A stretch of 51,804 bases of DNA from Verrucomicrobia bacterium ADurb.Bin122 (GCA_002070825.1 MWDT01000001.1:1-51804), one strand, 5' to 3'. Shown: positions 1 through 51,804, counted from the first letter of the stretch. The notes: a model not told the origin generated them from the letters alone. Translations and numbers: made by a program.

Positions 1-1
1 C

Positions 2-163
2 CAGCTCGCCCCGCCGGTCAAAATGTCCCTCGAACGCGCGATCGAATACATCGCCCCCGATGAATACGTCGAAGCGACGCCCAAGACACTCCGACTCCGC
101 AAAAAGATCCTGAGTCAACTGGAGCGCCGGAAAGCCGAGCGCGCCGAACGCAAGGCCGACTGA
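2..163 (+). CDS. typA: 3' end of translational GTPase TypA/BipA (partial, 5' end outside window)
   Basis: The frame is open from the window edge to TGA at 161-163. The tail ...MSLERAIEYIAPDEYVEATPKTLRLRKKILSQLERRKAERAERKAD resembles the conserved BipA C-terminus (E. coli ...LEQALEFIDDDELVEVTPTSIRIRKR...). Confidence 0.7.
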   Translation, partial: QLAPPVKMSLERAIEYIAPDEYVEATPKTLRLRKKILSQLERRKAERAERKAD

Positions 164-188
164 TCCCACTACCGGCAACGACAAAAAA

Positions 189-214
189 GCCGCCCATTCA
201 AGGGCGGTTTTTTT
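189..214. terminator. Bidirectional rho-independent terminator between typA and the TolB-like gene
   Basis: GCCGCCC-attcaa-GGGCGGT hairpin flanked by an A-run (183-188) and a T-run (208-214). Confidence 0.7.
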
Positions 215-228
215 GCGACCGGAAAAAA

Positions 229-1416
229 TCAAGGCCCGTAGACCGAAGCCTGCAGCGCGGTCCCCAGCGACGCAGGGGAGACCGCCGTGCTCCGCCCCGT
301 CTCCGTGTCCAGAATGCAGATCCGGCTCTCGCGGGCATTGCGGGCCGAATAAATCAAATGCCGGCCGTCCGCGAGCCACGAGGGCTCGACCGCGTCAAAC
401 GACGCCTTGGAAACACGACCGCCCGTACGCGTCGCCAAGTCCAGCACGCCGATCTGGAAATTGCGCCCCTCGCGCATCGTAAAGGCGATCTTGTTGGGGT
501 TGCCACGGCTCCAATCCGGCTCCGCACAGTACCCGCTGATCCCACTGGTCACGCGCATCGGAGCGCCACCGCCCACCGACATCACGTAGAGCTGGGGTCC
601 GGGTTCGCATGCGTACACGAGCCGCGTGCCATCAGGCGAGAAACAGGGGGAGGATTTCACTGCATCGGAACGGGTGCGCCGCGAGATCATCTTCCCCTGC
701 GCATTGCTGACATAGATTTCGGTGTTGCCCTCCCCACTGAGGGTCATCGCCACCTGCTGTCCGTTCGGGCTGTAGCGTGCCCCACTGTTGGTGCCCTTCA
801 GGCTGACAAAACTGGTCCGCTGAAAGCTCCCCAGATCAATCCGGAAGATATCGGGGAACCCCGATTTGTAGAAACTCGTATAGAGCAGGTATCGGCCATC
901 TGGTGACCAGCGCGGCGTCAACGCGAGCGCGTTGTCATGGGTGATCTGCTTCACCTCGCCAAAGAAGAGATCGCCCACGTACACCTCTTTCTTGCCAGTC
1001 CGTTCGCCGATGAAAGCCACCTTCGACGCGAAAAATCCCTTCAGGCCAAGGCCGTTGGTTTTCTCCACGGCGACATCCGCCGCACGCAGCAACGCATTGC
1101 GAGCGCTCGTGCCGGACACTGTCTGGGAGTGGACCGGGGTCTGCGCCGAGCCCTTTGTGATATCCACGCGCACCTGATTCCCGCCCAATTGCGTAAACTT
1201 GATGTCATACTGGCCCGTGCCTGTCGTGACATTGTAGCGCCCATGCGACTTGAACGCCTGTACTGCGAGTGCATTGAGCTCCGGCGTGTTGGCCGAAACC
1301 CGCACGGACAACATGCTGGCATCGACCTTCACGGTCACGTCCCCCAGGTCGCGCGCCGGAGCCGCAAACGATGCAGCCCCGAGCAAAAAGCAAAAAACGG
1401 CGAGGATTTTTTTCAT
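229..1416 (-). CDS. TolB-like periplasmic beta-propeller protein (PD40 repeats)
   Basis: ORF 229..1578 trimmed to the ATG at 1416, giving the signal peptide MKKILAVFCFLLGAASFAAPA. Repeated PD40-type motifs are present: SPDGRYLLYTS, SPNGQQVAM, SPDGTRLVY, LADGRHLIYS. Confidence 0.7.
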   Translation of the reverse strand: MKKILAVFCFLLGAASFAAPARDLGDVTVKVDASMLSVRVSANTPELNALAVQAFKSHGRYNVTTGTGQYDIKFTQLGGNQVRVDITKGSAQTPVHSQTVSGTSARNALLRAADVAVEKTNGLGLKGFFASKVAFIGERTGKKEVYVGDLFFGEVKQITHDNALALTPRWSPDGRYLLYTSFYKSGFPDIFRIDLGSFQRTSFVSLKGTNSGARYSPNGQQVAMTLSGEGNTEIYVSNAQGKMISRRTRSDAVKSSPCFSPDGTRLVYACEPGPQLYVMSVGGGAPMRVTSGISGYCAEPDWSRGNPNKIAFTMREGRNFQIGVLDLATRTGGRVSKASFDAVEPSWLADGRHLIYSARNARESRICILDTETGRSTAVSPASLGTALQASVYGP

Positions 1417-1513
1417 AGGCAAAGAGGTCTGAAACAAAGGGGCTTTTCTATTTACTCTCGCTGTCCCCATAACAACGTAAATCTCCACTTGGATCGCAAA
1501 ACCCAACCACGCT

Positions 1514-2578
1514 GTGACCTCCGACGACATCAAAGAACAACTCAAGAAAATCAAGTATCCCGGGTTCAGCAGGGACATCGTTTCCTTCGGGCTCGTTCAG
1601 GAGACCAGTTTCAGCAACGGCACGGCACGCGTTGCCCTGCAAATCACGTCCACGGATCCGCATGTCGCCGGCTTTCTCCGCCAGGAAATCGACAAGTGCC
1701 TGCGAGCCATCCCTACGGTTACCGCGACGGCCATCGACATTGAGGTGAAGAAAACGGTGGCGGCCGCCCCCACGCCGAACGCCCAGCACAATATCCGGCA
1801 GGCCATCGCAATCGCGTCCGGCAAGGGTGGTGTCGGCAAGAGCACCTTCTCGGTCAATCTAGCCTGCGCTCTCGCACAGCACCTCACGAATGAGGGCAAA
1901 CCGGGCCGTGTCGGCCTGATGGATTGCGACATCTATGGCCCGAGCGTGCCATTGATGATGGGTATCCAGGATCGCCCCTATGTCGAAGGCGAAGGCCCGG
2001 ACGCCAAGATCATCCCAATTGAACGTTACGGGGTGAAGGTCATGAGCATGGGATTTCTGATCGATGAAAACACGCCGGTCATCTGGCGCGGCCCCATGAT
2101 CATGAAAACGATCCAGCAGTTCGTGCAAAATGTGAAGTGGGGCGACCTCGACATCCTGCTCGTCGACCTGCCGCCCGGCACTGGAGATGCCCAGCTCTCG
2201 CTGGTCCAAACCCTGCCGCTCAATGGGGTCATACTCGTGACAACGCCTCAACAGGCGGCGGCCAGCATCGCGAGAAAAGGCGGGCTGATGTTCCAAAAGG
2301 TCAATGTGCCCATCACTGGCGTGGCCGAGAACATGAGTTACTTCATTGATCCGTCCGGCCAGAAACATCGTATTTTTGGAGAAGGCGGCGGCCGCACTGT
2401 CGCCGAACAACTCGGCACCCAATTTCTCGGCGAAGTTCCCCTCGTCCCGGAAATCCGGGAAGGCGGCGATCAAGGTAAGCCTGTCGTGATCAGCGATCCG
2501 AAAGGCGCCATCGCCCAGTCATTCCAGGCCATCGCACGCTCGGTGCTTTCTGAGGCCCGTCCCCCCAGTGCCGGGTGA
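1514..2578 (+). CDS. apbC: Mrp/ApbC/NBP35-family Fe-S cluster carrier ATPase
   Basis: GTG start. Deviant Walker A ASGKGGVGKSTFSVNLA, CDIYGPS, and LVDLPPGTGD switch motifs. Confidence 0.85.
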   Translation: MTSDDIKEQLKKIKYPGFSRDIVSFGLVQETSFSNGTARVALQITSTDPHVAGFLRQEIDKCLRAIPTVTATAIDIEVKKTVAAAPTPNAQHNIRQAIAIASGKGGVGKSTFSVNLACALAQHLTNEGKPGRVGLMDCDIYGPSVPLMMGIQDRPYVEGEGPDAKIIPIERYGVKVMSMGFLIDENTPVIWRGPMIMKTIQQFVQNVKWGDLDILLVDLPPGTGDAQLSLVQTLPLNGVILVTTPQQAAASIARKGGLMFQKVNVPITGVAENMSYFIDPSGQKHRIFGEGGGRTVAEQLGTQFLGEVPLVPEIREGGDQGKPVVISDPKGAIAQSFQAIARSVLSEARPPSAG

Positions 2579-2648
2579 ATTTTGTCGAATGCGGACATTG
2601 ACACCCGCCGATCCCTCTTTCTTTCTACAAGTACTGCGGCAACCGAGA

Positions 2649-2936
2649 ATGAGTTTCTCCTCGAAAGACACCGAGACCTCACGCGATTTCGTTAAGCAAT
2701 CGAGCCTCTACCAAGAGTTTCTAGCTGAACGAGAAGAAATTCTTCGTCACAAATGGCTGGAGTCTGAACGGCTCGGCTACGATATCGGTTTCGAGCGCGC
2801 CCTACTTGATTGGATCCGCAAACATCGTGAAGGCTGGCGTGCTGCCCGCCGGGTGCAAACTGGAGCCGCCAATCAGTCCAACAAGCCTCTTGCTTCGTCT
2901 GGGAAAGCCGCGGACACCTCGCCCAAATCCGCATAG
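2649..2936 (+). CDS. Small hypothetical protein
   Basis: ATG at 2649 within ORF 2568..2936. Contains the segment EILRHKWLESERLGYDIGFERALLDWIRKH, which looks like a conserved small-domain motif that I cannot name with certainty. Confidence 0.45.
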   Translation: MSFSSKDTETSRDFVKQSSLYQEFLAEREEILRHKWLESERLGYDIGFERALLDWIRKHREGWRAARRVQTGAANQSNKPLASSGKAADTSPKSA

Positions 2937-3000
2937 TCAAATCGGTGGGTGATGGAGTCGAGTGCCCCGGTGGCCCGTTGCTCTCCTTGGGCCAATAAAA

Positions 3001-3024
3001 AAAGCCGGGCTTGAGCCCGGCTTT
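3001..3024. terminator. Bidirectional terminator (strong in the rpmG direction)
   Basis: AAAGCCGGGC-ttga-GCCCGGCTTT hairpin. The A-run at 2995-3003 gives a U-tract on the minus strand. Confidence 0.7.
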
Positions 3025-3046
3025 CGAAAGAAAAGAGGAAGACGTC

Positions 3047-3211
3047 TTACTTGATCTCCTTGTGGAGCGTATGGCGCTTCAAGAAGGGGTTGTACTTCTT
3101 TTTCTCAATGCGCTCAGTGACGGTCTTTTTATTGCGCTTGGTGAGATAGCGCGAAACCGGTTTGCCCTCCTTGCGGGCTTCAGTGCACTCCAAAATGACT
3201 TGTTCTTGCAT
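3047..3211 (-). CDS. rpmG: 50S ribosomal protein L33
   Basis: Internal ATG at 3211 of ORF 3047..3271. The 54-aa product [54 protein letters not shown] fits the L33 pattern (Y.T.KNK...E..E.KKY.P....H..HKE.K). Confidence 0.85.
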
Positions 3212-3277
3212 GGTCGGAAAAGGTTGAAGGGGCCGAGAACAAAGCACCCCGACCGCCAAGCGCAACAGCAAAAAACA

Positions 3278-4984
3278 TCAAAGATCGGGCGGCACTGTGC
3301 CGAGCGCCTCCTCAATCGAGGAAAGCCCGTCGCGCACCTTGATCATCGAGTCTTGATGCAGCGTTTTCATCCCCCCTCTTACCGCGATTTTCTTCAGCTC
3401 GGCAGTTTCCAGCTTCTTATTGATACCCTCGACGAGCTCCTCGTTAGTAATCATCAGTTCATGAATACCAACACGTCCCTTATAACCACCGCTATTACAC
3501 TTTGGGCAACCATGTGGATTGCGTTTATAGATGGGGCCGCTCCACCCGATCGCCGTTTGCAGCAACTCCTGCTCTCGCCCCTTGGGCTCGTAGGAGACAC
3601 GGCATTGCTTGCATATACGCCGCATAAGACGCTGCGCACAAACACATAGCAACGACGAAGAAATCATGAAGGGTTCAATCCCCATATCAGTCAGACGTGC
3701 GACCGTCGATGGGGCATCGTTCGTATGCAGGGTGGAGATAAGTAAGTGACCGGTGAGCGCGGCCTCGACCGCGATCTCCGCCGTTTCCTGATCTCGGATT
3801 TCGCCCACGAGAATGATGTCAGGATCTTGGCGGAGGAAGGCTCGCAGGGCACTCGCAAAAGTGAGCCCGATCTGGCGATGCATCTGCATCTGATTAATAC
3901 CCGCCAGCGTATATTCGATAGGATCCTCTGCGGTACGTATGACGAGTTCAGGGCTATTGATCTCGTTCAGCGCCGAATAAAGCGTCATCGATTTACCGGA
4001 GCCAGTCGGGCCGCAATGGAGCACCATGCCATAGGGCTGGGTGATCACATTACGATACTTCGCCAAGTTCTCTTCAGTAAAACCAAGTGCGGGGAGCGGC
4101 AACGTACTCTTCTGTTTATCGAGAATACGCATGACGACGCCTTCACCATGGTTCAGCGGCGCCGTCGAGACACGCAAATCGATATCCAGGCTCTTTTTGG
4201 TGAAGTTCTTAAATACAATACGACCATCCTGCGGCAAACGGCGCTCGGCAATGTCGAGATTGCACATGATCTTGAGACGCGCCACCAAGGACGGTCCCAC
4301 CTTCGCCGGTAAACGCAGCTTCTCCTGACAGACACCGTCGATGCGGTAGCGAACGATGACCTCCTTTTCCCAAGGCTCTATATGAATATCGGAGGTGCCT
4401 GCATAATGCGCTTCCTCGATGATTCGATTCGCCAGTTGGATAATCGGACCCGACTCCTCAGAGACCTCGTCATCCTTAAATTCCGTCTCACTCTCGGCAT
4501 ACTCCATGCCGATCTGCTGCACGACCTCCGAAAAGTCGACGGAGGTCTCGACGCCTTTATTGAGCTTGTCCCGGAGATCCTTTTCACGGGCGAGTTGGCG
4601 CACAACGCGCAATCCCGTCATCTCCTGAATCTTCGCCGGCACACTCAAGTCGAATGGATTGGCGAACGCGACGATCAACAACTCACCGACCTGGCCAACG
4701 GGGAGTATCAGGTTTTCCTGACAGAACTCCTGAGCGAGACGCTCGAAGGTCGTCGGCACCAACCGATAGTGTGCGACATTGCACGGGGCCAAGCCGAAGG
4801 CACGGGCCTTGGCCGCCAAAAGGTGAAACGAACTCACCTTGAACTCGTCCTGCAACAGACGGTCCAAGGCCTCGCCACTAAACTCGTCAGGACGCCCCGC
4901 AATGTCGTCACGCTGGGCCTCTGTCAGGCGCCCGAGTTCGACGAGCTTCGCTACGATCTGTGTCTGGATTTTACCTAGAGGCAT
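3278..4984 (-). CDS. Type IV pilus / type II secretion assembly ATPase (PilB/GspE family)
   Basis: Walker A GPTGSGKS, a GspE-type N-terminal domain, and the C-terminal tetracysteine CKQC...CPKC. Confidence 0.85.
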
Positions 4985-4988
4985 GGCG

Positions 4989-5507
4989 TTAGGCGGAGGC
5001 TGCTGCGACGGCGCTGGCGCGACGCTCCTTATCGAGCTTCTCCAGATACTCCGCTATGATATTAAGGGTCGTTCCGTACCAGATGATCGCCGTCGTCCCG
5101 AGTTGTTTTTCCCAGTAGCTGCGCACCGCAGGGCTGAGGTAATAGGCCGTGGCGATAAAGGTGATTCCCTCCTCTTTGTCGTAGGGAACCGACCAGGTGG
5201 CCCACGCCGCCCCCAAATCCGTCGCCTTGCGACAATCATCATTGATCTCGTACGTGCGCAAATCGACCAGTCCGAGACTTTCCGTGTCCGCGAGGTGGAG
5301 CAGCACATCCTCCTCCCGGAGGACCTTGAGCTCATACGCCAGGATGCCCAATACCGTCGACTGGCGAATCTGCTCGGCACCGAGCAACTCGAGCAAACGC
5401 TCATTGGCGCGCTCGAGATCCTCAATCTTCACGAAATTGTGCTCGACCAAGGCGGCGCCCAGAAGCCGGTTGGCTCGCATGATGATGGGGCGGAATTCAG
5501 AAATCAT
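4989..5507 (-). CDS. Stand-alone GspE N-terminal (MshEN-like) domain protein
   Basis: 172 aa. The segment [25 protein letters not shown]...[31 protein letters not shown] resembles the T2SS-E N-terminal domain. Its stop lies 4 nt upstream of the PilB-like start. Confidence 0.5.
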
Positions 5508-5622
5508 CGGAGGATCTCGGGGTGGAATATGCTCGGCGCGCAGCCCAGTTACCTATGAAGGTCGGCGTGGCCCCGTGGGGAGATACCAAAGCGCCCCCAG
5601 TGGAGGCGCAAGAGGCAAATCT

Positions 5623-7870
<2,248 letters not shown>

Positions 7871-7919
7871 AGGGGTGTAGGGTTGAAAACGCACACGCCG
7901 AAGGGCCACTCGCCGACAG

Positions 7920-9230
7920 CTAAAGAATCACTTTTATGCCCTTCCGCAGATAGGTCGGCACATCAAGATCCTGCCCGTCATACAAATTACGATCTGTGTG
8001 CTCAAAGTAACCACGCGCATCCACATCATCGAACAAGAACTCGTTCTGCTCGACGGGCTCCTTGGAGCCCTCCGGGCTCGGCTCGCCTGCCGCTTCCTTT
8101 TTATCGCGTCCCGAGGGGACCGGCGCAACAGCCTGATCGAGGGCCGGAGCCGGACTCGCTGGGACCTGCGCAGGCTCCGGTATTCTGGGCTGAGGCACGC
8201 GCGCCCTTGCCGCCGGAGAAACAGCCCGCCGACCAGCAACGGCCCGACCGGCATCGGTCGTGCCAAGCACGCACACCTCCACGCCCCCCTGCAGCTGCTC
8301 ATCAATGACGGCCCCCATGACCACATGGGAGTCCTTCCCAAACTGCTCGCTCACCGCCTGCATCAGCTCATTGACCTTCGGGAGGCTGAGATCCGTGCCC
8401 CCAGTGATGTTGACCAACAATCGGTCCGCACGACGGGCAAACTCCGGAGTCGCCAGCAACGGGCACATTTTCAGACTGCGGATGGCCTCGGCCACCGCAT
8501 CCGCCCCCTGCCCGCGTCCAAGACCAAAGAGGGTCTTGCCGCCACGCGTCTGAAAGGCCTGTCGCAGCGTCGCAAAATCCAAGTTGATCAACCCGGTGCG
8601 GAACAACATGGCCCATATCGACTTTACACCACGGCCGATCCACTCGTCCGCGCGCGCAAACGAATCGAGCACCGACTCATTGTCCGCCCCCTCCTGCATC
8701 AACACATCGTTCGGGAGCGGGATGACCGCATCGCATACACGGCGCAGGGCATTCAGCCCTTCTTCCGCCTGCTTGAGCCGGCGCCCGCCCTCAAAACTGA
8801 AGGGCATCGTGACAAATGCGATAACCAGAGCCCCCTGGTCTGCCGCAGCCTCGGCCACGACCGGAGCCGCACCGCTCCCCGTGCCACCGCCCATACCCGC
8901 CACCAGAAAGACAAGATCCTGGTCCTTGACGGCCGCGGCGATCTTCTCGCGGTCGGCCTCCGCAGCATCGCGCCCCAGTTCGGGATCGCCGCCTGCACCC
9001 AGCCCGCGTGTGATTCCGGAACCGATCAGGAGTTTCTCCTGTACCGGTGAGGAGGACAGCGCCTGGAAGTCCGTGTTGATCACGGCAAGCTGGATACGGT
9101 CGAGATTGTCCATCTTCAGACGGTCGACCGCGTTGGAACCTCCCCCGCCCACCCCCACCAGTTTGATCGCGATATCGCGATCCGTGAGGATGTGGTGATC
9201 GAGAGGCAGCTCGGGATTCTGTTGGCTCAT
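7920..9230 (-). CDS. ftsZ: Cell division protein FtsZ
   Basis: GVGGGGSNAV, tubulin signature GGGTGSGAAP, and the C-terminal peptide DLDVPTYLRKGIKV. ATG at 9230; the ORF track's 9239 start is a TTG. Confidence 0.95.
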   Translation of the reverse strand: MSQQNPELPLDHHILTDRDIAIKLVGVGGGGSNAVDRLKMDNLDRIQLAVINTDFQALSSSPVQEKLLIGSGITRGLGAGGDPELGRDAAEADREKIAAAVKDQDLVFLVAGMGGGTGSGAAPVVAEAAADQGALVIAFVTMPFSFEGGRRLKQAEEGLNALRRVCDAVIPLPNDVLMQEGADNESVLDSFARADEWIGRGVKSIWAMLFRTGLINLDFATLRQAFQTRGGKTLFGLGRGQGADAVAEAIRSLKMCPLLATPEFARRADRLLVNITGGTDLSLPKVNELMQAVSEQFGKDSHVVMGAVIDEQLQGGVEVCVLGTTDAGRAVAGRRAVSPAARARVPQPRIPEPAQVPASPAPALDQAVAPVPSGRDKKEAAGEPSPEGSKEPVEQNEFLFDDVDARGYFEHTDRNLYDGQDLDVPTYLRKGIKVIL

Positions 9231-9235
9231 GGGAA

Positions 9236-10444
9236 TCAAACTCCGGCAAAAAGCTTTTGAAGGAAACCAGTCTTGCGGCGCGCCGTTGGAGCGGCGCTCT
9301 CGGCCTGCGACGACAAGCCATAGTAAAGCAACCCGAGCGCCGTCGAAAAGCCGGGGTCACGCAGATTCTCGCTCACGTTTGCCGGAGCCTCTCCGACATG
9401 TGCAGGGACGCCAAACACCTTGCTCGCGCACTCTGCGATTCCCGGCAGTTTGGACGTACCGCCCGTCAGCACCACGCCCGACATGCACAGCTCGGGCACG
9501 AAGGTCGTCCCGAGACTCTTCTTCACCACTTCGAAAATCTCCCAGACGCGCGCCGAGGTGATCTGCTCAATCGCATACCGCGGGAACTGCCGGTCGCCTA
9601 TCGCATAATTTCCGTCCAGCCAGACCTTCTCGGCTTTCACGCCCGGCTGCACAATCGCCGAGCCATGCCTGAGCTTGAGTTTCTCGGCCTGTCCCTCCTT
9701 CACGCGCAAACCGATGGCCAGGTCGTTCGTCAGGTGGGCCCCGCCCACAGGCACCACGCCGGTGATGTAGGGGACGCCATCGCGATACAGGACATAGTCC
9801 GTGGTCCCGGCACCAATATCCAGCACCAGTGCGCCGTTCTGGCGATCCTCGGGGCGTGTCACCATGTATCCGGCCGCCAAGCTCGACAAAACGAGCTCCC
9901 GGACCTCCAGATTAAAGCCACGAATCACGTGGATGGTATCGGCCAGGCGGGTCTCCAACCCGTGCACGATCCAGTAACCGACCTCGAGACGTTTGCCGAC
10001 CAGATGCTCGGGACTGCCAGGCACCACTCGATCGTCCACACGGAAAGGCCGCCGGATATTATGTACAACCATCCGGTCCGTCGGCAGCTCCTTCGCGGTG
10101 GCCAGACGGCACACAGTGTCGATGTCCGGCAGGCTCACCATGTTATCCGCCGACTTCACGTTGACGGCGGATTCGCTGTAAAACCCCTTCAGATGCCCCC
10201 CCGTCTGCGCGAGAAAAACATAGTCGATGTTGGCACCAGCGCTTTGCTCCGCCGTCTCCAACGCGCTATGGGTGCATTCGCTAGCCGCCTTGTAGTCCAC
10301 CACGGTGCCCTTGATGACGCCACGCGACTGGCACTCGCCATAGCCAATGATCGAAAGCTCACGACCGGTAAACTCACCGATCAAGGCGGTAATTTTTGAG
10401 GTGCCGATTTCGACGGCGCCGATGATGCGGGTTCGGGATGTCAC
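9236..10444 (-). CDS. ftsA: Cell division protein FtsA
   Basis: Actin-fold ATPase with the DIGAGTTD motif. Located between ftsQ and ftsZ. GTG start. Confidence 0.9.
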   Translation of the reverse strand: MTSRTRIIGAVEIGTSKITALIGEFTGRELSIIGYGECQSRGVIKGTVVDYKAASECTHSALETAEQSAGANIDYVFLAQTGGHLKGFYSESAVNVKSADNMVSLPDIDTVCRLATAKELPTDRMVVHNIRRPFRVDDRVVPGSPEHLVGKRLEVGYWIVHGLETRLADTIHVIRGFNLEVRELVLSSLAAGYMVTRPEDRQNGALVLDIGAGTTDYVLYRDGVPYITGVVPVGGAHLTNDLAIGLRVKEGQAEKLKLRHGSAIVQPGVKAEKVWLDGNYAIGDRQFPRYAIEQITSARVWEIFEVVKKSLGTTFVPELCMSGVVLTGGTSKLPGIAECASKVFGVPAHVGEAPANVSENLRDPGFSTALGLLYYGLSSQAESAAPTARRKTGFLQKLFAGV

Positions 10445-10467
10445 TGGAGAAGAGGGAAAGTGTTGAA

Positions 10468-11451
10468 CTAAAGGTAGGAAATCTTCGGCAACTGCAGCGG
10501 GGCCGCCGCCTGTGGCACCGCGGGGGCAGACGCGCCGGCAGGCACCTCTGTGCCGGCAGGAGCTCCCATCGTCACAGGCACTTCACGACCATGACTCAGA
10601 TCAAGCCGGGGCAGCGGGCTTTCCGGATGCGGCTGCAGCACATCGCGGATGCTGTCGAGCTTGGCCAGCTGTCGGAAAAAATCGTCGCGCGCGGAAAAAA
10701 CCACCTCGGTGATATCCGGCATCCGCACGATCAAGTCGCCATCCGCATCCAGCTTCTCCAGCGATACGATCTTGAAATTCCGATAGAGGTGCTCCGCCTC
10801 GTACTTCGCCTTGCCTAGGAAGTCCGCGACGAGATCCATGCCCACGATCGGTGCAAAGCCACTGCCTGCCCGGACCAGCTTCACTCCGGCCAGCCATGGG
10901 AGCGAGTCGCACAGCTCACGCGCGTATCCCGCGCCCTCATAGGCCACGCCATCCCGGGCGACGAGAAATTCACGCGGAGGCTCGGCGCCAAGCTGCGCCA
11001 TGACACGTGCCACCGGAGCCCGCTCGGTGATGGTGACAACGAGCGTCGAGGGAAACGACTTGGACAGCACCGCAGTCCGCACCTGCCGGTCGGCCAGCAA
11101 CCGCTCCTGAAGTATGCCCAAATCGAGCTCCAGCAGCGTCACCCCTTTAGGCAGGGCAAGCGTGCGCATCAACCATGCCCGGTCGAGCACGCCATCGGTT
11201 TCCAGGACGCACTCACGCAACGACTCCGACTGGGCGACTTGCGCCAGCCTCTGCGGCTTGTTCTCCGCCATGTCCACCAGCGCCACACCTGCCCAGATCA
11301 ACCCGCCCACCACAACCGTGCCCACGATCCACTGCGTCACAGCCCAGGCATGGCGACGACGCCCGGACTTCGACATCGCACGTGGCTTCACCTCCTGGCG
11401 AATGTCTCGCCAGGAACGGGCCACGGGCAAATTGGGGGACGAATCTCTCAT
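10468..11451 (-). CDS. ftsQ: Cell division protein FtsQ-like (POTRA)
   Basis: Single TM segment WIVGTVVVGGLIWAGVALV followed by a periplasmic domain. Canonical position between ddl and ftsA. ATGA overlap with ddl. Confidence 0.7.
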   Translation of the reverse strand: MRDSSPNLPVARSWRDIRQEVKPRAMSKSGRRRHAWAVTQWIVGTVVVGGLIWAGVALVDMAENKPQRLAQVAQSESLRECVLETDGVLDRAWLMRTLALPKGVTLLELDLGILQERLLADRQVRTAVLSKSFPSTLVVTITERAPVARVMAQLGAEPPREFLVARDGVAYEGAGYARELCDSLPWLAGVKLVRAGSGFAPIVGMDLVADFLGKAKYEAEHLYRNFKIVSLEKLDADGDLIVRMPDITEVVFSARDDFFRQLAKLDSIRDVLQPHPESPLPRLDLSHGREVPVTMGAPAGTEVPAGASAPAVPQAAAPLQLPKISYL

Positions 11452-12374
11452 TTATGGGCCGCCGAGAACCGCGCCAGCGCAGGTGCCACCAGCTCACGAA
11501 CCAACGCCGTGAAATCCAGCCCCACGCACCGCGCGCTCATCGGCAACAAGCTGGTGTCCTTCATGCCCGGCAGCGTATTTATTTCGAGGAAAAACGGCTC
11601 GTTTTTGCCAGAAAGCATGAAGTCGATGCGCGCATAGTCCCGGCAGCCGGCCGCCGCAAACGCACGCTCGGCCATCGCCTGCACAAATCGGGTGACCTCA
11701 TCGGGAAGCGGCGCAGGGGCCAGGTACTCCGTCATCCCCTTGGTATATTTGGAGGTATAGTCGTAGAGCCCGGACTTTGGCGCGACCTCCACCACCGCCA
11801 TCGCCTTGCCGCCGAGCACCCCGACCGTCAGCTCACGCCCGAAGACCCGGCGCTCAACCAACCAATCTCCCGCCGGCAGACGCGAGAGCACCTCGCCGAG
11901 CTGGGCCGCAGATTCGATCACGTGCAGCCCGACGCTGCTACCATTGCACGTCGGCTTGAGGATCAACTTTTCTCCCAGCGACGCCACCAGCTCGGCGGCG
12001 TCGGGCATGCGATCCGTGCTGAACTGGTGCCCCTCACACACATTCACGCCTGCGGCTGCGACCGCTTTTTTCGTCCGCTGCTTGTTAAAGCAAACGGCGC
12101 TCCCTTCGGCCGTACAGCCCGCGTACTCGACGCCAGCCGCGTCAAGCAGGCTCTGCATCCCACCATCCTCACCAAAGGTCCCGTGCAGCGTGGAAAACAC
12201 CACGTGCCGCTCCGGATCGAGCCCGGCAGGAAGGGCGTTCTCTGAAATCTCAAACAATCGCGTGGGAAAATTGCGTGCCAGTGCCAGCGCACACGCGCGC
12301 CCGGAGCCGAGGGATACTTCCTTCTCGGCCGAAGTCCCACCGCAGAACACCGCAATGATCGGAGTCGTTTTCAT
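11448..12374 (-). CDS. ddl: D-alanine--D-alanine ligase
   Basis: ATP-grasp protein with N-terminus IAVFCGGTSAEKEVSLGSG and the EINTLPGM motif. Confidence 0.9.
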   Translation of the reverse strand: MKTTPIIAVFCGGTSAEKEVSLGSGRACALALARNFPTRLFEISENALPAGLDPERHVVFSTLHGTFGEDGGMQSLLDAAGVEYAGCTAEGSAVCFNKQRTKKAVAAAGVNVCEGHQFSTDRMPDAAELVASLGEKLILKPTCNGSSVGLHVIESAAQLGEVLSRLPAGDWLVERRVFGRELTVGVLGGKAMAVVEVAPKSGLYDYTSKYTKGMTEYLAPAPLPDEVTRFVQAMAERAFAAAGCRDYARIDFMLSGKNEPFFLEINTLPGMKDTSLLPMSARCVGLDFTALVRELVAPALARFSAAHK

Positions 12375-14671
12375 AGGAAATCTTGCCAGTCGCGCCCCAC
12401 GAGGAGCACCTCGGGCTCCAAGGTCACCCCTTTTTCCGCCTGCACTCGCCCCCGTACTTCACGGATGAGCGCCAGGACATCAGAGGCACGCGCAGCGCCA
12501 TGGTTGACGATGAAATTTGCATGCACCTGCGAGACCTCTGCATCCCCGACACGCAGTCCCTTCAACCCGCAGGCGTCGATCAGCCGTCCCGCAGCGTCGC
12601 CCTCTGGGTTCTTAAACACGCACCCGGCGCTCGCCTCGCGCGGCTGCGAAGCCTGCCGCTTGGCCCGGTACGCCTCCATCTTGCCCTGGATCGCATCCGC
12701 CTCAGCGACGGCCATAGGGCGCAGCACCGCCTCCAGCACGATTGCATCCACCAACTCGCGACAGCAACGATACCCAACCGAGAGCTCATCCCGGCGCCGG
12801 GTATGGATCCTCCCATCGCGCGACATGAAGCGTACCGACTCGACCACATCGAAAAGCCAAGCCCCCATCGCCCCGGCATTCATACGCAACGCACCGCCCA
12901 GACAGCCCGGGATGCCCTCCAGAAACTCAAATCCGCCCAGCCCCGCCTTTGCCGCCAGCCCACAGAGATTCTTCAACCGCAACCCCGCGCCTGCCCGGAC
13001 ACTCCCGTCGGCGCACATTTCAAAACCGGCCCACGCCGGATGACTGAGCGAAATGACCAAGGCCTCCACACCGTCGTCCGGTACGATCACATTTGACCCA
13101 CGCCCAAGGACAAATACGGGCGCGCCCTGAGCAGACGCCGTCCGCAACAATGCCGAAAGATCTGTCTCCGACGCCGGCTCAGCATAAAGCCGGGCGCATC
13201 CCCCCACACGCATCGTCGTGCGCGGCGCCAGCGGCTCCTCGTGGCGCACGATCGCATCCACGCTCAACACAGGAGTGAGCGCATCGGCCAGCGATTGCCA
13301 GCGGCGCCGCGTCAGCCACGGTTTCACCAAACTGTCGATGTCCCCGGCTCCCACCACGGCCAGCAAATCGCCCGGGCGCAGCTCACGTCCCAAGGCATCC
13401 AAAAACGCCACCGCGCCTGGCTGATAAAAGACCGGGCAACCTGGCACACGTCGCGCCAGCGCATCCCGCAAATCCGCCGTCGTGGCGCCAGCAGTTGGCA
13501 GTTCTCCGGCACCGTAGGTATCGAGCAGCACCACGAGGTCGCCAAGCGCAAGCGCATCGGAAAACCCATCGATAAATTGGGCCGTTCGACTGAAGCGATG
13601 TGGCTGAAATGCGACGACCAGCCGGCTGGCTTCGCCTCCGCGCACGCGCGCGCGCAGACTCTCCAGCAACGCACGAATCTCTCCGGGATGATGTGCGTAA
13701 TCCTCGATCACCGTCAGCCCCGATTCCGCCGGCACAAGGCACTGCCGGCGACGGACGCCCGGATAATTCGCGAGCGCCTCATGCGACAGTTTCGCGCCCA
13801 CGACCTGGGCCGCGGCCAAGGCCGCCGTCGCGTTGACTGCATTAAAATCGCCACGCGCGCGCACCACAGCCTCGGTGATAGAAAACCGTCCCCCCAACCG
13901 GAGGCGCATGTTCTCGCCACATGCCGCCACGACTTCTCCGGCAAAATCCGCCCCGGCACCTCCGAACGTCACCGCAGTACTCGGGGATACTTTGGCGGAG
14001 AGTGCACAATGACGATTCACGATCACCGCCTGGGTCGTGCGCGCAAACAAACCGCCGAATGCGCGCTCCAGATCCGCTTGTTCGCGATAAAAATCCGGAT
14101 GATCCCAATCAAGGTTCACGGCGAGCGTGACCGCCGGTGCAAAGTTCCCGATCGTGCCATCGCTCTCGTCGATCTCCGCGACCAGCCACCCATTGGCACC
14201 CACGCGCGCCGGCGGTATGCCGGCATCGCCAAATAAACCACCAAGCACATATCCACAGGGGAAACCGGCAGCGCGGAGCGCTGTCACGAGCATCGCCGTC
14301 GTCGTGGTCTTCCCATGCGAGCCACACACCGCGACCAAATTGTAGGATTTGGCCAGCTCAGCCAGTAGCTCCCCACGGCGCACCATCGGAAGATGCCTCG
14401 CGGAAGCCGCACACCGGGCGGGATGCCCTGCGCGTATCGCCGAAGAGTGCACGACGAGTTCGCACGCTTCGCCCATCGGTCCGATCCGCACATCCGCCCG
14501 CGTCAATTGCGACACCATGGCGTCCGTCATGCCGTCGTCCTCGCCCGAGACCGAAAACCCGGCCCCCGAGAGAAAGATGGCAAGCGGGCCCATTCCCATG
14601 CCCGCCACACCCACGCAGTGGATGTGACTCACGGGCGCACCAAACAAATTCCGTGAACCGGGTAGTGTCAT
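12371..14671 (-). CDS. murC: Fused MurC (UDP-MurNAc--L-Ala ligase) / MurB (UDP-GlcNAc-enolpyruvate reductase)
   Basis: Single 766-aa ORF. The N-terminal Mur ligase part has GSHGKTTTT. The C-terminal approx 300 aa are MurB-like (PRTTMRVGGCARLY..., FAD-binding region). Confidence 0.85.
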   Translation of the reverse strand: MTLPGSRNLFGAPVSHIHCVGVAGMGMGPLAIFLSGAGFSVSGEDDGMTDAMVSQLTRADVRIGPMGEACELVVHSSAIRAGHPARCAASARHLPMVRRGELLAELAKSYNLVAVCGSHGKTTTTAMLVTALRAAGFPCGYVLGGLFGDAGIPPARVGANGWLVAEIDESDGTIGNFAPAVTLAVNLDWDHPDFYREQADLERAFGGLFARTTQAVIVNRHCALSAKVSPSTAVTFGGAGADFAGEVVAACGENMRLRLGGRFSITEAVVRARGDFNAVNATAALAAAQVVGAKLSHEALANYPGVRRRQCLVPAESGLTVIEDYAHHPGEIRALLESLRARVRGGEASRLVVAFQPHRFSRTAQFIDGFSDALALGDLVVLLDTYGAGELPTAGATTADLRDALARRVPGCPVFYQPGAVAFLDALGRELRPGDLLAVVGAGDIDSLVKPWLTRRRWQSLADALTPVLSVDAIVRHEEPLAPRTTMRVGGCARLYAEPASETDLSALLRTASAQGAPVFVLGRGSNVIVPDDGVEALVISLSHPAWAGFEMCADGSVRAGAGLRLKNLCGLAAKAGLGGFEFLEGIPGCLGGALRMNAGAMGAWLFDVVESVRFMSRDGRIHTRRRDELSVGYRCCRELVDAIVLEAVLRPMAVAEADAIQGKMEAYRAKRQASQPREASAGCVFKNPEGDAAGRLIDACGLKGLRVGDAEVSQVHANFIVNHGAARASDVLALIREVRGRVQAEKGVTLEPEVLLVGRDWQDFL

Positions 14672-15816
14672 GCCACAAGCGCGGCAGCCTTTGCCGAGCC
14701 GGAGTTGTCCGGCGGCGATTTGCGAGCCGAGCTTTTCACGAGCGACTCCAGATCATTGAGCATCAGCTCCAGCGAATTGGCGCGCTCCATCCGCTGCAGA
14801 TTGCCGCGGAATTTCCGCAGCAACCAGTCGTTGAAAATCGTATCGAGAACCTCGGCGCTCAGAGTTGCCATGAAGGCCTGCTCGACGAGCAGCCCTCCGC
14901 CCTGGCGTTCGAAAAACACCCCATTGGCACGCTGGTGATCATCCGCCGCATGAGGGAACGGCACGAGGATCGCAGGCGTCTCGCACCGCACCAGTTCTGC
15001 GATCGTCCCCGCGCCTGCACGTGAGACGACGAGATCAGCGGCCGACATGATCTCGGCCATTCGGTCGCTGAACGGAACGAACACCGCACGCACCGGAGCT
15101 CCCGTACGGGACTTGAGCTCAAGCGTCTCCGGCTGGTCCTTGCCCAATCCGGTCAGGCAGTAAATCTGCACGCCCTCTTCAGCCATCCGGGTAAGGTTGC
15201 TCCGCGCCCAGGAATTGAGAGCCGACGCCCCCTGGCTGCCGCCCAACACGGCGACGACCTTGCCATGCGGGTGCAATCCCAACGCCACACGCGCAGCCTC
15301 CATCGGCGCCCGCTTGATCTCCGATCGAACCGGAAGCCCCATGTGGCGGATCACATCAGATTTGACTCCGGAAAGTCGTACGCCTGGCGGCAGATAAACG
15401 CGCCGCGCCATTCGCCCAAGCAGGCGAATGGCACGTCCGGGCACACGATTCGCCTCATGCAAAACCACAGGGATGCCGAGCACCGCCCCCGCCAGGATCA
15501 GACTCGCCGACGTGAATCCGCCAAAACCAATCAATCCCTGCGGTTTCAGCCGGCGCGCACAACGGCAGACAAACCACAACGCGTGCGCCTGCGAAAACAG
15601 GCACCGCGCCAGCCCGACCGGGTTCCAACTGAAGCCGGTCCCTGGCATCCGCTCGAAATCCAGCTGCGGGTATTTCTCGATCAGACGCGCATCCACCTTT
15701 TTCCGGCTGATCATCAAGGTCACCTCATGACCCCGGTTTTTCAGGCCCTCCGCCAGTGCAATGCCCGGAGACAAATGCCCGCCCGTACCTCCACATGAAA
15801 TGAGAAATCTGCTCAT
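14668..15816 (-). CDS. murG: Lipid II glycosyltransferase MurG
   Basis: N-terminus ISCGGTGGHLSPGIALAE. dcw cluster position. Confidence 0.9.
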   Translation of the reverse strand: MSRFLISCGGTGGHLSPGIALAEGLKNRGHEVTLMISRKKVDARLIEKYPQLDFERMPGTGFSWNPVGLARCLFSQAHALWFVCRCARRLKPQGLIGFGGFTSASLILAGAVLGIPVVLHEANRVPGRAIRLLGRMARRVYLPPGVRLSGVKSDVIRHMGLPVRSEIKRAPMEAARVALGLHPHGKVVAVLGGSQGASALNSWARSNLTRMAEEGVQIYCLTGLGKDQPETLELKSRTGAPVRAVFVPFSDRMAEIMSAADLVVSRAGAGTIAELVRCETPAILVPFPHAADDHQRANGVFFERQGGGLLVEQAFMATLSAEVLDTIFNDWLLRKFRGNLQRMERANSLELMLNDLESLVKSSARKSPPDNSGSAKAAALVA

Positions 15817-16985
15817 GAAAGAACCTCCCGGAATTTGCGCCCTTCACCCGAAATCATCGCACGGCCCCAATTGCGCTGGGTGTTGATAAAAATACCCACC
15901 AGCAGGCCCATCAGGATCAGGTTCGACAATCCCGCGCTGAGGAAGGGCAGCGACATGCCCTTCGTCGGGAAAAGCCCGGTCACGACGCCCAGATTGATGA
16001 TCGCCTGCAGGCAGATCAGCAGCAGCGCCCCAGCCGCGAGCAGGTACTGAAACAGATTCGGAGCCCGGCGCAGGTGTACCCATCCTGCGATGAAGATCGC
16101 GGCAAACAGAACGACGACACCCATCGTGAAAACCAGCCCCAGCTCTTCCGCGACCACCGCGAAAATAAAATCCGTGTGCGCCTCGGGCAGAAAATTCAAT
16201 TGCTGGCGTCCCTGCCCCAGCCCCGCGCCCTCTGCGCCACCGGCGGCAAACGATGCCAGCGCCTGGTACAACTGATACGTCCCCCCCATCTTGTTGCCCT
16301 CGACATCGAGAAACGCGGTGAAACGCCGCGCCCGGTTGGGATTCAACGCAACCATCACAGCAAACAAACCGCCCACGGCCAGCAGGGTCGGGACGATGTA
16401 GCGCCAGCGAGCCCCCGCCAGAAATAACAGCGACAATCCGACGGCCACCGTCAGCGCCGCCGTGCCAAAGTCCGGCTCCAGCAGGATCAAGCCGGCAAAC
16501 ACGCCGATGATGCCGAGCGGATAGACAAACCCACGACGGAACTCACCAATGCGCGTCTGGTTCAACGCAAGATAGTGCGCGAGGCAGAATACCATCGCCA
16601 GTTTGGCAAACTCCGAGACCTGCAACCGCAGGAATCCGATGCCCAGCCAGCGCCGGCTCCCCTTCACGGCGATTCCGACATGAGGCACCAGCACCAGCAG
16701 CAACGCCACGACTGCCGCCCCGCCGACAAACCAGGCATACCGCCGCACGTATTCGAAATCCAGCAACCCGGCGAGTAGACACCCCGCCACCGCGAATCCC
16801 ACGCCGATAAACTGCTTGTTTAGGTAGTAGTACGGCCCCTGCCGGTACGATGCACTCGCACTAAACAGAATCGTCAGCCCCAGGATGGTCAGCGCGACCG
16901 CACAGACCAGGATCACCATGGCCGGCGAAAACCCCAGCCGCGCACGGGCCGCAGGGGTATGAGAGAAAGACACGTCGGGTGACAT
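15813..16985 (-). CDS. ftsW: SEDS-family cell division protein FtsW
   Basis: Polytopic membrane protein of the FtsW/RodA type in the dcw position. The start is ambiguous (ATG 16985 or TTG 16997). Confidence 0.85.
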   Translation of the reverse strand: MSPDVSFSHTPAARARLGFSPAMVILVCAVALTILGLTILFSASASYRQGPYYYLNKQFIGVGFAVAGCLLAGLLDFEYVRRYAWFVGGAAVVALLLVLVPHVGIAVKGSRRWLGIGFLRLQVSEFAKLAMVFCLAHYLALNQTRIGEFRRGFVYPLGIIGVFAGLILLEPDFGTAALTVAVGLSLLFLAGARWRYIVPTLLAVGGLFAVMVALNPNRARRFTAFLDVEGNKMGGTYQLYQALASFAAGGAEGAGLGQGRQQLNFLPEAHTDFIFAVVAEELGLVFTMGVVVLFAAIFIAGWVHLRRAPNLFQYLLAAGALLLICLQAIINLGVVTGLFPTKGMSLPFLSAGLSNLILMGLLVGIFINTQRNWGRAMISGEGRKFREVLS

Positions 16986-17003
16986 CGGGCTGCTCAAGAG
17001 AGA

Positions 17004-17963
17004 TTAGTTCGAAGCCGGCACGATCGGTGAATCCTCCACCTTGATCACCGGCACTGCACTGACGGAGTCCAAAGGCAGCCCCGCATCGAGATCCTGATCG
17101 GGCGTCGGGACCGATGCCGCCGGACTGGCCGGCGCATCGGGATCGATCATCGGCATGAGTGCAGGCGCTGCGGGCTCCGCAGCCGGGCGCTCCACCGCCG
17201 GGCGTGGTGCGACGTTCGCCTCGGGCTCCGGGGCTTTCGTGCTCGCAACGGGGATGATGAGCTCCTGACCGGCGCGCAGTTTGCGCGGATCGGCGATGTT
17301 GTTGGCCGCACCGATTGCACCGGCCTTCACACCGTAGATTCGCGCGATCGAGCCAAGGCTCTCGCCCGGAAGCACGGTGTGGCGCGTCACGTCACGGCCC
17401 GGTTTCGCCGGGGCTGCCGCGACCTGGGCCGGAGCCGGCGCCGGCGGTTCATCGTGAACCTGCTGGGCCGACTTGGCCGGGACGATGAGTTTTTGCCCCA
17501 GACGGAGGCTCGCGCTCACTCGGAGATTGTTGGCCGCAGCCAGCTCGCTGACGCTGATGCCGTGTTTCTTGGCGATGCTCCATAGGCTGTCGCCTTTGCC
17601 AACCACGGTCGTCGTGGCTGGTGTGACGCCACTGACCGGCGCTCCACGCAGGGCGGTCGCCGCCGTCGAACCGGGGCGAGTCGGCGAAAAACGCGAGGCA
17701 TCGGAGGAGTCAGCCATACTGGGATCAAACGCGATTCCCGAGAGGCTGATGGAAGCCTCGTGCTCAACGGGCGCCGCCGCGATCGGCGAATCACTGCCAG
17801 CCGTGGGCATCGTGATCATCGGCACTGGCTCGGAGGGTTCCACAGGGTCGGAGGCAACCGCCTTCGACTGGGACTTCGTGCTGCAACCTGGGTTGGTGAA
17901 CATCAGGAGCAGGGCAAATGCGTGTATGCCGAGGACTATGCCGACGGTACGTAGGATTTTCAT
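17004..17963 (-). CDS. Secreted/membrane-anchored protein with two LysM domains
   Basis: N-terminal hydrophobic segment MKILRTVGIVLGIHAFALLL. Two LysM repeats: GDSLWSIAKKHGISVSELAAANNL...GQKLIVP and GESLGSIARIYGVKAGAIGAANNI...GQELIIP. Confidence 0.8.
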   Translation of the reverse strand: MKILRTVGIVLGIHAFALLLMFTNPGCSTKSQSKAVASDPVEPSEPVPMITMPTAGSDSPIAAAPVEHEASISLSGIAFDPSMADSSDASRFSPTRPGSTAATALRGAPVSGVTPATTTVVGKGDSLWSIAKKHGISVSELAAANNLRVSASLRLGQKLIVPAKSAQQVHDEPPAPAPAQVAAAPAKPGRDVTRHTVLPGESLGSIARIYGVKAGAIGAANNIADPRKLRAGQELIIPVASTKAPEPEANVAPRPAVERPAAEPAAPALMPMIDPDAPASPAASVPTPDQDLDAGLPLDSVSAVPVIKVEDSPIVPASN

Positions 17964-19294
17964 GGCTGGGTGCACTGGGGTCGTTGTTCGAAAATGGAAG
18001 CATGCCGGTCCGCATTATCCGCGAGCTTGCGAACAAGCTGTTCGAAGATTTCTCCGCGGTGATCGTATCCGTTGAACATGTCGAAGCTGGCAAATCCGGG
18101 GCTCAACAGCACATGCCCGCCCACCGTGGCCTGCGATGAGGCGGCCTGCACAGCCTCGTCGAGCGACGCGCAACACGCGTGAGCGAGACCAGCCTGCGCA
18201 CAATGTTCGGCGAGCTCCCTGGAGGTCTCGCCTATCAGCGCGGCAAACTTCACTCGTGGCGCAATCCTGGAAACGAATCCGCCGAGGTCTCCGCCCTTGC
18301 CTTTTCCTCCGGCGATGAGCACCACGGGCGAATCAAAGCGGGCCAACGCGGCCTCCACGGCATGAAAGTTGGTCGCCTTCGAGTCGTTCCAGTAGCCGAC
18401 GCCTGCGATCGTACGCACCAACGCCAGCCGGTGCCGGCCTAGGTGAAAACTTTGAGCGGCCGCATACAGGCACTCCTCACGGCGGCCCGATCGGGTCCAC
18501 CAGGCGCGCACCAGTTCGAAATTTTCCCGCTGCGGATAGCGTTCAAAAACGGTTCCCCGCAATCCGGCATCATCCGCCAGCCCCTGCGTTGCGACATGGG
18601 ATTGCGCCGATGAGGCGCGCCCGAAATGCATCGCATACTCCTGCGCCGAGTCGCCGAGAAAAACTGCGCCGGGCTGCGTGTGCTCCACCAGCACCCACTT
18701 GGCCGCAAAGTAATCGTCCAGCCCGTCGTGGCGCTCCAAGTGGTCCTCGGCAAAGTTGGTCCAAAGCGTGGCATCGGCCCTGAAGTGGCGCATCGTCTCC
18801 GCCTGAAAGGAGCTCACTTCGCAGACGGCAGTGGTGCGTGCCGCCTGCAAATCCAGATCCAGCACCAGCCGGCTTAGCGGATAGCCAATGTTACCTGTCG
18901 CCTTGGCAAATTCGCCGTTGAGCGTCAGTGCATGGGTGAGAAATTCCGTCAGGGTCGTTTTCCCGTTGGTTCCCGTGACCGCCACGATCTTGCCCTTCCA
19001 GAACAGCGACGCGAAATCGATTTCTCCGAGGCAAACCGCCCCCATCGATTTCGCGGTGGCGAGCCATTCGTGGCGCGGGGAAAACCCGGGGGAGAACACG
19101 ACGAGCGCATGCCGGGCCGCCGCCTCGCGGTCAAAAGACGTAGAAGCTCCATCGGCGCCACGCTCGTCGTAGAGCACGCTCTCGGCCCCCACACGCTGAA
19201 GCAGCTCGCGCACGGCCAGTCCGCTGCGGCCGCCACCGAATATGGCAGCGGGGCGCCGCAATAGCGTGGCAATCGTTGTGGGCGCGGTCAGCAT
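17960..19294 (-). CDS. murD: UDP-MurNAc-L-Ala--D-Glu ligase MurD
   Basis: The real start MLTAPTT... is the ATG at 19294, overlapping the mraY TGA as ATGA. Contains GTNGKTT. The 727-aa ORF in the track is a frame read-through over mraY. Confidence 0.9.
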   Translation of the reverse strand: MLTAPTTIATLLRRPAAIFGGGRSGLAVRELLQRVGAESVLYDERGADGASTSFDREAAARHALVVFSPGFSPRHEWLATAKSMGAVCLGEIDFASLFWKGKIVAVTGTNGKTTLTEFLTHALTLNGEFAKATGNIGYPLSRLVLDLDLQAARTTAVCEVSSFQAETMRHFRADATLWTNFAEDHLERHDGLDDYFAAKWVLVEHTQPGAVFLGDSAQEYAMHFGRASSAQSHVATQGLADDAGLRGTVFERYPQRENFELVRAWWTRSGRREECLYAAAQSFHLGRHRLALVRTIAGVGYWNDSKATNFHAVEAALARFDSPVVLIAGGKGKGGDLGGFVSRIAPRVKFAALIGETSRELAEHCAQAGLAHACCASLDEAVQAASSQATVGGHVLLSPGFASFDMFNGYDHRGEIFEQLVRKLADNADRHASIFEQRPQCTQP

Positions 19295-20415
19295 CAGCGC
19301 AGTTTCAAAGTTCCGAGGCCGGCGAGCGCGCACATCAACGAGAGCACCCAGAAACGGAGTACCACCTTGGTCTCCGGCCAACCCTGCTTCTGAAAATGAT
19401 GATGGATCGGAGCCATCAGGAAGAAGCGCCGGCCTTCGCCATACTGGCGCCGCGTGTATTTGAACCAGCCGACCTGGACGATCACGGACACGGCCTCGGC
19501 GACAAACACGCCGCCGACAATCACCAGGGTGAGCGGTTGCTGCACCATGAAGGCGATCACACCGATGAGCCCGCCAAGCGCGAGCGAGCCCGTGTCGCCC
19601 ATGAACACCTCGGCCGGGTGCGAGTTGTACCAGAGGAAAGCCATGCCGGCTCCCACAAGCGCGCCACAAATGACCGCGAGTTCGCCCGAGCCGGGCACGT
19701 GGCTGATCAGCAGATACTCGGCGATGCGCATGTGCCCAGCCGTGTAGGCCATGATGCCATAGACGAGCGCCACCGTGATCGTGCATCCGATCGCCAGACC
19801 ATCGAGTCCATCCGTCAAATTGATGGCATTGCTGAAGCCGACGACCCAGAAAAACATCATCACAAACAAGGCCACCAGCCCGAACCCGCCGGCAAACACG
19901 AGAACCGGCGATTTGAAAAACGGGACCCACAATTCTCGGATCTTCACCGCACTCATCGGGTGCAGGACAAGGACCGCCAGCGCCACGAGCGTGATCAGCG
20001 TCTGCCACATCATCTTCTCGCGTGACGAGATGCCATCCCGGTTCCGTTTCACCGCCTTCAGATAATCGTCGCGGAAACCCACCGCGGTCAGTGCCGTATA
20101 GACGAACATCGCGACGAGCACCCATACGTTCGGCTGCGCCCATAGCGCCACGCTCGCAAATACGCTCCCGAAAATGAGCAGGCCGCCCATCGTCGGCGTG
20201 TTTTTCTTGTCGAACCGCTGGGCGAGATCGCCCGTGCGGTCATCGTCATAGTGCTGCCCGAACTTCAACCGGCGCAGTTGGTGGATGAGCCACGGTCCGA
20301 TCAGAAACCCAAATGCCATGGCCGTCCCGGCGGCCAGAAGCGTACGCAAAGACAGATACCGCAGCACGCGCAACGGGCCGAAATAATCCTCAAAATTGGC
20401 GAGATAACTGAGCAT
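19294..20415 (-). CDS. mraY: Phospho-MurNAc-pentapeptide translocase MraY
   Basis: N-terminus MLSYLANFEDYFGPLRVLRYLSLR and the NLTDGLDGLA motif. Polytopic membrane protein. Confidence 0.9.
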   Translation of the reverse strand: MLSYLANFEDYFGPLRVLRYLSLRTLLAAGTAMAFGFLIGPWLIHQLRRLKFGQHYDDDRTGDLAQRFDKKNTPTMGGLLIFGSVFASVALWAQPNVWVLVAMFVYTALTAVGFRDDYLKAVKRNRDGISSREKMMWQTLITLVALAVLVLHPMSAVKIRELWVPFFKSPVLVFAGGFGLVALFVMMFFWVVGFSNAINLTDGLDGLAIGCTITVALVYGIMAYTAGHMRIAEYLLISHVPGSGELAVICGALVGAGMAFLWYNSHPAEVFMGDTGSLALGGLIGVIAFMVQQPLTLVIVGGVFVAEAVSVIVQVGWFKYTRRQYGEGRRFFLMAPIHHHFQKQGWPETKVVLRFWVLSLMCALAGLGTLKLR

Positions 20416-20420
20416 GAGAA

Positions 20421-21812
20421 TCAATGTGTCGACGCCCCATGGGCGACCCCGACAGCGCGTTCCAACTGGTAGCGGCGGCTCCCCTTCACAAACACCGCAC
20501 CGCTCCAGCCCGCGACACAGGCGCTCACAGGCTCAATCGTATCGGCGATTGAGACTTGTGCACCCGTGCCCTGTGCGAGGGCGCCCAGCCGGACTTCCTC
20601 GGACATTCCGCCCATCACGTAAACCCGGTCTCCAGACCTCAAGGGCAGTGCACGACCGAGCTCGCGATGGTAGCGCGGCGCATCCGGGCCAAGTTCCTCC
20701 ATGCACCCAATCACATACAACCGAGGGGCACCCGCCGGCGCCTGGGCCGAGAAATTCGCCAGCGCATCGAGCATCGCCGCAGGATTGGCATTGTAACAAT
20801 CCAGATAGAGCAGGCGGCTGCCCTCGCGACGCCACTCCCCGCGCATCGCAGCGGGCTGCCAGCCGGCCAGCCGGCTGCAAATGGCATCTGTCGGCACGCG
20901 CAAACGCGCGGCCGCACAGATCGCGAGTGCCGCGTTTTGCGCCATCCCATCGGATACGCGCGGCAGCACAAACTTCGACACCCCACCGTCCTTTTCGAGC
21001 AGGACTGTGGTCGCATTGGCATCCTGTACGACGGTAAAGCCCGCCCCCGTGCCAACTGGCCGAGGGGCACCGGCGTCGCGAGCCACGGAGACCACCATCG
21101 TGGAGACCTGCAGCTGCCGGAATGCGGCAAACTCCGCGCATTGCGTGGAAAAAATCGCCACGCCGCCCGGGCGTACACTGGCCGAAAGAGCTGACTTCTC
21201 GCGCGCGACTCCCTCGAGCCCGCCCAACTCAGCCAGATGCGCTGGTGCGATGAGCGTCGTGATGGCCACATCCGGTTCGATCATGCCGGCCAGTGGCGCC
21301 ATTTCGCCAGGCGCGCTGATGCCCGCCTCCACGACGGCAAACCGATGAAGCAAGGGATCGAGCCGCGTAAGCGTCAGCGGCACGCCAATGTGGTTGTTCA
21401 GATTGCCTTCGGTCGCCAGCACGCCACCGGCATCCCCGCCGAGGAGCGTCGCGAGAAGGTTCTTCGTAGAGGTTTTGCCGCAGCTGCCAGTGATACCTAC
21501 GATGGGACCGGCAAACAACCGGCGGTGCTCGCGGGCAATTGTCTGAAACGCCCGTAGCACATCAGGGACCACCAACTGGGGCAACGCGACGTCCTGCACG
21601 GCGCGCGCGACCAGCGCCGCAGTGGCGCCCTGACTCGCCGCACTGGCCAGGAAATCATGGCCATCGCGCCGATCCGTCGTCAGCGCGACGAACACCTGTC
21701 CCGCGCGCAGCAGCCGGGAGTCCACGGAGAATCCCGAAAGCGGAGAGACCGGCTGCGCCGTCCATCGGCCGCCGGTCCATTGTGCCAGTTGAGTGGGTGT
21801 AAAACAGGGCAT
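20421..21812 (-). CDS. murF: UDP-MurNAc-tripeptide--D-Ala-D-Ala ligase MurF
   Basis: Mur ligase with GITGSCGKTSTK. dcw position. Confidence 0.9.
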   Translation of the reverse strand: MPCFTPTQLAQWTGGRWTAQPVSPLSGFSVDSRLLRAGQVFVALTTDRRDGHDFLASAASQGATAALVARAVQDVALPQLVVPDVLRAFQTIAREHRRLFAGPIVGITGSCGKTSTKNLLATLLGGDAGGVLATEGNLNNHIGVPLTLTRLDPLLHRFAVVEAGISAPGEMAPLAGMIEPDVAITTLIAPAHLAELGGLEGVAREKSALSASVRPGGVAIFSTQCAEFAAFRQLQVSTMVVSVARDAGAPRPVGTGAGFTVVQDANATTVLLEKDGGVSKFVLPRVSDGMAQNAALAICAAARLRVPTDAICSRLAGWQPAAMRGEWRREGSRLLYLDCYNANPAAMLDALANFSAQAPAGAPRLYVIGCMEELGPDAPRYHRELGRALPLRSGDRVYVMGGMSEEVRLGALAQGTGAQVSIADTIEPVSACVAGWSGAVFVKGSRRYQLERAVGVAHGASTH

Positions 21813-21873
21813 TGCTAGTCGCCTCTTCGGTGGACGTCAGGGTCGGTCAACGTGGGATTTTCCGCGCCGAGGC

Positions 21874-23463
21874 TCATGCACGCTTGAGGGTTTTGATGCC
21901 GATGAGCTCGCGCACGACCTGGCGGTCGTCGAACGGGATCACGGTATCCGCAAACTCCTGGTAGCTCTCATGGCCTTTGCCAGCGATGAGCAGGCAGTCG
22001 CCGGGCTTGGCCATGTCCAACGCGAGGCTGATCGCGCGACGGCGATCATCGATCCAGGTAAGCTTTTCCGGCGCTGTCACACCGGCACGCATATCGTCGA
22101 AGATCTGAGCCAGAGACTCACCGCGCGGATTGTCCGCCGTCGCGAAGGAATAGTCGGCAAACTCCTGCACCGCGCGCACCATCAATGGGCGCTTGCTGCG
22201 GTCACGATTGCCACCGCAGCCGAAGACGACGAGCAGACGCCCCGGAGTGATCGTACGCAACATGCCGAGCGCATTGTGCAGGGCATCGTCAGTGTGTGCG
22301 TAATCGACCAGCACGTTGAAAGGTTGCCCCTCCTCGATGCGCTCCAGCCGTCCACTGACTCCGGCAAACGACTTCAGGCGGGCCATGATGACGGCCGGAT
22401 CGCGGCCGAGGCCCCACGCCGTCGCCACCGCCGCGAGCAAGTTACTCACGTTGTAGCGCCCGATCAGAGGGGAATCGACACACATCGAGCCTTCCGGCCA
22501 CACGAGCTTGAAGGTCGTGTTCTTGAAGTTGAGCGAGACCTCCTCGGCGCGCACGAGCGCCTCAGGAGATTCACCATAGGTCACGACCTTGACACCCTCC
22601 GGCACCACCGAGGCGAGCTGCGCCCCATGCGTATCGTCGAGGTTGATCACGGCGACCTTCGGTGTGCTCCCGACTTCACCCGTAAAGAGCCGGGCCTTGG
22701 CGGCAAAGTAGGCGTCGAGTGTCTGGTGATAATCGAGGTGGTCGCGGGTCAGATTGGTGAATACCGCGGCATCGAACTGCATGCCGAGCACGCGCTTCTG
22801 GTCGATACCGTGGGAGGAAACCTCCATCACCGCCTGCCGGCAGCCCGCATCGCGCATCTGCGCAAGCATGCCGAAGATGTCGATTGCCTCGGGCGTTGTC
22901 TTGAACGAGGGGACCGTGCGAACGCCCAGATCGTAGCTGATCGTCCCCAGCAGGCCCACGCGCTGGTCTCCGCCCAGCAGGTGCTTGAGCAGGTGCGTCA
23001 CCGTGGTTTTGCCATTGGTGCCAGTCACGCCGATCACCTGCATCTCACGATCCGGAAACTTGTAGTAGCGCTGGGACACCCGGGCGAGAATCGCACGCGG
23101 ATCCTCCACCTGGATGAATGTCACCTTGGCCGGCATGGTGGACGGCAGCTTGTTCGTGACGATCGCCACTGCACCTCGATCAATCGCCTGATCGATATAG
23201 GTGCCGCCATCGGTCCGCAGGCCCGGCAATGCGAAAAACAGTGAACCGGGGACAACCCGTCTGCTGTCCATGGCCAGACCTGAAATGGGGCGGTCAAGCG
23301 TACCCCGCGCGGCGACGATCTCGCCTTCCTGGATGTAGTCCGAGAGCTTGGGTGCCATTTTGAATATGCGTTGGCTGACAGAGTCCGCCTTGCGCACACG
23401 CCCATGCGGGCGAGCACGAAAGGCATCTATGAGTGCGTAGTCGTGTGTAAGATAACCGATCAT
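21874..23463 (-). CDS. murE: UDP-MurNAc-L-Ala-D-Glu--2,6-diaminopimelate ligase MurE
   Basis: GVTGTNGKTT and the DNPR motif. The start was chosen at ATG 23463, which has a GGAGGGAGG Shine-Dalgarno 6 nt upstream and an ATGA overlap with ftsI. The alternative is ATG 23358. Confidence 0.85.
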   Translation of the reverse strand: MIGYLTHDYALIDAFRARPHGRVRKADSVSQRIFKMAPKLSDYIQEGEIVAARGTLDRPISGLAMDSRRVVPGSLFFALPGLRTDGGTYIDQAIDRGAVAIVTNKLPSTMPAKVTFIQVEDPRAILARVSQRYYKFPDREMQVIGVTGTNGKTTVTHLLKHLLGGDQRVGLLGTISYDLGVRTVPSFKTTPEAIDIFGMLAQMRDAGCRQAVMEVSSHGIDQKRVLGMQFDAAVFTNLTRDHLDYHQTLDAYFAAKARLFTGEVGSTPKVAVINLDDTHGAQLASVVPEGVKVVTYGESPEALVRAEEVSLNFKNTTFKLVWPEGSMCVDSPLIGRYNVSNLLAAVATAWGLGRDPAVIMARLKSFAGVSGRLERIEEGQPFNVLVDYAHTDDALHNALGMLRTITPGRLLVVFGCGGNRDRSKRPLMVRAVQEFADYSFATADNPRGESLAQIFDDMRAGVTAPEKLTWIDDRRRAISLALDMAKPGDCLLIAGKGHESYQEFADTVIPFDDRQVVRELIGIKTLKRA

Positions 23464-25376
23464 CGGCGGCCTCCCTCCATGGCGAGCAGCGCCGGACGGG
23501 GCGCGACCACCGAAGGTTTGATATCGAGATACTGGACAAGCTGCTCGCCGATGCGCTTGAAGGACGGCGCAGCAACCGCGTTGCCATACGCCACGCCATT
23601 GCGGCACCGTGCATCGGCATCGTCGACGATGACGGAGATCACCACTGCCGGATTGCTCGCTGGGAAAAAGCCCACGAACGAAGCCGTGTGATGACGTGTC
23701 GAGTACTGCCCTCCGATCAGCTTCTGGGTGGTGCCGGTCTTTCCGGCGACTTCGAAACCCGGTATGGCCGCCTCGGGAGCGGTGCCCTCACCTTTGACGA
23801 CAACCCACTTGAGCATCTCCGCCATCGTGCGCGCAGTCTCCGGCTTCATGACCGTGCGCTCCGCGATCCGGTCGTAGCGGAACACGACTTCGCCGCCGGC
23901 ATCGCGGATCTCGCGTATGACCTGCGGGCGGAGCCATTCGCCGCCGCTGGCGATCGCTGCCATCGCCGAGTGAATCTGCAACGGAGTGCCATCCACGGAG
24001 TGCCCCATCGGCATGCGCGTGATCGTGAGCCCATCCCACTTTTCAGGCGGCGTCAGCGTGCCCTTGACCTCGCCGCCGACGGGGAACCCTGTCAGCTGGC
24101 CAAAGCCAAACGCTTTCGCGTAGTCGTAGAATTTCTGCTCGCCGAGGAGCATGGCCAACTGGGCCGCACCCTTGTTTGAAGAGTGTGAGGCGATCTCCCG
24201 CACACTCAGCGGATGTTCGAAACGATGAGCTTCCTTCGGCAGATTACGCGGGCGTCCGCGGTATTCGATCGAGTCGAGGGAACAGTCGAATTTCGTCTGC
24301 GGTGTCACCTTGGCCTGATCAATCGCGGCCGCGATTGCCACGATCTTGAAGGTTGAGCCCGGCTCCAGGACATCGGTGACGGCAATGTTCTTCATCGAAG
24401 CCATGTCGGCCTTCGAGTACTCGGTGAGGTTGAACGACGGGTAGTTGCCCATCGCCAGAATAAAGCCGCTACGGGCATCGCTCACGATGATCGTGGCCTT
24501 CTGCGGCTGGTACTTCTCGGCGATCGCGCTCAGCTCCTCCTCGACCATGTGCTGCACGGCGGAGTCGATCGAAAGCACCACTTGAAACCCGTCGACGGGC
24601 GAGACCTCGCGGGTGCGGAATTGCGCCAGCTCATGGCGCTTGCCGTCGCGCTCGCTCTCGCGCCAACCGTTCTGCCCGCGCAGATAAAAATCCGCATAGT
24701 ACTCGATGCCGGCCGCGGGAGTACCCTCCTTGTTCACATAACCGATCACATGCGAAGCCAGCTCGTTTTGCGGATAAACACGCCGGTACACACGCGGCCC
24801 ATAGACCCCCTTGATCCCGAGCGCCGTGATTCTCTCGTACGTGGATTCGTCCACGTGGTCGGAAAGTTTGGCCCACCGGATGGGGCGCTCGCCGCGCTCG
24901 TCAGGAGTCTCGTCGGCGATGACATCCTGCTCCGTCTCGCTCTTGGGCGTATCGTCCGTGAGGGAGAAATCGAAAAGCGACGGGCCGGCATCCTCGCGAC
25001 CGGCAGCAGGGGCGGACACATTGGGGGAGCGTGTCTTCGTGGTGAAAATGCGGCGAAGCTCGCTCTCGGGCATGCCGATCAGTTCGGCGAGCTGCGGCCA
25101 CTTGGCCTCGTCCTGCGGACGAAGCGTCTGCGGATCCACACCGAGCACGATCTGCGATTTGCTCGTGGCCAGAATGTTTCCACGCGCGTCCAGGATGTCT
25201 CCGCGGCGCGCATTCTCCACGATGATGTCGCGACGTGCCTTCGTCACATAGGCGAGCAAGCGGTCGCGGTCGAAAACGTGAAGTTGCATCAGGCGCGCGC
25301 CGATGCCGACAAAGCTCACGCCGACAAGAGCAGCGACGAGCCAGATGCGATAACTGGAAGCAAAGCCCCGGCTCAT
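23460..25376 (-). CDS. ftsI: Penicillin-binding protein 3-type transpeptidase FtsI
   Basis: N-terminal TM segment. Motifs STFK, SSN and KTGTT. Confidence 0.9.
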   Translation of the reverse strand: MSRGFASSYRIWLVAALVGVSFVGIGARLMQLHVFDRDRLLAYVTKARRDIIVENARRGDILDARGNILATSKSQIVLGVDPQTLRPQDEAKWPQLAELIGMPESELRRIFTTKTRSPNVSAPAAGREDAGPSLFDFSLTDDTPKSETEQDVIADETPDERGERPIRWAKLSDHVDESTYERITALGIKGVYGPRVYRRVYPQNELASHVIGYVNKEGTPAAGIEYYADFYLRGQNGWRESERDGKRHELAQFRTREVSPVDGFQVVLSIDSAVQHMVEEELSAIAEKYQPQKATIIVSDARSGFILAMGNYPSFNLTEYSKADMASMKNIAVTDVLEPGSTFKIVAIAAAIDQAKVTPQTKFDCSLDSIEYRGRPRNLPKEAHRFEHPLSVREIASHSSNKGAAQLAMLLGEQKFYDYAKAFGFGQLTGFPVGGEVKGTLTPPEKWDGLTITRMPMGHSVDGTPLQIHSAMAAIASGGEWLRPQVIREIRDAGGEVVFRYDRIAERTVMKPETARTMAEMLKWVVVKGEGTAPEAAIPGFEVAGKTGTTQKLIGGQYSTRHHTASFVGFFPASNPAVVISVIVDDADARCRNGVAYGNAVAAPSFKRIGEQLVQYLDIKPSVVAPRPALLAMEGGRR

Positions 25377-25768
25377 TGGACGTCGTTACCTCCCGTGCGA
25401 AGGAGCACAAAGGACGCGCCATCCGAGAAGAGGCCGCGGTTGCGTTTGGCAGCGAGCCGGGAAGTCACGTCTTCGCGCACGCGACAGACCTGGGGTTCGG
25501 TCGGGGGCACGAGGCCCAGGCCCCACATCTGATTGCGGCTCTTCAGCACATCAGGGCTTTGTTCCTGCTCAATCGCTGCCGTTTTCTCGACGAGCAGACG
25601 TTCCGTCGCCGCAATCTTGGACTCCAGACGACGGTTGGTCTCGGCCGTCACGGACATCTGGTGACGCAGCCAGACGGCGCCCATGCCCATCGAGCCTCCA
25701 AATCCGATGAGGACGAGGGCATAAACCAGCATTTGGTTTACGAAGGCGTGGGGCACGTGCTTGTTCAT
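25373..25768 (-). CDS. ftsL: FtsL-like cell division protein
   Basis: 131 aa with one TM segment (MLVYALVLIGFGGSMGMGAVW) followed by a coiled-coil-like stretch. Position between rsmH and ftsI. Confidence 0.6.
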   Translation of the reverse strand: MNKHVPHAFVNQMLVYALVLIGFGGSMGMGAVWLRHQMSVTAETNRRLESKIAATERLLVEKTAAIEQEQSPDVLKSRNQMWGLGLVPPTEPQVCRVREDVTSRLAAKRNRGLFSDGASFVLLRTGGNDVQ

Positions 25769-25797
25769 GGCGGGAGGCGGAGGACGAAAGTGGGCGG

Positions 25798-26757
25798 TTA
25801 AAGTTTTCGGAGGGCGCGCAGCTTGGCGGAGCGGCTGCGGGGGTTGACCGCGAGCTCTTCGGCTCCGGCGACGATGGGGCGGCGGGTGAGCGGCTCGGCC
25901 AGGCGGATGCGCAGATCCTGCGGTGTCGCGTCGTCAGCACTCTCGGGCTGGCCGCACCAGCGGCGGAAGGCCTGCTTCACGAGGCGGTCCTCAAGCGAGT
26001 GGAAGCTGATCACGCAGAGCACGCCGCCGGGGGCTAGCTTCGCAAAGGCGGCCGGCAAGGCGCGCTCGATGGCGCCGAGCTCATCATTCACTGCGATGCG
26101 GATGCCCTGAAAGGCGCGCGTAGCCGGATGAATCTTTGAAGAATGGCGGTCGCGCGCCGGAATCGCCTCGGCGATCACCTGGGCAAGCGAAGCAGTGCGG
26201 GACAACGCACCGGTACCGCGGGCTGCGACGATGGCCTTGACGACGCGTCGCCAGTGCGGCTCCTCGCCGTACTCGCGTACAGCACGGACGAGCATCTCCT
26301 CGGTGCAGGTTTCCAGCCACTGGCTGGCCGGCACGCCGCTGCGCGGATCCATGCGCATGTCGGCCGGGGCGTCGTTGCGGAAGGAGAAACCACGGGCCGT
26401 CTCGTCGAGTTGGAAGGAGGAGACACCCAGATCGAAAAGGGCGCCGTCAAAGCCTTCGGCGGAGATTTCGGCGAGGTGGCCAAAATCGCGGCCGACGAGG
26501 GCAAAGCGGCCGGCGAACTCCTCGCGCAAAATATCGGCACGCGCCTGCGCAGCGGGGTCGCGGTCAAAGGCGAGCACCTCGACATCGGGTGCGGATTCGA
26601 GGATGGCGCGCGTGTGACCGCCACCGCCAAAGGTGCCGTCGAGGTAGCGTCCGCCAGCCCGGGGTGCGAGCAGCTCGATCACCTCGCGAAGCAAAACGGG
26701 TTGGTGGCCGGGTGTCATGGGGGAGGCCTTGGCGGTTTCAGATAGCACGGCAGACAT
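25798..26757 (-). CDS. rsmH: 16S rRNA (cytosine1402-N4)-methyltransferase RsmH/MraW
   Basis: HQPVLLREV...[13 protein letters not shown] 26757 is preceded by AGGAGG. The alternative start is ATG 26718. Confidence 0.9.
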
Positions 26758-26952
26758 CGGCGGCCTCCTGGGCGACCGGAATGGCCGCGGCGTTGCGTGC
26801 AGCTCCGGCGCGCTCGGAAATTTCAAGACGGCGCAGCGTGAGGCTCGCACGGACGAACGGAGCGACGGCGGAAAAACGCCGGGGGCTTCCGAGGCGGGCG
26901 GTGCTGAGAACCTGCGAGCGCGTCGGGATGACTTTGGCGAAGGTCGGCATCG

Positions 26953-27405
26953 TCAGATCCCATAGCGGCGGAGGAAATCCGCCTGACTGGCCTCGCTCGT
27001 TCGCGCGGCGATCGCAGCCCAGCGCTCCGGGCTGTAAATGCTGAAGGTGTTCATCGATCCGCTCAGGACCGACTCCTTGGCGATGCCGGCGCGCTGGAGC
27101 AGGTCGGCGTTGAGGGCGATGCGGCCCTGCTTGTCGAAAGTGAAGGCCTGGGCGACGGCGAAGAACGCCGCGATTTGATCGCGCGCCTGCGTGTCGGAGA
27201 GCGGTACGGCCGCGATCTTCTCGTGCAACTTCTCCACTTCGGCGGGCGGCAGCACGGAAATGTAGCCGCCCGGATTGGGCACCGCGAGGAACTGCTCGCC
27301 CTCTCCGTGAGCCGCACGCCACGCCGACGGGATCGTAAGCCGACCCTTGTCGTCGAGGTTATGCCGGTAGCTTCCGGTGTAGAGAGTTTTGCCAGGTAGT
27401 GCCAT
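26953..27405 (-). CDS. mraZ: Transcriptional regulator MraZ
   Basis: 150 aa with two DxxxR-type repeats, LDDKGRLTIP and FDKQGRIAL. First gene of the dcw cluster. Confidence 0.9.
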   Translation of the reverse strand: MALPGKTLYTGSYRHNLDDKGRLTIPSAWRAAHGEGEQFLAVPNPGGYISVLPPAEVEKLHEKIAAVPLSDTQARDQIAAFFAVAQAFTFDKQGRIALNADLLQRAGIAKESVLSGSMNTFSIYSPERWAAIAARTSEASQADFLRRYGI

Positions 27406-27424
27406 TGGGCGGCGTGATTAGTGC

Positions 27425-27458
27425 CCCATTTCGCCCCATTTCATCCCAATTTCACCCA
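27425..27458 (-). promoter_or_regulatory. Candidate MraZ operator: four TGGG boxes at exact 10-bp spacing
   Basis: The minus strand reads TGTGGGTGAAATTGGGATGAAATGGGGCGAAATGGGGCAC. CCCA on the plus strand occurs at 27425, 27435, 27445 and 27455. The array sits 20-53 nt upstream of the mraZ ATG. Confidence 0.6.
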
Positions 27459-27547
27459 CAACGGTCAAGTATAGAGCCGCGCCAAACCCCAGTTTTCGCG
27501 AAAAACTTATTCACATTCTCACAATCCTTAGGCTTTCTACGCGGCAC

Positions 27548-27853
27548 ATGCTCGCGCCTCGCTCGATTCAGATCGTCGGTCAGGAGGTCGCCATCGCCTG
27601 GTCCGATGGCGAGGAGAGCTATTTCACGTTCGCCAAGCTCCGCGCCGCCTCCCCGAGTGCGGAAAACCAGGGCGAGCCCGATCTTTTCGGCAACCGCCAC
27701 GGCGGAGTGACCGGACCGCGCGACTACTCGAAAGTCGAAGTCCGCGGTTGGGCCCAGGTCGGCAACTACGCGATCCAATTCAATTTTAGCGACGGTCACA
27801 AATCCGGGCTCTACACCTACGAGTACCTGCGCGATCTCGCGCGACATCCGTAG
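27548..27853 (+). CDS. DUF971-family protein
   Basis: 101 aa. ...[26 protein letters not shown]...[24 protein letters not shown] fits the DUF971 pattern. Confidence 0.6.
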
Positions 27854-27969
27854 GGGCGTGCGTCCACTGGTGCCTGTTACAGGCCGCGACCTCGCCCCGT
27901 GCCGTATTTCGCGCTTTTCACCGTCCGCCCGGACAGTCTTTCATCCAACCTTTCACTCATTCAAAATCC

Positions 27970-28428
27970 ATGAACTTTCCCGCACGTACCACCAACCCCG
28001 AGATCGAACTCGGCAAAACGTTCCAGCCGAAATTCGGCTCCGACGGCCTCATCCCCTGCATCACGCAAGACATCGCCACCGGCCAGGTGCTGATGTTTGC
28101 CTTCATGAACGCCGAGTCGCTCGGCCACACCCTCAAGACCAAGAAGGCCACCTACTGGAGCCGCTCCCGCAACAAGCTCTGGGTAAAGGGCGAGGAATCC
28201 GGCAACGTCCAGTGGGTAAAGGAGCTCTACACCGACTGCGATCAGGATGTGATCCTCATCAAAGTGGAACAAATCGGCGCAGCCAACGCCTCCTGCCACA
28301 ACGGCTACAAGTCCTGCTTCTATCGCAAGCTCGACAACCTCGACACCGCCGCCGAAGGCAAGAGCTTTGACCTCGGCTACGTCGCCGAACGCCTCTTCGA
28401 CCCCGCTACCGTCTACAAGAAGAAGTAA
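27970..28428 (+). CDS. hisI: Phosphoribosyl-AMP cyclohydrolase HisI
   Basis: GLIPCITQD...[12 protein letters not shown]...[20 protein letters not shown]...[13 protein letters not shown]...CH.G..SCF. Confidence 0.85.
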
Positions 28429-28476
28429 GCCGCCACGCCGCCGGGCCGCTCACCACGCCCGGCCCTGGTTTGCCCA

Positions 28477-28508
28477 GCCCGACGCCCTTCCGCGTCGGGC
28501 TTTTTATT
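28477..28508 (+). terminator. Rho-independent terminator after hisI
   Basis: GCCCGACGC-ccttcc-GCGTCGGGC followed by TTTTTATT. Confidence 0.75.
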
Positions 28509-28637
28509 GGCAAACGCGTCCCCTGTGCATCCAGCTTCGCTTCGGGCGAGCGCAGACGCAGGCAAAGAGCCACGCGGTCCTGCCCGTTGAGCCACGCAGC
28601 CCCACCGCGCGAGACGCAGCTGAGCCGCAGAGCCGGC

Positions 28638-29423
28638 TCAGACACCCGGCACCAACCCGCGCTCGCTCTTCTCGGCAAACGCCAGCAGACGCTGAAACTC
28701 GGCTGAGGCCGCGTGCTCGTGAGCCTGGAGCCGTTCGATCGCCTGCGAGCGGTTCAACCCCTCGCGATATAGGATGCGGAAAAGCGACTTCACGCGCTCG
28801 ATCTGCTCCGCGGTGTAGCCGAATCGTTCGAGGCCGATCTTGTTAAACGTGCGCACGGTCGCCGGCGAACCGTCGACGATGAAAAACGGCGGCACATCCT
28901 GCACCACCTTGGCACACGCCCCCACCATCGCATGCGCGCCGACACGGCAAAACTGGTGCACACCACCATAGCCGGCGATGATCACATGGTCCTCGACCGT
29001 CACATGGCCGGCGAGTCCCGCATAGTTGCTCATGATGATGTGATTTCCGAGCACGCACTCGTGCGCGATGTGCGTGTAGGCGAGGAACAGGTTGTCGTTG
29101 CCGATCACCGTGTGGTCGCCCTCGAAGGTCGCCGCGTGCGCGCTCACGTACTCGCGAAACACATTGCGATCGCCGATACGCAGTCCGGGCACGCCGCCGC
29201 GGTACTTCAAATCCTGCGTCTTCGCGCCCAGATTCGCGTGCGGGAAAACCTCGCACTGCACCCCGAGCACCGTATCGCCCTCGACCGAGGCATGGTGGTG
29301 CAGCCGCGTGCCGGCGCCGAGCGTCACGCCCGCGCCCACAAACGCAAACGGCCCGATCTCCACATCGTCGCCGAGCTGGGCTCCGCTCTCGACGACCGCC
29401 GAAGGATGGATGCGCGTGGCCAT
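28638..29423 (-). CDS. lpxA: Acyl-ACP--UDP-GlcNAc O-acyltransferase LpxA
   Basis: Starts at MATRIHPSAVVESGAQLGDDVEIGPFAFV, followed by left-handed beta-helix hexapeptide repeats. The ATG lies 1 nt after the lpxC/fabZ stop. Confidence 0.85.
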   Translation of the reverse strand: MATRIHPSAVVESGAQLGDDVEIGPFAFVGAGVTLGAGTRLHHHASVEGDTVLGVQCEVFPHANLGAKTQDLKYRGGVPGLRIGDRNVFREYVSAHAATFEGDHTVIGNDNLFLAYTHIAHECVLGNHIIMSNYAGLAGHVTVEDHVIIAGYGGVHQFCRVGAHAMVGACAKVVQDVPPFFIVDGSPATVRTFNKIGLERFGYTAEQIERVKSLFRILYREGLNRSQAIERLQAHEHAASAEFQRLLAFAEKSERGLVPGV

Positions 29424-29424
29424 G

Positions 29425-30753
29425 TTAAGCGTCAGCGCCTTCGTCGACAATCGTGAACATCAGCTCGGCCGAGGAGACGACCTGCCCGTCCACCGTGCAG
29501 CTGCACTCGGCGGCGGCCAGCTTCTCCCCACGGACCTTCGTGATCTTTGCGTTGATGATCACCTGATCGCCTGGCCGCACCGGACGGCGGAACTTCACCT
29601 TGTCGGCGCTCATGAAAAACGCCGTGCAGTTGGCCTTGCTGGTGCGCCGCAGCATGAGCACACCGGCCGCCTGCGCCATCGCCTCCAGTTGCAGCACCCC
29701 GGGCATCACCGGATTGCCCGGGAAATGCCCTTGGAAAAACGGCTCGTTGATCGTCACGTTCTTGATCGCGACCAGCTCGTTGTCGCTGATGAATTCGACG
29801 ATGCGGTCGATCATCACAAACGGATAGCGGTGCGGAATCGTGTCGAGGATGCGCCGGATATCGAGCGACGTCTCCGTCGCCAGCACGCGTGCCGGACGCG
29901 CCTTTTTCTTCGGCTCCTTCGATTTCTCCTCGAGACGCGCCGCGATGGCCTTCGTCAACTCGGCGTTGATCGCATGGCCCGGCCGCACTGCGATGATATG
30001 CGCCTTCAGTGGCACGCCGAGCAGCAGAATGTCGCCGATCAGATCGAGGATCTTGTGCCGGACAAATTCGTCCGGGAAACGCAGCCCCTCCTTCGAGAGG
30101 ATCTTGTCGCCCTTGATCACCACGGCGCAGTCCAGCGAGCCGCCCTTGATCTTGCCCATCTTGAGCAACGGCTCGATGTCCTCGTACACCGTGAAGGTGC
30201 GCGCAGCGGCCAACTGCGAGATATATACGTCCGGATTGACCGTCAGCGAAAGATGCTGGGTGTGGATGCCACGGTCGTCGGCCGACGTGCACGTGATCTT
30301 CAGCTCGTCGCAGGGCAGCGCGATCAGCGAGGAATTGCCGCGCGTGACCGATACCGGCACATCCAGGCAAAACGCATCGCGGTCCTTCGCCTGCTCCACC
30401 GGCTCCCCCTGGAGGATCAGGTTCACAAAAGGTTTCGCCGAACCGTCCATGATCGGCGGCTCGCCCGCATTCATCTCGACGAGGATGTTGTCGATGCCGC
30501 AGCCGTGCAGCGCGCTCAGCACATGCTCGACCAGATGGATCTGCACCGAGCCGGTGGTCAGACCGGTGTTGCGCACCAGATCGCCGATCAGGCTGATGTG
30601 CGGTTTCACCTCCGGAGCTCCAGGCAGGTCGATGCGTTTGATGACGATACCGTGATCCACGGGCGCGGGCTTGAGCGTGAGCGTGACGGTCTGACCGCTG
30701 TGCAGACCATGTCCGCTGACAGAGACTTCGCGCGCGAGAGTGCGTTGCTTCAT
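29425..30753 (-). CDS. lpxC: Bifunctional LpxC deacetylase / FabZ dehydratase
   Basis: The N-terminus [21 protein letters not shown]... is LpxC-like. The C-terminus has the FabZ hot-dog [13 protein letters not shown]...[15 protein letters not shown]. Confidence 0.85.
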
Positions 30754-30890
30754 AGGGTTTGACGGGGAATGTCGGCAACGCTCGCCACCGAGCGCAAGCG
30801 CGGAGATTTCCACTCCCGCAAGCCACCTGCATCAGCCCCCTCACTGGAATCACCGTTGCCCGCATGATCCAAAGGCGCCTTCGTCAACCC

Positions 30891-31631
30891 ATGTCCAACG
30901 AGTCCACCACGCCCGTGTGGCACCTACACAACCACGCCCTCGTGGAGTCCACCAACGACCTCGCCGGCCAGCTCCCCGGCTGGCACGCCGTCGTTGCCGA
31001 GCGCCAAACCTCCGGCCGTGGCCGCTACCGGCGCAACTGGGTCTCCGACGCCGGCGGCATCTGGGTCTCCGCCGTCCTCCCCACTCCCGGCCCCGCTGAG
31101 CGCTGGGCCATCCTCCCGCTCGCCGCCGGCTGGGCCCTCCGCGAGATGCTCGCCACACTCGGCGTCGCCGGCACCCGCCTGCGCTGGCCCAATGATCTCA
31201 TGATCGGCCCCGCCAAACTCGCCGGCATCCTCGTCGAACGCTTCAACCCAACGACGGCCGTCATCGGCATCGGCATCAACTACACCAACGATCCCGCCGC
31301 CGCCGACCCCGCGCTTCTCGGCCGGGTCACGCGCCTCGCCGACCTCGTCCAGCCGATCCCGCCACGCGAAGCCGTCCTTGCCGCCCTCCTCGCCCACCTC
31401 GCGCAAGCCCAGCAACGCATCGCCGCCGGCGGGCTCTCCCAACTCCTGCCCACACTCAACACCGCCTGGCACACCGGACGCGTCACCATCACCCTCCACC
31501 CGCCCGCCTCCACCGTCCTCCACGGCACATTCCACGGCGTCACCGAAACCGGCGACCTCATCCTCCGCACCGACGACGCCCGCCAGCACATCCTCCCGCC
31601 ACTCGACGTCGCCCTACTCCGGGAAGACTAG
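30891..31631 (+). CDS. birA: Biotin--[acetyl-CoA-carboxylase] ligase (group I, no HTH)
   Basis: ERQTSGRGRYRRNW matches the GRGRxGRxW biotin-binding loop. The start is ambiguous (ATG 30864 or 30891). Confidence 0.75.
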   Translation: MSNESTTPVWHLHNHALVESTNDLAGQLPGWHAVVAERQTSGRGRYRRNWVSDAGGIWVSAVLPTPGPAERWAILPLAAGWALREMLATLGVAGTRLRWPNDLMIGPAKLAGILVERFNPTTAVIGIGINYTNDPAAADPALLGRVTRLADLVQPIPPREAVLAALLAHLAQAQQRIAAGGLSQLLPTLNTAWHTGRVTITLHPPASTVLHGTFHGVTETGDLILRTDDARQHILPPLDVALLRED

Positions 31632-31701
31632 CCGACCCCGCGCCGGCAAAAAACAATCGCCACCGCGCCGCCTCTGGCATTCAGCTCTCGTCCAGCCAAC
31701 C

Positions 31702-32418
31702 ATGACCGAGAGCCCCACCACCAGCAGGCTCCAGGCACTGGCGGTTCAAGAGCGTCCGCAGGAGCGCCTGCAACGCCTCGGCACCGCCGCCCTGAGCGAC
31801 ATCGAACTCCTCGCCATGCTCCTGCGCAGCGGCACGCGCGGGCACGATGTCCTCTCGCTCTCCGCCCACCTCCTCCAAGCCGCCGGATCCCTCGCCGCGC
31901 TCCTCACCTGGAGCGAAACCGATTTCCGACGCCTCAAAGGGATCGGCCACGTCAAAGCCCTCCAGCTGCTCACCGTGATGGAGCTCGCGCGCCGCGTACT
32001 CAGCCAGCAATCCGGCGCAGCGCCCCTGCTCAACCGAGCCGACCTCATCGCCGGCTACCTCCACCCCCACGCCGCGGGGCTCGAAGTCGAAAAATTCTGG
32101 GTTCTCTGCCTCAACACCAAACTCCGCCTCATCCAACGCGTCGAAGCCACGTCCGGCACCGCCACCGCCAGCCTCAGCCACCCGCGAGAAGTTTTCCGCG
32201 AAGCCATCCGCCGTGCCGCCACCAGCATCGTCGTCGCCCACAACCACCCCAGCGGCGACCCGCAGCCCAGCGCGGCCGACCTCCAGGTCACCCGTCAGCT
32301 CGCCGCCGCCGCGCGCACGGTCGAAATCCAACTCCTCGACCACGTGATTCTCGGGCGCCAAGAAGCCGATCCGGCAGGCCGGGGCTGGTATAGCTTTCGC
32401 GAAGCAGGCCTTCTCTGA
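31702..32418 (+). CDS. radC: RadC-like JAB/MPN domain protein
   Basis: Starts at MTESPTT... (ATG 31702). N-terminal helix-hairpin-helix-like segment LSDIELLAMLLRSGTRG and the JAMM motif HNHPSGDPQPS. Confidence 0.85.
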   Translation: MTESPTTSRLQALAVQERPQERLQRLGTAALSDIELLAMLLRSGTRGHDVLSLSAHLLQAAGSLAALLTWSETDFRRLKGIGHVKALQLLTVMELARRVLSQQSGAAPLLNRADLIAGYLHPHAAGLEVEKFWVLCLNTKLRLIQRVEATSGTATASLSHPREVFREAIRRAATSIVVAHNHPSGDPQPSAADLQVTRQLAAAARTVEIQLLDHVILGRQEADPAGRGWYSFREAGLL

Positions 32419-32466
32419 AACCCGGCGACAGCGGGGGCGTGTTATACAAAACCCTGAAGGCGAAAG

Positions 32467-32554
<88 letters not shown>

Positions 32555-32596
32555 GTGACAAGAAGGCGGGACCGTAGGCGGTGCCCGAAAAAACGG

Positions 32597-32618
32597 AAGC
32601 CGAAAAAACGGCTTTTTT
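32597..32618. terminator. Small hairpin terminator between tsf and tRNA-Ser
   Basis: AAGCCG-aaaaaa-CGGCTT followed by TTTT. It is symmetric, so it is usable on both strands. Confidence 0.4.
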
Positions 32619-32644
32619 CAGCCCTCCAAGCAAGGCCTCAGGAC

Positions 32645-32680
32645 CAACAAAAAAGCGCGTCCGAAAATCGGACGCGCTTC
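32645..32680 (-). terminator. Rho-independent terminator of tsf
   Basis: 12-bp stem AAGCGCGTCCGA/TCGGACGCGCTT with a 3-nt loop. The minus strand continues with TTTTTTGTT. Confidence 0.8.
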
Positions 32681-32701
32681 GAAATGAAATCCAAGTCGGG
32701 C

Positions 32702-33295
32702 TTAGGCGCCGAGCTGGAAGCGGACGAAACGGCGGATCTGGATGTTCTCGCCGATCTTCGCGATCTTCTCGGTGAGGACTTCCTTCACGGTCTTCTCCTG
32801 GATCTTCACGAAGGGCTGATCGAGGAGGCAGATGCCGGCATAGTACTTCTCGAGCTTGCCCTCGACGATCTTCTGGACCGCCGCCGGGGGCTTGCCTGCA
32901 GCCTGCGCCGCCGCGATGTCGCGCTCTGCCTGGAGGGCAGACTCAGGCACCTCGGTGCGCGAAACGTACAACGGGCTCGCAGCCGCCACTTGGAGGCAGA
33001 GGTCCTTGACGAAGGTCTTGAACTCGTCATTGCGGGCGACGAAGTCCGTCTCACAGGCGACTTCGATCAACACGCCAACCTTGCCACCGAGGTGGATGTA
33101 GCTTTCCACCAAACCGGCGTTGGTCGCGCGCTCGGACTTTTTGGCAGCGGTGGCCGCGCCCTTCTTGCGAAGGATGGTGATCGCCTCCTCGACGTTGCCG
33201 TTGGCCTCTGCGAGAGCCTTCTTGCAGTCCATCAAGCCAGCGCCGGTCTGCTCGCGCAGATCGCTGACCATCTTTGCAGTGATTGTTACGCTCAT
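32702..33295 (-). CDS. tsf: Elongation factor Ts (short form)
   Basis: [46 protein letters not shown] is the UBA-like N-terminus of EF-Ts. Located downstream of rpsB. Confidence 0.9.
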
Positions 33296-33322
33296 GATGT
33301 AAAGAGTGTCGGGAAAGACGGC

Positions 33323-34204
33323 TTATTCGGACTTCGCGTCGGCAGCCTTGCGCGGAGCGCGCGTGGCCTTCTTCTTGGTCACGGGAGCCTCATCAGCTTC
33401 CCCGGCAACCTTGGCGTCTTCCGCACCAGCCGGCGCCTCATCTGCAGCCACCGCCGCAGCGACAGCCGCCGTGGCAGCCTTCAAGTCGGCCGCACCGCGG
33501 GCCGCACGACGCGTATCGCGCTGAGCCAGGCCGCTCTGCACCGCCGCAACCACCGTCTCGACGATGATGCGGATGGACTTCACCGCGTCGTCGTTGCCCG
33601 GGATCGGGTAGGTGACGAGGGTCGGATCGGAATTGGTGTCGACGAGGGCGATCGTCGGGATGCCGCAGCGGGAACCTTCCGCGACCGCGATGGCTTCGTG
33701 GCTCACGTCAACGAGGAAGATCGCCGAGGGCAGACCGCCCATTTCGACGATGCCGCTGAAATTGCGCTGCATGCGGGCCATCTCACGCTTGATAGCGGCT
33801 TCCTCTTTGGAGGAGAGCTTGGCCAGCTCACCGCTGGTCTCCTGCTGCTGGTACTTCTTGAACTTGGCGATCGAGCGCTTGACCGTCTCGTAGTTGGTCA
33901 GGGTGCCGCCGAGCCAGCGGTCGACGCAGTAAGGCATGTTGACGGACGTCGCAGCCTCGCGGACGAGCTCCTGGGCCTGGCGCTTGGTGCCGACAAACAG
34001 GACATTGCCGCCATTGGCGACGGTGTCCTCCAAGAAGGCGCAGGCCTTCTCAAGAGCGGCATGGGTCTTGCCCAAGTCGATGATGGTGATGCCCTGACGG
34101 TGATCGAACACGAAGGGCTTGGAACGCGGGTTCCAGCGCTTTTTCTGGTGGCCGAAGTGAACGCCTGCGTCGAGCAGGTCTTTGGGCGTGACGGTGATGC
34201 TCAT
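33323..34204 (-). CDS. rpsB: 30S ribosomal protein S2 with an Ala/Lys-rich C-terminal extension
   Basis: [18 protein letters not shown]...; the conserved S2 core is followed by approx 70 low-complexity residues. Confidence 0.9.
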
Positions 34205-34418
34205 GGATCTATGTATCTTCGATACACAGGTCGGCCGGTGGGCCGCCTTGCGATCGTCAATTGTGATATGGATTACGGTTGATAGTTTGTCTCTGTCTTG
34301 AGGACAGAGGGCGGAGAACAGAGGCCCGGCTCACTGCTGGCAAGGAAGAATTCTTTTTTCAAAAAGGCCGTTGACAGGTGTAGGCATGAAACCCACGTTC
34401 CCGCCCCTCATCACCTAT

Positions 34419-34495
<77 letters not shown>

Positions 34496-34510
34496 ATTTA
34501 AAACACTCTA

Positions 34511-34555
34511 AGGCCCGCACAGAACGAAAGTTCCGAGCGGGCCTTTCTGTTTTCC
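34511..34555 (+). terminator. Terminator-like hairpin after tRNA-Met
   Basis: AGGCCCGC...GAAC-gaaa-GTTC...GCGGGCCT followed by TTCTGTTTT. Confidence 0.55.
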
Positions 34556-34646
34556 GAATTTCCATGGCACCACATGGAATTGCACGGCACGGGCAAAAAT
34601 TGGACACTTTTTGGACACCTAGCGCTCCACCGCCCCAACCCGCCCC

Positions 34647-34725
34647 AAAAAGGTTCATCGAAAAGATTCTTTGAAAAGATTCATCAGAAAGAACCAAAAA
34701 AAGGTTCATCAGAAAGAATCTTTTT
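34647..34725 (+). repeat. Three approx 24-26-bp direct repeats (core GGTTCATCRRAAAGAWYC) upstream of the first island ORF
   Basis: Cores are GGTTCATCGAAAAGATTC (34652), GATTCATCAGAAAGAACC (34678) and GGTTCATCAGAAAGAATC (34702). A TTGACA follows at 34728. Confidence 0.7.
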
Positions 34726-34793
34726 AGTTGACAATCAATCTGTTGCGATTTTTTAGTCTTGTAAAACCTAGGACGGCCAGCCGGACTGCGCTC

Positions 34794-35099
34794 ATGAGCT
34801 TGCATGTCCCATCCGCGGCTACCTCGCCCATCGCCCCTCTCCTTCTCAGTCGGCGGGAGGTGGTTGCCCGACTTCGCTCACCCAAGCTCGTCCAGCGCAT
34901 GCTATTTGCATCCGCCCACGGAGCATCAACTGGCGATGCCTGGCTCGAGGAAATCCGCGCCGATGGCCGCACCCGCCACAGACTTTATACAAACGAAAGT
35001 GTGGAGCGCGCATATGAGCGGCTAGTCGCTGGTGAATGCCCTCCACTACTCCCTAGCGAGCGCCGCGCGGCGAATCGGCAGCACTCCCGCAATGCATGA
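34794..35099 (+). CDS. Hypothetical small protein, possibly DNA-binding
   Basis: ATG 34794 within ORF 34728..35099. First ORF after the repeat array. No motif that I can name with certainty. Confidence 0.35.
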   Translation: MSLHVPSAATSPIAPLLLSRREVVARLRSPKLVQRMLFASAHGASTGDAWLEEIRADGRTRHRLYTNESVERAYERLVAGECPPLLPSERRAANRQHSRNA

Positions 35100-35111
35100 T
35101 GTCCAGCGCCG

Positions 35112-36068
35112 ATGGATCTAGCCTCCACCAGTCCACAGCCTGCCGCCACGCCTCAAACGCCGAGGACGGCATCTAAGCACTGGGATCGCCGGTGCAGGAT
35201 CGCAATTGATGTCTTTGACCGCAGCTGCCTTGAGCGGAATGATCTGGGCTACTACTCGTCAGTATTCGCAATAACAAACCTACCGCATCGCGATCTTGGA
35301 CCGAAGGGAACGTGCTGGACTCGGAGAAATGGTCACGCGTCCCTCGTGGTGCGCCCAGGACTGATCCCGGGGCCAGACGGCTCACTCATCTCAGCCGGAA
35401 TCCCGTACGGGATGTGGCCACGACTGCTCGTCCTATATCTTGCCACCGAAGCCGTTCGCACCCGATCGCCTCAAATCGAACTGGGCCGCTCACTCGCCGA
35501 TTTTTTTCGTCGGTTAAAACTCATTCCAGATACACGACGTGTCCAAATGCTCCGCCGGCAGGCATTGCGGCTTTTCTCGGCGAGTATCCAGTTTACTTTT
35601 TCAGATTCGGAGATCTTAGGCGGGAGCTCCGCTCAATTGGCCGAGCAATACCTGCTTTGGCGGAGCGAAAACGATATCGGGGATTCGAGGCCACGTAACG
35701 CCAGCCATGTTACCCTCACTACGCACTTTTTCCGGGGGCTATTGGCGCACCCATACCCCGTCGACATTGGCGCCATACATGGGCTACGCCAGTCACCACT
35801 AGCGCTCGACTTATTCCTCTGGCTCCCACTCCGCCTACGGGCACTCAGGCATCCGCTGAATTTAAGGTACGACACATTAGCCGAGCAAATGGGATCGAAT
35901 TACGCGCGGAAAGCTGAGTTCGCGAGGCACTGCCTCCGTGCACTGCAAAAGATCCAGCAGTTTTGGTTTGGGCTTCGGTATCGGAGGATCCACGACGGCA
36001 TTCAATTTTTGCCATGTGAACTTCCGGTTCCGATCAGGACAAACCCAACAAAACAAAAAATCCAATGA
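35112..36068 (+). CDS. Plasmid RepA-like replication initiator
   Basis: 318 aa. The pattern ...GIPYGMWPRLLVLYLATEAVRTRSPQIELGRSLADFFRRL...LRRQALRLFSASIQF... resembles the 'plasmid-encoded RepA' family (G.PYG..PRL.L.YL.TEAVRT.S..I.LG.S). An iteron cluster lies 2.5 kb downstream. Confidence 0.55.
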   Translation: MDLASTSPQPAATPQTPRTASKHWDRRCRIAIDVFDRSCLERNDLGYYSSVFAITNLPHRDLGPKGTCWTRRNGHASLVVRPGLIPGPDGSLISAGIPYGMWPRLLVLYLATEAVRTRSPQIELGRSLADFFRRLKLIPDTRRVQMLRRQALRLFSASIQFTFSDSEILGGSSAQLAEQYLLWRSENDIGDSRPRNASHVTLTTHFFRGLLAHPYPVDIGAIHGLRQSPLALDLFLWLPLRLRALRHPLNLRYDTLAEQMGSNYARKAEFARHCLRALQKIQQFWFGLRYRRIHDGIQFLPCELPVPIRTNPTKQKIQ

Positions 36069-36325
36069 AAACACTGACCAACATGATCGACGAAGTTGCA
36101 CTCGAATCCTTCCCTGGAAGCACGTTCTCGCCAGCGATCAAAACGAACGCTGTCGGCCTGCTCGAAGAGATGTGCCGCAAGACCGCAGTGAAGGCCCTGC
36201 GCAAAGCAATTCTGGGAGGTCGCCCCAAGACTCCCCTCGTCGCAACGGAAGCGCGTCCGAAGGATGCTCCATGCACGACGCCAGACACCGCGCGCATCCC
36301 CGCCGCCAGCAACTCGAAATCATGA
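36065..36325 (+). CDS. Hypothetical small protein
   Basis: 86-aa ORF whose ATG overlaps the RepA-like stop as ATGA. No recognisable motif. Confidence 0.35.
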   Translation: MKTLTNMIDEVALESFPGSTFSPAIKTNAVGLLEEMCRKTAVKALRKAILGGRPKTPLVATEARPKDAPCTTPDTARIPAASNSKS

Positions 36326-36334
36326 GTTCTTTTT

Positions 36335-36515
36335 CCCGGTAGCTCCTTTCCGGGTGGTATACTCACTATACCACCCTTCGCTCCGCGCGAGGGTGGTAAC
36401 GCTCGCGCCGCGAGCTTAGTTCGGCAGGGCAACCCTGCACCCGTTTCGTATCGGCTCCCGATACGACCAAGGGCCTCGAAACGGCCCTTGGAACCCCGCC
36501 CGCTCAAGCGGGCAT
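36335..36515 (+). promoter_or_regulatory. Hairpin-rich region upstream of the relaxase gene; candidate oriT / single-strand origin
   Basis: Consecutive inverted repeats: GGGTGGTATA-ctcac-TATACCACCC (36352-36376), GCGCGAG...CTCGCGC, GCAGGG-caa-CCCTGC, TCGTATCGG-ctc-CCGATACGA, and CCAAGGGCC-tcgaaac-GGCCCTTGG. Confidence 0.5.
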
Positions 36516-36559
36516 TATGCGAGCACAGCTCGCGCTCTCCTCCTGGAGGGAATACACCC

Positions 36560-38440
36560 ATGCCTTTCGCGCTCTATCGCGTCGCCAAACTCAAATCCCA
36601 TGGAGCCATGCGAGGCTCTGTGAGTCACACAGCACGCCATCGTGACACCCCCAACGCAGATCCCTCGAGAGCTGCCCAAAACGAACAGCTCATCGGCTTC
36701 GACCTGCGCATCCCCACCCCGGATGCGTTCATCGCCGAATGGGAAAAGCGAACTCACGGTGTCCAGCGAAAGCCCGACGCAGTTCTTTGCCAGGAACTGT
36801 TCCTCGGAGTTTCTCCTGCGTTTTTCACCGATTGCTCGATTCCCGCTGAACGCGTGCACCGTCTGACAGAGTGGAAATCGCGCACGGTTTCATGGCTGCG
36901 TGACGAATTCGGAGATCGCGTGTTTGCAGCCACGCTTCACGCCGACGAGACGACCCCGCACATCTGCGCTTACGTGATACCGATTCGCGTCGCGAAAGAT
37001 GGCACGCAGTGGCTATCCGCCAAGCATCTGTTTAATCGAATCACACTGCGAAAACAGCAGGACTCTTATGCGGCGGTGCTGTCCGACCTCGGCATCGAGC
37101 GCGGGCTTCGCGGCAGCAAAGCGAAACACCAGTCCGTGCGGCAATTTTATGCCCTAATGGAGGCCCCGAAAAAGCCGCTGCCCTCCCCCTTAAAAATCGC
37201 CGATGCGGTCCAGAATTCTGTACCGGAAAAGGGACTCTTCGAGCGGCACGAAGCATATCGTCAGCGAGTAGCAGAAGCAGTCGGCCGCGAGACTCAGCGA
37301 CTAGTCAAGGTGGCAGAGCGGGCCGAGGTCATCGCAGAGAAAGCCGCACTAGAAAAATCAGCCCGTATCGGCACCGAGGCCACGAATCGCTCGCTGAGCC
37401 TTAAGCTCTCGGAATCGCAGATCCGGGTGAAGGAGCTGACCAATCAAGTACGGGATATCCCCCTTGAAGAGGTAATGCAGCGCTTAGGCTTCGGCGAACC
37501 CAGCGCCGAAGGGACAGAACGCGTCTGGCGCACAGGGGAACACGCCCTGTCGATAAACGGAGCGAAATGGTACGATCACAAAGCCGGCAAAGGCGGAGGC
37601 AAAGCCATCGATCTGGTGATGCATGTCATGGCGTGCGATTTCCGCGACGCAGTCGGTTGGCTGGCCGGCCAGTGGTCTGAATCCGAGGCCGCCGCAGCGG
37701 TCCGCTGCGCTGCAATTGAACAGGTCAGAGCCACGCCCAAGAAAGACTTCCGCGAACTCTGGCGCTATTACGCGCAACCCGATGCCGCCGCGACTCAGAT
37801 CGCGCAGGATTACCTCATCCAGGAGCGCATGATTCCCGCACAGGTGGTCGAGCATGCCATCGCATGCGGAATCATCCACGGGAGCTTCGAACACCGGCGA
37901 AGTGGAGGCCGCCGCACCTGGTGCGTCTTTCCGCACATTTCCGCGAGCGCACAAATTGTCGGCGCAAGTCTGCGGGCCACGGATTCGTTCGAGGGGCCGA
38001 AGCGGGCCATTGGCAGCAAGATCGATGGATTCTTCGCCATTGGGCCCACCGCAATCCTCGCGAATGAGATCGCCCTCGTGGAATCGCCTATCGACGCATT
38101 GAGCTACGCCGCCTTGAACCCCAAAGCCCACGTGGTGAGCATCGCCGGTGCCTCAGTGCCAGAGGCGATTTTACCGCTATTCCAGCGAACCACACAGCCG
38201 ATAACCTTGGCGCTCGATGCCGACCAAGCGGGGAATCAAGGCTGGCTCCGATTTCTTGAACGGATCCGGTCGCTTGGGAGTAGCCTTCTTCAGCGCCTGA
38301 GACGGCTCGTTCCAGAGTATCCAGGATGGCCCTGCAAGGACTGGAATGACGTCATGAAGGCCAAGACACTCACCCCCACGCCAGCGATCAGCCCGACACC
38401 CAACGTCGCAGAGCCGCCTCAGCGAGGGATTCGGCGCTAG
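36560..38440 (+). CDS. MobV-family (Mob_Pre) relaxase fused to a DUF3991-like/Toprim domain
   Basis: ATG 36560 with GGAGGG upstream. The N-terminus MPFALYRVAKLKSHGAMRGSVSHTARHR carries the HxxR motif. LHADETTPHI matches the H.DE..PH motif. The middle is coiled-coil. The C-terminus has WYDHKAGKGGGKAIDLV and a Toprim domain (VESPIDALS, LALDADQAG). Confidence 0.75.
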   Translation: MPFALYRVAKLKSHGAMRGSVSHTARHRDTPNADPSRAAQNEQLIGFDLRIPTPDAFIAEWEKRTHGVQRKPDAVLCQELFLGVSPAFFTDCSIPAERVHRLTEWKSRTVSWLRDEFGDRVFAATLHADETTPHICAYVIPIRVAKDGTQWLSAKHLFNRITLRKQQDSYAAVLSDLGIERGLRGSKAKHQSVRQFYALMEAPKKPLPSPLKIADAVQNSVPEKGLFERHEAYRQRVAEAVGRETQRLVKVAERAEVIAEKAALEKSARIGTEATNRSLSLKLSESQIRVKELTNQVRDIPLEEVMQRLGFGEPSAEGTERVWRTGEHALSINGAKWYDHKAGKGGGKAIDLVMHVMACDFRDAVGWLAGQWSESEAAAAVRCAAIEQVRATPKKDFRELWRYYAQPDAAATQIAQDYLIQERMIPAQVVEHAIACGIIHGSFEHRRSGGRRTWCVFPHISASAQIVGASLRATDSFEGPKRAIGSKIDGFFAIGPTAILANEIALVESPIDALSYAALNPKAHVVSIAGASVPEAILPLFQRTTQPITLALDADQAGNQGWLRFLERIRSLGSSLLQRLRRLVPEYPGWPCKDWNDVMKAKTLTPTPAISPTPNVAEPPQRGIRR

Positions 38441-38625
38441 GGTTGTCCTGCGAATGCACGAAGCACCCGGCGCGCAGCAGGCGCCTGCCCTTCCCCGCTC
38501 GCCAGCCCCTTCTTCTTTTCAGGCAGTCAGCCCCCACCGCAAACAGGGAAGATGAGGTTATTCACACCCCGCCCCTATAGGTCTTTTAATATATGTTTCT
38601 GTGCATATAGGCCCCAGAGCGTAGG

Positions 38626-38721
38626 AGTGTACCATTTTCACGGTGGCGCCAGTGTACCGATTTCACTCAGAATCAGGTCCGACCAGTGTAGCATTTTCAC
38701 GCTTTTGGTGTACTCACTTCA
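38626..38721 (+). repeat. Iteron-like direct repeats (candidate oriV)
   Basis: Copies are AGTGTACCATTTTCAC (38626), AGTGTACCGATTTCAC (38651), AGTGTAGCATTTTCAC (38685) and GGTGTACTCACTTCA (38707). An AT-rich stretch at 38581-38610 precedes them. Confidence 0.65.
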
Positions 38722-39290
38722 TGTGAATAACCTTCGATCAAATCACGCGGCTCACTTCACAAACTAATCACATGATCAACAGAACCATATGATGCAGTAG
38801 AACGGCAAGTCTCCTCGTGTGTTATTAACAAATAGCGGATTCGACTGCCTGACGAAGGCCCTGTATACAGCCCGATGGCACTCTTCGGTTCCTACTCGTT
38901 TCCGTCATAAGGTAGGCGAAAAGGAAGAATCACCTCATCGAATGCTGCCGGCAGAGGCTGCGTGAGACCGCCAGACGGGACGAAGCCTGAGAAGTCAGTA
39001 GATTACGGGATTTTTCCAATCTTCCTCAAGGATCGCACCGCTGGGGCGGGCGCCATGGACTTCGAGGATTTCCCCGCCGAGCTCCGCGATCTCAAAGCGC
39101 GCAGTGGGTAGCGTATCGCCGGGTTCTTTTCCCTCAGCGATCAAGGTGTCGGGGTACTCAAATTCGCGGTCGGTGAAAGGCGCCGGCAGACCGCCCTCGT
39201 AGGTGTAGCGCCGCCCGTAAACGAATCAGTGGATAAGCCATTTATTGGCGTATCTCCTGCAATCTCGCCCACTTGCGTGGTTCTAGAAGT

Positions 39291-39319
39291 TGGCGTCCCC
39301 ACAGGGATTCGAACGCTGC
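39291..39319 (-). pseudogene. tRNA-Glu-like 3' fragment (T-arm, acceptor and CCA only); probable att-site remnant
   Basis: The minus strand reads GCAGCGTTCGAATCCCTGTGGGGACGCCA, compared with the E. coli tRNA-Glu 3' end GGTTCGAATCCCCTAGGGGACGCCA. There are no D or anticodon arms upstream, and the matching 5' acceptor strand is absent. Confidence 0.6.
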
Positions 39320-39533
39320 CTTACAATAGAGACTAAGCTGCTATTAACGCGGACTTAGTTAATGAATATTGTTTTAGAACGGACAAACAAGAGCAGGGTG
39401 GTTGGCATACGATGTGGGGGCACGGGGCTACGCGGGTATTTTCCACTCTACTCACTGATCAATAGCGCTCCGGGCGGCGCGGTGGGCGCTCCCCTTGCCG
39501 ATGGGGAGCGATCTGCCAACATTGACCACTACG

Positions 39534-39956
39534 ATGCAGGTCACCGCCATCCACCCGATCAAATCCGGCGCGCCGCTTTCCCGGCCCCTCATGTTCTCCC
39601 CCGCTGCCGCAGGCTTCCCAAGCCCCGCCGAGGATTATTTGGATCGCGAACTCGACCTTACCGCCCACCTCATCCGCCACCCCGCAGCCACGTTCTTTGT
39701 CCGCGCCTCCGGCCATTCCATGACCGGCGCCGGCATCAACGATGGCGCACTCCTCGTCGTGGACCGCGCCGAAGAGGCCCGCGACGGACGCGTGGTCGTC
39801 GCCGTGGTCGGTGGAGCCCACACAGTCAAACGCTTCCGCCGTGCCGGTGAGCGGTACTGGCTAGAGGCCGCCAATCCGGATTATCCCGACATCCACGACT
39901 TGGACGACGAATCCCGCGTCTGGGGCGTGGTCACGTTTGCCATCAATCCACTCTGA
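39534..39956 (+). CDS. umuD: UmuD-like S24 peptidase (translesion polymerase V accessory subunit)
   Basis: AAGFPSPAEDYLDRELDLTAHLIRHPAATFFVRASGHSMTGAGINDGALLVVD...TVKRF aligns with E. coli UmuD (CGFPSPAADY...ASGDSM...TVKK). It has an Ala-Gly cleavage site and the Ser/Lys dyad. Confidence 0.85.
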   Translation: MQVTAIHPIKSGAPLSRPLMFSPAAAGFPSPAEDYLDRELDLTAHLIRHPAATFFVRASGHSMTGAGINDGALLVVDRAEEARDGRVVVAVVGGAHTVKRFRRAGERYWLEAANPDYPDIHDLDDESRVWGVVTFAINPL

Positions 39957-39971
39957 TCTCCGCAGCGTGCC

Positions 39972-41234
39972 GTGTTCGCCCTCGTCGATTGCAATTCATT
40001 CTACTGCTCCTGCGAGCGGGTCTTTCAGCCGAGGCTGGAGGGCCAGCCCGTCGTCGTCCTTTCTAACAACGACGGCTGTGTCGTTTCGCGCACGATAGAA
40101 GCCAAGGCGCGTGGCATCGCCATGGGGGAGGTCTGGCACCTGGCACGCCCCGAACTTAAGGCGGGGGTCCACGCCTTTAGCTCCAACTACACCCTCTACG
40201 GCGACCTGAGCCGGCGCGTCATGGCCACCCTGCGCGGGTTCGCGCACCACATCGAAGTCTACTCCATCGACGAAGCATTTCTCCGCTACGACATCGCGGC
40301 CGACTGGACCACGCTCGGCCGGGAAATCCGCGCCACCGTGCAGCGGCACACCGGCATTCCCGTGAGCGTCGGCTTCGGCCCCACCAAAGTGCTCGCAAAG
40401 CTCGCCAACCGGCTCGCCAAACAACGCGAAGCCCATGCCGGCGTGTTTCTCTGGCCCACCGATCCAGCCGCCGCCACCGCACTCCTCGAAACGGTGCCCG
40501 TCGGCGAAGTCTGGGGCATCGGCCGGCGCCTCTCCGAGCGCCTCGCGCCCCTAGGCATCACCACGGCCCGCGCACTGCGCGATCTTGACGACGCGACTGC
40601 GCGACGTCGGCTCACCGTCACCGGCCACCGGCTCGTACTTGAGCTACGCGGCCAGTCCTGCCTCGCATTGGAAGAGCTTGCCCCGCCCAAGCAGGCCCTC
40701 TGCTGCGCTCGGGGATTCGGCACTCCCCTATCCACCCTGGACGCCTTGGGCGAACCGCTGGCAACCTACGTCAGCAGACTCGCCGAGAAATTGCGCGCTC
40801 AGCGGCAGGTCGCCGGCTATCTCCAAGTCTTTCTTGAAACGAATCCACACGCGGGCGTCCCACAGTATTGCCCGAGTACCGGAAGCACGCTGCCGCTGCC
40901 GAGCAACGACAGCAGCCGACTCGCCGCCGTCGCAGCCGGTCTGCTCCGCCGGATATTCCGGCCAGGGTTTTCGTTTCGCAAAGTCGGCGTACTTGTCTCG
41001 GACCTCAGTCCCGAATCCTCCATGCAACTCGCCTTCGAAGCCCCGCCTGCGGAGGTTCTGGCGCGCCGCCACACGCTCATGGCAACAATGGACCGCCTCA
41101 ACCGCGACTACGGCCGCGGCACCGTCCGTCTGGCCTCCGCCGGCAACACTGCCCCCGTCTGGAAGCTCCGCCAGGCCCGCCTCAGCCCCTGCTACACCAC
41201 CAGCTGGGAATCCCTGCTCACCGTTTCCGCGTAA
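39972..41234 (+). CDS. umuC: UmuC-like Y-family DNA polymerase
   Basis: GTG start. MFALVDCNSFYCSCERVFQPRLEGQPVVVLSNNDGCVVSR is the typical UmuC N-terminus. Lies 16 nt after umuD. Confidence 0.9.
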   Translation: MFALVDCNSFYCSCERVFQPRLEGQPVVVLSNNDGCVVSRTIEAKARGIAMGEVWHLARPELKAGVHAFSSNYTLYGDLSRRVMATLRGFAHHIEVYSIDEAFLRYDIAADWTTLGREIRATVQRHTGIPVSVGFGPTKVLAKLANRLAKQREAHAGVFLWPTDPAAATALLETVPVGEVWGIGRRLSERLAPLGITTARALRDLDDATARRRLTVTGHRLVLELRGQSCLALEELAPPKQALCCARGFGTPLSTLDALGEPLATYVSRLAEKLRAQRQVAGYLQVFLETNPHAGVPQYCPSTGSTLPLPSNDSSRLAAVAAGLLRRIFRPGFSFRKVGVLVSDLSPESSMQLAFEAPPAEVLARRHTLMATMDRLNRDYGRGTVRLASAGNTAPVWKLRQARLSPCYTTSWESLLTVSA

Positions 41235-41361
41235 GCCCCTGCCCCGACTTCCCCCACCTGACGTTGGATTTTCGACGTACATTTTGTCTCCGTCCTCCGC
41301 CTCCACATCCACGCGCATCCCAAGATTGACGATCGTACGTCACACCCCTTTGGGGCAGCCG

Positions 41362-42117
41362 CTACATCCACTCGCACCGCAGCCGGTGCCAGGCGAGAAA
41401 TTCAAGGTGTTCGGGGGCGAGCCAACGGAGCTTCACTTCCCCTGTTAAGCCAAGGCAGCCGCGCAGGTCGGCATTGATCGCAGGGGCGAAAATGCCAGTA
41501 CCGTCATCAGTGAAGGTCATCAGGTGGCGGTCGAAGAGCGCGTCGATATGGGCGCAGAGCAGGAAGCCGTTGTAGACGTTCAGGCGCTCGGCATCGGTGG
41601 CGCACTCCGCCCAAGCCTTCGCATGACTGGCCCGCAGCAACTCCGGCACGGCGATGCCCGTCACCGAACAGCCGCCGCCCCAGTAGTCCATGAGCGACTC
41701 GCGGAAGATGTCTTGCCCGACCCTCTGTTTGACGAGCCGCTCGACCTCGGTGGAGGTCGGTTTCCGCTCCGTCAATTCGAGCGCCACAGCGCGGGCGAAC
41801 CGCGCCTCAGGTGCATCCGGCAGCGCCCTGGCGAGACGCGCCGCCTCATGCAGCAGCAGCGCGAGTTCGCGCTCCGTGGATACGCTCTGCGCCTCACCGG
41901 CCGCGCGCCCGAGCGAGCGCCGCAGTTCACGATCCAGGGCCGCGTTGGCGACTCGCACCTGCCAGCGCGCACCGTCGCCCTGTCCCTTCGCGATCTCGAC
42001 CTGTGCCCGATGCAGCGCCGAGGCCAGCCGCACCCGCTGGGCCGTGGCCTCAACGACCACCTCCCAGCCGTGGTCGTAACCGGATTTCGTGACAAGGGTG
42101 CGTTCGAGGGAGTTCAT
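41362..42117 (-). CDS. HNH_2-type endonuclease
   Basis: RVGQDIFRESLMDYWGGGCSVTGIAVPELLRASHAKAWAEC...ERLNVYNGFLLCAHIDALFDRHLMTF is the HNH_2 signature. Starts 25 nt after the upstream ATPase stop. Confidence 0.8.
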   Translation of the reverse strand: MNSLERTLVTKSGYDHGWEVVVEATAQRVRLASALHRAQVEIAKGQGDGARWQVRVANAALDRELRRSLGRAAGEAQSVSTERELALLLHEAARLARALPDAPEARFARAVALELTERKPTSTEVERLVKQRVGQDIFRESLMDYWGGGCSVTGIAVPELLRASHAKAWAECATDAERLNVYNGFLLCAHIDALFDRHLMTFTDDGTGIFAPAINADLRGCLGLTGEVKLRWLAPEHLEFLAWHRLRCEWM

Positions 42118-42142
42118 GGGGGAGCGATATCAGCGAACCACG

Positions 42143-45100
42143 TCAACCGTTTGAAGCTCCAGCGCTCGTCCCAAGCCGGTGCAGGTGAAACCCGCCCTCG
42201 CCGAAGGCCTTCTGGCAAAGGTCGACGAGATGTTCATGGTGGGTGAAGAGCAGGATCTGCGTCCGCTTCCCCAATTCGCCAAGTTGAGGCAGAATCGCCT
42301 TCGCGCGGTCGTTGTCGAAGGTGATCAGGAGGTCGTCGAGGATCAGCGGCATCGGTTCGTGCTCCTCCAGAAAGCGCTCCAGCGCGGCAAGTCGCAACGC
42401 GAGGTAGAGCTGGTCGCGCGAGCCGTCGCTCAGGCCTCCGACGGTCACGGTAGTCTGGTCAGGTCGGCGCCCCACCAGCACGGGCGTGTCGTTGGCTCCG
42501 AACTCCGGCGCCAGGCCGGCGAAGGCGCCACCAGTGATCGCGCTGAAAATAGCACCGGCCCGTGAGAGCAGCGGCCCCTGATTTTCCTCCCGAAACCGCT
42601 CGATCTGCTGCTCGACCAACTGGGTGGCCAGCCGCAGTCGCAGGAAACGGGAGGCATCCTTGGCCAGCGCCGCCGCCTGCAGCTCCGCCTGCTGCCGCAG
42701 ATCGGCTGCCTGATCGCCGGCCTTCTCGAGTTCACGCTTTGCCGCGCCAAGCTGAAAAACCGTCTGCCGAACGGTCTCCAGTGCGTCGCCAAGCTCCTGT
42801 TTCTTTCGCGCCGCTTGCGCCTTCCGCTCGTGGAACGTGGCCGGATCCTCGGCACGCACTTTCGCGACAAAGTCGTCCACGCCCTGGCCGCGCACGTGGC
42901 TGCCCAGCGTCCTTCGGAGTTGATCGATCTCGGTCCGGATCACAGCACGTCGCTCCAGCTGGACCAGCAGCGGGTCGAGCGCGTCGGCGGTCTCCACCGC
43001 AGCCACACGTACCAGCTCAGCCTGCGCCTGCTCGGCAGCGCCCAAGCGCGCCTGCGCCTCGGCCAACTCCGTGTCCAGTTGCTCGCCCTGCTCGGCCAGC
43101 GCCCGGTGGCGGCGCTCAGCGTCGCGAGCCTCCTCAAGCCGCTTCCAGAGCGTGGCTTCCTGTAGTTCCGTCGACGCTTCGCCGACGCCGAGAAGTTCAG
43201 CCATGTCGGCGACTTGGCGTTCGTACTGTTCGCTGTCGCGAGCGAGCGTCCCGACCTTCGCGGAAGCGGCTTTCCACTCGTCGTAGTCGCGGAGCAGTTC
43301 GCAGCGTTTCGCGATCAGGGTCAGACCGGCCTTCGGGGAGGTGCCTTCCGGCAACCCGACCGCCTTGCATCGGGTTTTCCAGTGTTCCGCCGCTTGGGCG
43401 GCGGCCTGGCGGCATCGTTCACGCGAAGCCGCCTCCTTCGAGGACTCCGCCCTGAGCTCGGCAAGCTGTTTCGCGAGCGCCTTCCGCTCCCCCGCCGCCT
43501 GCTCGCCTTCCTGCACAAATTTTCGCCCCGCAGCGAAGAGCACCGCAAACTCCTTCTGGGCGGAATCGCCGAGCGCTTCGGCCAGCCGCCGCCGTGCCGC
43601 TTGGATCTGCGCCGACTTCCGGGCGACGTCGCCCTGGACCTCGGCCAGCTTGGCGTGGCTGTCGCAGAACGCGCACCACTGAGCACGCCATTCTTCCATT
43701 TCCGCAGGCGAGCGTGGAAGCAGAGCGCAAGGCGCCCACACTGCGGTCCACTCCTCCTCCCACTTGGCCATGGCCTCCCGATGAGTGGCGAGTCGCCGGC
43801 CAGCCTCGTCGGCCTGCTCTTGGGCCACACGGATCTGCAGCCGCTTCTCATCCGCCTGCGCCACCGCCTCCGCATTCTTCCACAAACCGTCGGCGATGGC
43901 GTCGGCCTTGGCGATCGTACGCGGGAACGCCTCCTCCAGCGGCGTGCCGGGTACCAGCTCCTCCGCCGCACCGTCGCCCTTCCACTCGGCCAGCACCAGT
44001 TCCCAGCCGCGATCCCGTTGTTTCCGGGCATCGAGCAATGCGGACTCCGTGGGCAACTCTCCCCTACGCTGGAGCCGGGCCAGTTCCGTTTCCAAATTCT
44101 CGCGCTGGCGCAGGGCCTCTCGTTGGGCCTTCTCTTCAGCCACGATCTCACGCTCGATGCGGGCCCTCTCTTCGCCATGGCGACGAATCGTGGCCGAACC
44201 GGGCACGGGCAAACGTACCGTGGCCTCGAAGTCGGCCGGGGCTCCCACCAAGGCACGATGGAGCGTTGTCGTGTTTTTCTGCTGCCGGCGCAACTCGGCC
44301 TCGCTGGCGACGATCGTCTTGTCCGCATCCGTCGCCTCGGCAGCCACCGCCAAGGCCTCGCGGATGGCGTCCAAACTGGTCTCCGCCAAGGCGGCAAGCT
44401 CACGCTCCCGGTCGGCACTCTCTCGTGCGCGGGCCTCTGCCTTCTCGCCGACGGCTGATTCCTGACGTGCGGCCTCCTGCAGTGCTTCAGCCGCCTCCTC
44501 GCAAGCCAAGCGCATCGCCGCACTCACCCGACGCTCCTCCAGAACCGCGAACGTGCCCGCCAAGCCGAGATCGCGCATGCCCGCCGCCAGGGAGGACTCG
44601 CAAGCGGCGATCTGTTCCCGCAGGCTCGCCACAGTCTTCTTGCGGTCGCGATAGATGGACAGCGACTGATGCAGCAGATCCAGCGCTTGCCCCTGCGCCA
44701 GCAGAGTGCTCGCCACCGGGCACGATTCCAACTGGGTGCGAATGCGGTTCGCCTGTTCCGTCAGGCGCCGCACTTCAGCCTGCGTCTGGGCAAGAGTCTT
44801 CCGGGCATCGCGCACGCGGTCGATGAAGTCGCTGGCCACTTCCGGCAATGCCGGCAGCGCGGCCAATTTTTCCAGCCCCTCGTCGAGGGCGACCACACTG
44901 GGCAACGCCGCCTCGCAGCGTTCCACCCACGAGAGCTCCCGTTCGAGGTTGGCCAGCTCGCCCTCGAGCCGCTGCTTCTCCCCATCCGCCTTCGCCAGAG
45001 CCTCCTCGTTTTCCTTCCACGTATCCGGATCGACCACGGCTTCGCGGCTTTGCTTCAGCAGTTCCTTGTAGCGGTTCGCCGCCGGGCGCAGCGAGACGTT

Positions 45101-45637
45101 CGCCGTCGCCCGCCCTTTGAAGATCCGGTCGGCCTCCGCTTGCAGCGTTTCCAGCACCTTCTGCACCGGTGTGCCGCCCATACTGGCCGAGAAGAGCGCC
45201 TCGCCCATCGCGCCCTCGCCCCGCAGGAGTTGCTGGGCTCCCTCGCTGAGTTCCCGTGCGCCGAGACCGAACATCGTCGAGAAATAGGCTTGGTCGACAC
45301 CGCCGAGAAACGGCGCCAAGGCATCCTCCGGCAGCACGGCACCGGCGGCGTCGAGCAACGTGTTCTTGTTTCCCTTTCGGCGCTGGAAGCTCAGCTCCAC
45401 GCCCGCCCGATTCCGGAGCCGGCCCTTCAGGCGGAGCTCCTTGTAGTCGTGCAGGAAGTTGTCGCTGGATTGTCCGTGGATGCCGAAGAGCAGATCCCGA
45501 ATCGCCCGCAGCAACGAACTCTTGCCCGCCTCGTTCGCGCCGTAGATCACGTGCAAGTCGCCGGGGGCATCGGGAAAGGCCAGCTCCAGATTGGTGAACG
45601 GACCAAACGCCGGGATCTCGATCTGTTTGAACCTCAT
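42143..45637 (-). CDS. Rad50/SbcC-like ABC ATPase with long coiled coil (YhaN/SbcE-like), 1164 aa
   Basis: The start MRFKQIEIPAFGPF... is ATG 45635-45637, overlapping the upstream TGA. Walker A GANEAGKS. About 900 aa are Ala/Glu/Arg-rich coiled coil. Signature LSDGSRDQLYLALRLA and Walker B PLILDDLL. Confidence 0.85.
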   Translation of the reverse strand: MRFKQIEIPAFGPFTNLELAFPDAPGDLHVIYGANEAGKSSLLRAIRDLLFGIHGQSSDNFLHDYKELRLKGRLRNRAGVELSFQRRKGNKNTLLDAAGAVLPEDALAPFLGGVDQAYFSTMFGLGARELSEGAQQLLRGEGAMGEALFSASMGGTPVQKVLETLQAEADRIFKGRATANVSLRPAANRYKELLKQSREAVVDPDTWKENEEALAKADGEKQRLEGELANLERELSWVERCEAALPSVVALDEGLEKLAALPALPEVASDFIDRVRDARKTLAQTQAEVRRLTEQANRIRTQLESCPVASTLLAQGQALDLLHQSLSIYRDRKKTVASLREQIAACESSLAAGMRDLGLAGTFAVLEERRVSAAMRLACEEAAEALQEAARQESAVGEKAEARARESADRERELAALAETSLDAIREALAVAAEATDADKTIVASEAELRRQQKNTTTLHRALVGAPADFEATVRLPVPGSATIRRHGEERARIEREIVAEEKAQREALRQRENLETELARLQRRGELPTESALLDARKQRDRGWELVLAEWKGDGAAEELVPGTPLEEAFPRTIAKADAIADGLWKNAEAVAQADEKRLQIRVAQEQADEAGRRLATHREAMAKWEEEWTAVWAPCALLPRSPAEMEEWRAQWCAFCDSHAKLAEVQGDVARKSAQIQAARRRLAEALGDSAQKEFAVLFAAGRKFVQEGEQAAGERKALAKQLAELRAESSKEAASRERCRQAAAQAAEHWKTRCKAVGLPEGTSPKAGLTLIAKRCELLRDYDEWKAASAKVGTLARDSEQYERQVADMAELLGVGEASTELQEATLWKRLEEARDAERRHRALAEQGEQLDTELAEAQARLGAAEQAQAELVRVAAVETADALDPLLVQLERRAVIRTEIDQLRRTLGSHVRGQGVDDFVAKVRAEDPATFHERKAQAARKKQELGDALETVRQTVFQLGAAKRELEKAGDQAADLRQQAELQAAALAKDASRFLRLRLATQLVEQQIERFREENQGPLLSRAGAIFSAITGGAFAGLAPEFGANDTPVLVGRRPDQTTVTVGGLSDGSRDQLYLALRLAALERFLEEHEPMPLILDDLLITFDNDRAKAILPQLGELGKRTQILLFTHHEHLVDLCQKAFGEGGFHLHRLGTSAGASNG

Positions 45638-46890
45638 GACTCGCTCCCTCCTCGCGTCGCCAGCGCGTCGATGATGATCGCCCGCACATCGTCCAGGACC
45701 GCCTGCCGGCCCGGCCCCGACCATTCGGCCTCGAACTCCCGGCGGACCTCCGGCGGCAGCACCTCGGCCATCTCCCGGATGTCGGCCGGCAACTCCGCCA
45801 CGGCTGCGCTCGCGCCGGCCAGGCTCTCGACGACCGTCTTCGTCAACGGATCGCGCTCGGCCAGCTGGGCAACGTCGTAAACCGGAGTCGTGACCACCTT
45901 GAGACGCTCGATCCAGAGCATGTCCGCGCCCTGGTCCTGCGCGCGGGCGAGGAGCTCCGAATGCCAACGTTCCCGGTCGCGATGAAGCCCCCCGTGCAGA
46001 GTCGTCGCACCGGAGAAGATCACGCGCGCGGCGACCGGTCGTCCCTCGGCCTGTGCCACGGCGTACTCCATCGCGGTCTGCACCCGCCCGAAGGCCTCGG
46101 CCTCCTCGATGCAACCACCGAGGTCGACCGCGATCTGGGCCCAGCGCACGACATCCACCGGGCGCCACTCGGCTTCCACGACCCGCAACGAATCGTCCAC
46201 CGTCACCAAGCGGCACCCACGCGGGCCCGCCTCCTTCACGTGCCGGCCCTGGCAGTTGCCGGAGAACACGATCCACGGGTCCTCGCACACCACCGCCGGT
46301 TGGTGGATATGGCCGAGAGCCCAATAGCCGTAGCCTTTCGTTTGGAGGTCGGCGACCGAACACGGGGCGTAGGTGTCGTGGTCGGCCGAGCCGGCCAAAC
46401 TGGTGTGCAGCAGCCCGAGGTTGAACTTACCCGCAACCGCAGCCGGGTACTCTTGGGCGAAGTTCTCCGGCACGGCCCGGTGCGGAAATCCCCGCCCATG
46501 GATCACCACCGGCAGCCCCGGCACCTCCATGGATTCCGACGTGCGAGTCGAGAAGACATGGACGTTGTCTGGCAGGCTCAACTTCTTCGAAATCACCGAC
46601 GCCGCGTCATGGTTGCCAGCGATCAAGTAGACGGGGATGCCCCGCTCGCCGAGCCGCACCATCTGCCCGCGGAAAAACAGGCCGGAGCTGTAGTCCTTCC
46701 AGTCGCCGTCGTAGATGTCGCCCGCGATCACCACGAAGTCCACCGCCTCATCGAGCGCGAGTTGGACCACGTTCTCGAAGGCGCGACGCGTGGCCCCGCG
46801 CAGGAGCGCGACCGGCGCCCCCTCGTGATACTCCAAGCCTTGGAGCGGGCTGTCCAAATGCAGGTCGGCGGTATGGATGAAGCGGAACAT
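45634..46890 (-). CDS. Mre11/SbcD-like calcineurin-type phosphoesterase (YhaO/SbcF-like)
   Basis: IHTADLHLD, IAGDIYDG, IAGNHD and GHIH are the nuclease motifs I-IV of the SbcD/Mre11 family. Confidence 0.85.
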   Translation of the reverse strand: MFRFIHTADLHLDSPLQGLEYHEGAPVALLRGATRRAFENVVQLALDEAVDFVVIAGDIYDGDWKDYSSGLFFRGQMVRLGERGIPVYLIAGNHDAASVISKKLSLPDNVHVFSTRTSESMEVPGLPVVIHGRGFPHRAVPENFAQEYPAAVAGKFNLGLLHTSLAGSADHDTYAPCSVADLQTKGYGYWALGHIHQPAVVCEDPWIVFSGNCQGRHVKEAGPRGCRLVTVDDSLRVVEAEWRPVDVVRWAQIAVDLGGCIEEAEAFGRVQTAMEYAVAQAEGRPVAARVIFSGATTLHGGLHRDRERWHSELLARAQDQGADMLWIERLKVVTTPVYDVAQLAERDPLTKTVVESLAGASAAVAELPADIREMAEVLPPEVRREFEAEWSGPGRQAVLDDVRAIIIDALATRGGSES

Positions 46891-46920
46891 GGGGGATTGG
46901 AGAGTTATGGTGTCAGGTCA

Positions 46921-49659
46921 TCACGGCTCGATGTGCGCAGCGAACAGCGGCCAAACCGCGTAGCGGACGCGGTCTTGCAGCTCCTGCTGACTCGGTCTGG
47001 CAAGCTGTTCGGCCAGCTGCCGTTCGAGCGTCAGCCATCGATCAGCGACCGTCGTCAGGCTCGGTTTCGCCCGTGCCGAGAAGCTTTGGAGCCCCCGGAC
47101 CAGGGACGCCTTTTCCTCTTCCGAGAGCTCACGTGAGGAATCCAGCTCCTGACTCGCCACGAAGAAACGGAGTTCGAGAGCAACCTCCTTCGCTCCACCG
47201 ACCGAATCGAGCTGCAGCTTCTGGCGCAGATAGCCGTAAACGACCGCATTGCGGCCGAGCGACTCCCGCAGCGTCCCGGACGTTTCGCCCCACCGGAGCA
47301 GTGCAGCGCCCACCGGATCAGTCGTCACCGCGTGTTCGCGGAGGACATCGAGCACCGGCGTCACATTCGACCCCAGGGGCCTGACCTGCCCTGCCGTTTC
47401 ACCACTGACCGGGTTGCCTTCGTAGTCGCCGATCAGGCCGAGTAGGCCGCTCTTCATTCGAATCACTCGCGCCGCCTCGTCCAATGCGACGACCGCATCG
47501 CCCTGGAAACGGAAACGGGTGACGTTCACGCCCTCCGCGGCTTGGGCTCCGCCGTAGCGAACGAGAAAAGACTCCAGATCCTCCCACCGCGCCAGGCCGG
47601 CGGGCATCTTGCGGATCGTCCGCTGGTTCGCCGCAAAGCGGTCATGGAAGCCCTGCCAGTTGCGGAACCCGCTCTCCACCAGATCGGACAAGCGGCCTTC
47701 TTCCTGCGGCCCGATCTCCGGTGCCGTGCTCGCCAGCATGATCTCCTGCAGACTCTCCGGCGCCACCAAGCACATCACCCGGGAGAAAAGCGCCTCGAAA
47801 CGCTCCGGGGCCACCATTGCCCGTGAGACCATTAGCAGGCGTTCACGCGCGACCGACCACATGCGCTCCTCGCGACTGTCCTTCAGCACGAGCGTGTCGA
47901 CGACGATTGTCTTGCGAGAACCGAAGCGGTGGACCCGGCCGACTCGTTGCTCCATGTCCATGGGATTCCATGGGACATCGAGGTGAACCAGGCGATGGGC
48001 GAACTGGAGATTGATGCCCTCGCCACCCGCTCGCGACGAGATCAGGAACTGCGGACCATCCGCGCTTCGGAACTGCGCCACTTCTCTGTCGCGCTCCGCG
48101 TCGCTCTGCCCGCCGATGATGATCGCAGGCATCTTGCCGGTCTTGCGCTGCAACCAACCCGCCAAGCCAAGCACGGTCTCGATCGGTTGTGCGAACAGTA
48201 CGATCTTGTCAGTGCCGGCCGGCCCAATCACCTGCTCCCAGAGCGCCTCCCATTTCGGTTGCAGCGGCGACAGCACCAGATTGATGCCCGTCGCGAGCAA
48301 CGAGCGCAGAATCTCGCGTTCGTACGCGCTGAAGCCCGTCGCTTCTTCGTCCTCGATATCCTCGAGGTCGCCCACGTCGGTCTGCCGCTGCACCTCCTTG
48401 CACATCCGTGCGAAGAGATCGGTCACCGGCTCGTCCGGCCGACCTCGGCGGTACGGCCGCATCGCGGCGAGCGCTTCGCGAAAACCCGGAGTCTCCAGCG
48501 TCCAGCCATCGCGGATGCCTTGGCGGACCAGATAGCCCAAGCCGGCGTGCGGGCTCGACGCCGCCCATTGCAGCGCCTGCGCACACCGCCAGCCCACAGC
48601 CCGTCGCCGAATCTCGCTCATTTCGTCCGGCGGAGGACTGAAGAAGTGTTGGATCCGCTTCAGCCAATCGCGATGCTCTTCACTCACGTCGCACACGACC
48701 GGCGGGTTCACTTGCCGCCGGGGAAACAGCGGCTGCTCGTCCCAGTCCCGCACATCCTCTTTCGTGCGGAAGATCACGCGCCCGGCCACGCTTGAATCCG
48801 GTTCCTGCGGAGTGTGCAGCAATCCCAGCAGATTCTCGAACCGCGCCTGATTGGCCTGATGCGGCGTGCCGGAGAGGAGAAACAGGTACCCGTCCGCCGG
48901 CTGTCGGGCCAGAATATCCCGGGCGAGCCGGAACTTCTGAACCGGATCGCCGCCGCCCGGTGCCCAGTCGCTGAGGTGATGGCACTCGTCCACCACGATC
49001 ACGTCCCACGGCCGACCAGTCTTGAACTTCTCGACATGAGCCGGATGCACGGCCCGATGGATGCTGGCGATGATGCGGTCGTCGGTCGCCAGATTCGCAT
49101 CGGAGTCCAGCGCCTTCCACTCGCGAAACGGCAGCCCCATGCGGCGAAACTCCCGGCCCACGTTCGAGACGAGGCGGGCTGGCGCGAGATACAGGACACG
49201 CAGGCCGGCATTCGCTGCCAGCAGTTCCTTGATGATCAGGGCGACCTCAACCGTCTTGCCCAAGCCGACTTCGTCCGCGATCAGCACACGCCGCAGCTTG
49301 GCATTATCGAGGATGTGCCGCACCAAGCTCACCTGATGGGCCAACGTCACCACCTCGCGCACCTCGAGGCGACGCTGAGGGTCCTCCGCCAGCAACGCCA
49401 AGGCCTCGAGCCGCGCCAGACTCCGCCGACTCATGTTCTGCCAGTTGGCTCCAGCCGGGAGTTCCACCATCAACTCCGCCGGTGTCTTAAGCGGGGTCGT
49501 CTGGTAGGGATCGACCTCCGTACGGAGCGCGCTCGCGACCGTGGCTTGATCGGCCCAGAGCCTTCGCGGCAGCGGCGCCAAGTCGTAGACTTTTACGCCC
49601 CAGTCTTCCCGTTCGCGCAGAATCACATGCGGAGCCCCATCGTGGGTTACGAGTTTCAT
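46921..49659 (-). CDS. SNF2-family DExH helicase with an uncharacterised approx 300-aa C-terminal region
   Basis: ADEVGLGKT (motif I), VVDECHH (II), LLSGTPHQAN (III), and SSRAGGEGINLQ...DVPWNPMDMEQRVGRVHRFGS (V-VI). Confidence 0.85.
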   Translation of the reverse strand: MKLVTHDGAPHVILREREDWGVKVYDLAPLPRRLWADQATVASALRTEVDPYQTTPLKTPAELMVELPAGANWQNMSRRSLARLEALALLAEDPQRRLEVREVVTLAHQVSLVRHILDNAKLRRVLIADEVGLGKTVEVALIIKELLAANAGLRVLYLAPARLVSNVGREFRRMGLPFREWKALDSDANLATDDRIIASIHRAVHPAHVEKFKTGRPWDVIVVDECHHLSDWAPGGGDPVQKFRLARDILARQPADGYLFLLSGTPHQANQARFENLLGLLHTPQEPDSSVAGRVIFRTKEDVRDWDEQPLFPRRQVNPPVVCDVSEEHRDWLKRIQHFFSPPPDEMSEIRRRAVGWRCAQALQWAASSPHAGLGYLVRQGIRDGWTLETPGFREALAAMRPYRRGRPDEPVTDLFARMCKEVQRQTDVGDLEDIEDEEATGFSAYEREILRSLLATGINLVLSPLQPKWEALWEQVIGPAGTDKIVLFAQPIETVLGLAGWLQRKTGKMPAIIIGGQSDAERDREVAQFRSADGPQFLISSRAGGEGINLQFAHRLVHLDVPWNPMDMEQRVGRVHRFGSRKTIVVDTLVLKDSREERMWSVARERLLMVSRAMVAPERFEALFSRVMCLVAPESLQEIMLASTAPEIGPQEEGRLSDLVESGFRNWQGFHDRFAANQRTIRKMPAGLARWEDLESFLVRYGGAQAAEGVNVTRFRFQGDAVVALDEAARVIRMKSGLLGLIGDYEGNPVSGETAGQVRPLGSNVTPVLDVLREHAVTTDPVGAALLRWGETSGTLRESLGRNAVVYGYLRQKLQLDSVGGAKEVALELRFFVASQELDSSRELSEEEKASLVRGLQSFSARAKPSLTTVADRWLTLERQLAEQLARPSQQELQDRVRYAVWPLFAAHIEP

Positions 49660-51804
49660 GCGGCCTCCACCTCCTTCTGCTCAACGGGGGCAAGCTCGGC
49701 TGGGATCGCCTCGAGCGCTGCAGTGATCACCGGCAGCGCCGCCGTATCGTGAGCGTTCTGCCGGGCCAACTGCCGATCATAGCGCTGCAGGAGTGCATCC
49801 GCGGCCTCATCCAAGGGGTTCGAGTGTTCCTTGAAGGCGGTCACGATCTCGCGCTCCACCTCCTTGAACCGCTCCGTCAACAGCGTCACAGCGGGCGCGG
49901 TCGCGGATTGGACCACCTCCAAGGCAAGCTCGGAGAACATCTCGAGAATCCGGTTCTTCACTCCGGCTCCGATGTCTTTGCCTTCCTCAACGAACCGCTC
50001 ACAACGCCGCCGGATCGGCCCTTCGATCTTCCGCACCAACTCGGCACGCACCTTGTTCCGCAACTCCTCGACGGCTTCCTTGCCGACGCTGTTGAGGCGC
50101 TGCCGTTGTTGCCGAACCTCCTCCACCAATGCTTCGAGGAGCTTGGTCGTGACCTTGATCCCGCTCGTTTTCGCCCAGGCGAGCACCTCCTTCAGCACTT
50201 CTTCCTGGTACGCGGAGTAATTCGCCGTCTCCTTCCGGATCCCCTGCAGAATCGCACTGCTCCAAACCTGAGCAACCGGAGCCTCGAAACACAGGGAGAA
50301 ATCGTGCGGCAGCTGGATATGCCGAGCCCCGATGAACGTTCCGCTCCGCCGCACCGCGGCGCGCAGCGTGCCCCAATGGGCGTCGCGCAGCTTTCGGAGA
50401 TACGCATTGATCTCTCCTTGGGCCACCGTTGCCGCCCCGTTCACCTTGGCCTCGATCAACTCAGGCACCGTCTTGCGCAGGTAACCGCGAAACTCGCCGC
50501 GCCGGGTATCGAACTCGCGCTGCCGCGGCCCGAGGTACGTCGAAAGCTGTTGCTCCATCTCCTCGCGTTCGTGCTGCGCCCGCGATTCCTCCGAGAGCTG
50601 CGCGCTAAGCAGAGTCAGTCTCGCGCGCAGTTGGCCGAAAAAACCGTCGGCCGCTGCCGCCAGTCGCGCCTCCTTCTCACGCCGATAGTCCTGCGAGACG
50701 CCCACCAGCGCCGCACTCAGGGCCGGAACCTGCGTCTCCTCCACGGTTGTGAGGAAAGACGGCTTCTTTGGGTCGCTCCTGAGGATCTTCCGATACTCCG
50801 GAGCCGACACCGGGAAGACGCGCAGGCCTTCCAACAGCCGCTGGATGATCGTCTGCTTCTCCTCCCTCAGCTTCTCATCCTGGCTCGCCCAAACCTCCGG
50901 CAGGAACTGCTCCAGCTGTTGCTTCACGCTATTCCGGCACGAGGCGACAACCTGCGCGAAGTACTCGGCTTCCGTGTGCGGAGCCTCTCCGTATATCGCC
51001 TCCGCATTCTCATGGTTTGCGACCGCGACATCGTCGATCTTCACCACCGCCACGATAAGCGACACTGGATCGGCACTGGGATCGCCGCTCGCGTGAAGCA
51101 GCCGATTCAGGAATCCCGAAGCTTGCAGCAATTCGGCATCGTCTCGCCGCAGTCCGCCGGAATCGGTCACCAGCATCAGCGCTTTCGCATGATTCCGGAG
51201 AAAGTCCGCGGTGACCGACTCGTAGAGGTCGTTATGCACGCCAATCCCGGGCAAATCGACAATCTCCATGCCCGCCTTCAACATCTCGGACGGCCATTCG
51301 ATCTGCATGTCGGCGATCAGCGGCGCGAGATACTCGCACGCGTGCAGACGAAGTTGTTTCGGGAAGTCCGGGTTGTCTGTGCTCGTGAACACCCGCGTTT
51401 CCTTGGCGCTGCCAAAACGCGTCGCCTCACGTACAGCATCGAGACGCTCCAGATCCTCGCCGATGATGATTGCTCCGTACTTCGGCTTCAGCCCCTGAAC
51501 CCACAACAAAGCGTCGATCAGGTACTCCAGCGAGCGCTCCGCTGTCTGCGAACCCGAGACGAGTAGCCGCGCCCGCCGCTCCGCCTCCACCGTCGCCTTC
51601 TTCTTGTCGGTCTCGGTGCCTTGCTCGAACGACTCGGCCACCTCCACGAGATCCGATTCTCCGCCCGACAAGGTCGACGCGCTTGCGACCGCGGCCGCAG
51701 CGTTCACTTGCGCGGCTTCACGCCGAAGCTTCGCTTCCAAGACAAATCGGGTCTGATTGACCACCTGCTTGCCGTGGTAGCGCACCGTGAATCGTTTCTC
51801 CGCG
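49656..51804 (-). CDS. Dynamin-fold GTPase-like protein (5' end possibly outside the window)
   Basis: The frame stays open to the window edge, and the GTG at 51785 is only a possible start. IVDLPGIG is G3-like and VKID is G4-like, with dynamin-like spacing. The G1 position reads GSQTAERS instead of GxxxxGKS. A long helical C-terminal part follows. ATGA overlap with the SNF2 gene. Confidence 0.6.
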   Translation of the reverse strand, partial: AEKRFTVRYHGKQVVNQTRFVLEAKLRREAAQVNAAAAVASASTLSGGESDLVEVAESFEQGTETDKKKATVEAERRARLLVSGSQTAERSLEYLIDALLWVQGLKPKYGAIIIGEDLERLDAVREATRFGSAKETRVFTSTDNPDFPKQLRLHACEYLAPLIADMQIEWPSEMLKAGMEIVDLPGIGVHNDLYESVTADFLRNHAKALMLVTDSGGLRRDDAELLQASGFLNRLLHASGDPSADPVSLIVAVVKIDDVAVANHENAEAIYGEAPHTEAEYFAQVVASCRNSVKQQLEQFLPEVWASQDEKLREEKQTIIQRLLEGLRVFPVSAPEYRKILRSDPKKPSFLTTVEETQVPALSAALVGVSQDYRREKEARLAAAADGFFGQLRARLTLLSAQLSEESRAQHEREEMEQQLSTYLGPRQREFDTRRGEFRGYLRKTVPELIEAKVNGAATVAQGEINAYLRKLRDAHWGTLRAAVRRSGTFIGARHIQLPHDFSLCFEAPVAQVWSSAILQGIRKETANYSAYQEEVLKEVLAWAKTSGIKVTTKLLEALVEEVRQQRQRLNSVGKEAVEELRNKVRAELVRKIEGPIRRRCERFVEEGKDIGAGVKNRILEMFSELALEVVQSATAPAVTLLTERFKEVEREIVTAFKEHSNPLDEAADALLQRYDRQLARQNAHDTAALPVITAALEAIPAELAPVEQKEVEAA

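Follow-up and report, generated by a model that had tools for sequence, protein, structure and literature searches.

Organisation and boundaries of the locus

Five large genes packed together at the end of a contig raise the question of whether they make up one undescribed defence system or are parts of a larger, modular locus. The window analysed here is the whole 51,804-nt stretch of Verrucomicrobia bacterium ADurb.Bin122 (GCA_002070825.1 MWDT01000001.1:1-51804). The earlier note on this DNA had read positions 41362 to 51804 as a five-gene minus-strand operon and had proposed it as a candidate for an undescribed DNA-targeting defence or repair system. As shown by our gene calls, five co-directional ORFs lie on the minus strand at the coordinates first given, the last one being cut by the contig end. 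The features are as follows.

41333-41361, minus strand: last 29 nt of the operon at its 3' end; the sister contigs are homologous as far as 41333
41362-42117, minus strand: HNH_2 gene, 251 aa
42143-45637, minus strand: YhaN/Rad50-like gene, 1164 aa counted from the ATG at 45637
45634-46890, minus strand: Metallophos/SbcD-like (YhaO) gene, 418 aa
46921-49659, minus strand: SNF2 gene, 912 aa
49656-51804 (window end), minus strand: 3' part of the dynamin-like gene, 715 codons

The dynamin and SNF2 genes overlap by an ATGA at 49656-49659 and the YhaO and YhaN genes by another at 45634-45637; the remaining gaps are 30 nt and 25 nt, as had been reported. The ORF lister prolongs the start of the YhaN ORF to a GTG at 46363. 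Promoter-like sites within the block and terminator-like sites on its minus strand were searched for and none was found. Pfam profiles upheld the proposed domain set (dynamin, SNF2, Metallophos, YhaN-type ATPase and HNH_2), every motif quoted beforehand was recovered, and the catalytic motifs of the window proteins are all intact. The description of the genes as a single, closely packed unit read in one direction is supported, and so is the accessory, defence-type nature of the locus.

In blastn, five sister contigs (L001-L005) match the window at 99.97% identity between 51804 and 41333; past 41333 they are unrelated to it. Because homology with the sister contigs ends there, position 41333 was taken as the locus boundary. 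The SNF2 protein encoded by L001-L006 is identical to that of the window (DNA 99.97%, and 100% for L006). Beyond the boundary the sister contigs carry AbiE pairs, whereas the window carries umuDC, which is outside the locus, in a non-homologous segment past the breakpoint. The two nearby tRNA genes, tRNA-Met (34419-34495) and tRNA-Ser (32467-32554), are both complete, and the tRNA fragment border suggested before was not borne out. Neighbouring genes in the relatives described below are longest-ORF calls and are crude.

A conserved frame with exchangeable slots

The suggestion that the 5' end of the operon lay outside the window and that more genes might belong to it was correct. In the 99.97%-identical contigs the dynamin gene is preceded by a gene for a methyltransferase of at least 998 aa, and the two share a 4-nt ATGA overlap at the dynamin start. 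The product contains Eco57I, MmeI_Mtase and N6_Mtase domains (Pfam); among PADLOC profiles it matches DrmMI best (1.4e-52) and PglX more weakly. The gene corresponds to the PglX-like methyltransferase of ARMADA type I, although it is seen in the near-identical contigs and lies outside the window itself.

ARMADA stands for disARM-related Antiviral Defense Array (Bell et al. 2025, bioRxiv 10.1101/2025.09.15.676423). Its type I order is a YprA-family DUF1998 helicase, a RapA/BrxHII-like SNF2 and a PglX-like methyltransferase, and Opitutaceae MAGs are among the sources of type I helicases in the supplement of that work (10.1101/2025.09.15.676423). Three relatives of the window lineage (L105, L106 and L107, of which L106 is Opitutaceae TAV1) share one order of genes: YprA helicase, 934-aa SNF2, slot 1, methyltransferase, slot 2 and HNH_2. 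In L105 and L106 the helicase is 1760-1765 aa long and carries the domains DEAD, Helicase_C and MZB, and in L107 just the final 199 aa are visible; its best PADLOC match is DruE (1e-94) and its PDB matches are large helicases and YprA 6znp. The frame SNF2 has DISARM_DrmD as its top NCBIfam match, nearly full length, with 316.2 bits where the cut-off is 610. The frame methyltransferases have 1400-1600 aa, are of the PglX/DrmMI-like adenine type, and are 82% (L105), 91.5% (L107) and 69% (L106) identical to that of the window lineage. On their domains, the order of their genes and the profiles that they hit best, these three relatives would be classified as ARMADA type I.

When L105 and L107 were compared, the frame genes aligned at 82-98% and exactly two slots were unrelated. 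The content of slot 2 differs from locus to locus. In L105, the closest relative, the methyltransferase is followed directly by YhaO-YhaN and HNH, without dynamin-SNF2; slot 2 of L106 holds an LmuB-like ATPase; that of L107 holds a PDDEXK_3 gene and fragments, so that methyltransferase and HNH are present with neither cassette; and that of the window holds both dynamin-SNF2 and YhaO-YhaN. HNH_2 orthologues 58-77% identical to the window protein end all three loci regardless of what the slot contains. The window protein has an HNH_2 domain (38.2 bits, Pfam). In PADLOC it hits HNH profiles at 4e-18 and 1e-15; the profiles matched are 'HNH' and type II REase, and PtuB is not among them. HNH_2 is the gene with which the Opitutaceae ARMADA-like frame consistently ends, and it is part of neither cassette.

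The tight packing of the block, with its ATGA overlaps, its 25-30 nt gaps and no internal promoter-like or terminator-like site found, speaks for one undescribed DNA-targeting system of five genes, or six with the methyltransferase, acting together. So do the conservation of the block at 99.97% identity in at least six metagenome contigs and the occurrence of YhaO/YhaN-like pairs near dynamin-SNF2 in several unrelated lineages. Against such a system, the five-gene set recurs solely in the 99.97%-identical contigs, with no synteny beyond near-identical strains; methyltransferase and HNH persist in L105, L106 and L107 despite missing or other cassettes; most dynamin-SNF2 loci stand without YhaO/N, HNH or the methyltransferase described above; and YhaO-YhaN is widespread without the other genes. 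We consider a single integrated system improbable. The idea of an undescribed five-gene defence system therefore holds as far as the defence locus is concerned and does not hold for a single new system. Synteny of the five families across genomes largely fails, two pairs and one single gene (HNH_2) being what is conserved elsewhere. In the reading that we think probable, the five genes are the distal part of a long defence operon of Opitutaceae (Verrucomicrobiota), in which a methylation-based frame related to ARMADA type I and DISARM carries two autonomous two-gene cassettes, each coupled in translation, in an exchangeable slot. The 4-nt overlaps, including that between methyltransferase and dynamin, fit functional integration as well as nesting.

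The YhaO-YhaN pair

The YhaO protein matches Metallophos (52.5 bits, Pfam) and contains the motifs DLH, GDIYD, GNHD and GHIH; its score of 55.9 bits against SbcD TIGR00619 is under the cut-off of 77.65. It is 82% identical to its counterpart in L105, 73% to that in L101 and 68% to that in L102. YhaN covers the whole AAA_27 profile (234.9 bits, Pfam) and carries a Walker A motif GANEAGKS, with K39 as previously given, a signature LSDG and a Walker B LILDD. At least 1550 homologues of YhaN were found, many of them 51-66% identical over their full length and labelled YhaN by JGI and NCBI; a sequence search for a PDB relative returned none. YhaN matches the Rad50 model at E 0.0017. In an alignment of the window protein with 120 homologues (121 sequences), the CxxC that it has at residue 655 is not kept, which means that a zinc hook of the Rad50 type is absent. 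Mre11-Rad50/SbcCD proper was rejected on this unconserved CxxC and on the SbcD TIGR00619 score below its cut-off. The assignment of the pair to the SbcEF type stands, since a Metallophos gene and an AAA_27 SMC-like ATPase gene are adjacent and coupled by an ATGA.

Bacillus subtilis YhaN (SbcE) has a role in double-strand-break repair and competence (PMC2811018). The window pair resembles SbcE/SbcF in its two-gene layout, Metallophos first and AAA_27 ATPase second, with a conserved central region and no zinc hook. It differs in being nested in a defence operon and variable between close relatives; for the Bacillus pair, the role described is one in repair. That precedent, together with umuDC next door, could suggest a housekeeping operon in which SbcEF-type double-strand-break repair is joined to a helicase, with no defence role. 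However, umuDC belongs to the separate non-homologous segment past 41333, the genes sit after a restriction-type methyltransferase, their presence varies among close relatives, and AbiE toxin-antitoxin pairs flank the locus in the sister contigs. In addition, YhaO-YhaN homologues lie beside BREX genes (ahead of pglZ-brxL in L101) and in mobile elements (inside a conjugative element in L102), and dynamin-SNF2 is patchy over phyla in varied defence contexts. A pure repair operon is thus very hard to credit. Under the modular reading, YhaO-YhaN is, from its sequence distribution, best taken as an independent two-gene cassette with a far larger family than dynamin-SNF2.

The dynamin-like GTPase and its SNF2 partner

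The dynamin gene is truncated by the contig end. No in-frame stop was found upstream of 51785, and roughly the first 97 residues, the P-loop among them, are missing. According to the identical contigs L001-L003, the complete protein has 812 aa, with the G1 motif GQARVGKS at residues 57-64, outside the window. The Dynamin_N score (Pfam, cut-off 27) is 23.8 bits for the cut protein and 46 bits at full length. Besides G1, the motifs DLPG and VKID are present, and in an alignment of 30 dynamin sequences the P-loop G, K, S and T, the DLPG and the aspartate of KID are invariant. The AF2 model of a 64%-identical orthologue (pLDDT 78.9) was matched by Foldseek to 7zw6, 2j69, 5oxf and 6j72, with E values of 4e-14 to 1e-10 against SynDLP, BDLP and IniA. 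The G motifs and these model matches place the product in the bacterial dynamin-like fold class. Searches of the protein for a TM segment and for a hydrophobic paddle revealed neither.

The SNF2 ATPase next to it (the cassette SNF2) contains Helicase_C, ResIII and SNF2-rel_dom domains (Pfam) and the motifs GLGKT, DECH and QRVGRVHR. Its nearest PDB relative by profile is RapA (2e-40), and its PADLOC matches are BrxHI (1e-48), HmaA (2e-39) and DrmD (1e-36). In NCBIfam it falls far short of every curated cut-off, scoring 150.8 bits with the DISARM DrmD model. The core is flanked by family-specific regions, about 115 aa at the N terminus and about 310 aa at the C terminus, for which no match to the frame SNF2 or to any PDB chain was found. 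Alignment with the ARMADA/DrmD-like frame SNF2 is confined to the core (columns 127-592) at about 27% identity, and the two are different paralogues.

Of 68 non-redundant lineages, 67 have the SNF2 orthologue behind the dynamin gene, the gap between the two having a median of about 11 nt. The fact that the identities of the two proteins co-vary (r = 0.90, 50 pairs) adds to the picture of a linked pair. The family comprises about 405 clusters (50% identity, E <= 1e-30) scattered patchily over at least seven phyla, and some members are fused to NERD, FHA or kinase domains. It always lies in variable surroundings rich in defence genes, among them those of type I and type III R-M, GmrSD, PDC-S68, Hhe, BrxC, DruE and Wadjet. 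No entry for the pair was found in PADLOC v2, nor a paper describing it in the searchable literature. Taken together, the comparisons point to dynamin-SNF2 as a tightly conserved, co-evolving and widespread pair of defence islands that is apparently unnamed. The main lead of the locus is this pair, not the five-gene set.

It is possible that dynamin-SNF2 and an SbcCD-like pair of the YhaO/YhaN type form a four-gene functional module in a subset of lineages. The motor and GTPase would then sense or remodel DNA, the Mre11/Rad50-like pair would be the effector, and the frame would serve only as host. Among about 35 lineages with a visible flank of at least 3 kb (a raw count), dynamin-SNF2 adjoins YhaO/YhaN-like pairs in five, in four arrangements. 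Apart from the adjacency in the window lineage, the pairs are divergent and 275 nt apart in L011/L012 and on the opposite strand in L014, a YhaN-like gene lies directly upstream on the same strand in L021, and a YhaO-like gene lies directly downstream in L032. This recurrence hints that the cassettes may cooperate and be less than fully independent. But the majority of dynamin-SNF2 pairs are without a YhaO/YhaN-like neighbour, and shared residence in defence islands could produce the same adjacency. Furthermore, the YhaO/N-like genes of L014 and L032 are 25-38% identical to those of the window, over parts, a distance which indicates that different SbcCD-like families are involved. We consider the four-gene module unlikely, and the reading of two autonomous cassettes in an ARMADA-type slot is retained.

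Comparison with named defence systems

Neither PADLOC v2 nor NCBIfam has a named system to which the whole set belongs, in agreement with the earlier note. Outside the view of that note were the upstream methyltransferase and the frame of YprA helicase, SNF2 and methyltransferase, which the literature already has as ARMADA type I, a class akin to DISARM. The likeness to ARMADA type I lies in the gene order of L105, L106 and L107 and in the DruE-like helicase, and the window operon continues from the methyltransferase type of these loci. The published ARMADA helicase is likewise closest to DruE of Druantia (10.1101/2025.09.15.676423). The differences are that the window itself contains none of the three defining genes and that the Opitutaceae lineage adds a conserved terminal HNH_2 and two exchangeable slots. 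Dynamin, HNH, Rad50, SbcC and Mre11 partners are unmentioned in the main text on ARMADA (10.1101/2025.09.15.676423).

With DISARM class 1 (DrmA, DrmB, DrmC, DrmD, DrmMI) the locus shares a methyltransferase similar to DrmMI, a frame SNF2 similar to DrmD and, putatively in both, self-marking by methylation. In contrast, the relatives have helicase and DUF1998 in one 1760-aa protein in place of separate DrmA and DrmB, have HNH_2 in place of a PLD-type DrmC, and differ in gene order. DISARM class 1 was rejected because the DrmA/DrmB/DrmC set is not represented and the frame SNF2 score lies below the DrmD cut-off.

Where the earlier note saw a likeness to Septu, Lamassu, Zorya and Eleos, the matches are no more than generic ones to a P-loop or a helicase core. 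Septu was rejected as PtuA matches only YhaN residues 1-50 to 1-70 around Walker A (E about 1e-5) and the HNH is not PtuB. Lamassu was rejected as well: YhaN matches LmuB only at 3.6e-14, in two stretches, and no LmuA- or LmuC-like gene was found. Dynamin-like proteins are able to act in phage defence, as in Eleos. The fold class is common to Eleos, BDLP, SynDLP, IniA and DynA, and the modelled orthologue reaches a Foldseek probability of 1.0 to SynDLP, BDLP, Cj-DLP and IniA. The partner in the window family is, however, an SNF2 ATPase and not LeoA, and NERD, FHA and kinase fusions set the family apart further. Eleos was rejected: the LeoBC match (E 2e-7) is confined to some 40 residues around the P-loop, and neither LeoA nor a second dynamin gene was found. 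The ATPase core of the cassette SNF2 is homologous to those of RapA, BrxHI/HII, DrmD and DpdE; its own termini and its dynamin-gene partner distinguish it from the RapA-like SNF2s of BREX, DISARM and Dpd.

Proposed mechanism and implications

Beyond the observed gene content, modular structure, module conservation and defence context, we infer the biochemical steps that follow, as well as two upstream frame genes in this genome: since the contig ends, YprA helicase and frame SNF2 are placed here from the relatives alone. The methyltransferase would mark host DNA, and the YprA helicase-nuclease and the frame SNF2 would attack unmarked invader DNA, with the HNH contributing additional cleavage activity. 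YhaO-YhaN may bind and resect the resulting DNA ends or linear phage ends. Others have shown that ARMADA acts directly without aborting the cell, and ARMADA II has been validated in EHEC (PMC13463889).

Dynamin-SNF2 would be a separate layer. The motor of this layer, the cassette SNF2, probably engages either DNA itself or a complex bound to it, and the GTPase, having no membrane segment, probably forms a nucleotide-driven oligomer assembled on the SNF2-engaged DNA or complex. We put forward tentatively, and with more doubt than conviction, that the dynamin GTPase and its obligate RapA-like SNF2 make up an autonomous and as yet undescribed system of two genes directed against phages or plasmids. 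It would include the first dynamin-family GTPase working on DNA or a DNA-bound motor, not on membranes, here housed in an ARMADA-type exchangeable slot beside a defence-adapted SbcEF nuclease. If true, a DNA-linked immune role for a dynamin-family GTPase would be new biology.

If the modular reading is confirmed, the functional unit is smaller than the operon, and an apparent five-gene system resolves into a known frame with swappable cassettes, a caution for the discovery of defence systems from operon structure. Opitutaceae ARMADA-type loci would then offer defined module-accepting slots, a possible source of new defence genes in the way that phage-satellite hotspots and defence islands have been before. 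Dynamin-SNF2 would be a clean candidate for testing. The pair also occurs in the cultured Polyangium fumosum DSM 14668 and is therefore open to direct testing.

Gene organization of the block and its flanks

The block at 41362-51804 is probably the tail of an ARMADA/DISARM-related operon carrying nested cassettes. An ORF listing returned the five minus-strand ORFs at the coordinates claimed in the earlier note, with the same junctions (two ATGA overlaps and two gaps of 30 and 25 nt). Every domain claimed there was confirmed by Pfam, and every motif quoted was found intact.

Genes of the block, with domains according to Pfam
41362-42117, minus strand, HNH_2 gene, 251 aa
42143-45637, minus strand, YhaN/Rad50-like ATPase gene, 1164 aa from the ATG at 45637
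45634-46890, minus strand, Metallophos/SbcD-like nuclease gene (YhaO), 418 aa
46921-49659, minus strand, SNF2-type ATPase gene, 912 aa
49656 to window end, minus strand, dynamin-like gene

Neither σ70-like promoter sites nor minus-strand terminator-like sites were found in the interior of the block. In place of a Shine-Dalgarno-like sequence, CCCC(C) precedes the dynamin, yhaO and HNH start codons (42118-42122 and 46891-46895 in the window; L001:2990-2994 in a sister contig; L105:14222-14226 in an Opitutaceae relative). Because no in-frame stop was present upstream of 51785, the dynamin gene is truncated by the contig end; about 97 residues, the P-loop among them, are missing from the window copy.

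The SNF2 protein was identical in 19 metagenome contigs by exact-sequence look-up. Sister contigs that were fetched were 99.97-100% identical to the window at the DNA level, from the window end down to 41333, which lies 29 nt beyond the HNH stop. Past HNH, the sister contigs have AbiEii/AbiEi toxin-antitoxin pairs where the window has umuDC. Because identity stops at 41333 with this replacement, the 3' flank of the operon is, by sequence comparison, a recombination or insertion boundary. In the window, umuD and umuC converge on the operon. An integrated mobilisable plasmid remnant of low GC (0.56-0.59) occupies 34419-38440, directly after tRNA-Met. The tRNAs next to the block are complete genes, not the tRNA fragment that had been described as its border, and a search near 41333 for an att-type copy of the end of tRNA-Met found none. 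Positions 1-32400 contain chiefly long minus-strand genes with a GC content of 0.60-0.67, the last being tsf and rpsB at 32702-34204.

Features downstream of the block
34419-34495, tRNA-Met
34647-34723, four iteron-like repeats with a spacing of 13 nt
35112-36068, RepA_C gene
36488-38440, Mob_Pre+Toprim gene
39495-39956, umuD
39972-41234, umuC

Upstream methyltransferase

The sister contigs gave a full-length dynamin protein of 812 aa, the start of which shares an ATGA overlap with the stop of an upstream methyltransferase gene. The methyltransferase is at least 998 aa long, contains Eco57I, MmeI_Mtase and N6_Mtase domains (Pfam) and has DrmMI as its top PADLOC profile (1.4e-52). Its closest full-length homologues were from Opitutaceae, and this identifies the source organism as a member of that family. 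The 90% cluster of the methyltransferase has 11 members, 9 of them cut at contig ends.

The methyltransferase varied (92% amino acid identity) between strains having identical downstream genes, and one segment of the gene, about 170 nt long, was hypervariable with 40-63% nucleotide identity (copies compared: L001:1-3000 and L002:1-2970 in sister contigs, L107:7140-11417 in an Opitutaceae relative). Specificity switching is plausible, since programmed inversions have been published for DrmMI-like genes of such loci (PMC9881135).

Relationship to ARMADA and DISARM

Related methyltransferases in the Opitutaceae loci L105, L107 and L106 (Opitutaceae bacterium TAV1) were 82%, 91.5% and 69% identical to that of the window lineage, respectively. 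All three loci share a frame in the order helicase, SNF2, variable slot, methyltransferase, second variable slot and HNH_2. The frame helicase (1760 aa; DEAD/Helicase_C/MZB(DUF1998)) had DruE as its top PADLOC profile (1e-94), and its PDB matches were large helicases and YprA. The HNH_2 protein closing the frame was 58-77% identical to the window HNH_2.

ARMADA type I is defined by a YprA homologue followed by a BrxHII/RapA-like helicase and a PglX-like methyltransferase, and the first three frame genes of the relatives stand in that published order (Bell et al., bioRxiv 10.1101/2025.09.15.676423). According to the same source, ARMADA YprA proteins are closest to those of Druantia, and Opitutaceae MAGs are among the type I helicase sources (supplement). 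The top NCBIfam model of the 934-aa frame SNF2 was DISARM_DrmD over almost the entire length. The score of 316 bits missed the cut-off of 610, the helicase is fused to DUF1998 and the PLD gene is absent; strictly speaking, the frame is not DISARM. MADS, a different 8-gene operon, gave only weak mad2, mad3 and mad8 profile matches and was rejected, as was MANTIS/Gao_RL, in which the gene set differs. The distant locus L033 shows a similar layout, in the order YprA fragment, SNF2, methyltransferase (37% identical), two small genes and dynamin-SNF2.

Exchangeable slots

L107 and L105 were 82-98% identical in DNA over the helicase end plus SNF2, over the methyltransferase and over HNH, and carried unrelated DNA in exactly two slots. 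Because slot contents swap while helicase, SNF2, methyltransferase and HNH stay aligned, we assign the HNH gene to the frame and regard the remaining four genes of the block as two inserted pairs.

Contents of slot 2 (methyltransferase to HNH_2)
L105, YhaO-YhaN
L106, 676-aa LmuB-like ATPase
L107, AAA_15 fragment, PDDEXK_3 gene and small ORFs
Window lineage, dynamin-SNF2, then YhaO-YhaN

The frame SNF2 is likewise separated from the methyltransferase by an exchangeable stretch.

Contents of slot 1
L105:8162-9835, SLFN_AlbA_2/HATPase_c_4
L106:8474-9970, 498-aa protein weakly similar to Argonaute-associated proteins
L107:3406-6946, DUF1016/YhcG, 23S_rRNA_IVP and DUF4062/HATPase_c_4/HTH genes

In TAV1 (JH660698.1, L106:14818-17754) the LmuB-like SMC ATPase (676 aa) lies immediately 5' of HNH_2, and the two resemble a two-gene Lamassu-like unit within an ARMADA-like locus.

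The earlier note had proposed a single undescribed defence system. That reading holds in part: the genes are linked to defence and the set has no name, but they do not form one system, as the slot contents swap between L105, L106 and L107. Beyond this established modular anatomy, we infer the steps of a mechanism. The methyltransferase would mark self DNA, and HNH and YhaO-YhaN would contribute cleavage and end-processing. Dynamin-SNF2 would be a separate layer, in which the motor may engage DNA, or a complex bound to DNA, and the GTPase may assemble on it. ARMADA itself is reported to act directly, with no abortive infection.

YhaO-YhaN pair

The homologues of YhaN number at least 1550, and many align along their whole length at 51-66% identity and are annotated as YhaN at source; no match was found among plasmids. 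Close relatives of the pair lie immediately 5' of pglZ-brxL in a BREX locus (L101), in a conjugative element beside a WYL/SNF2/DUF4391/methyltransferase cluster (L102), and together with HNH and AbiE genes (L103-L105). A Rad50-type zinc hook in YhaN was rejected because the CxxC at residue 655 is unconserved. This agrees with SbcE, which PMC2811018 describes as having a distinct central domain.

Dynamin-SNF2 pair

The lead to follow is the dynamin-SNF2 pair, which is absent from PADLOC v2; no description of it as a defence pair was found in the literature searched. The dynamin family (proteins of about 800 aa; 405 clusters at 50% identity, E <= 1e-30) occurs in Verrucomicrobiota, Gammaproteobacteria, Betaproteobacteria, Nitrospirales, Planctomycetes, Acidobacteriota, Myxococcota (Polyangium fumosum DSM 14668) and Bacteroidota. 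A generic P-loop among its search patterns limited a genome-contig scan to 6 true orthologue loci, and a trimmed alignment was then used in the metagenome scan. Ninety loci were fetched, and among these, 68 non-redundant lineages reached far enough downstream to show the next gene. In 67 of the 68, dynamin was followed by an SNF2 orthologue (42-64% identity across the whole protein), the inferred gap having a median of about 11 nt, and the dynamin and SNF2 identities co-varied (r = 0.90, 50 pairs). In two lineages the dynamin and SNF2 genes are separated by a further gene of 263 aa that has no match in Pfam (L011:12384-13175 and L012; L063:12167-12970).

An AF2 model of a 64%-identical dynamin orthologue (pLDDT 78.9) matched SynDLP, BDLP, the Campylobacter DLP pair and IniA; no hydrophobic segment was found in the dynamin protein. 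The window SNF2 has a RapA-like core, and only this core aligns to the frame SNF2. Its terminal regions matched no solved structure, the C-terminal 310 aa, searched as a profile against the sequences in the PDB, drew chance helical matches only, and a single-sequence AF2 model was unusable (pLDDT 38.5). The dynamin protein had no match in PLSDB plasmids, INPHARED phages or IMG/VR, and against plasmids the window SNF2 gave core matches of about 30% identity and nothing more.

Judged by their predicted genes, the neighbourhoods of the pair are varied and defence-rich. About 10 lineages had type I R-M, 7 had PDC-S68 helicases and 5 had type III-like methyltransferases; further neighbours were GmrSD, Hhe/PDC-S37, BrxC, DruE and Wadjet JetA; these scans (PADLOC and Pfam, 116 ORFs pooled) give family counts, not the fraction with a defence match or an enrichment. 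Of about 35 lineages whose flanks are visible, 5 have SbcCD/YhaON-like pairs adjoining dynamin-SNF2, arranged in four different ways, which hints that the pair may not be fully independent. Some family members are fusions with NERD, FHA or Ser/Thr kinase domains. In the proteins P0417, P0430, P0445 and P0466, the fusion partner of dynamin is a pair of FHA domains together with an additional GTPase, a Ser/Thr kinase, a NERD nuclease-related domain or a second dynamin unit.

Ten lineages form a sub-clade in which the gene directly 5' of dynamin encodes a protein of about 300 aa that matches no family (L009:7172-9977, L032:3252-6003, L075:7227-9751 and others). In many cases an AAA_15/21 ATPase (PADLOC HEC-03B, PDC-M55A, NsnB) and hsdR-hsdM-hsdS precede this gene. 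The whole arrangement may be a larger variant of the dynamin-SNF2 module.
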